A DNA stretch of 64,000 nucleotides from Eledone cirrhosa. Its lineage: Eukaryota. Of this stretch, positions 1 to 64,000 are shown in pieces (positions within the stretch are counted from its first letter, which is position 1; each line of letters opens with the position of its first letter). A model generated the notes under the pieces. The model was not told the origin of the DNA. It searched no databases and worked only from the letters and a program-made list of their open reading frames with translations. Location: positions 32,302,001-32,366,000 of the forward strand of contig OZ024742.1 of NCBI GenBank assembly GCA_964016885.1. Reading direction: 5' to 3'. Made by a program: the position numbers and the translations under genes.

Positions 1-737
1 ATAGAAATACCTGAAACCATGAGTTTGTCTGGAAATTTGATAAGAGACGTATTTGGTGACGCCATTTCTGTTGTCAGTATTGGCGATATTGATGAAATTT
101 CACTAAAAATTATTTCAACACCAAAAAAACAAAAATCCAATTAAACTGAATACCAAGATATCACTTCTAGATGGAGACTTGCGGATATATCAAAGTGTTG
201 ATGTTTTGATTGACAAAAGTGACGAGAATATCATGAATTATCTGGAAGAGCTTTTGATTTCTCTGATGCTGTCAGGGATGCCCCCATACAATCTAGCACT
301 GAAGAAAAATTCCATTGTGATTTTGCTGAAAAATTTGAGTTCTGCTAATGGATTGCTGAATGGTACTCGATTTTTGGTTTTATCTTCTAATGACTTTTAT
401 ATTCATCCAGGAATCATTACTATCAGTAAAAAAGGAAATGAAGCTTTCATACCAAGAGTTGACCTGTGTCCGAGTGAAATAGATCTACTCTTTAATATTC
501 CCTATGATACCAGTTTTTTCTATGACCATAAACAAATCACAAGGACAGAGCTTCGAAAAAGTTGGTATTTACTTGCCGACTCCCGTATCTAGTCACGGCC
601 AGCTTTATGTGGCTTTAAGTCATATGAGAAGGAAGGAAAACTTTAAAATTATTTTGAAGGAAACGAGCAGTCACGGCATGTTAGTTGTGGATAGATATTT
701 TACAAAAACTTTTGTAATAAAAGAATTATTAAACTAA
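1..737 (+). mobile_element. Helitron-type PIF1 helicase C-terminal relic (frameshifted)
   Basis: Overlapping ORFs 179-592 and 504-737 encode SGMPPYNLALKKNSIVILLKNL..GLLNGTR..FIPR and [30 protein letters not shown], the C-terminal PIF1 helicase motifs typical of Helitron RepHel; intronless and broken by a frameshift. Confidence 0.85.
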
Positions 738-1210
738 AAACTTGGTTTTGTACAATTAGCTGTCATTTTTGACAGCACAGGGCCAGCTACAATAATAATA
801 ATTCTTTCTAACATTGGTACAAAGACAACAATGAAAGGAAAAGGAAAGTTAATTATATTGACTCCAATACTTAACTGGTACTTTATTGACCCTGGAAGGA
901 TGTAAAGCAAAGCTGATCTCATCTTTCATCTTTCCAGGGTCAATAGAATAACATACCAGTTAAGTACTGTGTTGATTTATTCAACTTTGTCTTTCAAAAA
1001 TTTTCTGGCATTGTGCCTAAATGAGAAAACAACAATGATGATGATGATGATGATGATTGAGTGGAGGGATAGGTCGATTACACTGACACCAGTAGTTGAC
1101 AGGTACTTTATTTTATTGACCCTGAAAGAATGAAATGTAAAGTTGGCCTTACCAGGATTTGAACTCAGACTGTAAGAAGCCAAAGCATTTTGTTTGACAT
1201 TGCTCTTTAA

Positions 1211-1436
1211 CCCTATTGATACCAACCTAACTAAAATTATACCAATTCTATGATGATAAACTCTGTTTTAAACTATTCATATTTAAATAAAAAATGTCTT
1301 TATTAAGCTATGTACTAAATGTCAACTTAATAATATGGTTAATTTTTTATATAAATGTCTTCAAACTACTGATATTTACAAAATTCATTGAAAAACATAA
1401 GTGGTGTATTTCATTTGAAATATGGTAATGAAAGGG
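1211..1436. mobile_element. piggyBac-type MITE
   Basis: TTAA (1207-1210) CCCTATTGATACCA ... TGGTAATGAAAGGG TTAA (1437-1440): imperfect TIRs with CCC/GGG ends and TTAA duplication; interrupts a SINE. Confidence 0.65.
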
Positions 1437-2020
1437 TTAATAGTTTCTAATTTATGTACAAGGAGAGCAATTTAGGAGAAGAAAAGTTGATTTTATCAAT
1501 CTTCGTACTTTATGGACCACGAAAAGATAATGATTCAGAAGTAAATCTTGCAAGGAACTTGTCCAATGCTCTGATTGCTTTTCCAAGTCATCACCCTTAA
1601 TAATAACAATAATAATTGTTTCTACTTTTAGTACAAGGCCAGTAATTACCCCCAATGCATTACAGGAGCTTTATTTCATCGATCCCATAAGGATGAAAGG
1701 CAAAGTTAACCTCAGTGGGATTTAAACTCGGACCATAAAGGGCTGTAACTATGCTGCAAAGCATGCTGTCTGACACTCTACCGATACTGCCAATCCACCA
1801 CCTTCTGATAGCTTCTAATTTAGGCACAGGGCTCAAAACTTTTGGCTGAAGAGGGTATTCAATTAGATCAACTCTCAGTAGTTGATTGACACTATTTTAT
1901 TGACTCCAGAAAGATGAAAGAAAAAGTTAAATTCAGAAGGTAAAGAGCAATAACTAAATACAGCAAGGCATTCTGTCTGAAGCTTTAATTCTGCCAGTCA
2001 AAAATTATTTTAACAATGCT

Positions 2021-2905
2021 AGCTAGGTGACCGAATTAGCAGCGGAGGTGGGTGTTCGGAAAGTACAATAACTAGGGTAAGAACGGGATGGAAGAAGTTC
2101 AGGGAGCTACTGCCACTGCTAGCTGCAAAAGGCTTTTCCCCCAAAATGAAAGGCAGAGAGTATGATGCATGTATACGAGCAGCAATGTTACATGGTAGTT
2201 AGACCTGGGCGCTGATTGTGGAAGACTTGCGTAGATTAGAAAGAAACGAAGCCTGCATGCTCCGATGGATGTGTAATAGTAATATACGCGAACGGCAAAG
2301 CATAAATGAATTGAGAGAGAGACTGAGCATAAGAGGAATCAAATGCTGTGTGCAGGAGACGCGGTTGCGTTGGTATGGACATGTGATGCGTATGAAGGAT
2401 GACAGCTGCATAAAAAGGTGAAGAGCACTAGAAGTCGATGGAAACCTCGGAGTGGGGAGACCCAAGAAGACCTGGGATGAGGTGATAAAAGCCGACCTTA
2501 CCCAATTACACCTCTCAAAGGCGATGATACACGACCGTGACCTCTGGCGTCACACAGTAATACAGAAGACCCAACTCCCCACGGGTACAAGCTGAAGCTG
2601 AAGCATATATACAATATGCCCCCACACCCTCCAACTGCAAAGTGGTTGAGGAGGTGCCATGGCAAAAAAGCACCCAGCCCACACAGTAAAGTGGACGTGT
2701 AGGCACCACGGAAAAAAAGCACCCAGCACTCACTGTAAATGAGGTTGGTGTTAGGAAGGGCATCCAGCTGTAGAAATCAAACCAGAATCAGTTCCCGTAT
2801 GAGCAAGACAAGGTCAGCCGACCGGACACTTCCCACAACAGGACAACCCGTCTAACCCATGCTAGCATGGAAGAACGGACGTAAAACGGTGAAGATGATG
2901 ATGAT
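2021..2905 (+). mobile_element. 5'-truncated RTE LINE (same family as 20150-23612)
   Basis: Near-identical to 22747-23612; encodes EDLRRLERNEACMLRWMC..LRWYGHVMRM with stops; ends in a (GAT)n tail. Confidence 0.9.
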
Positions 2906-2914
2906 AATGAATAC

Positions 2915-3176
2915 TAGCGTGGAAGATGGACGTTAAACGATGATGATGATGATGAGAATGACCGTTGGGTATAGAAGTGCCAAGAAATCCTAGAAGAAGA
3001 AAGACACAGTAGAGGAAGACCACGAAAATCATGGGCATAGGTGGTGAGAGCTGACCTCAGATCGCTGAAGCTCACGGAGAAGATGACGAAGGACCAAGAC
3101 GAATAGAGAGATGTTGTGCTGAATAGGATCCGTCCCACCCTTGCAAGAAGGGAAAAGCGGACATATGATGATGATT
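2915..3176 (+). mobile_element. Two further short RTE-type 3' ends stacked behind the first
   Basis: GGAAGATGGACGTTAAAC(GAT)n at ~2919-2953, then a diverged RTE C-terminus (RGRPRKSW..VVRADL) ending GGAAAAGCGGACAT(ATG)n. Confidence 0.6.
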
Positions 3177-3984
3177 GAGAAATAGTCAAAGATGTATCAA
3201 GTTAATCCATCTATATATCCATCTATCTTTCCAGCCACCTACCTATCCAGCTATGTATCAATCAATCCATATACCTATATCAATATTACATAGACATAAT
3301 TTGAACACATACACAATACATGCGCACAGTGAAATAATTTTAATCACAAAATCATATAGACATACATCATTTAATGACCATTTTCCCTGCTAAAAAAGGT
3401 TGGATGGATAGTTATAGACCAGTTAATATACAAGCAGCATTACTGACCTCACAGATGGGTTGGAGACATGCATATCACATATGTTCCCACACTCAACTGA
3501 GTGCTCAAACAAGTCAAGGGTCATATATTGTTTGCATACATCCCTACATTCAACACTAGGCAGGTTGTCATGTCTTTGACACAGCTGAAGAGACATCCTA
3601 ACTCTTTGTTTAGCAGGTTTTCTATGGCTTGGTATCCTTATCATCAACCCCTTTACAGAGTGTACTGGGTGTGTTTATTATGTAGATCACCAACACTAGG
3701 GAGGTTGCCATGTCTATGACAGAACTAAAGTCCTCTTGACCCTTTTTTGGTATGGTTTCTACAGTGGGATGCCCTTTCTATTGCCAGCCATCTCACAGGG
3801 TATATTGGGTGCAATTTCATGGCACCAGCTTTAGGGAGGTTGTTGGTAATTAACTCTATTGCAGAGCTTGCTTTACCTGATGAGTGGATGAGTCAGACAA
3901 GTTGGCAGTATGCCATGGATTTATGCCAAGTGTAGTGAGCTGGCAACAAAACAAAGAAAGAAGAGCAATCTATATAATACTTAC

Positions 3985-4066
3985 ATTTCTTGATCCAGAA
4001 CTTTCTTCTTGACTGGCTGCTATGGCTTGGGCAAGCTGGAAATCTTCTTCCTCTTGTTTTGTCATA
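3985..4066 (-). CDS. ZFAND2B: ZFAND2/AIRAPL-like coding exon 10 (second UIM-like helix)
   Basis: ttcttgtag|T MTKQEEEDFQLAQAIAASQEESSGSRN|gtaagt; matches QEEEDLALAQALSAS of AIRAPL; phase fits exon 9. Confidence 0.9.
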
Positions 4067-4589
4067 CTACAAGAAGAAAAAAATAATTGTTTCTATTTTT
4101 GGCACAAGACCAGCAGTTACCCAGTGCATTACTGGTAATTTATTTTATCGACCCCGTAAGAGCCAATTAACTCTTCCATAACCACATTTCTAAGGAAATA
4201 CACTATTTCATTTAATTAATGAAGAATTTTGAGGTATTTACTAAAATTATTAATTATTTCAATAACATATGGTTCTTACATAGAATTATGTTGGAATATT
4301 TTAATTTAAATAGGAACCCTTAAAAATGGGTGGCTTTGTTTCATAAAACAAAAGCCAATTTTATCAACTCCAGTACTTGACTGGTGCATTATTTTACTGA
4401 CACCAGAAAGACAAAACGCAATGCTGACCTCAACGAGATTTAAACTCAGAATGTAAAGAACTGGAACAAAATACCACAAGGCATTTTGACTGTCACTCTA
4501 ATGATCCTGACAACCAACCATCCTGGTAAAAATGTTTAATAATAATGATTTCTAATTCAGAAACAAGGTCAGCAATTATTTAAGAGGTA

Positions 4590-5230
4590 GGTTTGATGCC
4601 AGGTGCAGCATGGCAGGAATAAAAATCAGTTTTGTGAAGACTGAGACACTCATCCTCTCAAGAAAGCCTGCCAGTGCACTCTACATGTGAATGGAGTTCT
4701 ACTGAAGCAGGTTGAAAAGTTAAAGTATCTTGGGGCCATGTTCATGTGTGATGGAGGCTAGGAGGCTGAATTAAGTGCAAGAATTGCAGGTGCTGGTGCA
4801 GTAATGTGCCAGCTTCAGCGTCATTAGAAAGGAAGTAGGGGTAAAAGCCAAACTCACAATCTTCAATTTGGTTTGCATGCCAACCCTTACCTATAGTGAT
4901 GACCGAAAAAAATACGATCGTGCATACAAGCGACCAAAATGGGGTTCCTCCGAAGGCTCTTTGGGGTATTGTTACTCGATAGAGTGCATAGCTCACAGAT
5001 CAGAGAGTTGCTTCAGGTAGAGCTGCGACTACTTCTCATTGAGAGATCACAGCTCAGATACCACAGGCATCCAGGAGTAAACCTTGAGCAAGATGGTTGG
5101 ATAACATCCATGAGTTTGGCTGGTCTTTCTTTGGGATCCAGCTAGATCAAATGGAGAAGGTTGTTTTTGACAGGACCTGCTGGAAGGCATATTTTGAAGA
5201 AACTGTCCCAACAACCCTCCTAAGAATACA
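4590..5230 (+). mobile_element. Old degenerate RTE LINE fragment
   Basis: VEKLKYLG.MF, MGFLRRLFGVLLLDRVHSSQIRELL..QLRY; related pieces at 34170-35330 (+) and 29455-29720 (-). Confidence 0.7.
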
Positions 5231-5651
5231 TGGGCAAAGAAGTATCAATGCCTGGTTGGTATTTTATTTTATCAATCCTGGGAGATGAATAGCAAAGTTG
5301 ATCTCAGTAGGATTTCAACTCAGAACGTAGAGAGCTAGAACAAATACTAAGTGTCTTGCCCAACACTGATTCTACTGCTTCACTACCTTAATGATGGTTT
5401 CTAATTTAAGTGGGAAAAGTCAATCAAATTGACTCCAGTACTGGACTGGTATTTTACTGTCTGTGTGTGTGTGTATATGGTTGAAACATGTTTGCATGCT
5501 TCTACTGTGTGTTTGCACCATGTATATTTGCATGATTGCACAATAATGAAATTATTGTGTAAAGTGCTCAGGTGCACTACAACTCGCCAAAGGTGTATGT
5601 ATAGTACATAGAATAATACACAAATGTCAGGGAAGTACATGTGTGTATGTG

Positions 5652-8415
5652 TTAGCTGTAGTGTTGGCGGATCTCGGGAAGCATGGAGGCCTTAAAGGAT
5701 GCAGTGTCTCGACAGCTAACAACTGATGCAGGTAGTTTGTTCCATGCTTCAGCAACTCTGAGCGTGAAAAAATGTTTCCGAAAGTCATGGGAACTGTGCT
5801 GTTTTCTTACTTTGTGGGCATGTCCACGTGTGTTAGACACATGGAAATCAAAAAGGTACTCAGGGTTGTTGTTGGCAACATGGTTAACAATTTTGTGGGT
5901 GTTTACCAAGTCAGTTGCCAGGCGTCGGAGCTTCAATGAATCCATGCCCAGGGAAGCAAGGCGCTCAGAGTATGGTAGATGCCTGATGGAGGGTATTCGC
6001 TTGGTTGCACGTCTCTGAACAGTTTCGAGGCGGTCAATGTTCTGAGCAAGATAGGGGTTCCAGACTGGTGATGCAAATTCTAAGTGTGGTCGCACCATAG
6101 CTGTATACAGCCTTAAATAGATATCTGGAGAGCGGCTGACAAAGGTCTTGCTGAGTGATGCTAAGACGCCCTCGGCCCTCTTGACAATTTTAGAGACGTG
6201 CCTCGTCCAACGCAAATCGCTGCTGACCGTAATGCCCAGGTCACATTCACAGGAAGACTTCTTGATATTAATGTTGTGGGGGGAGTATGTGGACGCTGGG
6301 TTTTTACTCCCAAAATGCATGGTGGTGCACTTGTCCACAGCTAGCTTGAGTTGCCAGTCTGAGATCCATTGTTGCATTGTGTCCAGGTCAGACTGCAAGC
6401 AAGATCTATAGTGTTCAGGATCTGTCCTTTTTATCTCAAGGTACAGCTTGATGTCGTCTGCGTACTTTAGTACTGTGGCATTCCTTAAGTTGGCATCTAT
6501 GTCATTAATATATGCCACAAACAAAAGGGGGCCACGAACAGATCCCTGTGGTACACCAGATGTCATCTCATATGGTGAGGAATGCTGTCCCAGAACCGTG
6601 ACTACCTCTCTTCGACTGAGAATGAAGGACTTCAACCAGTTAAAAAGATCATCCTTCACACCCATTGCAGAGAGTTTTGCCATAAGCCTTTTGTGTGGCA
6701 CAGACTTGAAGGCCTTCGCAAAGTCAAGGTAAACAACATCCCCCCATGAGCCGCCATCAGTGATCCGGGTGATGTCCTCAAGAAACTCTATAAGTTGATC
6801 ACAGCAGCTGGAGTTGGGGATAAATCCAAATTGCGAGGGCCGGATAAGACTGTGAGAGCTCCAGAAGTTCCAAAGTGTTTCTCTGACACAGGATTCCATC
6901 AGTTTGGTGATGCAACTAGTAAGACTGACTGGACGATAGTTCACAGGTGATGTGCGGTCACCCTTTTTGAACAGAGGAATGACGCTGACAGTTTTCCACT
7001 GTTCTGGAGTAGCACTGTTGTTCAGACAGAATTGGAAGAAGCGTGATAACTGGTGCAGAAGGAAGTACCCACCACGTTTAAGAAGCAGGTACGTAACACC
7101 ATCAAGACTAGGAGAGGCATGGTTGCGTTTATTTTTTAGGTGACGTCGCAGCATTGCAGGTGTAAATTCCATGGTTGTAATAGAGTCCGGTGTCATAGGT
7201 GGTGGAGATGGTACACTCTGGTCTTCAATAGTGAAAATGCCTGCATAGCATTCAGCAATGAGCTCTGCGCATTCCTTGGGGTCATCAGTAACCTGGCTTG
7301 TGTGGGGATTAAAGAGGACCAACTGGAGAGTGAGGCCTCTGCTTTGAGTGAACATACTTCCAGAACACCTTACTGTCAGGGCTGGTTGCTATGCGCTGCT
7401 CAAATTGAAGTACTGCCTATTTTGTCACCTGTTTGAGGTGGTTGGACGATCTATTTCGCCTCTTCCTATTAATGTCTGATTTGTGAAGTTTGTACTCACG
7501 TTCAGCATTGCGCCGTTCTTTTCTGGCAAGACGGACTGCTGCAGTCTCCCAAATTGCGCTTTTGGGATGTTTTTTCCATTTACGTGGCACCGATGCTGCA
7601 CATGCTGTCCATATTGAGCTCAGGATGTTCTGGAGTACAGTGTTGACATCTCCAGAGTCGTAGAACTCAAGCCAGTTTGGCCGTTGCAACTCGGTGCAGT
7701 AACAGTTCCAGTCTGCTTTATTCCAGTCAAAGTGAGCAGTTTGGAGATGGTTGTGGTTCTTGTTACTGCCCATGAGGGATAGATTGGCAATGATCATAGC
7801 ATGATCAGAGTCACCTAAAGGTTCCTCAGCAGTAACACTAATGACCGTTTCAGGAGTAGTCGTGAAGAGTAGGTCCAAAGTGTTGTCACCTCTCGTTGGG
7901 GAGGTGACCATCTGGGACCAACTCGAGTCCAGCACTAGCTCAAGGAAGTCATTTGCACTTGGCGGCCAACGAAAGGTTTCCCAGTCAATCTCAGGGTGAT
8001 TGAAGTCACCTGCAATGAAAACATAAGTGGCTGTCTTCCTGGCAGCAACTCTGAGGATATCACAAAGTTGAGTGTCCTGATGGTAATTTGGGGCACGGTA
8101 AACGACTCCAAGTAGCAGTGTTGACATGGTCATACGTATATCGCAGAAAAAAACTTCCTGCTGTGATTGGTTCAAATCAGCACAAGGAATTGCTGACAGA
8201 TTTGACCGAACGTAGACCATTACACCACCATCACCACGACGATTAATGCGGTCTTTACGAAACAGGTTGTAGCCAGTCATGCTGAAAACCCCATCACAGA
8301 GTAAGGGATGTGCCCAAGTTTCCGTGACTGTAATGAAGTCAGGGTTGATACTTTTGACGTAGGAGTCAAAAAGATGAATCTTATTGCATAGACTATGTGC
8401 ATTCAAGGACAACAA
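5652..8415 (-). pseudogene. CR1 ORF2 (APE endonuclease + reverse transcriptase), one stop and one frameshift
   Basis: APE motifs LNAHSL, VTETW, VYRAP, GDFNHP, LDLLF, SDH; RT motifs NYRPVSLTS, YLDFAKAF, GVPQGS, YADDIK. A TAG at 7417-7419 is followed in frame by AVLQFEQ..KVFWKYV, then a frameshift near 7313. Confidence 0.9.
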
Positions 8416-8471
8416 TTTGTACCTTGATTCCAGTCTATGATTATGTGCAGGGGATGGCAGGTTGTTCTGAT

Positions 8472-9815
8472 TTAGTTTCCCAGATTTTTTTCAGTTTCTT
8501 TATTGTCAGTTGTTGTGGGTACAGTGTTTTCAGACCAGCTGGTGTCTCTTTTCCATGATTCGCCAGCCTTAACAAAGTTCCATATCTGCCCATCATCTCG
8601 TAGGCTGAAGCTTTCATGTTCTGCCGAGCTGCGGTTTAAGGAAGCTGCAGCACGCAACTTTGGGCGGACATCAGGTGGAAGACCAGGGCGTGTTCGGAAA
8701 GCAATCCGACTTTCACGCCTAGCTTTATCAGAGGCTACAAGATATGAACGTGCCTCAGTTGAGTTTGAAAACGACAGTCTAATTAACCTGGGTATCGGGC
8801 CTGGTCGGCCAAGGCGTAGAGCACCCTTTGCGGGAGCACAGCCCAGGTCTTTGGATGAACTGGCAGCAAATGCCTGAAGATCAACTATGTCTTCTGGTAC
8901 ACCAATGGCAATCACTTCGTGGTTTGCAGATTCAGTGGCATTCTCAATGCGTCTAGGTTCAACATGAGGTACGCGGAGATTTTTTAACAAGGCACTCCGG
9001 TAAGATCCCTCATTGTGGGGTTCTACACGAACGCTTGATTTTATTTCCGCTATTTCTTGGCTTAAAGCGGAAATCATTTGCCGTATTTCCTCAAACTCTG
9101 TATTGACGGTCGGTTTTTGTTGTTCTTCTTCTCCTTCAACAGGCATGGTAGAAGACACAGTCGTCGGTTGTTGTTGTTGAAAAGTAACGGGTGAGGAAGA
9201 CATGGGTTGCTGTTGTTGATGAAGTCCTTCAACGGGGGTAGTAGCAGAAGCTACGGTCGTTGGTTTTTGCTGTTGTTCGGGAACAATGGTAGAAGACACG
9301 ATCTTCGGTCTTTGTTGTTGTTGTTGTTGTTCCGCAGCAATGGGAGAAGCAGGCATACAGTCCAGGCACTGAAAGGACCAGTTTGTTAGCTGGACCATCT
9401 CCCAGAGTCTATCCATCGTAGCAATATGATGTTTCTTGTTTTGGCCTGGGATCTTCCGGAAGCCTGTGGCGCATTGAAGGCAGACAGAGATGTGACAGGT
9501 TCCACATTCGACCCAACGATTACGGAACAAGTTTTCGGGTTCCGTACAGATATGGCAGGTGTGATCTTCTGGACAATGTTCTATTTTGGAACATCGACCA
9601 GTTTTGTTGCATACTTCATCGATGGATATCACCATGGCAATTTTGTTATTTCTGCCCATCCGTAGAAAAACACAGAATGTAAACAATATAGGTTTAGCGC
9701 ACTTGATTACGATAGAAATAAAATGTCTGTTTTTTTTTGTTTTGTTTTTTTGTGTATTTAGTTTCCGTTTTCCTAAATGTTGTGTGTGTACAGAAGAGTC
9801 TGTGCATGTAAACAA
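8472..9815 (-). CDS. CR1 ORF1 protein (PHD-like finger, Q-rich repeats, coiled coil, C-terminal RNA-binding-type region); true start probably Met at ~9659
   Basis: Open 447 codons: CHIC..WVECGTC..C..C..FQCLDC; EIRQMISALSQEIAEIK; VIAIGVPED..LRLGRPGPIPRLIRLSF typical of CR1/L2 ORF1; immediately upstream of ORF2. Confidence 0.8.
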   Translation of the reverse strand: MFTCTDSSVHTQHLGKRKLNTQKNKTKKNRHFISIVIKCAKPILFTFCVFLRMGRNNKIAMVISIDEVCNKTGRCSKIEHCPEDHTCHICTEPENLFRNRWVECGTCHISVCLQCATGFRKIPGQNKKHHIATMDRLWEMVQLTNWSFQCLDCMPASPIAAEQQQQQQRPKIVSSTIVPEQQQKPTTVASATTPVEGLHQQQQPMSSSPVTFQQQQPTTVSSTMPVEGEEEQQKPTVNTEFEEIRQMISALSQEIAEIKSSVRVEPHNEGSYRSALLKNLRVPHVEPRRIENATESANHEVIAIGVPEDIVDLQAFAASSSKDLGCAPAKGALRLGRPGPIPRLIRLSFSNSTEARSYLVASDKARRESRIAFRTRPGLPPDVRPKLRAAASLNRSSAEHESFSLRDDGQIWNFVKAGESWKRDTSWSENTVPTTTDNKETEKNLGN

Positions 9816-10448
9816 ATAAATATGCTGCGCAAGTTAAATGAAACGTACTGTAGAAGGCAACTGTTTATTAACAGCGAAATAACGTTTTTTTTCCTGATAC
9901 TGCTTCTTTATAATAAACTTTCAATAATATTTTTCAAATTATTAACTTTCAGCTGCTAGTATATATATATATAATTAAAAGGTGTATGTGGGTTAGAAGC
10001 GAAGTTAATGTTCAGAAATATTTTACCAATGTACGTAAGATTAGCCGGTATAGTGTCTCACACGAAATAGTGTGGTTTCTTTTCACGTGTGTGTATATGC
10101 ATATGGTATATATCTGTATATAAATCTGTGTGTATATTGTTGTTTATATGTTTTGTGGAGTACTTACTGCGATCCCTAAGGGATGTAGTGATTTGTTTTT
10201 TTGTTTTTTCCCCCCCGTCCATGTCCACACGTGGTTTGTTGGCGAAAATCAAGTCAAATTATATATACTTCGTTAAGATAATTCTATCTTGAAACTGGTA
10301 CTAGTTGTCAGGGAACAGTCAAAGTAATTGTAATAATGAATATTGTAATCCATCTGACATGTGTTTAAAGGGCAGTTTTTGGTGAAAATATTATATTTTG
10401 TTTGGTCAAGACGTGGTCAAGCGACCTTCCTTGTCGCCATTTTGGCCG

Positions 10449-10492
<44 letters not shown>

Positions 10493-10508
10493 GGTGGAAT
10501 ATACTTAC

Positions 10509-10588
10509 TTTTTATTGGAAAGTGATGTTGTGTGTTGGTTTTCTGACAGGGAAAGTTGTAAAGCTTTAGCAAGGGCTTCATCTTCAGA
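10509..10588 (-). CDS. ZFAND2B: ZFAND2/AIRAPL-like coding exon 9 (first UIM-like helix)
   Basis: ttttctag|SEDEALAKALQLSLSENQHTTSLSNK AA|gtaagt; matches SEDEALQRALEMSL of AIRAPL. Confidence 0.92.
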
Positions 10589-11159
10589 CTAGAAAATATA
10601 GAATATGTGTTTGTATAAAATACACTCAACACACTCAGTAAAATGGTAGTGCCAGTGCCACAATAAAATATGCACAGCCCACGCTGTAAGGTGGTAGTGC
10701 CAGTGCCAGTACCTAATGCACTCTGTAAACTGGTAGTGACAATGTCACAGTACATGCTATAAAGTGGTTGAAGTTGGGGGCTTCCAGCCATAGAAATCAT
10801 GCTAAACTTGAATGCGTGAACAGGACATAGTCATCTGACCTGTCTAGTCTCAAAACATGAGAACCCACCCAACCTATGCCAGCATGGAAAACGGTTGCAA
10901 AACAGTGATGATGATGATATATATAGAAAGCTGGCCAAACAAAGGAGTGGGGGGACACTTCAGGTATGCTAAATACATAACATCTCTCTAGAGCTGGTGT
11001 TGCAACAAAATGCATTTAGTAGAGCAGGAGATCATATGCAAGAGATGCAGACCCCCAGCCCATTTCAGTAACCCCCACTTGAATACTGACTTGGTTTGTG
11101 AAGACCTGTCAACCTTTACTAGCAGGGAAAACAGACACACATATATATTGTGCTCATAT

Positions 11160-11205
<46 letters not shown>

Positions 11206-11868
11206 ATGTGCTTGTGTTAAAGTTGGACAGTAATCTTACAAAGTGATTTTATTTCAACAGAGATGGAGTTTCAAAGCTTTATAAATCAAATATGTTAATA
11301 ACATAATACATATATTATGAAGCAATAGCTGAAACTTCAAAGTCACTGCCTCTTGTATCTTCAATAAACCTTACATTCTACAATGGCGTTGAGAGCTTAT
11401 CCAGTTAATGTTTAAATGTAAATACATTGGAATTTAAAACACTTAATCAACATCATTGTTTTTAACAGCCATTTTTCCATGCTGGCAAGGGTTGAGCAGG
11501 AGGCTTTGAGACAATGTTTTACAGCCAGATGCCCTCCATATTGCCAACCCTTTTTAGTTACCTCTTACAATTCATAAATCTGCAATTCACACAGCAATAT
11601 ATATATATAATATATTATATTATATTATATTTAGAGTTATAAACTCAAACAGTCCTTTACAATTAATTAGCTCAAAGAAAGAAGCATTTCTGAGCCGTGA
11701 AATACAAGTTAATATAAATTAATATATGATAAACACATAAGTGTTTGTATTGTAAAAAACGAAGTTAGCTAGAATGAAATAAACTAATTCAAATAAATAT
11801 AGTTTGCCTGTCTCGATTTAAAATAATATATAATTATAATAATAATTGGATGAATAAAAAATTCTTAC

Positions 11869-11929
11869 CATTTGACCTTGAATGGCAGAGGCATTAGCTT
11901 GGCGTGAACCATTCCCTCCATTTCTGAAG
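11869..11929 (-). CDS. ZFAND2B: ZFAND2/AIRAPL-like coding exon 8
   Basis: gttttag|C FRNGGNGSRQANASAIQGQM|gtaag; AIQGQM aligns with ALQNGL preceding UIM1; phases consistent. Confidence 0.8.
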
Positions 11930-12970
11930 CTAAAACAGAACAAACAATATTAAAGGGGCGTGTATGTGGGTGTGTACATGCCCTTATTCCCTTCCAACTA
12001 TTGACACCTCTCACTTGCAGTATGTTGCTCATACACTTTACTCTTTAGTAAAGTGAAATGAAATCTAGAAAATTAAAAGTTACTACTGTCAAGAATGCTT
12101 AAGCAATTTGAAAGAAGCATTCATCAGCAACAACACAACGCTGTTAATACAATATATATTTATTTAATGGTTTCAGGCATTAGACAGTGGCCTTGCTGAG
12201 GCACTGCCTTAACCCTTTAGCATTTACATTACTCTATATATACTATTATATTTTCATGGTAAAGGCTTTATCTCACATAATTATCTCAATATCAAATCTG
12301 AGATTTTGATATTTATTTTGAGAACAATACCTTAACATACATATGAGCAGTTTGAACAGAAAGAGGTAAGAGAATTCTGGCCGGATCTTTGGCCCCATTC
12401 GGTTACGAATGACCATGGTTTTGCACCTAGAAAGTTTCCCTACGAGGTACAAGCCTGGGCAAGGTTTTTGTGGAGGACCAGTAATCGTCCATACATATCA
12501 GCCTCCCCTCTATATGCCACGGGCAGTTTAGTATCAAAAGAATAAATGCAGTTCCTCAAACTGAATTTTTTTTATAGAGCCTTCTGCAGCTGGGAGAAGG
12601 TACCAGCTGTGTTCTTGTGTCACCCTTGCAACTAGATCTATCTCTTTCACAATGAAGATAGACATAACACATGCAATAAGTTTTTTAAGGCCATTTTCTC
12701 TGCTAAAGCAAGGGTTAGCATTGCAGGATCCCATGATATGAGATTCTTTCTGAAATAAAATGTTACACTCAGATGCCCTCCCTAGTGTCAACCCTTTCAT
12801 TCATCTCTTACGACATGCAGGGATATGGTGCAGCTTTTCTGAACCAGATACACAGCTAGGACAGAAATACTGGGAAATTCACCCCCACCTCTCTGCTGCC
12901 ACTATAAAGCTTCTGGAATACAAATTGGATTTTTAATGTCTGCTGGTGAAAAAAAAAAAAAATTCCTTAC

Positions 12971-13051
12971 CTTTCTGAGATCTTCGTTTGTCGTGGAGAA
13001 TTTGTGCGAAATGGTCCATCAGAAATATGTGCTCTTGCTGCTGCAGCTGAT
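12971..13051 (-). CDS. ZFAND2B: ZFAND2/AIRAPL-like coding exon 7
   Basis: tttatag|A SAAAARAHISDGPFRTNSPRQTKISE AG|gtaagg; phase 2 at both ends fits its neighbours; GSAAAARA resembles GLAAISRA. Confidence 0.8.
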
Positions 13052-14173
13052 CTATAAATAGATAATAATAATAGTTTCTGATTTAGACACATGGCCAACA
13101 ATTTTGGGAGAGGGGAAAGTAGATTAAATGAACCTCAGTGTATTACTAGTGCTTTATTTTATTGACCTCGTAAAGATGAAAGGCAAAGCTAACCATGGCA
13201 AGATTTGAACTCAGAACATAACTATGCTGTGAAGCAAGGTGACTAATGCTCTACTGATACTGCCAATTTACTGCTCTCAATAACAGCAATAGTAATAATA
13301 ATATTGATGGTTTCTTATTTAGGCACAAAACCAATAATTTGGGGGAAGGGGAAAGTTGACTATATCGACTTTAATATTTTATTGGTACTTTGAGCTTCAA
13401 AAGATGAAAGACAAAGTTCACCTCAGCAGGATTTAAAACCAGAATGTAGAGGACTGTAATGTAATGCAGCAATGCATTTCATCTGACAATAATGACTTCT
13501 AATTTAGGCACAAAGCCAGCAATTTGTGGAAGAGGAAAAAGTTGACTATATCGCCCCTAGTACTTTACTGGTACTTTTTATCAAACCCCAGAAAGATGAA
13601 AGATAAAGGTGACCTTGGTGAGATTTGAATTCAGAACATAAAGAGCCAGAAGAAATATTGTTATGCCTTTGTCCATCAAAGAAAATATTAATAATATTAA
13701 TAATAAAAATAAACGGCAAAACTGGAGACTATATATGAAGAAAGGTCATTTGATCATGTAGGGGACAAGACAGTATATTGGTGTCACAATGCTGTGTATA
13801 CAGACTGAGACATCATAGGGTAGAAGGGACTCTTTGATCATGTTATGACAACCTCTCTAATGGGGGTGCCATGATAACATACACCCAGTACACTCTGTAA
13901 ATTGTTAGTGCTGGTACCACAATAAAAATCCACCCAGTATACTCTCTCAAGTGGTAGTGTAGGTGCCATGATAAAATACACCAAGTACACTTTGTTGTAG
14001 TTGGTGTTGGTACCATAAGATGCACCTAGTGCACTCTAAAGTAACTGGTGTTAAGCAAGGCATCCAGCTGTAGAAGCTATGCCATAAATGGAACATATGA
14101 ACAAGATATGGTTTTCTGATTTGTTTAGTCTTGGAGCAAAACAACCCATTTAAAATTATGTAAATACCAGATT

Positions 14174-14362
14174 AATAATTGTTTCTACTTTTGGCACAAG
14201 GCCAGCAATTACCCAGTGTATTACTGGTACTTTATTTTATCGACCCCGTAAGGATGAAAGACAAAGTTAACCTCGGCGGGATTTGAACTCAGATCGTAAA
14301 GGGACGTAACTACGATGGAAAGCATGTCTGACCCTCTACCAATACTGCCAATTCACTGCCCT
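14174..14362 (-). mobile_element. tRNA-derived SINE (representative of many copies), followed by a partial tandem copy
   Basis: Minus strand: TGGCAGTATTGG A-box, GTTCAAATCC B-box, central GCCTTTCATCCTTACGGGGTCGATAAAA-type domain, AGAAACAATTATT tail; flanked by TAAATACCAGATT repeats. Degenerate relatives at ~790-1200, 1610-1990, 4085-4520, 5255-5450, 13070-13660, 14470-14655, 19290-19420. Confidence 0.85.
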
Positions 14363-15168
14363 TAAATACCAGATTAATAATTGTTTCTACTTTTGGCACA
14401 AGGCCAGCAATTATCCAGTGTATTACTGGTACTTTATTTTATCGACCCCATAAGGATGGAAGGCAAAGATAATGGTATCTAATTTAGGCCCAAAGCCAGC
14501 AATGTTGGGAGAAGGGAAAGTCAATTAAAATGACCCCAGAAGAATGAAAGGTAAAGTTGACCTTCATGGGCTTTGAACTCAGAACATAAGAGCCATAATT
14601 AAATGTTGCAAAACATTTTGACTGATGCCCTAATGATTCTGCCATTCCACTGCCCTACAATACCAAATTAATCCTAATAAAAAAGTATTTATCTAACTAA
14701 AACCCTCCAAATTCTCGATTGTTTTCCTGTGTATATTACCATATTCAATTTGAAATATCTATTATACTAAAGCTGTTGTATATTTTGTGTAAAATGTTCG
14801 TCATGCTGGAAAGGGATGGTAAAAGTGTATGCACATGCATATGAGGTAGAAAAGGTAGTAGTGTTACTACTGCCACTACTGGTAGATGTAGCACCCCAGC
14901 CAATTGTTTTTTAATCACACTCAAGTCTTTTTGGAAAAAATGTGTGTGAGAGAAAGAGTAGAGGTGGCAGTAGCAGCAATGCTGAACAAACTTTTTTTTA
15001 AATCACTGACGCGCGTGCGTGCGAGTGTATATGTATGTATATATATATATATATATAACTTTGGTGGTTGTTTCGAATTAAACCATGAAATTCCTACAGG
15101 GTCAGTTATTGGTAATGAAGGGGTTAATTACGATTTGTTTGCTTATACTTCACTCATCCCAAACTTAC

Positions 15169-15284
15169 CCTGATCGTGACATTGATTTGCCAGAGTCCTG
15201 GAGACTGGTACATTTGTGGTCCTGTTCATGGCGGTGCTTCAAACAGTAGTTCTTCTGACAGCGATCACATCTTACTGGAACCAT
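15169..15284 (-). CDS. ZFAND2B: ZFAND2 coding exon 6 (second AN1 finger)
   Basis: ttctag|MVPVRCDRCQKNYCLKHRHEQDHKCTSLQDSGKSMSRS GG|gtaagt. Confidence 0.95.
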
Positions 15285-15895
15285 CTAGAATAAATAGAAA
15301 GAAGAAGAGGTCAGTTGTTTTCTATTGGCCAAACAAATGGAAAAAAAACACACAGTAATGAAAACTCTTGTAGATTAATTAGTCTGAGCACAAGGTTAAC
15401 CTAAGGATAAACATGCACCCAGTACACACTATAAAGTCATTCAACAAGTGGAGACAATATATGACAGTGGACATTTAAATCTGGCAAAGAACATGACAAT
15501 TTCTCCAGTGTTGGTGCCATGATTAAATACACCCAGTACACTCAATAAAGTGGTTGGCCAAAGAATGAAGACAACACACAAACACCCAGAAGTTCAAAGA
15601 GGCCTAAAACAAAAATGTTGTTTAAAGAAATTAAAATTAAATGGAATTTATAGCTTACACCTATGCAGGTTTAGTTGGTCTCCTACAAGGTTGTATTTCA
15701 TAGTAGATTTTGGGGGTATTTTAATGATAGGGTTCCTAGTACTACCATGAAAAGCAATGTGACATGAAGTGTCAACATAAAAAATGAAGTGTCACATGGT
15801 CCAAGATTCAAACCCATGACCTTGTGACCATAAGTTCAATAACCTAACCAATAAGCCACATACCTTCACACTGTTTAAAAATCAAACTAACTCAC

Positions 15896-15940
15896 CTCTT
15901 TCTGTTTACATCCCTTAAAGGAACATTTGTTTACATAAAT
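15896..15940 (-). CDS. ZFAND2B: ZFAND2 coding exon 5
   Basis: tttcag|IYVNKCSFKGCKQKE|gtgag. Confidence 0.93.
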
Positions 15941-16636
15941 CTGAAATAAAGAAACAAATTTAAATATTAGCAATTTTCTTTTGAAAAATGAGAAAATAAA
16001 ATAGTTTTTTAATTATTTCATTAGCATATTTCTCATGAAAGATAATTTTCAAATAATTTTGAAAATAAAAAATTTTGTGGGGTTTAGTAATATAATTAAC
16101 TTTCATTACTGAGCTGGTGTTTGGGGCATAACTTAAAGGTTCTTACATAAATTGTGATGGACAGTTTTTAGATAAATATAAACACTTTAAAATAAACAGC
16201 TTTGTAATATAATTTATGTGAAACATTGCAAGATACATAGTTATTATTGTTTTGGAAAGCTGGTACAATGCAAATCCGACATACAGGAGGAAAAACTAGA
16301 GTAGAGCAAGAAAAACAAATCAAAAGTTTGCACTTTTACCATATATTTTATATTTCGAACTGTACTGCATGTCATCAACACCAGACTCCTTTATTTTGAA
16401 AAAGGGATCCTAACTTCGAAATATAAAATATAAGGTAAAAGTTGTTTTTCTTTTCCCCTACTCTAGTTTTCACTTGTGTATTTCTAATTTGCATTGTGCT
16501 GGCTTTCCCCAAACAATCATAAAAACAATTATGAATAGCCTTGTACCACTGAATTAAGGGCAATTTCAGTCACATTGGTATCAAAAAGGGATAGAAAAAA
16601 CAAAACAAAAAATAATGTAGAATTGGTTTTGGAAAC

Positions 16637-16768
16637 CTTTCGGCGTTGTCTGGCAGGATCTGATTGACAATCATTATCTATATGATGACCAATCACAACA
16701 TCTGGAAGTTCTCCTTTCTTTAAACCAATCGGTGTGTTACATAAGGGACAGACTGGAACCTGATTGTC
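16637..16768 (-). CDS. ZFAND2B: ZFAND2 coding exon 4 (C2HC linker finger)
   Basis: ttccag|DNQVPVCPLCNTPIGLKKGELPDVVIGHHIDNDCQSDPARQRRK|gt; highly similar to VPVCPLCNTPIPVKKGQIPDVVVGDHIDRDC of vertebrate ZFAND2. Confidence 0.96.
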
Positions 16769-17750
16769 CTGGAAAAACAAGAATATGTGAGATGGGCATG
16801 GATGGGAGAAAATACAGTAGTGGTGAATTCATAAAGGTAAGCAATAGAAGTAGCTGAGTTGGTATAGATCATATCTATGTAGGCAGGGCTGACATTACCA
16901 TTAAAGTCAATTATGCATCCACTTAGGGCACAGACCCCACAAAGACATTAGATAAAGGATTACAATTTTATACAAATTTGTATAATTACACTAACTATAT
17001 AATAATTTCTTACAATCAATAAATAAATCATTAAACAACTTTGTCAAATAGCAGCATTGTGGAAATTGCCAAAGTGATAGAGAGGGTCATATGGTGTTAT
17101 GACCTGTCACAAGATTTGGTGTGTGCAGTAGAAAATGCAGACTTAGTAATTTTCTTAGTGTAGCCAATTTTGGTTTGTCAACTTGCCAAACTTTAAGTTG
17201 AAATTATTATTTTTGGAAGAATTAGGCGCATAACTGGGAAACATTGTAGGGAAAGCTTAAGGTGCTAAATGTTTAGCTGGCCTCCTTCAAGGTTGTGGCG
17301 CACAGGAGGTTTCTGAAGTGTTTTAATGATAGAGACCACCTGCCCTACCATGAAAAGACCAAAAGTCAAGCAGTCTGCAGCTGCTGCTGGTATTCATTTT
17401 GAAACAAAGTATCTTACTCAAAAATGTAAAGTGTTATGAGGTCCAGGAATAGAACCCACAACCTTCTGATCGTGAATTCAATATCCTAGTCACTTGGTCA
17501 TGCACCTAAGGTTGAGTGGGTAATCTGGTTATATGTAAATCCACTTATAGCTATCCACCAGTCTATCACAAGTAACATTCCCAGATGTCTGGTATATTTT
17601 ACATCCATCCTACCTATTAATAGATAAAACACCAATTTATAATAGATGTCTATTTTAACAGTCACATTTTCAAGTTAATTTGACCAGAATGATACAATCA
17701 ATACTGATATTAAACACTCACATACACACAAAATATTTTAAATTAGTTAC

Positions 17751-17802
17751 CTTTTTGTATGACTCAGGGCATTTGTGTGTTGCATATTGGATATGATCAC
17801 GG
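17751..17802 (-). CDS. ZFAND2B: ZFAND2 coding exon 3
   Basis: ttttatag|C RDHIQYATHKCPESYKK|gtaac. Confidence 0.93.
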
Positions 17803-18369
17803 CTATAAAAACAAAACAAAAACAATACATCATTATTTTACATCCATTTTCCATGCTGGCATAAATTGGATGGGTTGTCATTGTCTGAGACTAGACAAAT
17901 CAGAGAATCAGGTTTGCTCATACATTACATATTTGTGAGGGTTTCTCTGGCTGGATGCCCTTCCTAATGTACTTTACAAGAGTATACAGGGTGCAGTTTT
18001 TCATGGTACCAGCACATTTAACTATGTAAAAATGACAGTTTATTATTGTTTTAATTATAATTATATCGTTTGTCTTTCATCCTTGGGATCGATAAAATAA
18101 AATACCAGTGAAATACTGAGTCAATTTAATTAAACCCACCAAGCAAATTTCAGGACTTGTACCTAAATTAGAAACACCATAAACTAATGTAATGTCCTGA
18201 CAGAACAGAGTGATTTGAAGAAGATTTGGTTATTTCAAACAAGCCAAGTAACAACATAGAACCCTCATTGACTGAATCCTTGAGTAGAAAGAGTTTTAAA
18301 GTGTGTTGGTTGACAGCCAAACTGAGGGTTACACAGAAGCTCACTTTCACTAACTAGTTATCCAGAAAG

Positions 18370-19145
18370 ATTTTTTTATAGTTGTGGTTGACCCACCAAC
18401 TGAGTGGAAGATTTGGCTGCAATGTCAAGCAAGCAAAATTACCACATAGAAGCTGCCCCTCACTGACACAATATCTCTATAAAGATTTTATAGGGCAGTG
18501 GTTGACCAACCAGCTGAGAGGGTTTGGCTGTTATTTCTAGCAAACTCAGTGACAAGATAGAGGCTTGCCTTCACTGACTCATCTATGTAGTTTTTATAGT
18601 GAGATGATTGACTGACAAGTTGTGTGGGAGATTTTGCTGCTATTTCTAGCAAGCCAAATGACCACACTGAGCCCTCCCTGATTTGTCAAGATTAAGTTTT
18701 TTATAACGCAGTGCTTGACCAACCAGTTGAGTGGGAAATTTAGTTGTTATTTCTAGCAAGCTGTGAGTCGCACTGACATGTCTATACAGATCTTTTATAG
18801 CACAGTGGTTGACCGATCAAGTGGGAGATTTGGCTGCTATTTCTTGCAAGCGAAGTGACCACAGAGGTACACTGTCACAAACTCGTAGTCAATATAGTGT
18901 TTTTATAGCGATGTGCTTGATTGACCAGCTGAGGTATTTGGCAGCTATTTCTAACAAGCAGAGTGACTACATAGAGGCCCACCCTCACAGACATGTCTAT
19001 ATAGTTTTTAAAGTGAGGTGGTAGACCGACCAGCTGAGTGGGAGATTTGGCTGCTATTTCTAGCAGCCACATAGAGGCCCACCCTCACTAATCCTTGTTT
19101 ATATAGTCTTTTTTTTTCTAGTGAAGTGGTTGACCGACTAGCTGA
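18370..19145. repeat. Degenerate tandem repeat, ~105-115 bp unit, ~7-8 copies
   Basis: Recurrent TTTTTATAG..GTGGTTGACC..GAGATTTGGCTGCTATTTCTAGCAAGC..GACCACATAGAGGC; the core also occurs dispersed (~32460, ~33790 reverse, ~36710 reverse). Confidence 0.75.
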
Positions 19146-19522
19146 GTATATTGATAAAGAAATGAAAACACAGTTGAAAGCTAGTCTATAAATAGAATCA
19201 GAAAACAAATCATCTGTAAATATATTGATGACCTTCAATCTTACACAAACAAACTGACAACAAACTGTGTTTATTAAAAAGAAACAGAAGGTGGTGGATT
19301 GGCAGAATCATTAGAGCATTGGACTAAATGCTCTTTATGTTCAAATTCCATTGACGTTAACTTTGCCTTTCATCCTTCCAGTGTCAATAAAATAAATTAT
19401 CAGTCAAGCACTGAGGACCAAGTAATCGGCCTTCCCCTCTCCCCTCACATAGCTGATCTAACCACCTAACGACATAAAGATAATTCCAGTTGTCATTGGA
19501 GCTTTGGGTTCAATACCATTAA

Positions 19523-19739
19523 CCCTTTAACATTTACATTACTCTACATTTACTATTTTATTTTCATGCTAAACACTTTATCTTACATAATTATCTCACA
19601 TAATATTGGATCTATGAGATTTTGATATTTATTTAAAAAACAATACTTACAATCAGTATGAGCAACTGGTTATGGCCAGTTTGAACAGAAAGAGGTGAGA
19701 GAATTCTGGCCGGACACGGCCGGTTTAAATGCTAAAGGG
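19523..19739. mobile_element. piggyBac-type MITE (217 bp); truncated sister copy at ~12213-12390
   Basis: TTAA CCCTTTAACATTTA ... TAAATGCTAAAGGG TTAA. Confidence 0.8.
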
Positions 19740-19835
19740 TTAAATCTGAACTTCAGATATGAGATGACGAAGGAACATAACAACCAGAAAACACCTGTCC
19801 TACCTAGTGGAAAAACAGACGTAGAATGATGAGAA

Positions 19836-19908
<73 letters not shown>

Positions 19909-19914
<6 letters not shown>

Positions 19915-20024
19915 TTAATATAGATGAGATTCTACAGGACTAGAACTGTTTCATTCATTAGAAATCAACAGCTAATGAATGAAACAGTTCTAGTCCTGTA
20001 GAATCTCATCTATATTAAAACTAT
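19909..20024. repeat. Perfect 53-bp inverted repeat with 10-nt loop, inside a ~180-bp element between (TA)n tracts
   Basis: 19909-19961 is the exact reverse complement of 19972-20024; a diverged relative lies at ~56495-56660. Confidence 0.95.
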
Positions 20025-20088
20025 TATACTCTGCTATGTATTGAGTACCTTACTTACTGTGGTTACCTCCGATTCAACCCGGAATAAC

Positions 20089-20138
<50 letters not shown>

Positions 20139-20149
20139 ATGGATGGATG

Positions 20150-23100
20150 AGCTGAGAATAAATTTGAGCAACTCTGAATCAATAGATGAAATATGAATCT
20201 GCGAGCTACCAAGCACCCATGTGAAGCGCCAATCCAGAGACCCTTCCCTACGAGTGTCGACAAATGCCCAAAACTCCGAGTTGGTACCATCAATGTAGGC
20301 TCAATGAAAGGAAGAGCAGGAGAAATCGGAGAAATGCTAGAGCGAAAGGAAATTGATGTATGCTGTGTGCAAGAGACTAGATGGAAAGGAGAGTCTGATA
20401 GAGTCCTTGTAGGAAAAAGTCGGTGCTACAAATTTTTCTGGGTGGGAAATGACGATGGGATGGGTGGTGTAGGTATACTACTAGCTGACAAGTGGGTAGA
20501 TAAAGTAATCTCAGTGTACAGGGTAAATGCAAGAATCATTAAACTCAGACTAGTCCTGAATAAGACAATTACCACAATAATATCAGCTTACGCACCCCAA
20601 TCGGGGCTGCCAGACGAACTTAAGGATAGGTTTTACGAGTCCCTAATACACACTACTGCTCTAACAGACGACAATGACTTCCTAATCATCGCAGGAGATT
20701 TTAACGGACACATAGGTAAACACTGCGACGGCTTCAATAGAGTACATGGAGACCATGGAGTTGGCACAAGGAATGAGGAAGGATTCAGACTTCTAGAATT
20801 CTGCGACGCCAATGACATGTCGATATGTAACACAAACTTTAAAAAACCCGACAACCACCTGATCACCTATAGATCAGGGGAGCACTTTAGTCAGATAGAT
20901 TTTATCCTCATCAAAGGACGTGACAGATGGACGGTCGTAAACACAAAAGCCTTCCCTAGTGAGGAATGTACATCCCAACATAGCTTAGTTGTCAGCGACC
21001 TCACAGTCAAAACTAGACGAACCTGGAAACAGAGGCCAACCTGGAGAAGAAAGATCTGGAAGCTGAAAGACCCCTTAACCAGTAACAGATTTAAAGATAT
21101 TTTACTCAACGCCTACGACAGTAAAGAAGAACAGATAGAGACATTCAATGTAGAAGAGAACTGGAAGTTCCTAAAAAATAACTTACTAGAGGCGACGGAT
21201 GAGGTCTGTGGCTGGAGTAAGACCTCAGGCAGGAGGAGAGTGACTTGGTGGTGGAACAATAAGGTAGATGAGGCAGTTAAGGCCAAGAGACAAGCATGGA
21301 AAGAATGGAAGAACGGGGGGAGCAGGGTTCATTACATAGAGACCAAGAGGGAAGCTAGGCTACAAGTATACTTAGCTAGGAGGGAAGCAGAGGATAGAAA
21401 ATTCAAGCATGTTTTGCAACGCGAGGACCAGAAACAGGAGGTGTTCAAGATTGCAAGGCAGTGTGTCAGAGAGAGTTGTGATGTCATTGGAGAGAAGTGT
21501 ATCCGGAATGATAAAGGTGAGCTTGCCCTCACAAGTGCTGAGAAGAAAGATGCATGGAAGAGTCATTATGATAGATTAGATTACGAAATGAGGAGAATGC
21601 ATGGGAAGAAGAGACCCTACCCCAAGTAGACCCTATAGAGGGGCCAGCAGTACAAGTCAGCAGCAACGTAGTAAGTAAGGCAATCAAAAATATGAAGATG
21701 GGGAAGGCAACAGGTCCATCGGGTATAGCTGCCGAGATGCTGAAGGCATCTGGGTCTGTATGTCACGCTATAACCACACGTATTGTTAACCAGGTAATAC
21801 TAGAAGGTGTCATACCAAAATATTGGTGCAGTAGCATCATTGTCAACTGCTACAAAGGTAAAGGTGATGCACTAGATAGAGGAAACTATAGAGGTATAAA
21901 GCTGATGGACCAGGTCATGAAAGTAACAGAAAGAGTTATAGCACAGTTGATTAGGGACCGGGTGAATATAGACGAGATGCAATTTGGGTTTGTACCAGGA
22001 AGAGGCACCACTGATGCCCTCTTCCTTGTGAGGCAGCTACAGAAAAAGTACCTAGCTAAAAGTAAGCCACTCTACTTGGCATTTGTCGACCTTGAGAAAG
22101 CCTTTGACAGAGTTCCCCATGCTGTAATCTGGTGGACTCTTAGAAAACTAGGAGTAGATGAATGGCTTGTGAAAGCGGTACAAGCCATGTATAGGGGAGC
22201 AATCAGCAAAGTTAGGATTAGCAATGAGTATAGCGAGGAATTTAGCGTACAGGTTGGGGTTCACCAGGGCTCTGTTCTTAGCCCTCTCCTGTTCATCATA
22301 GTCCTGCAGGCAATAACGGAGGAGTTTAAGACCGGATGCCCATGGGAACTCCTGTATGCTGATGACCTCGTACTTATAGCTGAATCTATGGGAGAACTAG
22401 AGAATTAATTCCGAACTTGGAAGCAGGGACTAGAAAGAAAGGGTCTCAAAGTCAACATGACAAAGACTAAGGTCCTTGTAAGTAGACGAGAAAACAGAAC
22501 CCAGATCCCCTCAGGGAAATGGCCTTGCTCAGTATGTAGGAAAGGTGTAGGTAGGAACTCCATTCTCTGCCCCAAATGCAAACAGTGGGTACACAAGTGA
22601 TGTAGCGGGATCTCAGGAAGCTCAATTAAGAATGTAGGCTTCATATGCAGCAGCTGTGCTGGGACAGCAAGCAGCAAACAGCCACAGGAAACAAGTACCA
22701 CCAATCTCTGGGAGGGCTCTGTAGAAACAGTAGACAGCTTCTGCTACCTAGGTGACCGAATTAGCAGCGGAGGTGGGTGTTCAGAAAGTACAATAACTAG
22801 GGTAAGAACGGGATGGAAGAAGTTTAGGGAACTACTACCACTGCTAGCTGCAAAAGGCTTCTCCCTCAGAATGAAAGGCAGACTGTATGATGCGTGTATC
22901 CGAACATCGCTGTTGCATGGTAGTGAGACCTGGGCGCTGAAGGTGGAAGACTTACATAGATTAGAGAGAAACGAAGCCTGCATGCTCCGATGGATGTGTA
23001 ACAGTAATATACGTGAACGACAAAGCATAATTGAATTGAGAGAGAGACTGAGCATAAGAGGAATCAAATGCTGTGTGCAGGAGAGGCAGTTGCGCTGGTA

Positions 23101-23612
23101 TGGACATGTGATGCGTATGAAGGATGACAGCTGCATAAAAAGGTGCAGAGCACTAGAAGTCGATGGAAACCACGGAGTGGGGAGACCCAAGATGACCTGG
23201 GATGAGGTGATAAAAGCCGACCTTACCCAATTACACCTCTCAAAGGCAATGACACACGACCGTGACCTCTGGCATCACGCAGTAATACAGAGTACCCGAC
23301 CTCCCATGGGTACAAGCTGAAGCATATAGACAATATCCCCCCACCGCAAGGTGGTCGTGGAGGTGCCACGGCAAAAAAGTATCCAGCCCACACTGTAAAG
23401 TGGACGTGTAGGCGCCACGAAAAAGCACCCAGCACTCACTGTAAATGAGGTTGGTGTTAGGAAGGGCATCCAGCTGTAGAAATCAAGCCAGATCAGTTCC
23501 TGTATGAGCAAGGCATGGTCAGCCGACCATACACTGCCCACAACAGGACAACCCGTCTAACCCATGCTAGCATGGAAGAACGGACGTAAAACGGTGATGA
23601 TGATGATGATGA
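20150..23612 (+). mobile_element. Full-length or nearly full-length RTE LINE, disrupted ORF
   Basis: APE (GTINVGSM, VQETRW, SAYAPQ, GDFNGH, IDFIL), RT (NYRGIKL, FVDLEKAFDRV, GVHQGSVLSP, LYADDL), C-terminal Cys cluster (WPCSVC..CPKC..VH..C..C..C), 3' UTR and (GAT)n tail; frameshift near 21580 and stops near 22408 and 22599. Confidence 0.95.
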
Positions 23613-23626
23613 TATATATTTATATA

Positions 23627-24462
23627 TACGAGGTCAGTCAAAAAAGCATCTGACCTTAGGCTAGGAAAAACATTGTGTACTTGATGGGGTTATTGCTAAT
23701 CCCCTTCAAAGTAGACTTCTGTGCCTCAATATATTTAGGCCAGCAATCCTCAGTGTTTGAAGAAACACCCAGTATCTTGATATGGCCCACGGCAATTTTG
23801 GATGCTTCCTGTGTGCCTTGATTTTCTCTTCGTATCTGTACACCCAGATCTCATCTTCAGTTATCATGATATTCAGGAACTCAGGATCCTTGTTGATAGG
23901 ATCCAGCACACCCTGAACTTTGTTGTTCCTGGAGAAAGTAGCTTGGATAAAACTTTCACTGCCACCCTGTGCATGCGCAATTCCCCCTCTAAAGTTGCAT
24001 ATGAAGAATCTCTACTGACTCCAATCATAACTGATTCCTGCACTGTCAAACATTGCAGTTTGCTGATGGATTCAAGCAACGCTGGTCACTCTCCCTCCAC
24101 CGATGTGCAGCTATCTTTGAACCTGTTGTAGTACTCTATTATTTGGGGTATTGCCACCAAAAGCCTATTGCAATTTTAAAAATTGTTTCCACTTAAGTAT
24201 TTCCAAGCTTTTGTCAAAACTTAATACAAGATTGTTGATCCACACATTTCGTCATCATGAGTGAAATGAAAATATGATGAGTAAATAGTACAGCGCTTCC
24301 CATGCTGGCTGCTTGACAATGAATGATGTATCCAGTGAGCTTGCCAAAAACCATGCATACTCATTAATGCATGCGACTCCACTCTGCATAATTTTGTCTC
24401 CCTAATTGTCATTTCTTCCCAAGGAAAAAATTCAGTTGCACACTTTTGCAACAGACAGCATA
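23627..24462 (-). mobile_element. Degenerate mariner transposon
   Basis: TACGAGGTCAGTCAAAAAAG-type terminus at a TA; transposase remnants ELRMHRVAVKVLSKLL and DPEFLNIMITEDEIWVYRYE. Confidence 0.75.
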
Positions 24463-24699
24463 TATGTATGTGTGTATGTATATATATATATAATCCTTTT
24501 ACTTCTGTCTTCCATGTTGGCATGGTCTGAAGCTAGACAGGTCAGATAGACCTCCTCACATATGTTCTATATTTTGCATGATAGTTTTGGCTGGATCCCC
24601 TTCCTAACACAAGTATACCCACTTTACAGAGTGTACTGGGTACATAGAACTATAAGGAAGAAATTAAGTCTTATAATATAGAGGAACAATGGGTGTTTC

Positions 24700-27600
24700 T
24701 GAGAGATAATCTGCTGAGGGCCACAAATGACATTTGTGGCTGGAGCAAGGCCCCATGGAGGAGGGGAATGGCTTGGTGGTGGAACAGTAAGGTGGATGAG
24801 ACAATTAAGGACAAGAGACAAGCATGGAAAGAATGACAGAATCGGGAAAGCAGATAACTTTATCAAGAAGCTAGAAAACGAGTATACTTTGCAAGGAGAA
24901 AATTAAGCACGTTTTGCAACACGAGGACCAAAGACGGGAGATGTTCAGGGTTGTGAGGCAGTGTAACAAGGAAAATTGTGATGTTGTTGGGGAGAAGTGT
25001 ATCCAAGATGATAATGGCACACTTGCCCTCACTGACACTGAAAATAAAGTAGCTTGGAAGTGATATTATGGAAGATTATTGAACGAGGAGAATGCATGGA
25101 AGAAAGAAAGTGTCTCAACTGGACCCTACAGTGGGACTAGCCATACAAGTCAGCAGCAGTGTAGTAAGACAATTAAGGATATGAAGACAGGCAAAGCAGT
25201 TGGACATCAGGGATAGTTGCTGAAAGCATCTGGGATGGTGGGTCATACCTTAACCACCTGTACCATAAACCAAGTAATATAGAATAGTGTCATACCTAGT
25301 GACTGGTGTAGCAACAGCATCACCAACTGCTACAAGGGCAAAGGTGATGCAGAAGACATCAGAAATTATAGAGGGATCAAGTTGACAGACAAGGTCATAA
25401 AAGTTAGAGAAAAAGTTATTACAGAGCTGATTAGGGACTAAATTAACCTAGATGAGATCATCATCATCATCACCGTTTTACGTCCGTTCTTCCACGCTAG
25501 CATGGGTTAGACGGGTTGTCCTGTTGTGTGCAGTGTCTGGTCGGCTGACCATGCCTTGCTCATACAGGAACTGATCTGGCTTGATTTCTACAGCTGGATG
25601 CCCTTCCTAACACCAACCTCATTTACAGTGAGTGCTGGGTGCTTTTTCGTGGTGCCTACACGTCCACTTTACAGTGTGGGCTGGGTACTTTTTTGCCGTG
25701 GCACCTCCACGACCACCTTGCGGTGGGGGGGGTATGGGGGCATATTGTTTATATGCTTCAGCATGTACCCATGGGAGGTCGGGTACTCTGTATTACTGCG
25801 TGACGCCAGAAGTCACGGTCGTGTGTCATTGTCTTTGAGAGGTGTAGTTGGGTAAGGTCGGCTTTTATCACCTCATCCCAGGTCATCTTGGGTCTCCCCA
25901 CTCCGCGGTTTCCATCAACTTCTAGTGCTCTGCACCTTTTTATGCAGCTGTCATCCTTCATACGCATCACATGTCCATACCAGCGCAACCGCCTCTCCTG
26001 CACACAGCATTTGATTCCTCTTATGCTCAGTCTCTCTCTCAATTCATTTATGCTTTGTCGTTCACGTATATTACTGTTACACATCCATCGGAGCATGCAG
26101 GCTTCGTTTCTCTCTAATCTACGTAAGTCTTCCACCTTCAGCGCCCAGGTCTCACTACCATGCAACATCGCTGTTCGGATACACGCATCATACAGTCTGC
26201 CTTTCATTCTGAGGGAGAAGCCTTTTGCAGCTAGCAGTGGTAGTAGTTCCCTAAACTTCTTCCATCCCGTTCTTACCCTAATTATTGTACTTTCTGAACA
26301 CCCACCTCCGTTGCTAATTCGGTCACCTAGGTAGCAGAAGCTGTCTACTGTTTCTACAGGGCCCTCCCAGAGATTGGTGGTACTTGTTTCCTGTGGCTGT
26401 TTGCTGCTTGCTGTTTCAGCACAGCTGCTGCATGTGAATCCTACATTCTTAATTAAGCTTCCTGAGATCCCGCTACATCTCTTGTGTACCCATTGTTTGC
26501 ATTTGGGGCAGAGGATGGAGTTCCTACCTACACCTTTCCTACATACTGAGCAAGGCCATTTCCCTGAGGGGATCTGGGTTCTGTTTTCTCGTCTACTTAC
26601 AAGGACCTTAGTCTTTGTCATGTTGACTTTGAGACCCTTTCTTTCTAGTCCCTGCTTCCAGGTTTGGAATTTATTCTCTAGTTCTACCATAGATTCAGCT
26701 ATGAGTGCGAGGTCATCAGCATACAGGAGTTCCCATGGGCATCCGGTCTTAAACTTCTCCGTTATTGCCTGCAGGACTATGATGAACAGGAGAGGGCTAA
26801 GAACAGAGCCCTGGTGGACCCCAACCTGTACGCTAAATTCCTCGCTATACTCATTGCTAATCCTAACTTTGCTGACTGCTCCCCTATACATGGCTTGTAC
26901 CGCTTTCACAAGCCATTCATCTACTCCTAGTTTTCTAAGAGCCCACCAGATTACCGCACGTGGAACTCTGTCAAAGGCTTTCTCAAGGTCGACAAATGCC
27001 AAGTAGAGTGGCTTACTTTTAGCTAGGTACTTTTCCTGTAATTGCCTCACAAGGAAGAGGGCATCAGTGGTGCCTCTTCCTGGTACAAACCCAAATTGCA
27101 TCTCGTCTATATTCACCCGGTCCCTAATCAGCTGTGCTATAACTCTTTCTGTTACTTTCATGACCTGGTCCATCAACTTTATACCTCTATAGTTTCCTCT
27201 ATCTAGTGCATCGCCTTTACCTTTGTAGCAGTTGACAATGATGCTACTGCACCAATCTTTTGGTATGGCCCCTTCTAGTATTACCTGGTTAACGATACGT
27301 GTGGTTATAGTGTGACCTACAGACCCAGATGCCTTCAGCATCTCGGCAGCTATACCCGATGGACCGGTTGCCTTCCCCATCTTCATATCTTTGATTGCCT
27401 TACTTACTACGCTGCTGCTGACTTGTACTGCTGGTCCCTCTATAGGGTCTACTTGGGGAAGGGTCTCTTCTTCCCATGCATTCTCCTCATTTAGTAATCT
27501 ATCATAATGACTCTTCCATGCATCTTTCTTCTCAGCACTTGTGAGGGCAAGCTCACCTTTATCATTCCGGATACACTTCTCTCCAATGACATCACAACTC

Positions 27601-28745
27601 TCTCTGACACACTGCCTTGCAATCTTGAACACCTCCTGTTTCTGGTCCTCGCGTTGCAAAACATGCTTGAATTTTCTATCCTCTGCTTCCCTCCTAGCTA
27701 AGTATACTTGTAGCCTAGCTTCCCTCTTGGTCTCTATGTAATGAACCCTGCTCCCCCGTTCTTCCATTCTTTCCATGCCTGTCTCTTGGCCTTAACTGCT
27801 TCATCTATCTTATTGTTCCACCACCAAGTCACTCTCCTCCTGCTTGAGGTCTTACTCCAGCCACAGACCTCATCCGTCGCCTCTAGTAAATTATTTTTTA
27901 GGAACTCCCAGTTCTCTTCTACATTAAATGTCTATCTGTTCTTCTTTACTGTCGTAGGCGTTGAGTAAAATATCTTTAAATCTGTTACTGGTTGAGGGGA
28001 CTTTGTAGTTTGGATTTGTAGCATGTAAAAGTAACACTGATACCCTCTTCCTTGTGAGGCAATTGAAATTGTGCATAGACCCTCTACTTGACATTTGTTT
28101 ACCTAGAGAAAGTATTTGACTGAGTCCCCTGTTCCATAATCTGGTGGTCTCTTAGAAAACTAGGGTGGTACAAGTCATGTACAGAGAAGCATTCAGCAAG
28201 ATTAAAATTAATAATGCTTATAGTGAAGAATTTAGCATGCAAGTTGGGGTCCATCAGGAATCTGTTCTTAGCCCTCTCCTGTTTTTTTATCAGCCTGCAA
28301 GCTATAACGGAAGAGTTTAAGACTGGTTGCCCATGGGAACACTTATATGCCAATGATCTAACCATTATTAAAGAAGAAATTCCAGACCTGGAAGCAAAAG
28401 GTCTAAAAGTCAACTTGGCAAAAACTAAAGTAGAAAGAAAAACAGGGCTCTGATCCCTTCAGGGAAATGGCCTTGCTCAGTGTGCAGCAACGGAGTGGTT
28501 AGAAATTCCATCCTATCTTCCAAATGCAAACTACAAGTACACAAGATTTGCAGTGGGATCTCAAGCAGGCTAACAAAGAACATAGGTTTCATATGTAGTC
28601 AATGCACAGAAGCAGTAAACAGCAAGAAGCTTGGGATGAAGTGATAAAAGCTGACCTTGCACACTTAAAATCTCAAAGGAGCTGACACAAGATCAAGATC
28701 TCTGGTGTCATGCTGTACTGCAAAAGACCCTACCCCCGTGTGCAC
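24700..28745 (+). mobile_element. Older degenerate RTE LINE split by the young minus-strand copy (24700-25458 and 28005-28745)
   Basis: The two halves rejoin as ..CTAGATGAGAT|GTAGTTTGGATTTGTA.. (LDEM.FGFV), collinear with the plus-strand RTE. Confidence 0.85.
25459..28004 (-). mobile_element. Young 5'-truncated RTE LINE with intact RT ORF (25758-27776)
   Basis: 672-codon open frame nearly identical to the 20150 copy; (CAT)n tail at 25459-25471. Confidence 0.95.
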
Positions 28746-29838
28746 AAAATGAAATGAAACAAACATGTAGAGGATACTAGTCTGCACCAATTTTCTTGCT
28801 ACCCATCCCCAGTCCACTCTTTCTAGTCTTAATACCCCACCACAACCAGTTAAATATCCCACTCACCTTGTCCAACTTCCATACTAGTTCACCTCCCCAA
28901 CCCTCACCTCCCTTACCCCTAATACACCTCTTTTGTCCAACCCATACATACAAGTATGGAAAGCTGGATATGCTCCATATTTGTTCTCCCATTATGCTGC
29001 TGCCACAGCAAAAGCACCCAGTCCATCTTGTAAGGTGGTTGTGCTGGTGACACCAAAGGTTCCTAGTCCACCCTGTATAGTGATTGTGTTAGTGACACAA
29101 GAGAAAAGAATGCACCCAGACCACCCTATAAGGTGGTCATGTTAGTGACACGACAAAAAGCACTCAATCATTCTGTAAAGTGGTCATGCTGGTGACAACA
29201 AAAAACACCCAGTCTGCTGGTGACAACAAAAAGCAATGAATCTACCCTATTAGGTGCTCGTGCTGTTGACAACAAAAAAGCACGAAGTCCACACTGTAAT
29301 ATGGTTGACATTAGGAAGGGCATCCAACTGTAGAAACCAAGCCAAAATACAGATCTAATGAGCAAAGCATCGTCATCTGGCCTGTCTTGTTTCATAATGT
29401 AACAACTCGTCTAATCCATGCAAGCGTGGAAAAATGGACATTAAACGATGACACCAACAAAGCTCATGGATGTTATCCAACCATCTTGCTTGGGATCTAC
29501 ACCTGGCTCTCCTGCCGGTTGGTTTTACCCGTAAAATCTGTCCAGCGATTCTTTCCTGAGACATTCTAACCACATGCACATAGTATCGGAGCTGTGGTCT
29601 TTCAATTCAGAGGAGAAGCCACTCTACCCTGAGTGAATTCTCTGATCCCCAAGCTACGTACTCTATCGAGTAACATTACTCCAAAGACCCTTTCAAGGAA
29701 CCCCATTTCAGTCATTACCCAAAATTCCTGACCAAAAAGAAGTAATGGGATTGATGTGATTTAAAGCAATGCCATAGTCTAATGAGGCCTCATGCAGTCT
29801 AATGACCAAAACCAGTAAAAGAATAAAAGAATACTCAC

Positions 29839-29881
29839 CAAAATACTTGGGAACAAGCATCACATTTCATTGGCAAAAAAT
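29839..29881 (-). CDS. ZFAND2B: ZFAND2 coding exon 2 (43 bp)
   Basis: tttccag|AT FLPMKCDACSQVF TG|gtgagt; completes LDFLP.KCDAC..FC of the first AN1 finger. Confidence 0.95.
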
Positions 29882-30649
29882 CTGGAAATATAAGATTTAA
29901 AAATATAAATAAATTAGTTATAACTTGGAAGTTTTGGCAGTTGTAATACACTCACAAACTGAGATCATTCTATCCTTATTATTATTGGTAAAATAAAGTC
30001 TGTTCTCTATTCATATGTATTGAGTGTTCACTAAATGTTTTGACTGGTTATGTACTCTCTCTCTCCTCTATTATCTTCATCGTTTAATGTCTATCTTCCA
30101 TGCTAGCATGGGTTAGACAGGTTTGTGCTACTTGAGGCAAGTTGGGTTGGGTGATTGTGTCACACTCGTATAGGACTGTTTCTGGCTGGTTTTCTACAGC
30201 TGAATGCCCTTCCTAGCGCCAACCACATTTACAGTTTTTTAACATGTCTCCTACACGACCACTTTACAGTGTGGACTGGGTACTTTTTATTGCGACACCT
30301 ACACGACCACTTTAGTGTGGTCTGGATGTTCTGTGATACCAACATAACTTTACAGAGAAAGGGTGGTGTGGGTGGATAGTGTAGGGTGTGTGGGGCGGGG
30401 TGTACATTGGGTTAAGAGTTGCCTACTGACTGTCGGTTTAAGTTCATACATAAGAGAAGGTGAGTCTTCTATCATCATTTCATCATCATTTCATTTTACG
30501 TCCGCTTTTTCCCTGCTTCCAAGGGTGGGACGGTAACTGATTCTGGCTTGATTTCTACAGCTGGATGCCCTTCCTAACACCAACCTCATTTACAGTGAGT
30601 GCTGGGTGCTTTTTTGCCGTGGAATGATATGGACCTCAGTCCCTATCAT

Positions 30650-30792
30650 CTCATTTCTACAGCTGAGTAAACTGGAGCAATGTGAAATAAAGTGTCTTGC
30701 TCAAGGAAACAACACATCACCCGGTCTGAGAATTGAACTCACAACCTTTTGATTGCAAGGTCAATGCTCTAACCACTAAGCCATGTGCCTCC
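30650..30792 (-). mobile_element. Second tRNA-derived SINE family (representative copy)
   Basis: Minus strand TGGCTTAGTGG A-box, GTTCAATTC B-box, then CCTTGAGCAAGACACTTTATTTCACA; relatives at ~35925-36110 (+), ~37280-37450 (+), 17400-17510 (-), 61900-62005 (-). Confidence 0.7.
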
Positions 30793-31064
30793 ATATATAT
30801 ATAGTAGGAAAAGAATCTTAACATTTCAGGGGTTAGGGTTAGGAGAGAGAGAATAAAGAAGAAATAGGATAGATAAGAGTAAGAAAAGAAAGAAAATGAC
30901 AATTTTTTTTTTTGTGTTTTTTGCAGGAAGAAAGCACATGCATTTAGTCAGCCATATTTATATTGATATACTTTGGGAGAATCGCGCGCGCGCGCGTATA
31001 TACACACACACACATACACGCTCACAATTTTATATATATATATATATATATATATCACCGTTTA

Positions 31065-31715
31065 AAATTCATTTTTCCTTGCTAGCATGGGTTTGAGTTG
31101 TCCTGTTGTGAGCAATGCCAAGTCAGGTGACAATCCCATGCTCATACAAAACTGATTTTAGCTTGGTTTCTACAGTTGGATGCCTTTCCTAATGCCAGCT
31201 TCATTTACAGTGTGGGCTGGGTGCTTTTTGTCGTGTCACCATCACAACCACTTTACAGTGTGGGCTGGGTGTCTTTTGCTGTGTCACCATCACGACCACT
31301 TTACAGTGTGGGCTGGGTGCTTTATGCCGTGTCACCATCAGGACCACTTTACAGTGTGGGCTGGGTGCTTTATGCCGTGTCACCATCACAACCACTTTAC
31401 AGTGTGGGCTGGGTGCCTTTTGCTGTGTCACCATCACGACCACTTTACAGTGTGGGCTGGGTGCCTTTTGCAAAGTCGCCATCACGACCACTTTACAGTG
31501 TGGGCTGGGTGCCTTTTGCAATGTCGCCATCACGACCATTTTACAGTGTTGGCTGGGTGCCTTTACAGTGTGGGCTGGGTGCCTTTTGCAATGTCGCCAT
31601 CACGACCACTTTACAGTGTGGGCTGGAGACTTCCCTAGATGCATGCTTCAGCCTGTCCTCATGGGAGATGTATGGGAGGGTGAGGTGGTGTATACAATAT
31701 ATATGCTTCAGCTAA
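31065..31715 (-). repeat. RTE 3' UTR relic with a 48-bp minisatellite (~9 copies, 31203-31625)
   Basis: Unit CACTTTACAGTGTGGGCTGGGTGCCTTTTGCTGTGTCACCATCACGAC; both flanks match the RTE 3' UTR at 25470-25780. Confidence 0.88.
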
Positions 31716-33279
31716 TGAAAGAAGAACTATAATTGAGAAAAAATTGGCATGAACTGTAATATAATATATTTTAATTACTCTAGCAAGTCCAGGAGATAAC
31801 TTTGGATAGTTTCAGTCTTATTATAAGATCATCAATGAAGCATAAACTGTGGAAGTTTGTATGTCAACCAACGTTACTGACAAGTCTGAATAAAGGAAGG
31901 GATGATCATATCTAGAACACATTTGCTCATAGGTCTGCTCAGTGATCGTTTACCTAGGGTTAAATAAACAAACAAACCACCACCTCACCAGTGTTGGATC
32001 AAGAAATGTAATGGATGCTGTCCCCTTATCACCTTGAACTGAAATAGCATGTGAGCGGGCGCGGGCGCGCACGTGCACACACACACACACACACACGTGT
32101 GCGTTTATTGTAGTGAGAGAGAGAGAGTTGAGGATGGAACGAGAGAGAGACAAACAGACAAACAACTAAATATAGTGGTAGATAGAAAAATGGAACAGAC
32201 ACAGTAGAAGGCAGTGTCAATATTTTGTTGTAGCCTTAAGATCAAGAAGACAATCAAGACAATCGCGTTATGACCACCCCGCCTACTGTCACAGAATAAA
32301 GGGAAAAAAACGGAAGGGTTGATTATGAATGGAACACCTTTGATCATAACTGTTCAATCAAGACTGATCTAGGGCTAAACAATATTTTATTCATAGTCTA
32401 TATAGGACGACATTATCAGATGACTTTTTTTTCTTTTTTTCAATAAGACATATGATCTGAGGGAGATTTGGATGCTATTTCTAATAGGTCGAGCGACAAC
32501 ATATGGGGGCTATCTGGTTGGCTCATATGTATATGTGCAGATAACACATGAGTATAGGTTTTCAGTATGTACGTATGTGCATATATATATATATATGTAC
32601 AAGCAGTATATACGTATGTGCATATATATGTACAAGCAGTATGTATGTACGTACTCAAGTATGTATGTACACAGTCTATAAGCAATATGAAAGCATGTAC
32701 GTGCGAACATTTGTATGTATACGTACATGTAATATGTATTTCTGATGTGCAAATTACGTGTATTGTATGTATGCATGTATATATGTATAGAGGGGGGGGG
32801 GGGGTGCGCGCGCGCGCACTTTACATAGTAGTCTTTCCTCTTTGCTAAGAACCCAAGTCTCTCTCCTCATACATATGTATGCCTATTGAATGTATGTATA
32901 TGCACGAGTGAAAGTACTAGTGTGAGTGCGTGTCTGTCTGCACGGCTGTGGATCTCGTTGAGTGAATGTGTGTGTGTATGTACCCCACGCGCATCAGTGT
33001 GTGTATGGGCATGTGAGTATGTGTTTGTGTGTGTCTATACGAGTATCAGTATGTGTGTGTATACGTGAGTGTCATTGCGCGTGTTTGTGAGTTTGCATTA
33101 GTATCAATATATGTGTCTATGTCTACAAGAGTGTGTGTGCGTGCGTCTGTCTTAATGTGTGCGCGTGCACGAGTGTAAGCGTACAAATGAACGTATGTGC
33201 ATAGTTTCCTGCACGAGTGTGTCTGAACGATTCTAAGTACGCGTTTATGTATATGTGTGTGTATGTGTGTGTATGTGTG

Positions 33280-33318
<39 letters not shown>

Positions 33319-33953
33319 GTGTGTATGTGTTCGTATGACTACACGTATGTTTTTAAACAGATTTTCGCGACATTTCCTTACCAAGGACCCACAATCATTG
33401 CTGCCATTGTCGTACTAGTAATAGTAGTAGTAGTAGTCACCTCGGATAAGTACTGCTGTTAATAAAATGCCACCACCACCACCAATCAGAGTAGCAGAAT
33501 CAGCTGGGAAATACTTCGTGTGTGTATGTGTAAGAGAGACAGACAGAGGGTGATAGAGGAGAGTTTGAATCAGAGAGAGAGAGGGAGAGTAGCAGAGAAA
33601 ACGGACGTTAAATGATGATAGATATGCAGATAGAAGGATAGATACATAGATGGAAAGATAAATAGAGAGATAGATGGACGGATGGATAGAGAGTTGAAGG
33701 CAAGGAAAAGGAAATAAAGTCGGTCGGTGTTGTAATTAATAATATATGTATGTGAATGGCCGTAAAAACAACGAGAGAGCCTCTAGGTGGTCGCTCGACA
33801 TGCTCAAAATGGCAACCAAACCTCTCAAATCATTTCGACAACAAATTCCTTGCTGTCAAAATGGCATGAGCTCAGCCGCAGGGCTCTGACTTCCTACTAT
33901 CCTAAGTATCGAGTACTCTGCTGATACTAGTTTAAACTGGTATAATCCTGATA

Positions 33954-34007
<54 letters not shown>

Positions 34008-34339
34008 TGAGAGAGAGAGAGAGAGAGAAGGGGCTGATGGATAGATCGAAATAGATTGGTAAACAGGTATAGGGAGAGATGGACCAATAGACAGACAAAC
34101 ATACAGACTGATAGACAGACATAGTGACAGATAAACAGATAGGTAGATAAACAAAAATAGATTGGTAGACATAGTATGGGATCGATGAACAGCGTCTTGT
34201 TGCCATGAAGTCTCTATATGAATGCCCTAGTATTTGTGTTTGGATAAATGGTGCGAAGTACAAATCATTGAATGTGGGTGTCAGACTGTGCCAAGGGTGC
34301 GTACTACCAACTCTCCTGTTCATTATCTTAATAGACAGT

Positions 34340-34523
34340 GGGCGTGGATTGGCAGTATCAGTAGAGGGTCGGACGCCATGCTTTCCAGCATAGTTACGTC
34401 CCTTTACGATCTGAGTTCAAATCCCGCCGAGGTTGACTTTGCCTTTCATCCTTACGGGGTCGATAAAACAAAGTACCAGTAATACACTGGGTAATTGCTG
34501 GCCTTGTGCCTAAAGTAGAAACA
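34340..34523 (+). mobile_element. tRNA-derived SINE with 18-bp TSD, nested in an old RTE fragment (34170-35330)
   Basis: ATTATCTTAATAGACAGT at 34322-34339 and 34524-34541. Confidence 0.9.
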
Positions 34524-36809
34524 ATTATCTTAATAGACAGTATTGGCATGTGTAACCAGGTTGGAAATGGTATCGAGACTGGCAGGTGTAGGATCAGTCA
34601 GCTGGAATTAGCAGACGACATGGTACTACTTAAGAGTCAGAAGGTGATCTCCAATAAGCACTTCATTGGTTTCTTGCTGGATGCTGGATGGCTGGAATGA
34701 AAATCACTGCTACGAAGACGTACTCTCATCCTCTCAAAGAAGCCTGCACAGTGCACTCAACGTGTGAGTGGAGTTCCACTGAATTTCAAGATGTCCCGAG
34801 GCCATGTTCATGAGTGATGGAAGGCAGAGGCTGAATTAAGTGCAAGAATTGCTTGAGCGGGTGCAGTAATGTGCCAGCTTCAGCATTCAGTCATCAGAAG
34901 GGAGGCAAGTGTATAAGCCTAACTCGCAATCATCAATTCGGAATTCATGCCAATCCTTACCTATGGTCATGACTGAAAAAATACGATTGTGAATGCAAGC
35001 AGTTGAAATGGGGTTCCTCTGAAGGGTCTTTGGAGTAACATTACTTGATAGAGTACATAGCTGGAAGATTAGAGAGTCACTCCATCTAAGCTACTACTTC
35101 TCCAAATTAAGAGATCACCGCTTCAATACTACTGGCATGTGATTAGAATGTCCCAGGAAAGAATCGCTGGACAGATTTTACAAAACCATCCAGAAGACCT
35201 AGGGGTAGACCCTGAGCAAGATGGTTAGATAACATCCATGAGCATTGCTGGTCTCACTTGGGATTCAGCTGGATCAATTGGAGATGATTGCTTCCGACAG
35301 AACCCACTAGAAGTAGTACTTGTAGACTCTCCCCCACCCCAGTAATAAGTAGGCAAAGAAGGAGACTGATAAACAGAGTCAGACACTGAGACAGATAGAA
35401 ACAGGCAGGTAGAAATATAACAATAGCTAAAGATAGGAATATGAAGAGAGACAAATGGTTAAATGACTGCACCCTCGTTTTTGTGTCTGTTTTTCATGCT
35501 GGCATAGGTTGGACAATGATCTAAGTTCCCATGTAATTCCTGGCAGAAGCATCACCACTTTTCTGGTGACAGGTACTTCATTGACCCCCAAAAGGATGCG
35601 AGACAAATTTGAACTTGGCAGGATTTGAACTCAGAGCAAGGAGAGTTGGAACAAACACCAAGACATTCGAGCCAATTTGCCATCTAAACATCTCTTTTAC
35701 TGGTTTCAATCATTTTAGTTGACCCCAGTACTTATTTCTTTTTAAGTGTGGTTTCAGGCAGTTTAATATCAAAAGGGTTGATAGTTGTTGGGGGTGGGCT
35801 AAAGTGTCTTTAAATCCTGAAGATAAGAAGCACCTGTTCTATGTGGTGCAATCTTTGCAACGTTTTTTTTATGGGCATTTACCAAGAGAGATCTGCAGGG
35901 TTCTAAGATGAGTGCTTGATGTGAAGGCTTACAGCCTAGAGGTTAAGGTATTGGGCTTACAATTGTAAGGTCACGAGTTGGATTCCTGGACCTGACAGTG
36001 GTTTGTGTCCTTGAGCAAGACATTTTATTTCACATTTAGCTGGAAAAATGAGTACCACCAGCAGCAGAGGCTTAACCCTGATATGGACTGGCTTCCAGTT
36101 CAGGGGGTCGTCATTTGCCAAACTGTATCAGCCATTGCCAGATACAACATCAGTGGTGTGGCGAAGAATAACTGGTATGCATGGGTGATTGCTGGTCTTC
36201 CACAAAACACCTTACCTAGGCTTGTGCCTTGGAGAAGAATTTTCCAGGTGTAAACCCATAGCCAGTAAAAGAGGCAAGGCTGACAAGACCCTGTTGGAAG
36301 TTATTTTTGCAGTTTCTGTTCAGGGTTTCAGTGTAAATTTGTCATTAGGTGACTAGGTTGCATGTGGATGATGCTTTGGTCATGTATGTATAAACCCATA
36401 ACACCCGATGGAACCATAGGGCATTTTTTAAACACGGAGACCATCCTTCCTCCAGGTCTGAGAGAGAGAGCGGGGGGGGGGGGTCAATCCCTGTACTGGA
36501 CTAGTACTTTTATTGACCTTGGAAAGATGAAAGGCAGTGAACTGTGGCAGAGTTTGAACTCAGCACAGAGCAGTGAAACAAATACAGTGAAGCATTCTGT
36601 TTAATGTTCTAACACTGTTTGCTTTGATCATAGGTCTGCTCAATTACAGTTGACCTGGAATTAAACAATAACAACATATTATCAAGTAAGACTATGTGGT
36701 TCATTTACCTGCTAGAAATAGCATCCAAACCTAATCACAACATGTCCTTTTAAAAAAGAAAAGATGTATTGAGTAATGAGACACTATATTTGAAAAGGAC
36801 ACAGGTTCT

Positions 36810-38060
36810 AGCTGTCTGCTGCAAGTTGAAAATACTTTATTTAGGCGAATATGATGCATAGAGTGCTAGATATCTAAGTGCTGGCTCTGTAAAGTGTAAT
36901 GCCAGCTGCAAAAGAATAAGTGTTGTTGGAGGTGCTACCAAGTAGGTTGCACCTCCAACAAGAAGGAGTGCAGGGAATAAAACTGAACCTTGGGTAACAA
37001 GAGGAGTGAGGTGGGGGAAGAACTATTATAGTAATGATGCAATTTGATAGGAAAGTTCTGAGATCAAAGGGAGATTGACGTAATTTTGAGCTCAGTCCTC
37101 ACCACTTCTGGTCTTCCTCTTCAGCACCCTCCTTCCACTTCCTCTGATACTTTCATGTAATAATTATTCATTGTGCACATCACATGTCACACCTGCTCTA
37201 TCTTGCACACTGAGGTCAACACTTCAAATGCTGAACTTTCCTTTTAGCACACGTGTGCTCTATTGTTCATGATGAACAAATGAGGCCAAGTGCTCAGGCT
37301 TTTGGATTCATGATCATAACATCAAGAGTTCAATTCACAGACCAAGTGACAAATTGTGTTCTTGAGGGAGTTGGAAAGTTGCTTCATTTCACATTGCTCC
37401 AGCCCACTCAGTTGCTGAAGACCCCTGCAACAGACCGATATCTAGTTTAGCGAAGGAGAGTCTTTTCATGATAGGACTGGGGTCCCTATCGTTAAAACAC
37501 CAAAGATGCAACCACATAGGAGGCCATCTAAACAGACATCTGTGTGAGCTGTAACAACATCCAGTGGAGCATGCACACTCATTACTATGCAATATTGTAC
37601 TTCATACATAAGCATCATATAGTTTTTTGGCTTTTGTTTTTAATTGGTGTAATGCAAGTTCCAGTGGCTTCACAAGCTCTCTGGGACTAAAGAGATTGAT
37701 GCCTTTATGAGTAAAGAAGGAGTTCCAGAGTACCAATTTTATGGAAAGACTGGGCATTAGTGTTAGTGTGAGGCATGAAGATAGATACAATGTGATGATT
37801 GAAGAGACAAGTGAGCTGGCAGTGCTTGAGTAGAAGTGCTATGAGACCCAGTAAGCTCTGAGGAGCAGAGATCATTATAGTAACAGTATTTGAGGTAGAG
37901 GGAGGAGACAGCATATCTGTGGGCCAGAAACTGGAGTGTCAGAGAGTGACTATAGACTGATTAACAGAGTGGGTTTTTTTCTGGATATGAGCAACAGCAG
38001 TATTCCACTGTGGGTCTAAGATAACAGTGTGAGTACTGGCATGACCCCAGTCTGCCCTTC
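36810..38060 (-). mobile_element. Very old LINE (CR1/L2/Jockey-like) RT fragments
   Basis: PQGSVLFPALLL near 36960-36995 and ..SF..LVLWNS near 37715-37780; heavily decayed. Confidence 0.4.
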
Positions 38061-38690
38061 ATTTGTTTTAAGAATTATGCTGCCTATAGAAGTAGATAAT
38101 AGCTCCTGGAACTTTTTCCACCCAATATGGTTTCACTTATGCCTTCCCAATACACACTACTGCCAAATAGTTTTCTGAAACTGTCTAACTTGACAGATAG
38201 ACAAATACCGAAACAGCTCTTGATAACATAAGAGATAGATAGATCGATACATGGATAAGAAGACATCTAGATGGAAATAGGAACAGAAATAAACAGCTAG
38301 AAATATAGACCAACCAGCTAGATCGGTGAACAGAGAGATAATTGCACAAGTTATAGAAATAGAGCAGAATAGACATCTGCATATATATATATATATAGTT
38401 AGATGGAAAGCTAGAGAGATAAACACAGAGATATACAGAACTAGATGGACAGGTAGACAGACATCTAAATGAACATGTCGAGTTAGATAGCAAAATAAAC
38501 AAGTTCAGAGAGATAGCTAGATGGACATGTAGAGAGACATAAATAGCTAGAGAGAAAGAAAGAGGTAGAAAGATACAGAGACACAGCTAGATGGACATGA
38601 GAGGTGTAGCTAGATGGAGAGAAATGGACAGGCAAAGAGAGAGACAAGTAGAGAGATAGACAGCTAGGTGGACAGGTAGAGAGAGAGATA

Positions 38691-39884
38691 AATTTCTTTA
38701 TTAGCCACAAGGGCACAAAAGATGGGGACAAATACAAATGGGGAGTTTACATAAAGGTATATGAAAATAAAACTTAATAAAATAAGATATGTTTCTTTTA
38801 TTTGCCACTAGGGCATCAAAAGTGGGACAAGTACAAAGGGGGGAGTTTACACAAAAAGGCGTCCTCAATAAGGAGGAGGCAATAACAAAATATAAAAATA
38901 AAATAAGATATAACAAAAAATAAAATTTATAACAAAATCCTCAATAGAGAGGAGGCGCCTTGGGGGGGTCGCACACACCCCCGAAAAAAGTGTGCAACCC
39001 TTTTCCTCAGGAGCACAGAGAGGGGGTGCTCCCTCGTTCCTTCCTCTTTTCCACCTACAGGCTTATGTAAAGAGAAGGCCCATTCACACGGGCCATTCTC
39101 GCCACTTTCACCCACCTTTCATAAAAACGACTGGGGTGCAGCACCTCTCTCTCCATCCTGATCCTTCTTCCGAAATGATATCGGAAGAAACGGACCAGTT
39201 GTTGGCCAGAGAGAAAGGTGCCTGACCTCAGTCCTTTCAGACGCGTCCACCATACAACCTCTTTCGCCATGGCTATTAAGCACAGAAACACCGCCTCTGC
39301 TTCATCTTTGAAGGGGGGAGGCGGCTTGATCATTACAATAGACTCGGTGGTCAACCGGATCGGTCCCACCCTTGACAGCAGTTGTTCGACATAGCCCCAC
39401 AGATCGGCTACGCCCGAGCAGTGTACCAATGCGTGTGCAACGGTTTCCTCGTCGCACACGCATATGGGACAGATCTTTTTGGCGGGGTCCCTACCCGGGT
39501 GCCCGTGTCTGTAGAGCCTTTCTCGAACGGGTAAAGCCCCTCGGTAGCACTGCCAGGTCAGGGACTTCTGGAAGTTGTCCATAGGTCCCGGGCTGAATGT
39601 CCTACCGAACAGGCTGGCCAGTTCGTCTTCCTCCATGTCTAGGGCTTCTCCGAGGGCGTCGTCGCACCTGCTGCGTACCAGCCCTCTATAGAATGTTGCG
39701 GTGGAGTCTCCACTGATAACCGGATCCGCCTGCCAGAGGGCGGTGAGCGCCTGGGCACACTCAGTGTGCCAGGCGCCCAGTTTTCTCGGTCTTTGCTTGA
39801 CCCAGGATTGCAGCTCGGTGAGTGAGACGAGTCTGGGAAAGGTTCGTCTCACAAACGAGGCCCACACCGGTTGTCCGGTGAGGA
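38691..39884 (-). mobile_element. Tx1/L1-group retrotransposon 3' fragment, copy 1, with an extra diverged 3' end at 38691-38789
   Basis: ORF 39055-39867 has SLTWQCYRGALPVRERL..CPIC..EETVAHALVHC (zf-RVT/CCHC end of L1/Tx1 ORF2), followed by a pyrimidine-rich 3' UTR and AATAAA; GC-rich relative to its surroundings. Confidence 0.88.
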
Positions 39885-42415
39885 AGAGATAGACAGCTAT
39901 GTGGACAAGTAGAGACAGAGATAGCTAGGTGGACAGGTAGAGAGATAGACAGCTCTGTGGACAAGTAGAGACAGAGATAGCTAGGTGGACAGGTAGAGAC
40001 AGAGATAGCTAGGTGGACAGGTAGAGAGAGAGATAGCTATGTGAACAGGTAGAGAGAGAGACAGCTGTCTCTCTCTACCTGTCCACCCAGCTATGTGGAC
40101 AGGTAGAGACAGAGAGACAGCTAGGTGGACAGGTAGAGACAGAGAGACAGCTAGGTGGACAGGTAGAGAGAGAGAGATAGCTAGGTGGACAGGTAGAGAG
40201 AGGGAGAGAGAGAGAGGTGGACAGGTAGAGAGAGAGACAGCTAGGTGGACAGGTAGAGAGAAAGAGACAGCTATGTGGACAGGTAGAAAGAGAGAGACAG
40301 CTATGTGGACAGGTAGAGGGAGAGAGACAGCTATGTGGACAGGTAGAGAGAGAGAGATAGCTAGGTGGACAGGTAGAGAGAGACAGCTAGGTGGACAGGT
40401 AGAGAGAGAGAGAGACAGCTAGGTGGACAGGTAGAGAGAGAGAGAGACAGCTAGGTGGACAGGTAGAGAGAGAGAGACAGCTAGGTGGACAGGTAGAGAG
40501 AGAGAGACAGCTAGGTGGACAGGTAGAGAGAGAGAGACAGCTAGGTGAACAGGGAGAGAGAGAGAGAGATAGCTAGGTGGACAGGTAGAGAGAGAGAGAT
40601 AGCTAGGTGGACAGGTAGAGAGAGAGAGACAGCTAGGTGGACAGGTAGAGAGAGAGACAGCTAAGTGGACAGGTAGAGAGAGTGACAGCTAAGTGGACAG
40701 GTAGAGAGAGTGACAGCTAAGTGGACAGGTAGAGAGAGTGACAGCTAAGTGGACAGGTAGGGAGAGAGAGAGACAGCTAGGTGGACAGGTAGAGAGAGAG
40801 AGACAGCTAGGGGGACAGGTAGAGAGAGAGAGAGATAGCTAGGTGGACAGGTAGAGAGAGAGAGAGACAGCTAGGTGGACAGGTAGAGAGAGAGAGAGAC
40901 AGCTAGGTGGACAGGTAGAGAGAGATAGGTGGACAGGTAGAGAAAGATAGACAGCTAGGTGGACAGGTAGAGAGAGAGAGACAGCTAGGTGGACAGGTAG
41001 AGAGAGAGAGACAGCTAGGTGGACAGGTAGAGAGAGAGAGAGACAGCTAGGTGGCCTGGTAGAGAGAGATAGCTAGGTGGACAGGTAGAGAGAGAGAGCT
41101 AGGTGGACAGGTAGAGAGAGAGAGACAGCTAGGTGGACAGGTAGAGAGAGAGAGACAGCTAGGTGGACAGGTAGAGAGAGAGACAGCTAGGTGGACAGGT
41201 AGAGAGAGAGAGACAGCTGTCTCTCTTTACCTGTCCACCTAGCTAGGTGGACAGGGAGAGAGAGTGATAGCTAGGTGGACAGGTAGAGAGAGAGAGATAG
41301 CTGTCTCTCTCTCTCTCTACCTGTCCACTTAGCTGTCTCTCTCTCTACATGTCCACCTAGCTAAGTGGACAGGTAGAGAGAGTGACAGCTAAGTGGACAG
41401 GTAGAGAGAGAGAGACAGCTAGGTGGACAGGTAGAGAGAGAGACAGCTAGGTGGACAGGTAGAGAGAGAGAGATAGCTAGGTGGACAGGTAGAGAGAGAG
41501 AGATAGCTAGGTGGACAGGTAGAGAGAGAGAGATAGCTAGGTGGACAGGTAGAGAGAGAGAGATAGCTAGGTGGACAGGTAGAGAAAGAGACAAAGGTGG
41601 ACAGGTAGAGAGAGAGAGACAGCTAGGTGGACAGGTAGAGAGAGAGAGACAGCTAGGTGAACAGGGAGAGAGAGAGAGAGAGATAGCTAGGTGGACAGGT
41701 AGAGAGAGAGAGATAGCTAGGTGGACAGGTAGAGAGAGAGAGACAGCTAGGTGGACAGGTAGAGAGAGAGATAGCTAGGTGGACAGGTAGAGAGAGAGAC
41801 AGCTAGGTGGACAGGTAGAGAGAGAGACAGCTAAGTGGACAGGTAGAGAGAGAGACAGCTAAGTGGACAGGTAGAGAGAGTGACAGCTAAGTGGACAGGT
41901 AGAGAGAGTGACAGCTAAGTGGACAGGTAGAGAGAGAGAGAGACAGCTAAGTGGACAGGTAGGGAGAGAGAGAGACAGCTAGGTGGACAGGTAGAGAGAG
42001 AGAGACAGCTAGGGGGACAGGTAGAGAGAGAGAGATAGCTAGGTGGACAGGTAGAGAGAGAGAGAGAGAGACAGCTAGGTGGACAGGTAGAGAGAGATAG
42101 GTGGACAGGTAGAGAGAGAGAGAGAGAGCTAGGTGGACAGGTAGAAAAAAATAGACAGCTAGGTGGACAGGTAGAGAGAGAGAGACAGCTAGGTGGACAG
42201 GTAGAGAGAGAGATAGCTAGGTGGACAGGTAGAGAGAGAGAGACAGCTAGGTGGACAGGTAGAGAGAGAGAGAGACAGCTAGGTGGACTGGTAGAGAGAG
42301 ATAGCTAGGTGGACAGGTAGAGAGAGAGAGACAGCTAGGTGGACAGGTAGAGAGAGAGATAGCTAGGTGGACAGGTAGAGAGAGACAGCTAGGTGGACAG
42401 GTAGAGAGAGAGATA

Positions 42416-43279
42416 AGTTTCTTTTATTTGCCACTAGGGCATCAAAAGTGGGACAAGTACAAAGGGGGGAGTTTACACAAAAAGGCGTCCTCAATAAGGA
42501 GGAGGCAATAACAAAATATAAAAATAAAATAAGATATAACAAAAATAAAATTTTTAACAAAATCCTCAATAGAGAGGAGGCGCCTTGGGGGGTCGCACAC
42601 ACCCCCGAAAAAAGTGTGCAACCCTTTTCCTCAGGAGCACAGAGAGGGGGTGCTCCCTCGTTCCTTCCTCTTTTCCACCTACAGGCTTATGTAAAGAGAA
42701 GGCCCATTCACACGGGCCATTCTCGCCACTTTCACCCACCTTTCATAAAAACGACTGGGGTGCAGCACCTATCTCTCCATCCTGATCCTTCTTCCGAAAT
42801 GATATCGGAAGAAACGGACCAGTTGTTGGCCAGAGAGAAAGGTGCCTGACCTCAGTCCTTTCAGACGCGTCCACCATACAACCTCTTTCGCCATGGCTAT
42901 TACGCACAGAAACACCGCCTCTGCTTCATCTTTGAAGGGGGGAGGCGACTTGATCATTACAATAGACTCGGTGGTCAACCGGATCGGTCCCACCCTTGAC
43001 AGCAGTTGTTCGACATAGCCCCACAGATCGGCTACGCCCGAGCAGTGTACCAATGCGTGTGCAACGGTTTCCTCGTCGCACACGCATCTGGGACAGATCT
43101 TTTTGGCGGGGTCCCTACCCGGGCGCCCGTATCTGTAGAGCCTTTCTCGAACGGGTAAAGCCCCTCGGTAGCACTGCCAGGCCAGGGACTTCTGGAAGTT
43201 GTCCATAGGTCCCGGGCTGAATGTCCTACCGAACAGGCTGGCCAGTTCGTCCTCCTCCATGTCTAGGGCTTCTCCGAGG
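42416..43279 (-). mobile_element. Tx1/L1-group retrotransposon 3' fragment, copy 2, 11-bp TSD
   Basis: Near-identical to 38790-39654 but more 5'-truncated; AGAGAGAGATA at 42405-42415 and 43280-43290. Confidence 0.9.
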
Positions 43280-46200
43280 AGAGAGAGATAGCTAGGTGGA
43301 CAGGTAGAGAGAGAGATAGCTAGGTGGACAGGTAGAGAGAGTGAGACAGCTAGGTGGACAGGTAGAGAGAGAGAGACAGCTAGGTGGACAGGTAGAGAGA
43401 GAGAGACAGCTGTCTCTCTTTACCTGTCCACCTAGCTAGGTGGACAGGGAGAGAGAGTGATAGCTAGGTGGACAGGTAGAGAGAGAGAGATAGCTGTCTC
43501 TCTCTCTCTCTACCTGTCCACTTAGCTAGGTGGACATGTAGAGAGAGAGACAGCTAAGTGGACAGGTAGAGAGAGTGACAGCTAAGTGGACAGGTAGAGA
43601 GAGAGAGACAGCTAGGTGGACAGGTAGAGAGAGAGACAGCTAGGTGGACAGGTAGAGAGAGAGATAGCTAGGTGGACAGGTAGAGAGAGAGAGATAGCTA
43701 GGTGGACAGGTAGAGAGAGAGACAGCTAGGTGGACAGGTAGAGAGAGACAGCTAGGTGGACAGGTAGAGAGAGAGAGACAGCTGTCTCTCTTTACCTGTC
43801 CACCTAGTTAGGTGGAGAGGTAGAGAGAGTGATAGCTAGGTGGACAGGTAGAGAGAGAGAGATAGCTAGGTGGACAGGTAGAGAGATAGAGACAGCTAAG
43901 TGGACAGGTAGAGAGAGAGAGACAGCTAGGTGGACAGGTAGAGAGATAGAGACAGCTAGGTGGACATGTAGAGAGAGAGACAGCTAAGTGGACAGGTAGA
44001 GAGACAGCTAGGTGGACAGGTAGAGAGAGAGACAGCTAGGTGGACAGGTAGAGAGAGACAGCTAGGTGAACAGGTAGAGAGAGAGAGATAGCTATGTGGA
44101 CAGATAGATAGAGAGAGAGACAGCTAGGTGGACAGGTAGAGAGAGAGAGAGAGACAGCTAGGTGGACAGGTAGAGAGAGAGAGAGAGACAGCTAGGTGGA
44201 CAGGTAGAGAGAGAGAGAGAGACAGCTAGGTGGACAGGTAGAGAGACAGCTAGGTGGACATGTAGAGAGAGAGAAAGATAGCTAGGTGGACAGTTAGAGA
44301 GAGAGAAAGATAGCTAGGTGGACAGTTAGAGAGAGAGACAGATAGGTGGACAGGTAGAGAGACAGACAGCTAGGTGGACAGGTAGAGAGAGAGAGACAGC
44401 TAGGTGGACAGGTAGAGAGAGAGACAGCTAGGGGGACAGGTAGAGAGAGAGAGATAGCTAGGTGGACAGGTAGAGAGAGAGAGAGACAGCTAGATGGACA
44501 GGTAGAGAGAGATAGGTGGACAGGTAGAGAGAGAGAGAGAGCTAGGTGGACAGGTAGAGAAAGATAGACAGCTAGGTGGACAGGTAGAGAGAGAGAGACA
44601 GCTAGGTGGACAGGTAGAGAGAGACAGCTAGGTGGACAGGTAGAGAGAGAGATAGCTAGGTGGACAGGTAGAGAGAGTGAGACAGCTAGGTGGACAGGTA
44701 GAGAGAGAGAGACAGCTAGGTGGACAGAGAGAGACAGCTGTCTCTCTTTACCTGTCCACCTAGCTAGGTGGACAGGGAGAGAGAGTGATAGCTAGGTGGA
44801 CAGGTAGAGAGAGAGAGATAGCTGTCTCTCTCTCTCTCTACCTGTCCACTTAGCTGTCTCTCTCTCTACATGTCCACCTAGCTAAGTGGACAGGTAGAGA
44901 GAGTGACAGCTAAGTGGACAGGTAGAGAGAGAGACAGCTAGGTGGACAGGTAGAGAGAGAGACAGCTAGGTGGACAGGTAGAGAGAGAGACAGCTAGGTG
45001 GACAGGTAGAGAGAGACAGCTAGGTGGACAGGTAGAGAGAGAGAGACAGCTGTCTCTCTTTACCTGTCCACCTAGTTAGGTGGACAGGTAGAGAGAGTGA
45101 TAGCTAGGTGGACAGGTAGAGAGAGAGAGATAGCTAGGTGGACAGGTAGAGAGATAGAGACAGCTAAGTGGACAGGTAGAGAGATAGAGACAGATAAGTG
45201 GACAGGTAGAGAGATAGAGACAGCTAGGTGGACAGGTAGAGAGAGAAAGACAGCTAGGTGGACAGGTAGAGAGATAGAGACAGCTAGGTGGACATGTAGA
45301 GAGAGAGACAGCTAAGTGGACAGGTAGAGAGAGAGACAGCTAAGTGGACAGGTAGAGAGACAGCTAGGTGGACAGGTAGAGAGAGAGAGATAGCTATGTG
45401 GACAGATAGATAGAGAGAGAGACAGCTAGGTGGACAGGTAGAGAGAGAGAGAGAGAGACAGCTAGGTGGACAGGTAGAGAGAGAGAGAGAGACAGCTAGG
45501 TGGACAGGTAGAGAGAGAGAGAGAGACAGCTAGGTGGACAGGTAGAGAGACAGCTAGGTGGACATGTAGAGAGAGAGAAAGATAGCTAGGTGGACAGTTA
45601 GAGAGAGAGACAGATAGGTGGACAGGTAGAGAGAGAGACAGCTAGGTGGACAGGTAGAGAGAGAGAGACAGCTAGGTGGACAGGTAGAGAGAGAGACAGC
45701 TAGGTGGACAGGTAGAGAGAGAGAGAGACAGTTAGGTGGACAGGTATAGAGAGAGACAGCTAGGTGGACAGGTAGAGAGAGAGAGACAGCTAGGTGGACA
45801 GGTAGAGAGATACAGCTAAGAGGGCAGGTAGAGAGAGAGAGAGAGATAGCTAGGTGGACAGGTAGAGAGACAGCTAAGTGGACAGGTAGAGAGACCGCTA
45901 GGTGGAAGGTAGAGAGACAGCTAGGTGGACAGGTAGAGAGACAGCTAGGTGGACAGGTAGAGAGACAGCTAGGTGGACAGGTAGAGAGACAACTAAGTGG
46001 ACAGGTACAGAGACAGCTAGGTGGACAGGTAGAGAGACAGCTAGGTGGACAGGTAGAGAGACAGCTAAGTGGACAGGTAGAGAGACAGCTAAGTGGACAG
46101 GTAGAGAGACAGCTAAGTGGACAGGTAGAGAGACAGCTAAGTGGACAGGTAGAGAGACAGCTAGGTGGACAGGTAGAGAGACAGCTAGGTGGACAGGTAG

Positions 46201-49200
46201 AGAGACAGCTAGGTGGACAGGTAGAGAGACAGCTAAGTGGACAGGTAGAGAGACAACTAGGTGGACAGGTACAGAGACAGCGAGGTGGACAGGTAGAGAG
46301 ACAGCTAGGTGGACAGGTAGAGAGACAGCTAAGTGGACAGGTAGAGAGACAGCTAAGTGGACAGGTAGAGACAGCTAAGTGGACAGGTAGAGAGACAGCT
46401 AGGTGGACAGGTAGAGAGACAGCTAGGTGGACAGGTAGAGAGACAGCTAAGTGGACAGGTAGAGAGACAGCTAAGTGGACAGGTAGAGAGACAGCTAGGT
46501 GGACAGGTAGAGAGACAGCTAAGTGGACAGGTAGAGAGACAGCTAGGTGGACAGGTAGAGAGACAGCTAAGTGGACAGGTAGAGAGACAGCTAGGTGGAC
46601 AGGTAGAGAGACATCTAAGTGGACAGGTATAGAGACAGCTAAGTGGACAGGTAGAGAGACAGCTAGGTGGACAGGTAGAGAGAGAGAGACAGCTAGGTGG
46701 ACAGGTAGAGAGAGACAGCTAGGTGGACAGGTAGAGAGAGACAGCTAGGTGGACAGGTATGGAGAGAGACAGCTAGGTGGACAGGTATGGAGAGAGACAG
46801 CTAGATGGACAGGTAGAGAGAGAGACAGCTAGGTGGACATGTAGAGAGAGAGAGACAGCTAGATGGACAGGTAGAGAGAGACAACTAGGTGCACAGGTAG
46901 AGAGAGAGATAGCTAGGTGGACAGGTAGAGAGAGAGAGAGACAGCTAGGTGGACAGGTAGAGAGAGAGACAGCTAGGTGGACAGGTAGAGAGAGAGACAG
47001 CTAGGTAGACAGGTAGAGAGAGAGATAGGTGGACAGGTAGAGAGAGAGAGAGACAGCTAGGTGGACAGGTAGAGAGAGACAGCTAGGTGGACAGGTAGAG
47101 AGAGACAGCTAGGTGGACAGGTATGGAGAGAGACAGCTAGGTGGACAGGTATGGAGAGAGACAGCTAGATGGACAGGTAGAGAGAGAGACAGCTAGGTGG
47201 ACATGTAGAGAGAGAGAGACAGCTAGATGGACAGGTAGAGAGAGACAACTAGGTGCACAGGTAGAGAGAGAGATAGCTAGGTGGACAGGTAGAGAGAGAG
47301 AGAGACAGCTAGGTGGACAGGTAGAGAGAGAGACAGCTAGGTGGACAGGTAGAGAGAGACAGCTAGGTGGACATGTAGAGAGAGAGAGAGATTGATAGGT
47401 GGACATGTAGAGAGAGAGAGAGCTAGGTGGACAGGTAGAGAGAGAGAGAGACAGCTAGGTGGACAGGTAGAGAGAGAGAGAGACAGCTAGGTGGACAGGT
47501 AGAGAGAGAGAGACAGCTAGGTGTACAGGTAGAGAGAGAGAGAGCTAGGTGGACAGATAGATAGAGAGAGAGACAGCTAGGTGGACAGGTAGAGAGAGAG
47601 AGAGAGAGACAGCTAGGTGGACAGGTAGAGAGAGAGAGAGAGACAGCTAGGTGGACAGGTAGAGAGAGAGAGAGAGACAGCTAGGTGGACAGGTAGAGAG
47701 AGAGAGAGAGACAGCTAGGTGGACAGGTAGAGAGACAGCTAGGTGGACATGTAGAGAGAGAGAAAGATAGCTAGGTGGACAGTTAGAGAGAGAGACAGAT
47801 AGGTGGACAGGTAGAGAGAGAGACAGCTAGGTGGACAGGTAGAGAGAGAGAGACAGCTAGGTGGACAGGTAGAGAGAGAGACAGCTAGGTGGACAGGTAG
47901 AGAGAGAGAGAGACAGTTAGGTGGACAGGTATAGAGAGAGACAGCTAGGTGGACAGGTAGAGAGAGAGAGACAGCTAGGTGGACAGGTAGAGAGATACAG
48001 CTAAGAGGGCAGGTAGAGAGAGAGAGAGAGACAGCTAGGTGGACAGGTAGAGAGACAGCTAAGTGGACAGGTAGAGAGACCGCTAGGTGGAAGGTAGAGA
48101 GACAGCTAGGTGGACAGGTAGAGAGACAGCTAGGTGGACAGGTAGAGAGACAGCTAGGTGGACAGGTAGAGAGACAACTAAGTGGACAGGTACAGAGACA
48201 GCTAGGTGGACAGGTAGAGAGACAGCTAGGTGGACAGGTAGAGAGACAGCTAAGTGGACAGGTAGAGAGACAGCTAAGTGGACAGGTAGAGAGACAGCTA
48301 AGTGGACAGGTAGAGAGACAGCTAGGTGGACAGGTAGAGAGACAGCTAGGTGGACAGGTAGAGAGACAGCTAGGTGGACAGGTAGAGAGACAGCTAAGTG
48401 GACAGGTAGAGAGACAACTAGGTGGACAGGTACAGAGACAGCGAGGTGGACAGGTAGAGAGACAGCTAGGTGGACAGGTAGAGAGACAGCTAAGTGGACA
48501 GGTAGAGAGACAGCTAAGTGGACAGGTAGAGACAGCTAAGTGGACAGGTAGAGAGACAGCTAGGTGGACAGGTAGAGAGACAGCTAGGTGGACAGGTAGA
48601 GAGACAGCTAAGTGGACAGGTAGAGAGACAGCTAAGTGGACAGGTAGAGAGACAGCTAGGTGGACAGGTAGAGAGACAGCTAAGTGGACAGGTAGAGAGA
48701 CAGCTAGGTGGACAGGTAGAGAGACAGCTAAGTGGACAGGTAGAGAGACAGCTAGGTGGACAGGTAGAGAGACATCTAAGTGGACAGGTATAGAGACAGC
48801 TAAGTGGACAGGTAGAGAGACAGCTAGGTGGACAGGTAGAGAGAGAGAGACAGCTAGGTGGACAGGTAGAGAGAGACAGCTAGGTGGACAGGTAGAGAGA
48901 GACAGCTAGGTGGACAGGTATGGAGAGAGACAGCTAGGTGGACAGGTATGGAGAGAGACAGCTAGATGGACAGGTAGAGAGAGAGACAGCTAGGTGGACA
49001 TGTAGAGAGAGAGAGACAGCTAGATGGACAGGTAGAGAGAGACAACTAGGTGCACAGGTAGAGAGAGAGATAGCTAGGTGGACAGGTAGAGAGAGAGAGA
49101 GACAGCTAGGTGGACAGGTAGAGAGAGAGACAGCTAGGTGGACAGGTAGAGAGAGAGACAGCTAGGTAGACAGGTAGAGAGAGAGATAGGTGGACAGGTA

Positions 49201-52200
49201 GAGAGAGAGAGAGACAGCTAGGTGGACAGGTAGAGAGAGACAGCTAGGTGGACAGGTAGAGAGAGACAGCTAGGTGGACAGGTATGGAGAGAGACAGCTA
49301 GGTGGACAGGTATGGAGAGAGACAGCTAGATGGACAGGTAGAGAGAGAGACAGCTAGGTGGACATGTAGAGAGAGAGAGACAGCTAGATGGACAGGTAGA
49401 GAGAGACAACTAGGTGCACAGGTAGAGAGAGAGATAGCTAGGTGGACAGGTAGAGAGAGAGAGAGACAGCTAGGTGGACAGGTAGAGAGAGAGACAGCTA
49501 GGTGGACAGGTAGAGAGAGACAGCTAGGTGGACATGTAGAGAGAGAGAGAGATTGATAGGTGGACATGTAGAGAGAGAGAGAGCTAGGTGGACAGGTAGA
49601 GAGAGAGAGAGACAGCTAGGTGGACAGGTAGAGAGAGAGAGACAGCTAGGTGGACAGGTAGAGAGAGAGAGACAGCTAGGTGTACAGGTAGAGAGAGAGA
49701 GAGCTAGGTGGACAGGTATAGAGAGAGACAGCTAGGTGGACAGGTAGAGAGAGAGAGAGACAGCTACGTGGACAGGTAGAGAGATACAGCTAAGTGGGCA
49801 GGTAGAGAGAGAGACAGCTAGGTGGACAGGTAGAGAGACAGCTAGTAAGAGAGGTAGAGAGACAGCTAGATGGACAGGTAAAGAGACAGCTAGGTGGACA
49901 GGTAGAGAGACAGCTAAGTGGACAGGTAGAGAGACAGCTAAGTGGACAGGTAGAGAGACAGCTAGGTGGACAGGTAGAGAGACCGCTAGGTGGACAGGTA
50001 GAGAGACAGCTAAGTGGACAGGTAGAGAGACAGCTAAGTGGACAGGTAGAGAGACAGCTAAGTGGACAGGTAGAGAGACAGCTAAGTGGACAGGTAGAGA
50101 GACAGCTAAGTGGACAGGTAGAGAGACAGCTAGGTGGACAGGTGAAGAGACAGCTAGGTGGACAGGTAGAGAGACAGCTAAGTGGGCAGGTAGAGAGACA
50201 GCTAGGTGGACAGGTAGAGACAGCTAGAGACAGCTAAGTGGACAGGTAGAGAGACAGCTAGGTGGACAGGTAGAGAGACAGCTAAGTGGACAGGTAGAGA
50301 GACAGCTAAGTGGACAGGTAGAGAGACAGCTAGGTGGACAGGTAGAGAGACAGCTAGGTGGACAGGTAGAGAGACAGCTAAGTGGACAGGTAGAGACAGC
50401 TAAGTGGACAGGTAGAGAGACAGCTAAGTGGACAGGTAGAGAGACAGCTAAGTGGACAGGTAGAGACAGCTAAGTGGACAGGTAGAGAGACAGCTAAGTG
50501 GACAGGTAGAGAGACAGCTAAGTGGACAGGTAGAGAAAGGTAGAGAGACAGCTAAGTGGACAGGTAGAGAAAGGTAGAGAGACAGCTAAGTGGACAGGTA
50601 GGTGGGCAGGTAGAGAGACAGCTAAGTGGGCAGGTAGAGAGACAGCTAAGTGGACAGATAGAGAGACAGCTAAGTGGACAGGTAGAGAGACAGCTAAGTG
50701 GACAGGTAGAGAGACAGCTAGAGAGACAGCATGGTGGACAGGTAGAGAGACAGCTAGGTGGACAGGTAGAGAGACAGCTAGGTGGACAGGTAGAGAGACA
50801 GCTAAGTGGACCGGTAGAGAGACAGTTAGGTGGACAGGTAGAGAGACAGCTAGATGGACAGGTAGAGAGACAGCTCAGTGGACAGGTAGAGAGACAGCTA
50901 AATGGACAGGTAGAGAGACAGCTAAGTGGACAGATAGAGAGACAGCTAAGTGGACAGGTAGAGAGACAGCTAAGTGGGCAGGTAGAGAGACAGCTAAGTG
51001 GACAGATAGAGAGACAGCTAAGTGGACAGGTAGAGAGACAGCTAGAGAGACAGCATGGTGGACAGGTAGAGAGACAGCTAGGTGGACAGGTAGAGAGACA
51101 GCTAGGTGGACAGGTAGAGAGACAGCTAAGTGGACCGGTAGAGAGACAGTTAGGTGGACAGGTAGAGAGACAGCTAGATGGACAGGTAGACAGACAGCTA
51201 AGTGGACAGGTAGAGAGGCAGCTAAGTGGACAGGTAGAGAGACAGCTAAGTGGACAGGTAGAGAGACAGCTAAGTGGACAGGTAGAGAGACAGCTAAGTG
51301 GACAGGTAGAGAGACAGCTAAGTGGACAGGTAGAGAGACAGCTAGGTGGGCAGATAGAGAGACAGCTAAGTGGACAGGTAGAGAGACAGCTAGAGAGACA
51401 GCTAGGTGGACAGGTAGAGAGACAGCTAGGTGGACAGGTAGAGAGACAGCTAGAGAGACAGCTAGGTGGACAGGTAGAGAGACAGCTAGGTGGACAGGTA
51501 GAGAGACAGCTAGAGAGACAGCTAGGTGGACAGGTAGAGAGACAGCTAGGTGGACAGGTAGAGAGACAGCTAGGTGGACAGGTAGAGAGACAGCTAGGTG
51601 GGCAGGTAGAGAGACAGCTGGGTGGACAGGTAGAGAGACAGCTAGGTGGGCAGGTAGAGAGACAGCTAGGTGGGCAGGTAGAGAGACAGCTAAGTGGACA
51701 GGTAAAGAGACAGCTAGGTGGACAGGTAGAGAGACAGCTAAGTGGACAGGTAGAGACAGCTAAGTGGGCAGATAGAGAGACAGCTAGGTGGACAGGTAGA
51801 GAGACAGCTAAGTGGACAGGTAGAGAGACAGCTAAGTGGACAGTTAGAGAGACAGCTAGAGAGACAGCTAGGTGGACAGGTAGAGAGACAGCTAGGTGGA
51901 CAGGTAGAGAGACAGCTAGAGAGACAGGTAGGTGGACAGGTAGAGAGACAGCTAGGTGGACAGGTAGAGAGACAGCTAGAGAGACAGCTGGGTGGACAGG
52001 TAGAGAGACAGCTAGGTGGACAGGTAGAGAGACAGCTAGGTGGACAGGTAGAGAGACAGCTAGGTGGGCAGGTAGAGAGACAGCTAAGTGGACAGGTAGA
52101 GAGACAGCTAAGTGGACAGGTAGAGAGACAGCTAGGTGGGCAGGTAGAGAGACAGCTAAGTGGACAGGTAGAGAGACAGCTAGGTGGGCAGGTAGAGAGA

Positions 52201-55200
52201 CAGCTAAGTGGACAGGTAGAGAGACAGCTAAGTGGACAGGTATAGAGACAGCTAAGTGGACAGGTAGAGAGACAGCTAGGTGTACAGGTAGAGAGACAGC
52301 TAGGTGGACAGGTAGAGAGACAGCTAGGTGGACAGGTAGAGAGACAGCTAGGTGGACAGGTAGAGAGACAGCTAGGTGGGCAGGTAGAGAGACAGCTAAG
52401 TGGACAGGTAGAGAGACAGCTAAGTGGACAGGTAGAGAGACAGCTAAGTGGACAGGTAGAGAGACAGCTAGGTGGACAGGTAGAGAGACAGCTAAGTGGA
52501 CAGGTAGAGAGACAGCTAGGTGGACAGGTAGAGAGACAGCTCGGTGGACAGGTAGAGAGACAGCTAGGTGGACAGGTAGAGAGAGAGAGACAGCTAGGTG
52601 GACAGGTAGAGAGAGAGAGACAGCTAGGTGGACAGGTAGAGAGAGAGAGACAGCTAGGTGGAGAGGTAGAGAGATACAGCTAAGTGGGCAGGTAGAGAGA
52701 GAGACAGCTAGGTGGACAGGTAGAGAGACAGCTAGGTGGACAGGTAGAGAGACAGCTAGGTGGACAGGTAGAGAGACAGCTAGGTGGACAGGTAGAGAGA
52801 CAGCTAGGTGGACAGGTAGAGAGACAGCTAGGTGGACAGGTAGAGAGACAGCTAGGTGGACAGGTAGAGAGACAGCTAGGTGGACAGGTAGAGAGACAGC
52901 TAGGTGGACCGGTAGAGATAGGTAGAGAGACAGCTAAGTGGACAGGTAGAGAGACAGCTAAGTGGACAGGTAGAGAGACAGTTAGGTGGACAGGTAGAGA
53001 GACAGCTAGATGGACAGGTAGAGAGACAGCTAAACGGATAGGTAGAGAGACAGCTAGGTGGACACGTAGAGAGACAGCTAAGTGGACAGGTAGAGAAAGG
53101 TAGAGAGACAGCTAAGTGGACAGGTAGAGAGACAGCTAAGTGGACAGGTAGAGAGACAGCTAGGTGGGCAGATAGAGAGACAGCTAAGTGGACAGGTAGA
53201 GAGACAGCTAAGTGGACAGGTAGAGAGACAGCTAAGTGGACAGGTAGAGAGACAGCTAAGTGGACAGGTATAGAGACAGCTAAGTGGACAGGTAGAGAGA
53301 CAGCTAGGTGGACAGGTAGAGAGACAGCTAGGTGGACAGGTAGAGAGACAGCTAAGTGGACAGGTAGCGAGACAGCTAGGTGGACAGGTAGAGAGACAGC
53401 TAAGTGGACAGGTAGAGAGACAGCTAAGTGGACAGGTAGAGAGACAGCTAAGTGGACAGGTAGAGAAAGGTAGAGAGACAGCTAGGTGGACAGGTAGAGA
53501 GACAGCTAAGTGGACAGGTAGAGAGACATCTAGCAGGACAGGTAGAGAGACAGCTAGGTGGACAGGTAGAGAGACAGCTAGGTGGACAGGTAGAGAGACA
53601 GCTAAGTGGACAGGTAGAGAGACAGCTAAGTGGACAGGTAGAGAGACAGCTAGGTGGACAGGTAGAGAGACAGCTAGGTGGACAGGTAGAGAGACAGCTA
53701 GGTGGACAGCTAGAGAGACAGCTAAGTGGACAGGTAGAGAGACAGCTAGGTGGACAGGTAGAGAGACAGCTAAGTGGGCAGATAGAGAGACAGCTAGGTG
53801 GACAGGTAGAGAGACAGCTAAGTGGACAGGTAGAGAGACAGCTAGGTGGACAGGTAGAGAGACAGCTAAGTGGACAGGTAGAGAGACAGCTAGGTGGACA
53901 GGTAGAGAGACAGCTAAGTGGGCAGATAGCGAGACAGCTAGGTGGACAGGTAGAGAGACAGCTAAGTGGACAGGTAGAGAGACAGCTAGGTGGACAGGTA
54001 GAGAGACAGCTAAGTGGACAGGTAGAGAGACAGCTAGGTGGACAGGTAGAGAGACAGCTAAGTGGACAGGTAGAGAGACAGCTAGGTGGACAGGTAGAGA
54101 GACAGCTAAGTGGACAGGTAGAGAGACAGCTAAGTGGACAGGTAGAGAGACAGCTAAGTGGACAGGTAGAGAGACAGCTAAGTGGACAGATAGAGAGACA
54201 GCTAGGTGGACAGGTAGAGAGACAGCTAAGTGGACAGGTAGAGAGACAGCTAGGTGGACAGGTAGAGAGACAGCTAAGTGGGCAGATAGAGAGACAGCTA
54301 GGTGGACAGGTAGAGAGACAGCTAAGTGGACAGGTAGAGAGACAGCTAAGTGGACAGGTAGAGAGACAGCTAAGTGGACAGGTAGAGAGACAGCTAAGTG
54401 GACAGATAGAGAGACAGCTAGGTGGACAGGTAGAGAGACAGCTAAGTGGACAGGTAGAGAGACAGCTAGGTGGACAGGTAGAGAGACAGCTGAGTGGACA
54501 GGTAGAGAGACAGCTAGGTGGACAGGTAGAGAGACAGCTAAGTGGACAGGTAGAGAGACAGCTAGGTGGACAGGTAGAGAGACAGCTAAGTGGACAGGTA
54601 GAGAGACAGCTAGGTGGACAGGTAGAGAGACAGCTAAGTGGGCAGATAGAGAGACAGCTAGGTGGACAGGTAGAGAGACAGCTAAGTGGACAGGTAGAGA
54701 GACAGCTAGGTGGACAGGTAGAGAGACAGCTAGCTGGACAGGTAGAGAGACAGCTAAGTGGACAGGTAGAGAGACAGCTAGGTGGACAGGTAGAGAGACA
54801 GCTAAGTGGGCAGATAGAGAGACAGCTAGGTGGACAGCTAAGTGGACAGGTAGAGAGACAGCTAGGTGGACAGGTAGAGAGACAGCTAAGTGGACAGGTA
54901 GAGAGACAGCTAGGTGGACAGGTAGAGAGACAGCTAAGTGGGCAGATAGAGAGACAGCTAGGTGGACAGGTAGAGAGACAGCTAAGTGGACAGGTAGAGA
55001 GACAGCTAGGTGGACAGGTAGAGAGACAGCTAAGTGGACAGGTAGAGAGACAGCTAGGTGGACAGGTAGAGAGACAGCTAAGTGGACAGGTAGAGAGACA
55101 GCTAGGTGGGCAGATAGAGAGACAGCTAGGTGGACAGGTAGAGAGACAGCTAAGTGGACAGGTAGAGAGACAGCTAGGTGGACAGGTAGAGAGACAGCTA

Positions 55201-56091
55201 AGTGGACAGGTAGAGAGACAGCTAGGTGGACAGGTAGAGAGACAGCTAAGTGGACAGGTAGAGAGACAGCTAGGTGGACAGGTAGAGAGACAGCTAAGTG
55301 GACAGGTAGAGAGACAGCTAGGTGGACAGGTAGAGAGACAGCTAAGTGGACAGGTAGAGAGACAGCTAAGTGGACAGGTAGAGAGACAGCTAGGTGGACA
55401 GATAGAGAGACAGCTAGGTGGACAGGTAGAGAAAGGTAGAGAGACAGCTAAGTGGACAGGTAGAGAAAGGTAGAGAGACAGCTAAGTGGACAGGTAGAGA
55501 GACAGCTAAGTGGACAGATAGAGAGACAGCTAGGTGGACAGGTAGAGAGACAGCTAAGTGGACAGGTAGAGAGACAGCTAGGTGGACAGGTAGAGAGACA
55601 GCTAAGTGGACAGGTAGAGAAAGGTAGAGAGACAGCTAAGTGGACAGGTGGAGAGACAGCTAGGTGGACAGGTAGAGAGACAGCTAAGTGGACAGGTAGA
55701 GAGACAGCTAGGTGGACAGGTAGAGAGACAGCTAAGTGGACAGGTAGAGAGACAGCTAAGTGGACAGGTAGAGAGACAGCTAAGTGGACAGGTAGAGAGA
55801 CAGTAAGAGAGGTAGCTAAGCGGATAGGTAGAGAAAGGCACAGACAGACATGGAGAAATAGACAGCTGTAAAGATAACTATATTGATGTGTAAAGATATA
55901 GTTATAGAAACAGGTAGAAAATGTTTGACAGCTATATGGTTCGTTAGGTATACAGGTAAAGAGACGCTACTAGATGCGATACAGACAGATGTACAAATAT
56001 AATGGCTATGTGGTCAGACAGACCCGTAGTTTAACAGCCTGACAGATTGAAAGGCAAAATACTTCCTATATGTGTGCGTGTGTGTGTGTAT

Positions 56092-56175
<84 letters not shown>

Positions 56176-56851
56176 AGACAGACAGAATGTGTGAAAGTGG
56201 TAGATGAACAACAAAAGCTAAAAAGTGACGTTTACTGAGTAAAGGCAGACAGCTGGACAGACTAATGAACAGTTATAGTAAGAAAGAGAAGCTGATAGAT
56301 GGATAGTTACAAATAGGTGGCGAAAGAGTTATACAGTTAAATAACCACACATCTAAATATATAGACAGTGACCGAAAAATAAGCACACACAAATATATAT
56401 ATAGTTGTAGAAAAATAAATGTTTTGAACTAAGTGAAATCTTTGGGATTTTTTTTTCTTACACACACATATATATATATATATGTATTATAAATTATATA
56501 GAAATGACTTCTACAGGACTAGGACTTTTATATGAACGAAACAGTGCTAGTTATATAGAAATAGTTTCGATATAAAATAAAGATGCCTATACATACACTA
56601 CCAACGTATTGAGTACCCTTTTAACCGAGGTTACCTCCCAATTCCCATCGGGAACCCAACACCCACCCACATATATATATGTACACATACATACATATAT
56701 GTGTGTGTGTATGTAAAGGCAAGCTGTGGAGTAGAAGACAAACATTTTGTCACGAGAAAACAGGTGCGGTAATAATGGTTACAGTGTCACTGACAGATAT
56801 AAAATATTACGAAGGGAAAATAAAAAATACAAAGATGTGTAAAATAATTAC

Positions 56852-56906
56852 CCAGCATTTTACAGGTAGATTCGCCACAATTAGCACCCAGATGAGGAAA
56901 TTCCAT
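56852..56906 (-). CDS. ZFAND2B: ZFAND2 coding exon 1 (start codon)
   Basis: ATG at 56906; MEFPHLGANCGESTCKML G|gtaatt matches the MEFPDLGKHCSEKTCKQLD N-terminus of ZFAND2. Confidence 0.95.
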
Positions 56907-57836
56907 CCTTCTTTGTTTTATTTTTCTCTCTCTCCTTTGTCTTTCTTTAAGAGCCTTCCTCTGGTATGTTTTCTTCTGCTGGTTATTATTATTACTGTCT
57001 GTCGTATGTTGGTCAGACTGTATATACGTGTGATGTGTGTATATGTGGTAGTAACTAGAAATAGCCGTAATAAGTGTTCTAATTTTGTCAGTATGTAAAT
57101 ATTTAGCCGACAATGTTAAGAAATAAAAGTAATTTCGCTTGTCACATATATATAGTCTCTGGACTATTTTCTTGTTTGTTGTTTCTTCTGTGACTGTTTA
57201 GTGATTATAGTTGTTGTTTTTCTTTTTTTTTTTTTTCCACTTATATGCTTCGTTCAATTAAAATTCCTTAATCTCGTACCTCTACAAAAATCATTTTTGA
57301 AGAATAAAACGGAGAGGGAGAAATACAAACAAAAAAGATTGCACTCTACACTAAACACGAGTGTTTTTCCCCTAATTAATTAATTAATGAAAATAAACAA
57401 CAATGAAATAAAAGCACGAGATTTCTTGAGCCGTTGGTGTTGATATTTTCCTCGTCCTCGAAGCGAAAGGTTTTTTACCCGACAAAAATACCACAATCTA
57501 ACTTCGGGATGGGTAACGAGCTTCGGGTTTTTATAATAATAATACCACCCGTCTATCCACCGCCGCCTCTAACTACTTACTAGTGTTACTACTACTGGAC
57601 TTTCTTCTTCCGCCGCCACTACTAACACCACCTCCACCACGTCAATTACACTATGCTGCTTTCTGACACAACCACCGTTATTACACTATGCTGCTGTTGC
57701 TTGCTTTCTGCCACCACGTATATCACATTATGCTGCTGCTGCCTTTTTAACTATACCGCCACTACCAAAGCCTCTTTGCTGCTGCGTCCTTGTTATCTCC
57801 ATCGCTGCTATCCCCTCTATCACTACAATTTCAAAA

Positions 57837-57849
57837 ACGTCACTTCCGC
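57837..57849 (-). promoter_or_regulatory. Overlapping ETS-CRE motif in the probable ZFAND2 promoter
   Basis: GCGGAAGTGACGT on the minus strand; also CCGGAAATGGC at 57927-57937 and a candidate non-coding-exon donor GTAAGT at 57580-57575. Confidence 0.5.
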
Positions 57850-58018
57850 TCAATGTGACACACACATACTTATACTCACACTAAAACACAGATGTGCATA
57901 CACACTGAATGAATGAGAGAGAGAAAGCCATTTCCGGCCTCACTAACGTGTATTGTCATTGAGTTGTGAATGAGTAGGCTATTTTATTGTTTCGTAGACT
58001 TACGTGTCCATCCTGATG

Positions 58019-58053
58019 TCTCTCGAATATTCTAGTCACTTCTAGATCCTTCC
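58019..58053. promoter_or_regulatory. Heat-shock element (HSF site)
   Basis: tCTCt cGAAt aTTCt aGTCa cTTCt aGATc cTTCc; contains exact CTnGAAnnTTCnAG (58022-58035); ~1.1 kb upstream of the ATG of a gene family with HSF-regulated members. Confidence 0.75.
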
Positions 58054-58292
58054 TATTAGCTGGACGGCTTACGCAACATCTGGTCTTCTTACATATATAT
58101 GTGTGTATTATACACACACATATATAGAGATATTATACATATATAAACTATGTTAAGGTATTAATACATATTTAATGTATATGATGATCATGTTTCTCAT
58201 TAAATAAGCTCAATGGACCTTACTGAACTTTTTAGACCCTATCATAACCCCAGGGGATTTTTTTTATTACGTACATACAAATTCGAACCACC

Positions 58293-58528
58293 CTAAATCT
58301 ATTATTAATAATTGTTTCTACTTTGGGCACAAGGCCAGCAATTATACAGTGTATTACTGGTACTTTATTTTATCGACCCCGTAAGGATGAAAGGCAAAGT
58401 TAACCTCGGCGGGATTTGAACTCAGAACATAAAGTGCCGTAACTCTTTGCTGCAAAGCATGGCGTCCGACCCTCAACCGATACTGCCAATCCACCGCCCT
58501 TCTAAATCTATTATTAATAATTGTTTCT
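58293..58528 (-). mobile_element. tRNA-derived SINE with long flanking direct repeat
   Basis: CTAAATCTATTATTAATAATTGTTTCT at 58293-58319 and 58502-58528. Confidence 0.85.
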
Positions 58529-59091
58529 GGTGCAATTTCTAGACTTTCTGCTAACAAAGGAATATTCGACAAAAATGATGAAGGTCTTACTAGATCTGGT
58601 TATGAGGAAACACACTTGAACCCTACTTTAAGTGTAGTTAATAATGATATTACCCTTTGATGTTTTTTAAGCCTCACTTTAATAATGTTAATATAAATAG
58701 TAAACTTAATAAGTGTAAAATAAAAAATAGGAATATAGTCAAAACTAGTAGAAATAATAATAATAATTTCATTTATTGACCATGAGGGCCCACAAATTTT
58801 CCATATAATAACGATTCATTAGTTGAAGTTTCGGTTCGGTTACACTCAATTCTTCTTCTTCTTCTTCTTCTTCTTCTTCTTCTTCTTCTTCTTCTAAACG
58901 CAGCATTTGAGTGTCGCATCATATCCCTCCGACATTTACGAACCTCCAAGATAGGAGCCCATCTATTGAACAAGCTCTGCATATGAGAGTTGGGAAGGAA
59001 CTCCTTGAAAGATACTCCCTGCATAATAATCAAAAACTCACACCCAGGGAAATTTTCCAGCAATTCGTTGCCAGGAAGCTCTAGAGTGAGA

Positions 59092-59445
59092 GTAATATAG
59101 ATAAGCAAAGTAGTCTATCTTGGACCAACAACCGCTATATTGGCTCCCACTTTAAAATATACGCTTTTGCAATCCAAGAACAGGAAATCAACAGAAAATA
59201 CCTGATTCACACAAGAGATAGGGGTTCTGTCAAAACACCGAGATGTGACAACAAATGCAAACTCTGCAGAATTAACATCGAAGATGTCACCCATTTCATA
59301 AGCAGCTGTCCAAAGATATCATCACGATACTATCTACCTATGAAGCATGATGTAGTGACCAAAACGCTGTACAATGCAATCCGTAGAAAAGATAGTCCCG
59401 ACAATAAACACATTAAATATTACAGCATTGTGGAAGACATACACA
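59092..59445 (+). mobile_element. R4/NeSL-group (restriction-like endonuclease) retrotransposon fragment
   Basis: Manual translation: IDKQSSLSWTNNRYIGSHFKIYAFAIQEQEINRKY..DNKCKLCRINIEDVTHFISSCPKISSRYYLPMKHDVVTKTLY, i.e. the AxQ(D/E)Q, CCHC knuckle and (R/K)HD motifs that precede an RLE domain; absent from the ORF track. Confidence 0.8.
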
Positions 59446-59985
59446 TACAAATGCACACAAACACTTGTAGCACATTAGTTTGTAGGAATTTTAATTATAT
59501 TAGTAAATAATCAAAAGACCAATCATCCTGTCTTGTGCACATTTGTTACTGTCCTGTGGGCACTGGAGCTAGTGATAAAGACCTTAATAAACCGAAATCA
59601 CAAGTACCTTTAGAGGTTGAGTGATGTCTTTTCTTTCGACCATTTTTTTCAGTTTTCTTCATTCAAGACCCTCTTCCTGCTATTTCAAGCGTTAACCTAA
59701 TATATTCCTTCCATATACTGTACCGATTGTGTTGTTATTTCTGTTTACCTTTTACATACATATATATATATATACAAAAGCGGATGATTCGATTTCCGGG
59801 AGCCATATTCTCATTGCTGGATCTTGCTCGATAAAAGGTTAAAGAGGAAATCGAAAGTTTAGACCCATCATGACTCAGATTCTTCGCAATTGTGATGTAA
59901 GAAGTACTTGCTTGTCATACCGTTAATTTCTCCCGTTCCCATGTGACAACAAGAGTGACGCTATGAGTCGGCTTTATTCGCGGAT

Positions 59986-60016
<31 letters not shown>

Positions 60017-60194
60017 CTAATAACTGAGCTGAATAACGAACTTTCAAGAGCTACTGTCTGACTTCTTCATCCTTTCGTACTTTTATATCATGAATCTTCT
60101 TTTCTTTCTTGTAATGGGTCTCACATGTTCTGCCTCAACACCAACCAAGAATGAAGACAGCCGAGATCACAATTCGGCTACTACGGACATGTGG

Positions 60195-60452
60195 TGTCTG
60201 ACACCTACATTGAATGGTTCTGACTTATCCCAACTCAAATACTGGGGGATTTGTATAGGAATTTCAAGGCAACAAGAAACTGTCGTCAATCCCATATTCC
60301 TGCAAAACCTTCCACAAGTCTCGTGGAACGCGGTCGTATGCCTTTTTGTGGTCCGCGAAACAAGCATACAATTCTTAGCAATACTCCCACGATTCCTCGA
60401 AGACTTGACGCAGAATGAATATTTCGTCGGTTGTGCTGCGTCTGTGGCGAGG
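60195..60452 (-). mobile_element. Old RTE RT fragment
   Basis: RSTTDEIFILRQVFEESWEY..YACFADHKKAYDRVPRD..KSEPFNVGVR with frameshifts. Confidence 0.7.
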
Positions 60453-60532
60453 AAGGAAACTTAATTATGAGGCCAAAAAGGTCCGCTTCTTGGTGGCCGC
60501 TTGATAATGTAAAAGAAACTCTATTGAGGAGA

Positions 60533-60720
60533 GTTGGTGGATTAGCAGTATCGGTAGAGGGTCGGACGCCATGCTTTGCAGCACAGTTACGTCCCTTTAC
60601 GGACTGAGTTCAAATCCTGCCGAGGTTAACTTTGCCTTTCATCCTTACGGGGTCGATAAAATAAAGTACCAGTAATACACTGGTGTAATTGCTGGCCTGG
60701 TGCCAAAAGTAGAAACAATT
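60533..60720 (+). mobile_element. tRNA-derived SINE
   Basis: Same family as 34340-34523; B-box GTTCAAATCC, tail AGAAACAATT. Confidence 0.85.
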
Positions 60721-61359
60721 ATATTATATATTATTTATTAATGTTCATACACGGAACAAAAGCGCTACCCAAAGTTTCAGGGTTCAAATTTGACTATACC
60801 TGACCTTTCTTCAGGGGCTAATACAAGTTTATACGATACCGTTAAAAGTAGATTTTGCTAAGAATGCATGATTACGAAAGATAACGTCAAAAAACAAATG
60901 GAAATGGCACTACAACGCTATTAGCTGTCAGTCCAGTGGAAAACAGGCGAAGGTGACGTCACTCGTCAACATCGTTTATTTCTGTATTACTACCACGCGT
61001 AAGTGGAGTTTTCACGCGTTTTTTTTTTTTTGAGAGAGAGAGGGAAGACTTAAAAGGGCCAAATTAGAAAACAAATAGAAAACAAGTCATGGTTATAAAG
61101 CATATCGATGTAAGTGGAGTTACTTAAATGAAAATATAGGTGGCCCTTAAAAGGGCCAAATTAGAAAACAAATTTAAGTTAATTAGAAAACAAGTCATGG
61201 TTATCAATGTAGAAAACAAGTCATTCATAAATTTAAGTTTTATAATCAAATTTTTTTCACCAACAAATATGACAGCTAATAGCGTTGTAGTGCCCGCAAT
61301 TCTGTATCTTTACGTATATTGCGCATAGATACGAGTGTTGACAAAGATACTCTCATGGA

Positions 61360-61560
61360 ATGTGACCAAATGAGGTTTATTTTTCAACATAGTCTCCCTT
61401 GCGTTCCACACACTTCTTCCATCGGTGTTGCAGTACTGAGATCAATGTTTTCCTCGGTAGTGGCAGTTGTAGGACGTCCAGACATTGGGTCATCTTCAAG
61501 AATCCCCTATCCTTTCCTAAATTCGGCTGCCCACTTTTGCACAAAGGAAAGTTGTGGTAC
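61360..61560 (-). mobile_element. mariner transposase C-terminal relic
   Basis: LQHRWKKCVERKGDYVEK* is the canonical mariner C-terminus. Confidence 0.75.
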
Positions 61561-62334
61561 AATATTGTAAGGTCTGCTTATAGCATTATCCATCTTTCAA
61601 AAATGAAGGTCCACATTTCGTCGACTTCAATACATTTTATTACATTTTATTGTATTGTAAACATTAACTTTTATGGAAATTTTATTACAAAATTTCAATT
61701 TAGTTCGATTTTTTGGAATTTATTTAACAAACATGGAAAAATAAGAAAAAGAATAAAATAAATAATAATTTGATTGCCTTTAATAAAGAAGATAAATAGA
61801 GTGGAACAGATTTCCAGGTCATACTAATGAAACAAGGTTTTTTCCATTACTGATATTATCTGTCTGCCGCAAGTCCTGGTAGAAGATGCTACACGAACTA
61901 AAGTATTTTACTGAAGGACGCAACATGCTGCAGGATCGAAGAAACGAGCCCATGACTTTATAATGGTTAGTCCAGTACCGTAACCCCTAAGGCATGTGCC
62001 TTGACAGAGGAAAGGTAAATCATATTATAACAGATTAGATGGGTACTATGTTAGATATTACTATGTGTCATATTATACCAAAGAGGAAGTGTGCTGTATA
62101 ATAAACATTGATATCAGGTTGATTCAATAACTACCCGGTCCCAAATATGAACCCATGAACTTATGGTCGTCAGTCAAACACTTTAACCATTGTATGTATG
62201 TATGTATACACGTATGGATGGATGGATAAATGTATGTATGTGTGTATGTGTGTATACATGTATGTATGGATGGATGTATGTATGGATGTATGCATGTATG
62301 TATACATTTATATATGTAAATATGTATGTGTGTA

Positions 62335-64000
62335 TGAGAACAACTGGAAGGACTTCAGGAGCTTGGTCCTATGAGGCTTCAGCAGAGGTCCTTGGCTTTG
62401 TCACAAGAAAACAAGGACTGGTTTGATGAGAATGACCAGGAGGTCAAGGCTCTGCTAGACAGAAAACAAAAGGCACTTGATGCAGTTCTTAAAGGTGGTA
62501 GCTCTGTTGGTCACAATTATGAGCATTACAGACAGGTAAAGAAGGAAGTGCAGATGAAACTCAGAGCTATGCAAAATACCTGGTGGAGCAACAAAGCAGA
62601 TGAAGTTCAAGTGGCATCTGACGGCAACAATGTGAAACTGCCGCACTTTCTACTCACAGAGGTGTATGGCCCCTTTGAGATCGAAAGATGGCAAGCAATT
62701 ACTGCGTGACCCAAAAGACACTCGACAGATAGAGAGATCACTTTGATGAGCTCTTAAACTAGGTTGATGATGATTTCATTTATTCCATTCCTATTGAACC
62801 AGTGAAGCATATGAGATGTCTAATGTATCTTCTCTTGCAGGGGGGACTTCTGTTGTGCATAAGCTGAACTGTGGTAAGTCTCCTGGTATGGATGGTCTGA
62901 GTGGAGCGGTTTTGAAGTGTTGTGGTGAAAACTTCACGCAGCGCCTGACTGACCTCATGAAAATGGTGTGGGAAGATGAGAATGTCCCACAAGAAGGATG
63001 CGCTCATGGTGATTCTCCATAAAGGAAAGGACGGCAAGGACAAATGTGGCAATTATCATGTCATATCCCTTCTTTCAGTAGTTGGTAAAGTCGTGTCGAA
63101 TATTGATGGATAGATTGATCCCAAGAGTTGCTCTGAATGTGTTGCATGAGTCGCGGTGTGGGTTCAGAAACGAAAGAGGAACAGTGGATATGATCATTTC
63201 TGTTCGGCAGCTGCAAGAAAAGTGTATCGAACAATGTATGGACCTTTACCAGGTCTTTGTTGACTTGACAAAGGCCTTTGACACTGTCAATCGAACTGCA
63301 TTATGGGAAAAAAATCAAAGGTAGGGTAGAATATTCTGCATCTTTTCCATGATGACATGAAGGCTTTGGTCAGTATTGGTGGTAGCATCTCTGAACCAAT
63401 ATCAGTTGAAAATGGAGTGAAGCAGGGGGACATTCCGGCTCCAACTCTGTTTTCCTTATATTTTACGATAGTGTTTCTCATGGCATTCAAATATTGTTCT
63501 CATGGGGTTTACATCAGGTATCGCACTTCAGGAAGGTTGTTCAACACCAGGCGCTTTGGTACAAGCACAAAAGTATTAACATCTATAATCCGAGAGTTTT
63601 TGTACGCAGACGACTGCGATCTTTTTGCACACTCACAAAGTGACATGCAGCATATTATGAATTCTTTTTCTGCAGCTTGCAGTACTTTGGGCATCACAAT
63701 AAGCTTGGAAAAGACTGTTGTGATGTATCAGCCAGCACCTGGAAACGAGTACACTGCACCAAGTGTGTACGTGTACGGAAAGAGGCTAAAAGTTGCTGAC
63801 AAGTTTGTTCACCTTGGTAGTACGTTGAACACTTCATGCACACATGATAATGAAATATCCTTAAGAATCAAGAAAGCCAGTGATGCTTTTGGACGGCTGC
63901 ATCAACGTTTATGGTCCAGACGAGGTATCACTATCGAAACCAAGGTGAAAGTGTATCTGACTTGTGTCGTCTCCTCTTTACTTTATGTTTGTGAAACGTG
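62335..64000 (+). mobile_element. Degenerate RTE (BovB-like) LINE running off the window
   Basis: DWFDENDQEVKALL, GKSPGMDG, CGFRNERGTVDMIISVRQLQEKCIEQ..FVDLTKAFDTV, GVKQG, LYADDC, ASDAFGRL; many frameshifts. Confidence 0.9.

Follow-up and report, generated by a model that had tools for sequence, protein, structure and literature searches.

A young LINE of the L1/Tx1 type (family A), together with its sister family B, is best understood as inserting at TAT(C/A)T sites and mostly by targeting (TATC)n/(GATA)n, a reading that we regard as very probable and that makes the purine-rich satellite of the window (the whole stretch of 64,000 nucleotides analysed) an incidental site of insertion. The elements, their junctions and the satellite are arranged in the window as follows.

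38686..38690, minus strand: target motif TATCT (AGATA on the plus strand), adjoining the 3' end of c0, the sister-family B fragment
38691..38785, minus strand: c0, a 3' end of about 95 bp of sister family B, 5'-truncated and non-coding
38785..38789, minus strand: TATCT between the 3' end of c1 and c0
38790..39886, minus strand: c1, a 5'-truncated family A copy of about 1.1 kb
39885..39891, minus strand: TATCTCT where the 5' end of c1 meets the satellite, the outer duplication (5-7 bp) of the c1+c0 pair
39885..55800, plus strand: purine-rich satellite with the unit GCTAGGTGGACAGGT(AG)nA[C/T]A, 24-30 bp, about 590 units
42405..42415, plus strand: left copy of the c2 target-site duplication (11-12 bp)
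42416..43279, minus strand: c2, a 5'-truncated family A copy of 864 bp
43280..43290, plus strand: right copy of the c2 target-site duplication

Three minus-strand 3' ends at AGATA had been reported in an earlier note and are present at 38691, 38790 and 42416, with AGATA one base away from each (38686-38690, 38785-38789, 42411-42415); before the first and third, the letters read GGACAGGT(AG)nATA. The accompanying view of one retrotransposon joined repeatedly holds for c1 and c2, which are of one family and 98.7% alike over 865 alignment columns, and fails for the 38691 end: c0 is 83% alike to family A over 66 bases and belongs to family B, which is about 74-84% alike to family A and has copies elsewhere up to 97% alike to c0. 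ORF2's last 279 codons in open frame and the 3' UTR make up c1, whose terminal base is A and whose 5' boundary is uncertain by a 3-base microhomology. In c2 the coding remnant comprises the final 199 ORF2 codons, interrupted by one stop; the copy ends in T and carries three private substitutions relative to 21 identical copies elsewhere in the genome. The differences described between the copies (LTWQ/LAWQ, CPIC/CPRC, CLIA/CVIA) are real, as is the exact duplication claimed for c2: AGAGAGAGATA flanks it at 42405-42415 and 43280-43290, plus one G in common, and excision of c2 with one duplication copy leaves an intact satellite monomer. The AGAGATA said to bound copy 1 is there at the 5' end (39885-39891), by which alone c1 touches the satellite; its 3' end adjoins the sister fragment.

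The near identity of c1 and c2, their common strand, the 2.5 kb between them and the duplication-prone array would favour c2 as a segmental duplicate of c1. However, the two differ by 10 substitutions and have no derived state in common, c2 is three changes away from many copies elsewhere while L071 and L121 are the copies with which c1 clusters (support 96/91), and the terminal bases and both junctions are unlike. Duplication is thus ruled out, with practically no probability left to it, and the independent insertions proposed earlier stand. The relation of c1 to c0 is less clear-cut. That both arose in one event, reverse transcriptase copying 95 bases of family B RNA and then switching to family A RNA, is a tentative possibility of rather less than even likelihood: TATCTCT bounds the pair on both outer sides, and two events would need 5-base duplications each, shorter than the 9-18 bases seen elsewhere. 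Yet copies often stack at TATC beside an older one: for 18 of 73, the 250 bases upstream contain the 3' end of a relative (background, one such motif in 200 kb); family B pieces from about the same point after TATC recur at L128 and L139; and the exact A-to-B junction exists at two genome places with differing downstream letters. That pattern, limited to these two places, also led us to reject a spreading A-B chimera. The TATCT between c1 and c0 is foreign to family B at that position, where other letters are usual.

Target preference was read from the 1091 exact 29-nt 3' ends in the genome, of which 1041 are followed by WTAT, a TAT/TATC bias far beyond chance. With a 28-nt anchor, WTATCTA follows about 837 ends and WTATCTC 15. 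Background DNA (20 x 10 kb, arbitrarily taken) contains TATCTA 219 times, TATCTC 431 times (121 without one satellite locus) and TATATA 4798 times, and set against this availability the junction counts imply a per-site use of TATCTA that exceeds that of TATCTC about 30-110 times. (TATC)n tracts of at least 16 bases, present once in these 200 kb, often adjoin family A elements. At least three TATC units are found in 43 of 73 family A 3' flanks and a TATCTA start in 51, well in excess of the 20% of flanks of one type that is given as the mark of target specificity (PMC4494074). Family B behaves similarly, with 23 of 29 ends at TATCTA and one at TATCTC. On C1, 14 of the 76 ends examined first are at TATATA, which reveals a loose target, likely (TATC)n/(GATA)n and then (TA)n.

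The earlier note had proposed a Kibi-like family that targets TATCTCTC or (TC)n and exploits the satellite as a landing pad. Both array sites are indeed in the AGAGATA register, 6 of the 15 TATCTC insertions lie (judged by eye) in tandem minisatellites, and one 24-bp array on C12 harbors two distinct family A copies 2.7 kb apart. We nevertheless consider the proposal highly improbable. Surveyed across the genome, most copies have 3' flanks other than TATCTC or (TC)n; TATCTA outnumbers TATCTC at the ends by 837 to 15, although (TC)n tracts are about sixfold commoner ((TC)10, 105,480 starts; (TATC)5, 17,144); and the at most 50 of 1091 ends that lack WTAT confine pure (TC)n use to below 5%. (TC)n/TATCTCTC as main target is refuted by these counts set against tract availability. 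Nor does the landing pad fare better: the AGATA-type monomer pattern has 29 matches in the genome, every one inside the window; of the 15 TATCTC ends a single one falls in the array, as does roughly one family A end in 1000; and the 12.5 kb of array to the right of c2 are element-free.

What remains for the satellite is a modest part. Only c2 and c0 are joined to it by their 3' ends, and since the 3' end of c1 abuts c0, there are two satellite sites and not three. Both are on the AGATAG variant, which accounts for 41 of 493 monomer ends over the array as a whole and, within the left part, for 34 of 121; the coincidence has p ~0.007 over the whole array and ~0.08 locally, and taken within the array alone it is weak evidence for targeting. 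Two sites in 17 kb nonetheless far exceed the prediction from the mean TATCTC rate, so context beyond the hexamer contributes, through dense strand-biased arrays and local clustering; family A spacing includes 4 of 99 gaps below 6 kb against 0.2 expected. Other minisatellites bearing AGATA are also invaded by family A, and a weak version of the original idea survives in which AGATA-bearing purine-rich minisatellites serve as secondary targets that can be invaded twice. A satellite-specific LINE would have a large fraction of its copies in a single satellite family, and family A does not. The satellite is probably a side target of small importance, invaded because its minority AGATA variant resembles the real one, and as a single locus and weak secondary target it carries little weight. 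A degenerate satellite outlier was observed at about 38430-38690, and the motif at 38686..38690 sits in a satellite-type monomer detached from the main array.

Could the TATC repeat be the element's own 3' tail, produced by slippage after a loosely AT-biased insertion? The scarcity of (TATC)n in arbitrary DNA and its frequency beside elements would fit, as would the 13 of 63 truncated family A copies on C1 with (TATC)n on the 3' side only. But in 25 of the 27 copies with both flanks classifiable the 5' and 3' repeats agree (20 TATC/TATC, 5 TA/TA; Fisher p = 4e-4), which points to TATC as target and not tail. Copies within (TA)n lack TATC at the 3' junction, (TA)n shows one-sidedness too (4 of 10), and non-repeat sites have duplications that begin at TAT without extra units. 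Runs X1 and X2, both from one sample, contain a contig for locus L255 that lacks 4612 bases, of which 4599 are element and 13 duplication, and that shows no difference in 527 flanking bases; this empty allele, a presence/absence polymorphism of family A, reveals no appended tail, and the target and the 13-bp duplicated sequence hence predate the insertion. The empty site is a TATAT site outside any (TATC)n tract. At the c0/c1 site of the window, the X1 contig ends at 38683, short of the insertion site. Taken together, a tail origin is very unlikely. In 36 of the 63 truncated copies, one flank or both match neither repeat, the 13 one-sided copies being among them; later insertions, deletions and inversions account for some of the unmatched flanks, and RNA-templated TATC addition may have occurred at one-sided copies.

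The full-length copy that the earlier note lacked was recovered at 5.7-5.8 kb, with ORF1 (618 aa, CCHC knuckle) and ORF2, the latter with an AP endonuclease (Pfam PF03372, residues 33-227) and a reverse transcriptase (PF00078, 512-755). The best solved relative of ORF2 is human L1 ORF2p (E 5e-48; R2 at 3e-18), to which the catalytic columns N, E, GDxN, D and SDH align. N-terminal AP endonuclease and reverse transcriptase with their catalytic residues, a separate ORF1, 5' truncation (63 of 73 copies) and target-site duplication (9-18 bp at non-microsatellite sites; absent at several copies, e.g., L021, L056, L091) are those of an L1-group APE LINE. More than 1000 copies about 99% alike, some with both frames open, complete a picture that at the level of sequence supports the assignment of family A as a young, sequence-preferring L1/Tx1-type LINE, as the earlier note had it. 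Its inference of a molluscan host also agrees with the closest named relative, an Argonauta hians protein (67% in the reverse transcriptase). In a tree of 29 reverse transcriptase rows, none of them labelled Tx1, Kibi or Koshi, the element joins this protein (100/99) together with unnamed ENA proteins, and plant L1s are placed separately; support does not settle its link to the turtle and teleost rows. Protein searches, cluster look-up, Atlas and NCBIfam likewise gave no match under the three names. ORF1 resembles ZCCHC3 domains (an Atlas lead, score 0.90), and no literature tying a ZCCHC3-like ORF1 to Tx1 was found. Distant relatives at 80 metagenome loci (about 22-37% alike, too distant to judge target conservation) include none with three TATC units. 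Among the runs listed, 20 under 17 organism codes contain parts of c2, and no RNA run is among the matches listed for it. Runs X4-X7 hold element pieces 98-100% alike and lack unique flank. Relative to X1, the shared high-copy repeats are thinned out 15- to 10,000-fold in X4-X6, and trace DNA or low coverage suffices to explain the missing flank; horizontal transfer was dropped as an explanation, these data speaking neither for nor against it.

For the insertion itself, we propose that the predicted endonuclease nicks the GATA strand after TAGATA, that the freed 3' end would prime reverse transcription at the RNA end, probably assisted by 1-3 bases of RNA-primer pairing, and that a second cut 9-18 bases further on would give the target-site duplication. 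With target sequence then flanking each new copy at either end, the head-to-tail stacks would be accounted for. Within this scheme, specificity might derive mainly from pairing of a read-through RNA end (UAUC from the donor flank), with a putative endonuclease that is loosely selective. Poly(A) and any tail of the element's own are absent, TATC repeats precede every full-length copy seen and follow most, and the duplicated target of L023, L051 and L296 starts at ATCT, preceded by a T on the element side. Target-like RNA ends are reported to improve accurate priming in SART1Bm and R1Bm (PMC7265360), and the endonuclease hairpin loop aligns gap-free with that of the promiscuous human L1, unlike the eleven-residue Tx1L loop (PMC1950540). 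We still think this fairly unlikely: the junction is base-fixed in the 1041 WTAT copies, (TA)n junctions are equally fixed though pairing beyond 3 bases would mismatch there, and the Tx1L endonuclease alone is described as nicking almost exclusively its target (PMC1950540). There is no sign of a 3' RNA hairpin, folding of the terminal 85 bases being no more favourable than that of shuffled sequences (z -0.38). More speculative, and decidedly unlikely, is an octopod LINE radiation that targets (GATA)n by a hybrid rule of loose L1-like endonuclease and target-carrying RNA end, its insertions breeding and lengthening GATA tracts; if true, it would constitute a self-made, programmable landing pad.

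Microsatellite-targeting Tx1 families are already known, and the mechanism by which APE LINEs target microsatellites is called not well understood in a review (PMC3812793). The teleost families Kibi, in (TC)n, and Koshi, in (TTC)n (PMC4494074, PMC3812793), are like family A APE-type LINEs on a pyrimidine-rich-strand microsatellite. By these descriptions family A differs in its target, (TATC)n with (TA)n second and avoidance of the commoner (TC)n that marks a Kibi element, and in its host, probably an octopod. Crocodilian Tx1 elements on (TTCC)n/(TTTC)n (Tx1-1_Crp, Tx1-5_Crp, Tx1-6_Crp, Tx1-1_Gav, Tx1-2/3/5/8_AMi; PMC4494074) resemble families A and B as sister families with a common tetranucleotide target and, compared by published description, differ in the repeat unit. 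Tx1L of Xenopus, found in Tx1D, likewise combines a base-precise 3' junction with an APE endonuclease (PMC4494074, PMC1950540), but is tied to one site in a DNA transposon, where the motif of family A is short and loose and occupied at more than 1000 loci; the family A hairpin loop is of L1's length. In the literature searched, subscription journals and Repbase entries being outside its scope, no description of a GATA/TATC-targeting LINE was found. Recently active L1-Tx1 elements of Octopus vulgaris (13 families, 421 insertions; PMC13282606) are, like family A, young L1-Tx1 LINEs, of an octopod genome as family A probably is, and the word 'target' does not occur in the main text of that report. 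Family A extends the microsatellite-targeting APE LINEs by one repeat unit, (GATA)n, and probably also by a new group of hosts. As a young family with open-frame copies, at least one polymorphic insertion and more than 1000 natural junctions, it offers a ranked target list for enzyme work.

Based on the evidence collected here, the two LINE copies of family A at the left end of the purine-rich satellite are understood as real, independent and recent insertions of a GATA-preferring element. The window is part of contig C3 (genome size 3.0 Gb), and three minus-strand LINE 3' ends interrupt the satellite there, as the earlier note had recognized:

near 38430-38690, degenerate satellite outlier
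38691-38785, minus strand, c0, sister-family 3' end of 95 bp
38790-39886, minus strand, c1, LINE copy, satellite contact limited to the 5' end
39885-55800, purine-rich satellite, ~590 units
42416-43279, minus strand, c2, LINE copy with AGAGAGAGATA at both flanks

The exact target-site duplication noted for c2 is borne out, for a whole monomer is regained when c2 and one copy of AGAGAGAGATA are taken out. The proposal of three same-family insertions at AGATA stands as regards the motif, which is present at each site, but c0 belongs to the sister family (83% identity to family A across 66 bases; ~74-84% further upstream in most other copies). Since c1 touches the satellite only at its 5' end, and its 3' end continues through TATCT directly into c0, the array has two insertion sites, each at the AGATA monomer variant. 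This variant forms 41/493 monomer ends in the whole array and 34/121 in the left part, which bears the insertions (34 of the 41 lie in 38430-45400 as against 45400-55800). c0 and c1 may have arrived in one event or in two. The rest of the window contains no further pieces of the element. The satellite also includes short inverted monomers (40066-40090, 41217-41245, 41303-41362, 43390-43415, 43495-43525, 43785-43808), turning by eye at an AGCT palindrome, and a block starting at ~41217 is repeated from ~43389.

That c2 might be a segmental duplicate of c1 is excluded by an alignment of 72 copies across the c2 span, in which the two differ by 10 substitutions, share no derived state and have different nearest relatives: c2 is three changes away from 21 mutually identical copies at other loci, and c1 clusters with L071 and L121. 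Their independence, as originally suggested, is thus upheld.

Genome-wide, the exact last 29 bases of family A occur 1091 times, followed directly by A/T and then TAT in 1041. With a slightly more permissive 28-base anchor, TATCTA follows 837 ends and TATCTC 15, although (TC)10 tract starts (105,480) greatly outnumber those of (TATC)5 (17,144). Background hexamers in 20 arbitrary 10-kb stretches number 219 for TATCTA, 431 for TATCTC (310 from one locus) and 4798 for TATATA. The sister family has TATCTA at 23/29 other copies and TATCTC at 1/29. The expectation of mainly (TC)n/TATCTC flanks therefore fails, and TATCTCTC, previously taken as the family's target, is a minor site.

On contig C1, flanks were surveyed at the first 76 listed places except for three, which were seen separately and read TATATA, TATATA and TATCTC; among the 73 surveyed rows, L258 and L259 are a single duplicated insertion, as the two L290 rows possibly are too. 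TATCTA begins the 3' flank in 51 copies and TATATA in 12; 10 copies are full-length and 63 truncated. Both flanks are classifiable in 27 of the truncated copies and match in 25 (20 TATC, 5 TA; p = 4e-4); the remaining 36 have at least one flank of another type, 13 of them with TATC at the 3' side only. At non-microsatellite sites the duplication spans 9-18 bases and begins at TAT or one base before. An empty allele was found for one insertion:

G000:C1:81755994-81762794, 1903-6501, L255, polymorphic family A insertion, empty allele in X1 and X2

In these two sequencing runs from one sample, whose organism also carries the window's unique flank, a contig spans the site minus the element and 13 bases, with flanks identical to the filled allele. 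The insertion is thus polymorphic, and its target letters predate it.

Beyond the observed junction register, target ranking, duplication, truncation and polymorphism, the known biology of the family suggests that reverse transcription of the LINE would be target-primed, starting where the GATA strand is nicked behind TAGATA. Nicking by the Tx1L endonuclease is almost confined to its own target (PMC1950540), and priming by SART1Bm and R1Bm is helped by target-like RNA ends (PMC7265360); one or the other may set the specificity of family A. Longer stretches were taken from the best 40 DNA matches (31 extended, 4 used unextended, 5 omitted because they repeat a single duplicated locus on C12). 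The element reaches 5.7-5.8 kb in its full-length copies and has no poly(A). In L042, ORF1 (618 aa) carries a CCHC knuckle, and ORF2 (1145 aa) combines an AP endonuclease with an RT; the best solved relative of ORF2 is human L1 ORF2p. Both frames are open in 12/23 full-length copies, a proportion biased upward as 13/23 came from the best-match set. Among named proteins, an RT from Argonauta hians is the nearest (67%), which makes an octopod the probable host. Architecture and target preference suggest a Tx1 placement; the RT tree contained no named Tx1 rows. Family A joins two different 5' heads (L042, L048) to a common 3' body, ORF1 measuring 616-620 or 593-595 aa; promoter swap or recombination between subfamilies may account for this.

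Described Tx1 targets include (TC)n for Kibi, (TTC)n for Koshi and (TTCC)n/(TTTC)n for crocodilian families, with further ones, satellites among them, in the tree figure (PMC4494074). The portion seen of PMC3812793 names ACAY, AC, TC, TTC and TAA, GATA not being among them; that of PMC13282606 counts 13 L1-Tx1 families as recently active in Octopus vulgaris and says nothing of targets; and those of PMC3747384, PMC8869645, PMC9004415 and PMC5753468 contain nothing on a GATA/TATC target. No GATA/TATC-targeting LINE was found in the literature searched, outside which Repbase entries and the PMC4494074 supplements are possible earlier records; relative to that literature, GATA is a new target within an already known strategy.

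The idea of the satellite as a landing pad is not sustained: all 29 genome matches to its AGATA-type monomer pattern lie inside the window, and c2 is the sole one of the 15 TATCTC insertions there. Six of the 15 lie, by eye, in tandem minisatellites. A 24-bp AGATAG minisatellite on contig C12 (L299-L300, G000:C12:20570000-20589999) is split by two structurally different family A copies, one of 3.8 kb and 5'-truncated, the other retaining its 5' end with a 3.7-kb internal deletion. Copies on C1 also cluster (4/99 gaps <6 kb, 0.2 expected), and a related 3' end lies just upstream of 18/73. Taken together, these observations make dense AGATA arrays likely secondary targets; the window's satellite is not special among them and is incidental to the LINE. 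Separately, L010-L015 (G000:C12:17.06-17.46 Mb), six copies at ~60-155 kb spacing that share one 3' flank, represent a tandem segmental duplication bearing one insertion.

Five other long open frames occur in the window:

107-589, plus strand, long open frame
5655-9833, minus strand, long open frame
20190-23317, plus strand, long open frame
25761-27791, minus strand, long open frame
63330-63998, plus strand, long open frame

They presumably resemble LINE proteins of the RTE and CR1/L2 types, and a fragment of a helicase; two match the RT weakly by tblastn. No host gene was seen among window frames >130 aa. A 48-bp minisatellite at 31204-31626 (7.5 copies, 92%) has open frames in several phases. 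Element pieces 98-100% identical appear at low depth in runs X4-X7, which carry other organism codes, and may represent trace DNA, close relatives or transfer.

What the first reader, a model, noticed from the sequence alone, without database searches (positions are those of the whole stretch)
40063..45077. Satellite monomers are inverted precisely between AGCT palindromes
Seen: nine tracts (11 monomers) read backwards in an otherwise head-to-tail array: 40063-40092, 41215-41244, 41299-41362 (two), 43408-43437, 43492-43527, 43780-43809, 44736-44765, 44820-44883 (two), 45048-45077. Every boundary falls in AGCT (twice mutated to AGTT), with no gain or loss of bases. The inverted units differ from their left neighbours (e.g. 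the GGTAAAG variant, different AG length), so they are not simple fold-back copies. They reduce to about four distinct events later amplified with the array. Inference: each monomer behaves like an invertible cassette, through template switching at the 4-6 bp palindrome (AGCT/TAGCTA) or through cut-and-rejoin at AG^CT. I know of no description of this in a eukaryotic satellite.
Basis: partly seen in the sequence, partly recalled or inferred. Interest (0 to 1): 0.78.

Follow-up and report, generated by a model that had tools for sequence, protein, structure and literature searches.

The report
Flipped repeat units at AGCT palindromes
In one 16-kb repeat array, eleven short units read backwards exactly between AGCT palindromes; they likely come from two or three rare DNA-copying errors that array duplication multiplied, one of which built a hairpin whose loop then flipped, so this is a neat case of a known mutation type rather than a cassette-switching system.

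Summary
Observation confirmed: 9 tracts, 11 inverted units, every junction at AG^CT (two copies read AGTT). The array is a single-locus minisatellite (39885-55800), likely in intron 1 of a ZFAND2-like gene, not a satellite family. The tracts reduce to 2-3 primary inversions (4-5 bp inverted microhomology), multiplied by array duplications, plus one secondary flip. One 28-bp unit stands in both orientations, as exact reverse complements, inside a 22-bp perfect inverted repeat made by its inverted neighbour. AGCT precision follows from geometry: repeated copies of a palindrome are also inverted repeats, and AGCT is the only palindrome all units share. It is not a general cassette property: no inverted unit in the right 10 kb of the array (372 AGCT sites), in 11 other AGCT-junction arrays (830 sites), or inside non-palindromic arrays of a 157-array survey. 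It works like known 17-33 nt microinversions and hairpin-loop flips; I found no paper on this whole-unit, self-seeding form. Template switching is inferred; cut-and-rejoin has no support here. Raw reads over the array were not tested; shared private variants argue against artefact. The scan had not noted this elsewhere.

The parts
39885..55800 (+). Single-locus AG-rich minisatellite, units 24-36 bp with variable (AG)n, junction AG^CT; older variable part left of about 45850, more homogeneous 24-bp part to the right
40065..40090 (-). E1: one inverted 26-bp unit; possibly the same origin as E2 (same length, 2 differences, same higher-order register)
41217..41242 (-). E2 copy 1: inverted 26-bp unit with private GGTAAAG variant
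41301..41360 (-). E3/E4 copy 1: unit X (32 bp) and unit Y (28 bp, CATGT variant) both inverted
43410..43435 (-). E2 copy 2
43494..43525 (-). E3 copy 2: X inverted; left arm of the 22-bp inverted repeat around Y
43526..43553 (+). Y in forward orientation: exact reverse complement of 41333-41360 and 44854-44881; loop of the X-inverted/Z hairpin
43554..43581 (+). Unit Z: right arm of the inverted repeat (likewise 41361-41388 and 44882-44909)
43782..43807 (-). E2 sub-copy, right junction AGTT; X-like and Y units downstream are forward
44738..44763 (-). E2 copy 3
44822..44881 (-). E3/E4 copy 3: X and Y both inverted
45050..45075 (-). E2 sub-copy, right junction AGTT
42418..43280 (-). 3' fragment of an L1/Tx1-like retrotransposon inserted in higher-order copy 2 only, at GATA|GCT, 11-bp target duplication; 98.6% identical to the copy at about 38792-39884
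38693..39884 (-). Two nested L1/Tx1-like 3' fragments (zf-RVT domain) that separate the array from degenerate units at 38445-38690
29882..56851 (-). Inferred intron 1 of a ZFAND2-like gene (ATG at 56906; further exons near 16700 and 15240) that contains the array
   Evidence: gene model inferred from Pfam hits, recalled motifs and GT/AG ends, no RNA evidence

Best explanation
Eleven units of one minisatellite read backwards between AGCT palindromes, and they likely arose from two or three rare polymerase template switches primed on 4-5 bp at AGCT, which array duplications then multiplied. Because AGCT is a palindrome, two successive copies are also an inverted repeat (shown). A nascent end ending in AGCT would anneal to an AGCT on the opposite strand, copy one unit backwards and return at the next AGCT, giving a whole-unit inversion with clean junctions (inferred; a stalled fork or the break-repair version of the same copying cannot be told apart here). 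An inverted unit pairs with its forward neighbours over 20 bp or more (shown by sequence and folding). That long inverted repeat likely drove a second step: unit Y, the loop between inverted X and unit Z, flipped in place and is seen in both orientations (both states shown; direction inferred). Hairpins from the first event likely also favoured the next primary event two units away (inferred from clustering only).
For: Junction microhomology is 4-5 bp in 7 of 9 tracts, 2 bp in the two AGTT copies. Only AGCT/TAGCTA and CTAG give 4 bp or more. E2 exists in 5 copies sharing a private substitution and a characteristic right neighbour; X inverted exists in 3 copies. Y forward at 43526 is the exact reverse complement of Y at 41333 and 44854, with 116 identical bases on the left in all three copies, and the first mismatch of the flanking inverted repeat is at offset 22. 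Both Y states fold equally (-27.2 vs -27.3 kcal/mol) against -5.1 for three uninverted units. E1 and E2 are both 26 bp, differ at 2 positions, and lie 476 vs 436 bp and 742 vs 792 bp before the same two marker units. One-way strand switches elsewhere use several palindromes: AGCT at 3 of 19 (GATA)n sites; fold-backs of up to about 190 bp occur. Primate microinversions are 17-33 nt, mostly pure, flanked by 3-75 nt inverted repeats, 28 of 59 by 4-7 nt (PMC8755829).
Against: No ancestral allele was seen for E1, E2 or X, so in-place inversion versus insertion of an inverted copy is not settled for them. PMC8755829 doubts that two polymerase jumps can happen on 3-4 nt and prefers a break-repair model. 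Control arrays with equal or longer palindromes have no inverted unit, so the palindrome alone is not sufficient and the local trigger is unexplained. E1 = E2 is moderate only: the units between the markers differ. The seeding of E3 by E2 rests on proximity; a direct fold-back from E2 would copy units left of E2, whose variants do not match X and Y. No raw reads over the array were examined.
Confidence: 0.72

Rival explanations
1. The endonuclease of the GATA-targeting L1/Tx1-like element nicks the unit junction at GATA|GCT; failed insertions leave breaks that are repaired by microhomology copying at AGCT. Same repair chemistry as the main explanation, with a specific trigger that would explain why this array and this part of it.
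For: Three such fragments sit in or at this array, one inserted one base from the AG^CT centre. 13 of 16 element 3' ends in fetched DNA abut an AGATA/GATAG-type motif against 3.5% background (2 of the 16 come from a locus chosen for GATA repeats). 41 of 46 GATAGCT junctions lie in the left part, where all inversions are. Tx1-clade elements show target preference set by the endonuclease (PMC4494074, passages).
Against: E1 and E2 have GACAG, not GATAG, at both ancestral ends; only E3 has a GATAG end. The motif next to the element ends may be the element's own tail. The insertion at 42418 is in one higher-order copy only, so it postdates the inversions. The left part also has longer (AG)n tracts, an equally good correlate.
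Confidence: 0.1
2. Double cut and re-ligation: an enzyme (SPO11, topoisomerase II or an AGCT-specific nuclease) cuts two successive junctions and the unit is ligated back reversed.
For: Clean junctions and palindromic ends fit. SPO11 double cuts about 30 bp apart, and inverted insertions that may come from re-inserted double-cut fragments, are reported in mouse mutants (PMC13532658, passages). The unit length is 26-32 bp.
Against: That paper says each inverted insertion had microhomology and needed resection, and they came with deletions. No foreign fragment is joined at AG^CT in the array. 830 AGCT sites in 11 control arrays are untouched. Substitution types at G and C of AGCT (2 and 3) are like other positions (1-3). 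PMC8755829 argues two breaks about 20 nt apart are unlikely.
Confidence: 0.08
3. Each unit is an actively invertible cassette, switched by a site-specific recombinase or at a high, even rate along the array.
For: Every boundary is in one motif, and Y is seen in two orientations.
Against: No inversion among 372 AGCT junctions right of 45850. No recombinase domain among 126 window frames scanned. A 4-bp site and a loop under 33 bp are too short for synapsis (argument in PMC8755829). Y's flip is explained by its 22-bp arms.
Confidence: 0.03
4. Assembly, polishing or library artefact (for example ligation of AluI-cut fragments, or amplification chimeras).
For: AG^CT is the AluI site (recalled). 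Raw reads over the array were not examined.
Against: Inverted units carry private variants repeated in 5 and 3 higher-order copies, with diagnostic neighbours that differ between copies, and two junctions have since changed to AGTT. Random ligation would not reproduce this, and would hit other AGCT arrays.
Confidence: 0.04

Closest known systems
Inverted-repeat-flanked microinversions of primates (PMC8755829; parts 1-3 of 5 read)
   Same: Length 26-32 bp cut to cut, precise reverse complement, short inverted repeats abutting both ends.
   Different: Here the inverted repeat is two direct copies of one palindrome in a tandem array, so the inversion equals a whole unit; events are clustered and multiplied by duplication. 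The XY block, if it was one event, is about 60 bp.
Four-point template-switch model, spacer inversion (PMC5453318; passages read)
   Same: A short segment copied from the opposite strand with two switches; type 1-3-2-4 only inverts a fragment and was 45% of events.
   Different: Switch points here are fixed by a recurring palindrome; the passages I saw do not treat tandem arrays.
Hairpin-loop small inversions of chloroplast DNA (PMC6824564; passages read)
   Same: Loop between perfect arms found in both orientations, with equal folding energy, changing state repeatedly. Fits unit Y.
   Different: The stem here is itself the product of an earlier inversion in the array, and the loop is a whole repeat unit in a nuclear genome.
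Small inverted triplications (PMC13334657; abstract and outline only)
   Same: Short inverted segment between direct copies, about 6 bp junctions, replication error. An inverted-copy insertion in an array would look like this.
   Different: Those average 148/160/148 bp with a 30-bp spacer; gain of a unit cannot be shown here.
Immunoglobulin class-switch regions (recalled)
   Same: G-rich tandem repeat in an intron with one AGCT per unit.
   Different: No immunoglobulin exon found in the window, a ZFAND2-like host gene, and no deaminase footprint at AGCT.

Membership tests
IR-flanked microinversion | Inverted segment of about 17-33 nt | tested here: met
   Single units 26-32 bp; an XY block event, if real, would be 60 bp
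IR-flanked microinversion | Inverted repeat of 3 nt or more abutting both ends | tested here: met
   4-5 bp in 7 of 9 tracts; 2 bp in the two AGTT copies of E2, whose three other copies have 4
IR-flanked microinversion | Pure in-place replacement shown against an ancestral allele | tested here: inconclusive
   Shown for Y between paralogous copies; no ancestral allele for E1, E2 or X
Hairpin-loop (spacer) inversion | Loop between long perfect arms, both orientations observed | tested here: met
   22-bp arms; Y forward in 1 of 3 copies, inverted in 2 of 3
Hairpin-loop (spacer) inversion | Equal folding energy of the two states | tested here: met
   -27.2 vs -27.3 kcal/mol
Site-specific invertible cassette (recombinase switch) | Recombinase gene nearby and long dedicated sites | tested here: not met
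   No recombinase family among 126 window frames scanned (117 of 164 frames of 70 aa or more); site is 4-6 bp
Site-specific invertible cassette (recombinase switch) | Mixed orientations among cells | not testable with these tools
   Needs single-molecule reads across the array
Immunoglobulin switch region | Adjacent constant-region exons | tested here: not met
   None in the window; neighbours beyond the window were not scanned with Pfam
Immunoglobulin switch region | C1-set genes in the genome | tested here: inconclusive
   0 matches, but the controls were blank too
Immunoglobulin switch region | Deaminase mutation excess at AGCT | tested here: not met
   2 and 3 substitution types at G and C against 1-3 at other positions
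Multi-locus satellite DNA family | Arrays of the same unit at other loci | tested here: not met
   368+2 exact matches in the genome, 368+2 in the window; diverged arrays would be missed

The most novel reading that the evidence does not exclude
A self-seeding inversion cascade in a tandem array: the GATA-targeting retrotransposon's endonuclease nicks the palindromic unit junction and starts whole-unit inversions, each inversion builds long arms that flip the next unit so that the inverted state walks along the array, and this still goes on in germline or soma, tuning double-stranded RNA in the host gene's intron.
Probability: 0.1. Interest if true: 0.68.

Novelty: new variant of a known kind. 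Interest (0 to 1): 0.36.

Why it matters
It is a natural record of microinversions made on only 4-5 bp of inverted homology, the class whose mechanism is disputed (template switch versus break-induced copying, PMC8755829), with a follow-on flip caught in both states. It gives a simple rule: a tandem unit with a palindromic junction can invert as a whole unit, and one inversion creates arms for the next. That bears on how strand switches begin in satellite arrays and offers a compact reporter. A side effect is a strong predicted RNA hairpin in the intron (-160 vs -19 kcal/mol over 291 nt); no function is shown. The rarity in control arrays limits its general weight.

Tried and rejected
Immunoglobulin switch region: rejected. 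AGCT versus CTAG preference as a test for an AGCT enzyme: only E2 had both options, so 1 of 1, no power. Survey of 157 complex arrays in 1,064,000 bases: 4 flagged, being one quasi-palindromic array with two flipped units, one terminal fold-back at a TATA centre and two short terminal matches. In that call the left part of our own array was dropped by overlap merging, so the positive control was redone and found 9 of 9 tracts. Only 12 of the 157 have units of 40 bp or less with a palindrome. An abundant 48/49-bp repeat family gave 0 head-to-head and 5 tail-to-tail junctions within 30 bp, none a unit inversion inside an array. Public runs: the best holds 0.48 of sampled words of 41100-44000, close to the 0.52 share of the retrotransposon part, so it says nothing on the array; run X6 matches the flank 35000-38150 without differences in its long pieces and may be the source individual; X1, X9 and X10 hold only dispersed repeats there. 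A DNA search with the element's 3' end returned nothing (uninformative). PDB search of the exon: no hit. Earlier scan notes: none on this genome, one unrelated. Fold-back from E2 as the direct source of X and Y: lengths roughly fit, variants do not. The left-side clustering alone is weak: 21 of 60 substitution types are left of 45850, so 2-3 events all on the left has a chance of about 0.04-0.12.
Full report
Observation. The region lies in a tandem array at 39885-55800. Splitting it at AG^CT gives units of mostly 24-36 bp; 551 cores are forward and 11 reverse. All junctions read AG|CT except two right ends that read AG|TT. In a model array of the commonest unit, 4 of 1115 possible inversions of 15-61 bp have AGCT at both ends, so random breakage is excluded. 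But only 4-6 products have 4 bp or more of inverted homology, all at AGCT/TAGCTA or CTAG. Among the three unit variants tested AGCT is the only palindrome all share. The precision is thus what a microhomology rule gives in this sequence.

What the array is. A 25-base junction pattern has 368 forward and 2 reverse matches in the 3.0-Gb genome, and 368 and 2 in the window. The head-to-head junction (6 places) and the tail-to-tail junction (9 places) occur only here. So this is a single-locus minisatellite. A ZFAND2-type zinc-finger exon, an AN1 exon and two upstream exons found with recalled motifs and bounded by GT and AG place it in an inferred 27-kb first intron on the minus strand. No C1-set domain was found in the genome, but that search had blank controls. 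The repeat landscape resembles cephalopod genomes (recalled, not tested). L1/Tx1-like 3' fragments sit at 38693-39884 and 42418-43280.

How many events. The left part is built from higher-order copies of about 1.1-1.3 kb (markers). E2, a 26-bp unit with a private substitution, is inverted in 5 copies and always followed by the same unit type. X (32 bp) is inverted in 3 copies. Y (28 bp) is inverted in 2 of those 3 and forward in 1. E1 is 26 bp, differs from E2 at 2 positions and lies at a similar distance before two marker units (476 vs 436 bp; 742 vs 792 bp), so it may be the same event; the units between differ, so this is moderate. X and Y may have inverted as one block or one after the other. 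Either way there are 2-3 primary events and at least one secondary flip. The insertion at 42418 is in one copy only, so the inversions are older than it.

The secondary flip. Y forward at 43526-43553 is the exact reverse complement of Y at 41333-41360 and 44854-44881. The 116 bases to the left are identical in all three copies; to the right 58 bases match copy 1 and 28 were compared and match in copy 3. Inverted X and unit Z form a perfect 22-bp inverted repeat around Y. Both states fold at about -27 kcal/mol, against -5 for three uninverted units. This is a hairpin-loop inversion whose stem was made by an earlier inversion. Copies 2 and 3 share more flanking markers with each other than with copy 1, so Y forward in copy 2 may be a reversion; conversion between copies could blur this.

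Is it a general cassette property? No. The 372 AGCT junctions right of 45850 have no inverted unit. A pattern search for arrays with TAGCTAG junctions gave 6185 matches; I fetched the 10 other loci named in the first 100 rows, all on contig C1. Eleven arrays with 830 AGCT sites, including a 23-kb array of about 700 units, have no inverted unit; one 14-base flag was a local variant. Direct core counts were 641 to 0 and 81 to 0, and 80 to 0 in a further array that one search missed. In 157 complex arrays from 1,064,000 sampled bases none of the non-palindromic arrays has an internal inverted unit; one quasi-palindromic array has two flipped units (detector finds 9 of 9 tracts here). One-way strand switches are present in the genome and use several centres: AGCT at 3 of 19 (GATA)n sites, the rest mostly ATAT/TATA, GATATC or AGATCT; the (AG)n sites listed (first 100 of 238 rows) also vary. 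These are not unit inversions, so they support only the point that switching is not AGCT-specific.

Mechanism. Shown: junction geometry, shared ancestry of tracts, two states of Y, long arms. Inferred: copying from the opposite strand primed on 4-5 bp at AGCT for the primary events; a switch within the long arms for Y; a local boost from the first hairpins for E3, two units from E2. Unexplained: why this array. The left part has both longer (AG)n tracts (mean 4.8-4.9 vs 3.0-4.1 units) and 41 of 46 GATAGCT junctions, and the retrotransposon inserted at such a junction, so stalling on the purine tract, endonuclease nicks or one chance seed are all open. Cut-and-rejoin finds no support. An artefact is unlikely from the shared variants, but reads over the array were not examined; a public run matches the flank.

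Comparison with what is known. PMC8755829 (parts 1-3 of 5 read): 59 primate microinversions of 17-33 nt, 45 exact, all flanked by inverted repeats of 3-75 nt; it doubts template switching for the shortest repeats and proposes break-induced copying. PMC5453318 (passages): the four-point model, with fragment-only inversions as 45% of events. PMC6824564 (passages): chloroplast loop inversions that change state repeatedly with equal energy. PMC13334657 (abstract and outline), PMC13532658 (passages) and PMC4494074 (passages) bear on rivals. No supplements were read. Six searches for unit-sized, palindrome-bounded inversions in satellites or minisatellites listed no paper whose title or abstract start describes one; I read only the listings, and the library lacks most subscription journals. 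Larger strand switches in satellite arrays are known (listing).

Verdict. Real and well beyond chance; a new variant of a known mutation class. The cassette and enzyme readings are not supported. Interest 0.36.

Noticed in passing
window 38693, 38792, 42418; also 11615 and 12137 of the joined left flank, and blocks on C21, C24, C26, C27: An L1/Tx1-like family whose 3' ends abut AGATA/GATAG-type sequence in 13 of 16 hits (background 3.5%); looks like a (GATA)n-targeting element. The passages I read on Tx1 targets name (TC)n, (TTC)n, (TTCC)n and (TTTC)n, not GATA.
   Followed up: partly
window 29882-56851 (-): The 16-kb array fills most of the inferred first intron of a ZFAND2-like gene; on the transcribed strand each unit is a pyrimidine tract ending in AG, like a splice acceptor, and the inverted units predict strong RNA hairpins.
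   Followed up: partly
window 45850-49730: Two near-identical higher-order copies of about 2.16 kb (for example 45874 and 48059; 46663 and 48824), with no inverted units.
   Followed up: no
window 38445-38690 and 55800-56000: Degenerate units flank the array on both sides, suggesting it grew from a GATA/GACA-rich simple sequence.
   Followed up: no
window 21066-23610 and 25457-28004: Two 96.6% identical LINE copies in inverted orientation about 1.8 kb apart; one frame has a PHD finger after the reverse transcriptase.
   Followed up: no
L052:2850-3240; L043:1400-1750; L061:2880-3330: Long fold-back palindromes centred on (AG)n/(TC)n or (TA)n.
   Followed up: no
L063:2860-3500: Quasi-palindromic microsatellite array in which four units have one core orientation and the last has the reverse.
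   Followed up: no
G000 genome-wide: (AG)n..(TC)n junctions are far rarer than the backwards-read control (119 vs 1666 matches), and likewise for (GATA)n (27 vs 148).
   Followed up: no
G000:C1:133619250-133642261 (L199-L202): 23-kb array of 33-bp units with a TATAGCTA junction, about 700 units, all in one orientation.
   Followed up: partly
window 107-734: Pif1-type helicase fragments, probably a Helitron remnant.
   Followed up: no

Follow-up and report, generated by a model that had tools for sequence, protein, structure and literature searches.

The window, by which we mean the whole stretch of 64,000 nt that was analysed (Eledone cirrhosa, assembly GCA_964016885.1, contig OZ024742.1, positions 32,302,001 to 32,366,000 of the forward strand), contains a minisatellite array of ~16 kb. 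Its monomer is AGGTGGACAGGTAGAGAGAC followed by AGCT, a palindrome which delimits every monomer of the array. The monomers are arranged head to tail, and multi-monomer blocks recur in the same order, as in a higher-order-repeat minisatellite. The right ~10 kb consists of 24-bp monomers paired into a 48-bp AGG/AAG dimer, forward throughout, and the left ~5 kb of (GA)n-expanded monomers of 26–36 bp, among which every inverted monomer of the array is located; splitting at AGCT gave 536 tokens, in 11 of which the core is inverted. The array occupies a single locus of the 3.0-Gb genome (17 of 17 matches; in a second search, all 100 matches listed, of 136), and a genome-wide search of the assembly found neither a second copy of the locus nor another haplotig. 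Within the array, a retrotransposon fragment lies 133 nt upstream of one of the blocks described below (block B), with an 11-nt direct repeat, AGAGAGAGATA, on both flanks; its junction is unique in the genome, and the fragment is the sole unique anchor near that block.

The features on which the analysis is based are the following (positions are those of the window; m1 to m7 are successive monomers, with inverted monomers marked (-) and primed letters denoting paralogous blocks):

39899..55817, + strand: minisatellite array (AGCT-split tokens and repeat analysis)
40067..40092, - strand: lone inverted monomer, separate from the blocks, with AGCT on either side
41219..41420, + strand: block A, m1(-) m2 m3 m4(-) m5(-) m6 m7 (AGCT split, monomer alignment)
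41335..41358, - strand: m5 core of block A, inverted state (exact match, 0 mismatches)
42416..43279, - strand: non-LTR retrotransposon fragment, 5'-truncated, inserted in one monomer (zf-RVT PF13966, E = 3.6e-6)
43412..43613, + strand: block B, m1(-) m2 m3 m4(-) m5(+) m6 m7 (AGCT split, monomer alignment)
43528..43551, + strand: m5 core of block B, forward state (exact match, 0 mismatches)
43784..44009, + strand: block B', m1(-) and then forward monomers, including an m4-like AAGTGG monomer in (+) orientation (motif search, AGCT split)
43958..43981, + strand: exact forward m5 in block B' (0 mismatches)
44740..44939, + strand: block C, m1(-) m2 m3 m4(-) m5(-) m6 m7 (AGCT split, monomer alignment)
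44856..44879, - strand: m5 core of block C, inverted state (exact match, 0 mismatches)
45052..45341, + strand: block C', m1(-) (motif search, AGCT split)
45286..45309, + strand: exact forward m5 in block C' (0 mismatches)

A preliminary description of this DNA had reported that three blocks, starting at ~41215, ~43408 and ~44736, share a run of monomers and carry one 24-nt unit in opposite orientations. These starts correspond to the AGCT immediately before m1, and the exact 24-mer was indeed recovered inverted at 41335–41358 and 44856–44879 and forward at 43528–43551. The monomer-by-monomer alignment of the three blocks proposed in that description gave the same seven-monomer run in each, with m1–m4 and m6 identical and the orientation of m5 as the sole difference within the blocks. 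The comparison is one of paralogues within a single assembly. Outside the 24-nt core, base-wise extension showed that perfect identity between A and B reaches 162 nt leftwards and 113 nt rightwards; for the A–C and B–C pairs the corresponding figures are 130 nt and 55 nt. The earlier term "recent" can be retained in a relative sense only, judging from the lack of any substitution between A and B across 299 nt. The m5 24-mer occurs without mismatches at five sites in the window (three plus, two minus) and with up to two mismatches at 146, of which two are on the minus strand, against an expectation of 0 from 100 shuffles. Chance cannot account for this pattern of m5 orientation in matching blocks.

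The preliminary description overlooked the fact that m5 is the spacer of an inverted repeat formed by the inverted m4 and the forward m6. These two monomers make up a perfect inverted repeat of 24 nt (30 nt at 93%) which, in each of the three blocks, directly borders m5 to the left and to the right:

41305..41334, - strand: left arm in block A, inverted m4 + AGCT (30-nt arms, 93% complementary, 24 nt apart)
41359..41388, + strand: right arm in block A, AGCT + forward m6 (same arm pair)
43498..43527, - strand: left arm in block B, inverted m4 (30 nt, 93%, 24 nt apart)
43552..43581, + strand: right arm in block B, m6 (same arm pair)
44826..44855, - strand: left arm in block C, inverted m4 (arm pair, 24 nt apart)
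44880..44909, + strand: right arm in block C, m6 (same arm pair)

This inverted repeat provides a mechanism for the flip of m5. The inverted unit is an exact reverse complement, the inner edges of the arms fall at the boundaries of m5 and the flanks are otherwise intact. The clean flip (or reversion) in place between duplicated blocks put forward earlier is borne out, sequence and flanks being unchanged. The sequence of A is the exact reverse complement of that of B across 72 nt (24 + 24 + 24), as is that of C, and a 43-mer of the A/C state has three sites genome-wide, which are A(+), C(+) and B(-). Farther out the arms differ, m4 running on as a CT tract and m6 having GTGAC. The predicted single-stranded DNA folds of the two states have a 24-bp stem and a 24-nt loop in common, with energies of -26.5 and -26.6 kcal/mol (z = -5.1 and -7.3).

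We also considered quasi-palindrome correction, in which m5 would have been templated by intra-strand fold-back on the opposite arm. The A/C state can form a long hairpin in which m5(-) is paired with m2; nevertheless, m5(-) retains its own diagnostic bases (ACATGT and GAGAC) and has none of the variants of m2 (CAGGGAG and GTGAT), which indicates that it was inverted in place and is not a fold-back copy. Similarly, m1–m3 and m4–m6 were not accepted as a true inverted duplication, given that each monomer keeps different diagnostic bases and that the 91% identity of the arms appears, by eye and not by computation, no higher than the likeness of unrelated monomers.

Blocks A and C probably differ from block B by an exact in-place inversion of the m5 spacer between m4(-) and m6(+), and the inversion likely arose by template switching during replication. 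We base this route on the anatomy of the site and on three published studies (PMC8755829, PMC8604942 and PMC5453318). Within one arm, the replicating strand would change over to the template of the opposite strand; it would then copy the spacer m5 backwards and return within the other arm, leaving m5 inverted; judging from the layout of the arms, the switch would most likely be inter-strand. As the arms are present in both states, the inversion is formally reversible. The breakpoints of all 11 inverted monomers lie in the boundary tetranucleotide, with AGCT on both sides in nine cases and AGCT together with AGTT in the other two. The founding single-monomer inversions (at 40067, m1 and m4) would have had 4-nt AGCT palindromes as their only flanking inverted repeats, and an inverted monomer, once formed, would make its neighbour a far more flippable spacer.

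Flipping of short segments between inverted repeats is known from other genomes. In plastid non-coding DNA, the loops of stem-loops flip between orientations, homoplastically, in so-called minute inversions; these belong to an organelle genome with other recombination machinery, whereas m5 lies in a nuclear minisatellite. In bacteria and phages, recombinase switches invert a segment located between inverted repeats and have two stable states. The m5 unit is not a member of that class, as it is part of a eukaryotic satellite, is too short to loop and has nothing regulatory visible, and no recombinase was found in the ORFs scanned. Close in kind are the 59 human–chimpanzee microinversions of 17–33 nt described in PMC8755829, which are exact reverse complements and are all flanked by inverted repeats of 3–75 nt with inner edges abutting the inversion. 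The flip of m5 resembles them in size class (24 nt), in being an exact reverse complement between abutting perfect or near-perfect inverted repeats and in the absence of other mutations. It differs in that those comparisons involve orthologues (PMC8755829), whereas here paralogous copies of one tandem array are compared, and in that adjacent monomers of the repeat itself serve as the arms, of which one was already inverted. Moreover, against the hominid rate of ~2e-13 per nt per generation given in the same source, at least four events in 16 kb are far more. In yeast, spacer inversion by intermolecular template switching is recurrent and reversible and has been called "flip inversion" (PMC8604942); there too perfect arms are retained and the spacer alone is reversed, although the yeast cases have spacers of 2–5 nt and arms of 9–16 nt in coding sequence, as opposed to a 24-nt spacer and 24-nt arms in a non-coding satellite. 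The four-point model of Loytynoja and Goldman 2017 (PMC5453318) includes an event, 1-3-2-4, which inverts the spacer only and implies an inter-strand switch. As in our case, a single event replaces a segment lying between paired inverted repeats with its own reverse complement; this event is a model and not a family, and the present data fit it without demonstrating replication. The m5 flip is thus a textbook microinversion of an inverted-repeat spacer and involves no new mechanism. Our search of open-access papers turned up no account of microinversions that affect single monomers within a minisatellite.

How often inversion has taken place can be judged for the array as a whole. The inverted monomers fall into four classes, which imply a minimum of four inversion events, and in that array-wide sense the earlier claim that inversion is recurrent stands; at the m5 position recurrence is no more than possible, because the flank characters conflict. 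If A and C are sisters, a single flip of m5 is enough. Blocks B and C, however, share a derived GAGTGAGAC monomer upstream and, downstream, the 28C-26C-30C run and a primed block. These flanks give a slight hint that B and C belong together, a grouping which would need two flips, a flip and a reversion, or gene conversion. Flanks and orientation are therefore in conflict, with about one character for each grouping. The succession m4(-) m5(-) was rejected as proof of two single flips, since a single two-monomer inversion spanning m5 and the AAGTGG monomer, after which m5 flipped again in B, fits equally well. Furthermore, m2, which lies between m1(-) and m3(+), is forward in five of five copies, and m6, whose neighbours in A and C are m5(-) and m7(+), is forward in both of these blocks. 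That these two monomers are invariant despite having the same layout indicates that flipping is not frequent.

We regard as doubtful the stronger proposal that the array is a self-propagating microinversion hotspot in which m5 would have undergone two or more flips and may be switching even now in the germline or soma. Under such a scheme, the AGCT bounds would make each monomer a ready microinversion cassette, and one flip would give the neighbour inverted arms of 24 nt, so that the edge of the inverted domain could walk monomer by monomer, back and forth; a block would toggle between a quasi-palindrome of 170 nt (-81.7 kcal/mol) and two short hairpins (-58.6 kcal/mol).

The same in-place inversion of m5 could have arisen from repair of a double-strand break in or near m5, either by microhomology-mediated break-induced replication or by rejoining of two breaks, through the arms or through AGCT. 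Such a route has been proposed for microinversions (PMC8755829), and the (GA)n tracts and hairpins of the array may plausibly be sites of breakage. For the founding inversions, whose flanks are limited to the 4-nt AGCT, template switching is hard to picture according to the same study, which is a point for break repair. The arms of m5, however, are long and perfect (24 nt), and the study finds template switching plausible given longer perfect arms and concedes it for arms such as these (PMC8755829); in addition, the block alignment revealed neither an indel scar nor conversion of the arms. The two routes cannot be separated from sequence alone, and as an account of m5 we consider break repair unlikely.

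It is also conceivable that no flip in place occurred, and that B acquired its forward m5 as a patch from 43958–43981, through ectopic gene conversion or template switching, or that the inverted copy of A and C was shared by conversion between paralogues. Exact forward copies of m5 are at hand at 43958, which is 430 nt from the m5 of block B, and at 45286. Furthermore, the three blocks share the m1–m6 core at 100% identity but differ in their flanks, which suggests homogenisation, and the distribution of the flip is at odds with the flank characters. Nevertheless, patching of a single monomer would have had homology on one side only, as the left neighbour is forward in the donor and is the inverted m4 in the recipient, and block C, which has a primed neighbour at an equal distance, has m5 in the inverted state. 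As for conversion between A and C, it would account for the spread of the inverted state, not for its origin. On balance, patching is very unlikely.

We judged it equally improbable that one state (the singleton B being the likeliest candidate) is absent from the genome or was made by template switching in vitro, that is, that it is an artefact of assembly, consensus or library. In vitro, polymerases can be made to switch template by inverted repeats that form hairpins, and the short Logan contigs available (~31–70 nt; three sets of one sample, X6–X8, share 0.38–0.43), the only runs in which the locus is represented, bear on m5 in one place and gave no independent support for either orientation. 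The other matching runs were from other organisms, with small shares, or consisted of raw RAD-seq reads. Contig depth is 0 over 43416–43510 and 44734–44841, low-complexity palindromic repeats having been skipped; over 43150–43700 the reads were apparently cut at 43469–43521, and in X9 coverage is confined to the retrotransposon part. The sole contig over m5, from X6 (70 nt, depth 21.2), lies on 44850–44903 and ends at the right edge of the symmetric zone 44832–44903. Being inside this 72-nt zone, it agrees with the A/C state when read along one strand and with the B state when read along the other, and owing to the reverse-complement identity of the states over 72 nt, short reads and k-mers are unable to type m5. 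Against an artefact, consensus building does not reverse-complement 24–72 nt while keeping 275 nt of flanks perfect, both orientations are present in other contexts of the array, and the locus was assembled once, with the unique retrotransposon junction 250 nt from the m5 of block B. Near the other two blocks there are a GGCCTGG-variant monomer (at 41049, for A) and a unique 22-nt monomer (at 44718, for C).

Conservative recombination between the arms, whether by homologous recombination, cruciform resolution or a site-specific invertase, is scarcely credible: formally, an invertible segment enclosed by inverted repeats is arranged like a recombinase switch or like an inversion produced by non-allelic homologous recombination, but arms of 24–30 nt are far below the homology usual for eukaryotic homologous recombination. 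Inversion between inverted paralogues by the non-allelic route, which requires arms of hundreds of bp and a spacer that can loop, was rejected on account of the 24–30-nt arms and the 24-nt spacer, and a recombinase-driven switch because the segment is too short to loop and the eight large ORFs scanned contain RT, endonuclease, zf-RVT and PHD domains only, with no recombinase domain. A 24-nt spacer could not loop to align its arms, by the argument of PMC8755829, which holds looping recombination to be physically impossible below 33 bp.

In-place inversion of the spacer, probably through template switching, makes m5 an unusually clean natural before/after pair, with long perfect arms, a spacer of 24 nt and nothing else altered. 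Repeat annotation that is blind to orientation will miss flips of this kind. The array shows a tandem repeat generating its own inverted repeats and, if the pattern seen across it holds, satellites with palindrome-ended monomers would be predictable hotspots of microinversion.

The 24-nt monomer m5 lies in opposite orientations in three sister seven-monomer copies (blocks A, B and C) of the minisatellite in the window, a flip which is genuine, cleanly resolved and accounted for by a known mutation class. The blocks, with monomers numbered m1 to m7 and (-) marking inversion, and the exact copies of m5 are as follows.

41219-41420, block A, m1(-) m2 m3 m4(-) m5 m6 m7
43412-43613, block B, m1(-) m2 m3 m4(-) m5 m6 m7
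44740-44939, block C, m1(-) m2 m3 m4(-) m5 m6 m7
41335-41358, minus strand, exact m5 24-mer in block A
44856-44879, minus strand, exact m5 24-mer in block C
43528-43551, plus strand, exact m5 24-mer in block B
43958-43981, plus strand, exact m5 24-mer in primed block B'
45286-45309, plus strand, exact m5 24-mer in primed block C'

These are the five exact matches of the m5 24-mer in the window (none was found in shuffles), and they bear out the preliminary description, which had reported the same monomer in opposed orientations in sister blocks: the 24-mer is exact both ways, the monomer run is shared, and monomer alignment showed that m1-m4 and m6 are the same in A, B and C, the orientation of m5 being the sole difference. 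Around the m5 core, A-B identity runs unbroken for 162 nt leftwards and 113 nt rightwards; in the A-C and B-C pairs alike it runs for 130 nt leftwards and 55 nt rightwards. The flip had also been called recent, which is supported in relative terms only, given zero A-B substitutions across 299 nt.

The left neighbour of m5, m4, is likewise inverted, a feature previously overlooked, and m4(-) together with m6(+) makes up an inverted repeat adjoining m5 on both sides. The arms are 30 nt long and 93% complementary, with a spacer of exactly 24 nt, in all three blocks. As 24 nt of the arms are perfect, reverse-complementing 72 nt of the B state yields the A/C state, which is why a 43-mer from block A, found genome-wide only in blocks A, B and C, matches block B on the minus strand. 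Judging from the sequence, flip breakpoints can fall anywhere within the arms, and the 24-nt flip may equally have been of any length up to 72 nt. Both m5 states are predicted to fold alike, into a 24-bp stem with a 24-nt loop (-26.5 and -26.6 kcal/mol, z = -5.1 and -7.3).

We consider it very unlikely that the difference in m5 state is an artefact, since on general grounds a consensus step would hardly reverse-complement 24-72 nt while keeping 275 nt of flanks perfect, and the array is a single assembled locus with a unique retrotransposon junction close by. The sequence sets containing this locus were Logan contigs X6-X8 only, from one sample; their depth is 0 over 43416-43510 and 44734-44841, the low-complexity palindromic part being skipped in placement, and the sole contig covering m5 (X6, 70 nt) sits inside the 72-nt symmetric zone and is thus compatible with both states.

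The anatomy of the m5 site is, on this reading, that of an inverted-repeat spacer microinversion, a known mutation class. PMC8755829 describes 59 human-chimpanzee microinversions of 17-33 nt, mostly exact reverse complements; in 59/59 the inverted segment directly adjoins the inner edges of flanking inverted repeats of 3-75 nt. Its authors argue that segments this short are physically unable to loop for recombination, accept template switching where the arms are long and perfect, and propose microhomology-mediated break-induced replication where they are short or imperfect. PMC8604942 reports recurrent and reversible spacer inversion in yeast through intermolecular template switching with perfect arms, and in PMC5453318 event type 1-3-2-4 is a spacer-only inversion, implying an inter-strand switch. 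An inter-strand template switch inside the 24-nt arms would invert spacer m5 and, given the site anatomy and these three papers, we infer this to be the most likely route.

Fold-back copying of the opposite arm was rejected as the origin of m5(-), as the expected m2 variants are absent and m5(-) retains its own ACATGT and GAGAC; the inversion therefore happened in place. In the A/C state, m1-m6 (orientations - + + - - +) make up a 170-nt quasi-palindrome (41219-41390 and 44740-44911) with arms of 77 nt at 91%, a centre of 8 nt and a predicted fold of -81.7 kcal/mol, whereas the B state forms two hairpins instead (predicted -58.6 kcal/mol). Palindromes of great length tend to be unstable, and the m5 flip therefore alters the predicted fragility of the block.

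The paralogous primed blocks, B' (43784-44009) and C' (45052-45341), carry forward m5 and a forward m4-like monomer, so that the deep ancestral orientation is probably forward. The block states are compatible with two histories: a flip of m4 gave the B state and a later flip of m5 the A/C state, or m5 and the adjacent AAGTGG monomer were inverted as one to give the A/C state and m5 flipped back in B. The flanks unite B and C, through a common derived GAGTGAGAC monomer upstream and a shared 28C-26C-30C run and primed block downstream, while m5 orientation groups A with C; this conflict, of about one character per side, implies homoplasy of m5 (two flips), conversion between paralogues or unequal exchange.

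The array containing these blocks (39899-55817, minisatellite, period 24, about 593 copies by TRF) yields 536 tokens when cut at each AGCT, the palindrome that ends its 24-bp base monomer. Its left ~5 kb holds higher-order copies with monomers lengthened by (GA)n to 26-36 bp, and its right ~10 kb a regular 48-bp AGG/AAG dimer, forward throughout. Across the 3.0-Gb genome (1796 contigs) the array is one locus: an expanded-type 31-mer occurs 17 times, 17/17 inside it, and a 52-nt dimer (up to 3 mismatches) has 136 matches, all forward, with 100/100 among the matches listed inside the array (36 of the 136 unlisted). A ~2.16-kb higher-order unit is duplicated near-identically (46665-48825 and 48826-49760), which indicates a very recent large-unit duplication within the array; AGATGGACAGG monomers (46803/48964 and 47167/49328) and forward ACATGT-variant monomers (46831, 47195, 48992 and 49356) recur across its copies. 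The G-rich half of the monomer, notably in GGGCAGG variants (e.g. 51596-51619), presumably resembles the G-rich core of classical hypervariable minisatellites. A second minisatellite (48-bp unit, 7.5 copies, 92% matches, with an overlapping 70-bp period) lies at 31204-31626.

Non-LTR elements are abundant in the remaining window, and several copies surround the array.

42416-43279, minus strand, 5'-truncated non-LTR retrotransposon fragment (zf-RVT, E = 3.6e-6)
38785-39885, minus strand, 5'-truncated copy of the same family at the left edge of the array
5652-9833, minus strand, long open frame with endonuclease / reverse-transcriptase domains
20190-22408, plus strand, long open frame with the same domains
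25758-27791, minus strand, long open frame with the same domains

One of the three long open frames also has a PHD finger. The fragment at 42416-43279 lies 133 nt upstream of block B, within a single monomer, and is bordered by 11-nt direct repeats, AGAGAGAGATA. The two copies are 98.85% identical (859/869 nt), and both are inserted into the satellite, in one orientation and at one monomer phase (...GGTAGAGAGAGAGATA / A...). The element might prefer the (GA)n-AT stretch of the monomer as its target site, or the agreement may be coincidental. Just beyond the 3' end of the left copy lies a ~100-nt diverged tandem duplicate of the retrotransposon 3' end (38690-38792), and degenerate satellite monomers further left (38400-38690) indicate that the array formerly reached further.

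Eleven inverted monomers, of four classes, were found in the array.

40067-40092, inverted monomer class
m1, inverted monomer class, 5 copies
m4, inverted monomer class, 3 copies
m5, inverted monomer class, 2 copies

The boundary tetranucleotide holds the breakpoints in 11/11; AGCT is on both sides in 9/11, and the pair is AGCT and AGTT in the remaining 2, the primed m1 copies. Had a monomer been inverted along with its own AGCT, one side would show AGCTAGCT and the opposite side nothing, a pattern not seen. The four classes and their breakpoints thus point to at least four inversions in the history of the array. The founding inversions would have had only 4-nt palindromes as flanking inverted repeats, in line with the short-flank class of PMC8755829.

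The left array (39899-45800), (GA)n-expanded to 26-36 bp, contains every one of the 11 inverted monomers, and 45800-55817, where the monomers keep the regular 24 bp for ~10 kb, contains none. It is conceivable that longer (GA)n tracts stall forks and promote switching, a weak suggestion from only about four independent events.

Within equivalent spacer layouts, m2 is forward in 5/5 copies and m6 in A and C alike; each is single-state, so flipping is not rampant. At the hominid rate of ~2e-13 per nt per generation, quoted in PMC8755829, four events in 16 kb would take generations numbering of the order of 1e9, and the array therefore looks like a microinversion hotspot, in a rough cross-species comparison. 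The m5 flip is a further instance of a known mutation class; on the boldest reading, AGCT-bounded monomers would make the array a self-propagating, and maybe still active, microinversion hotspot.
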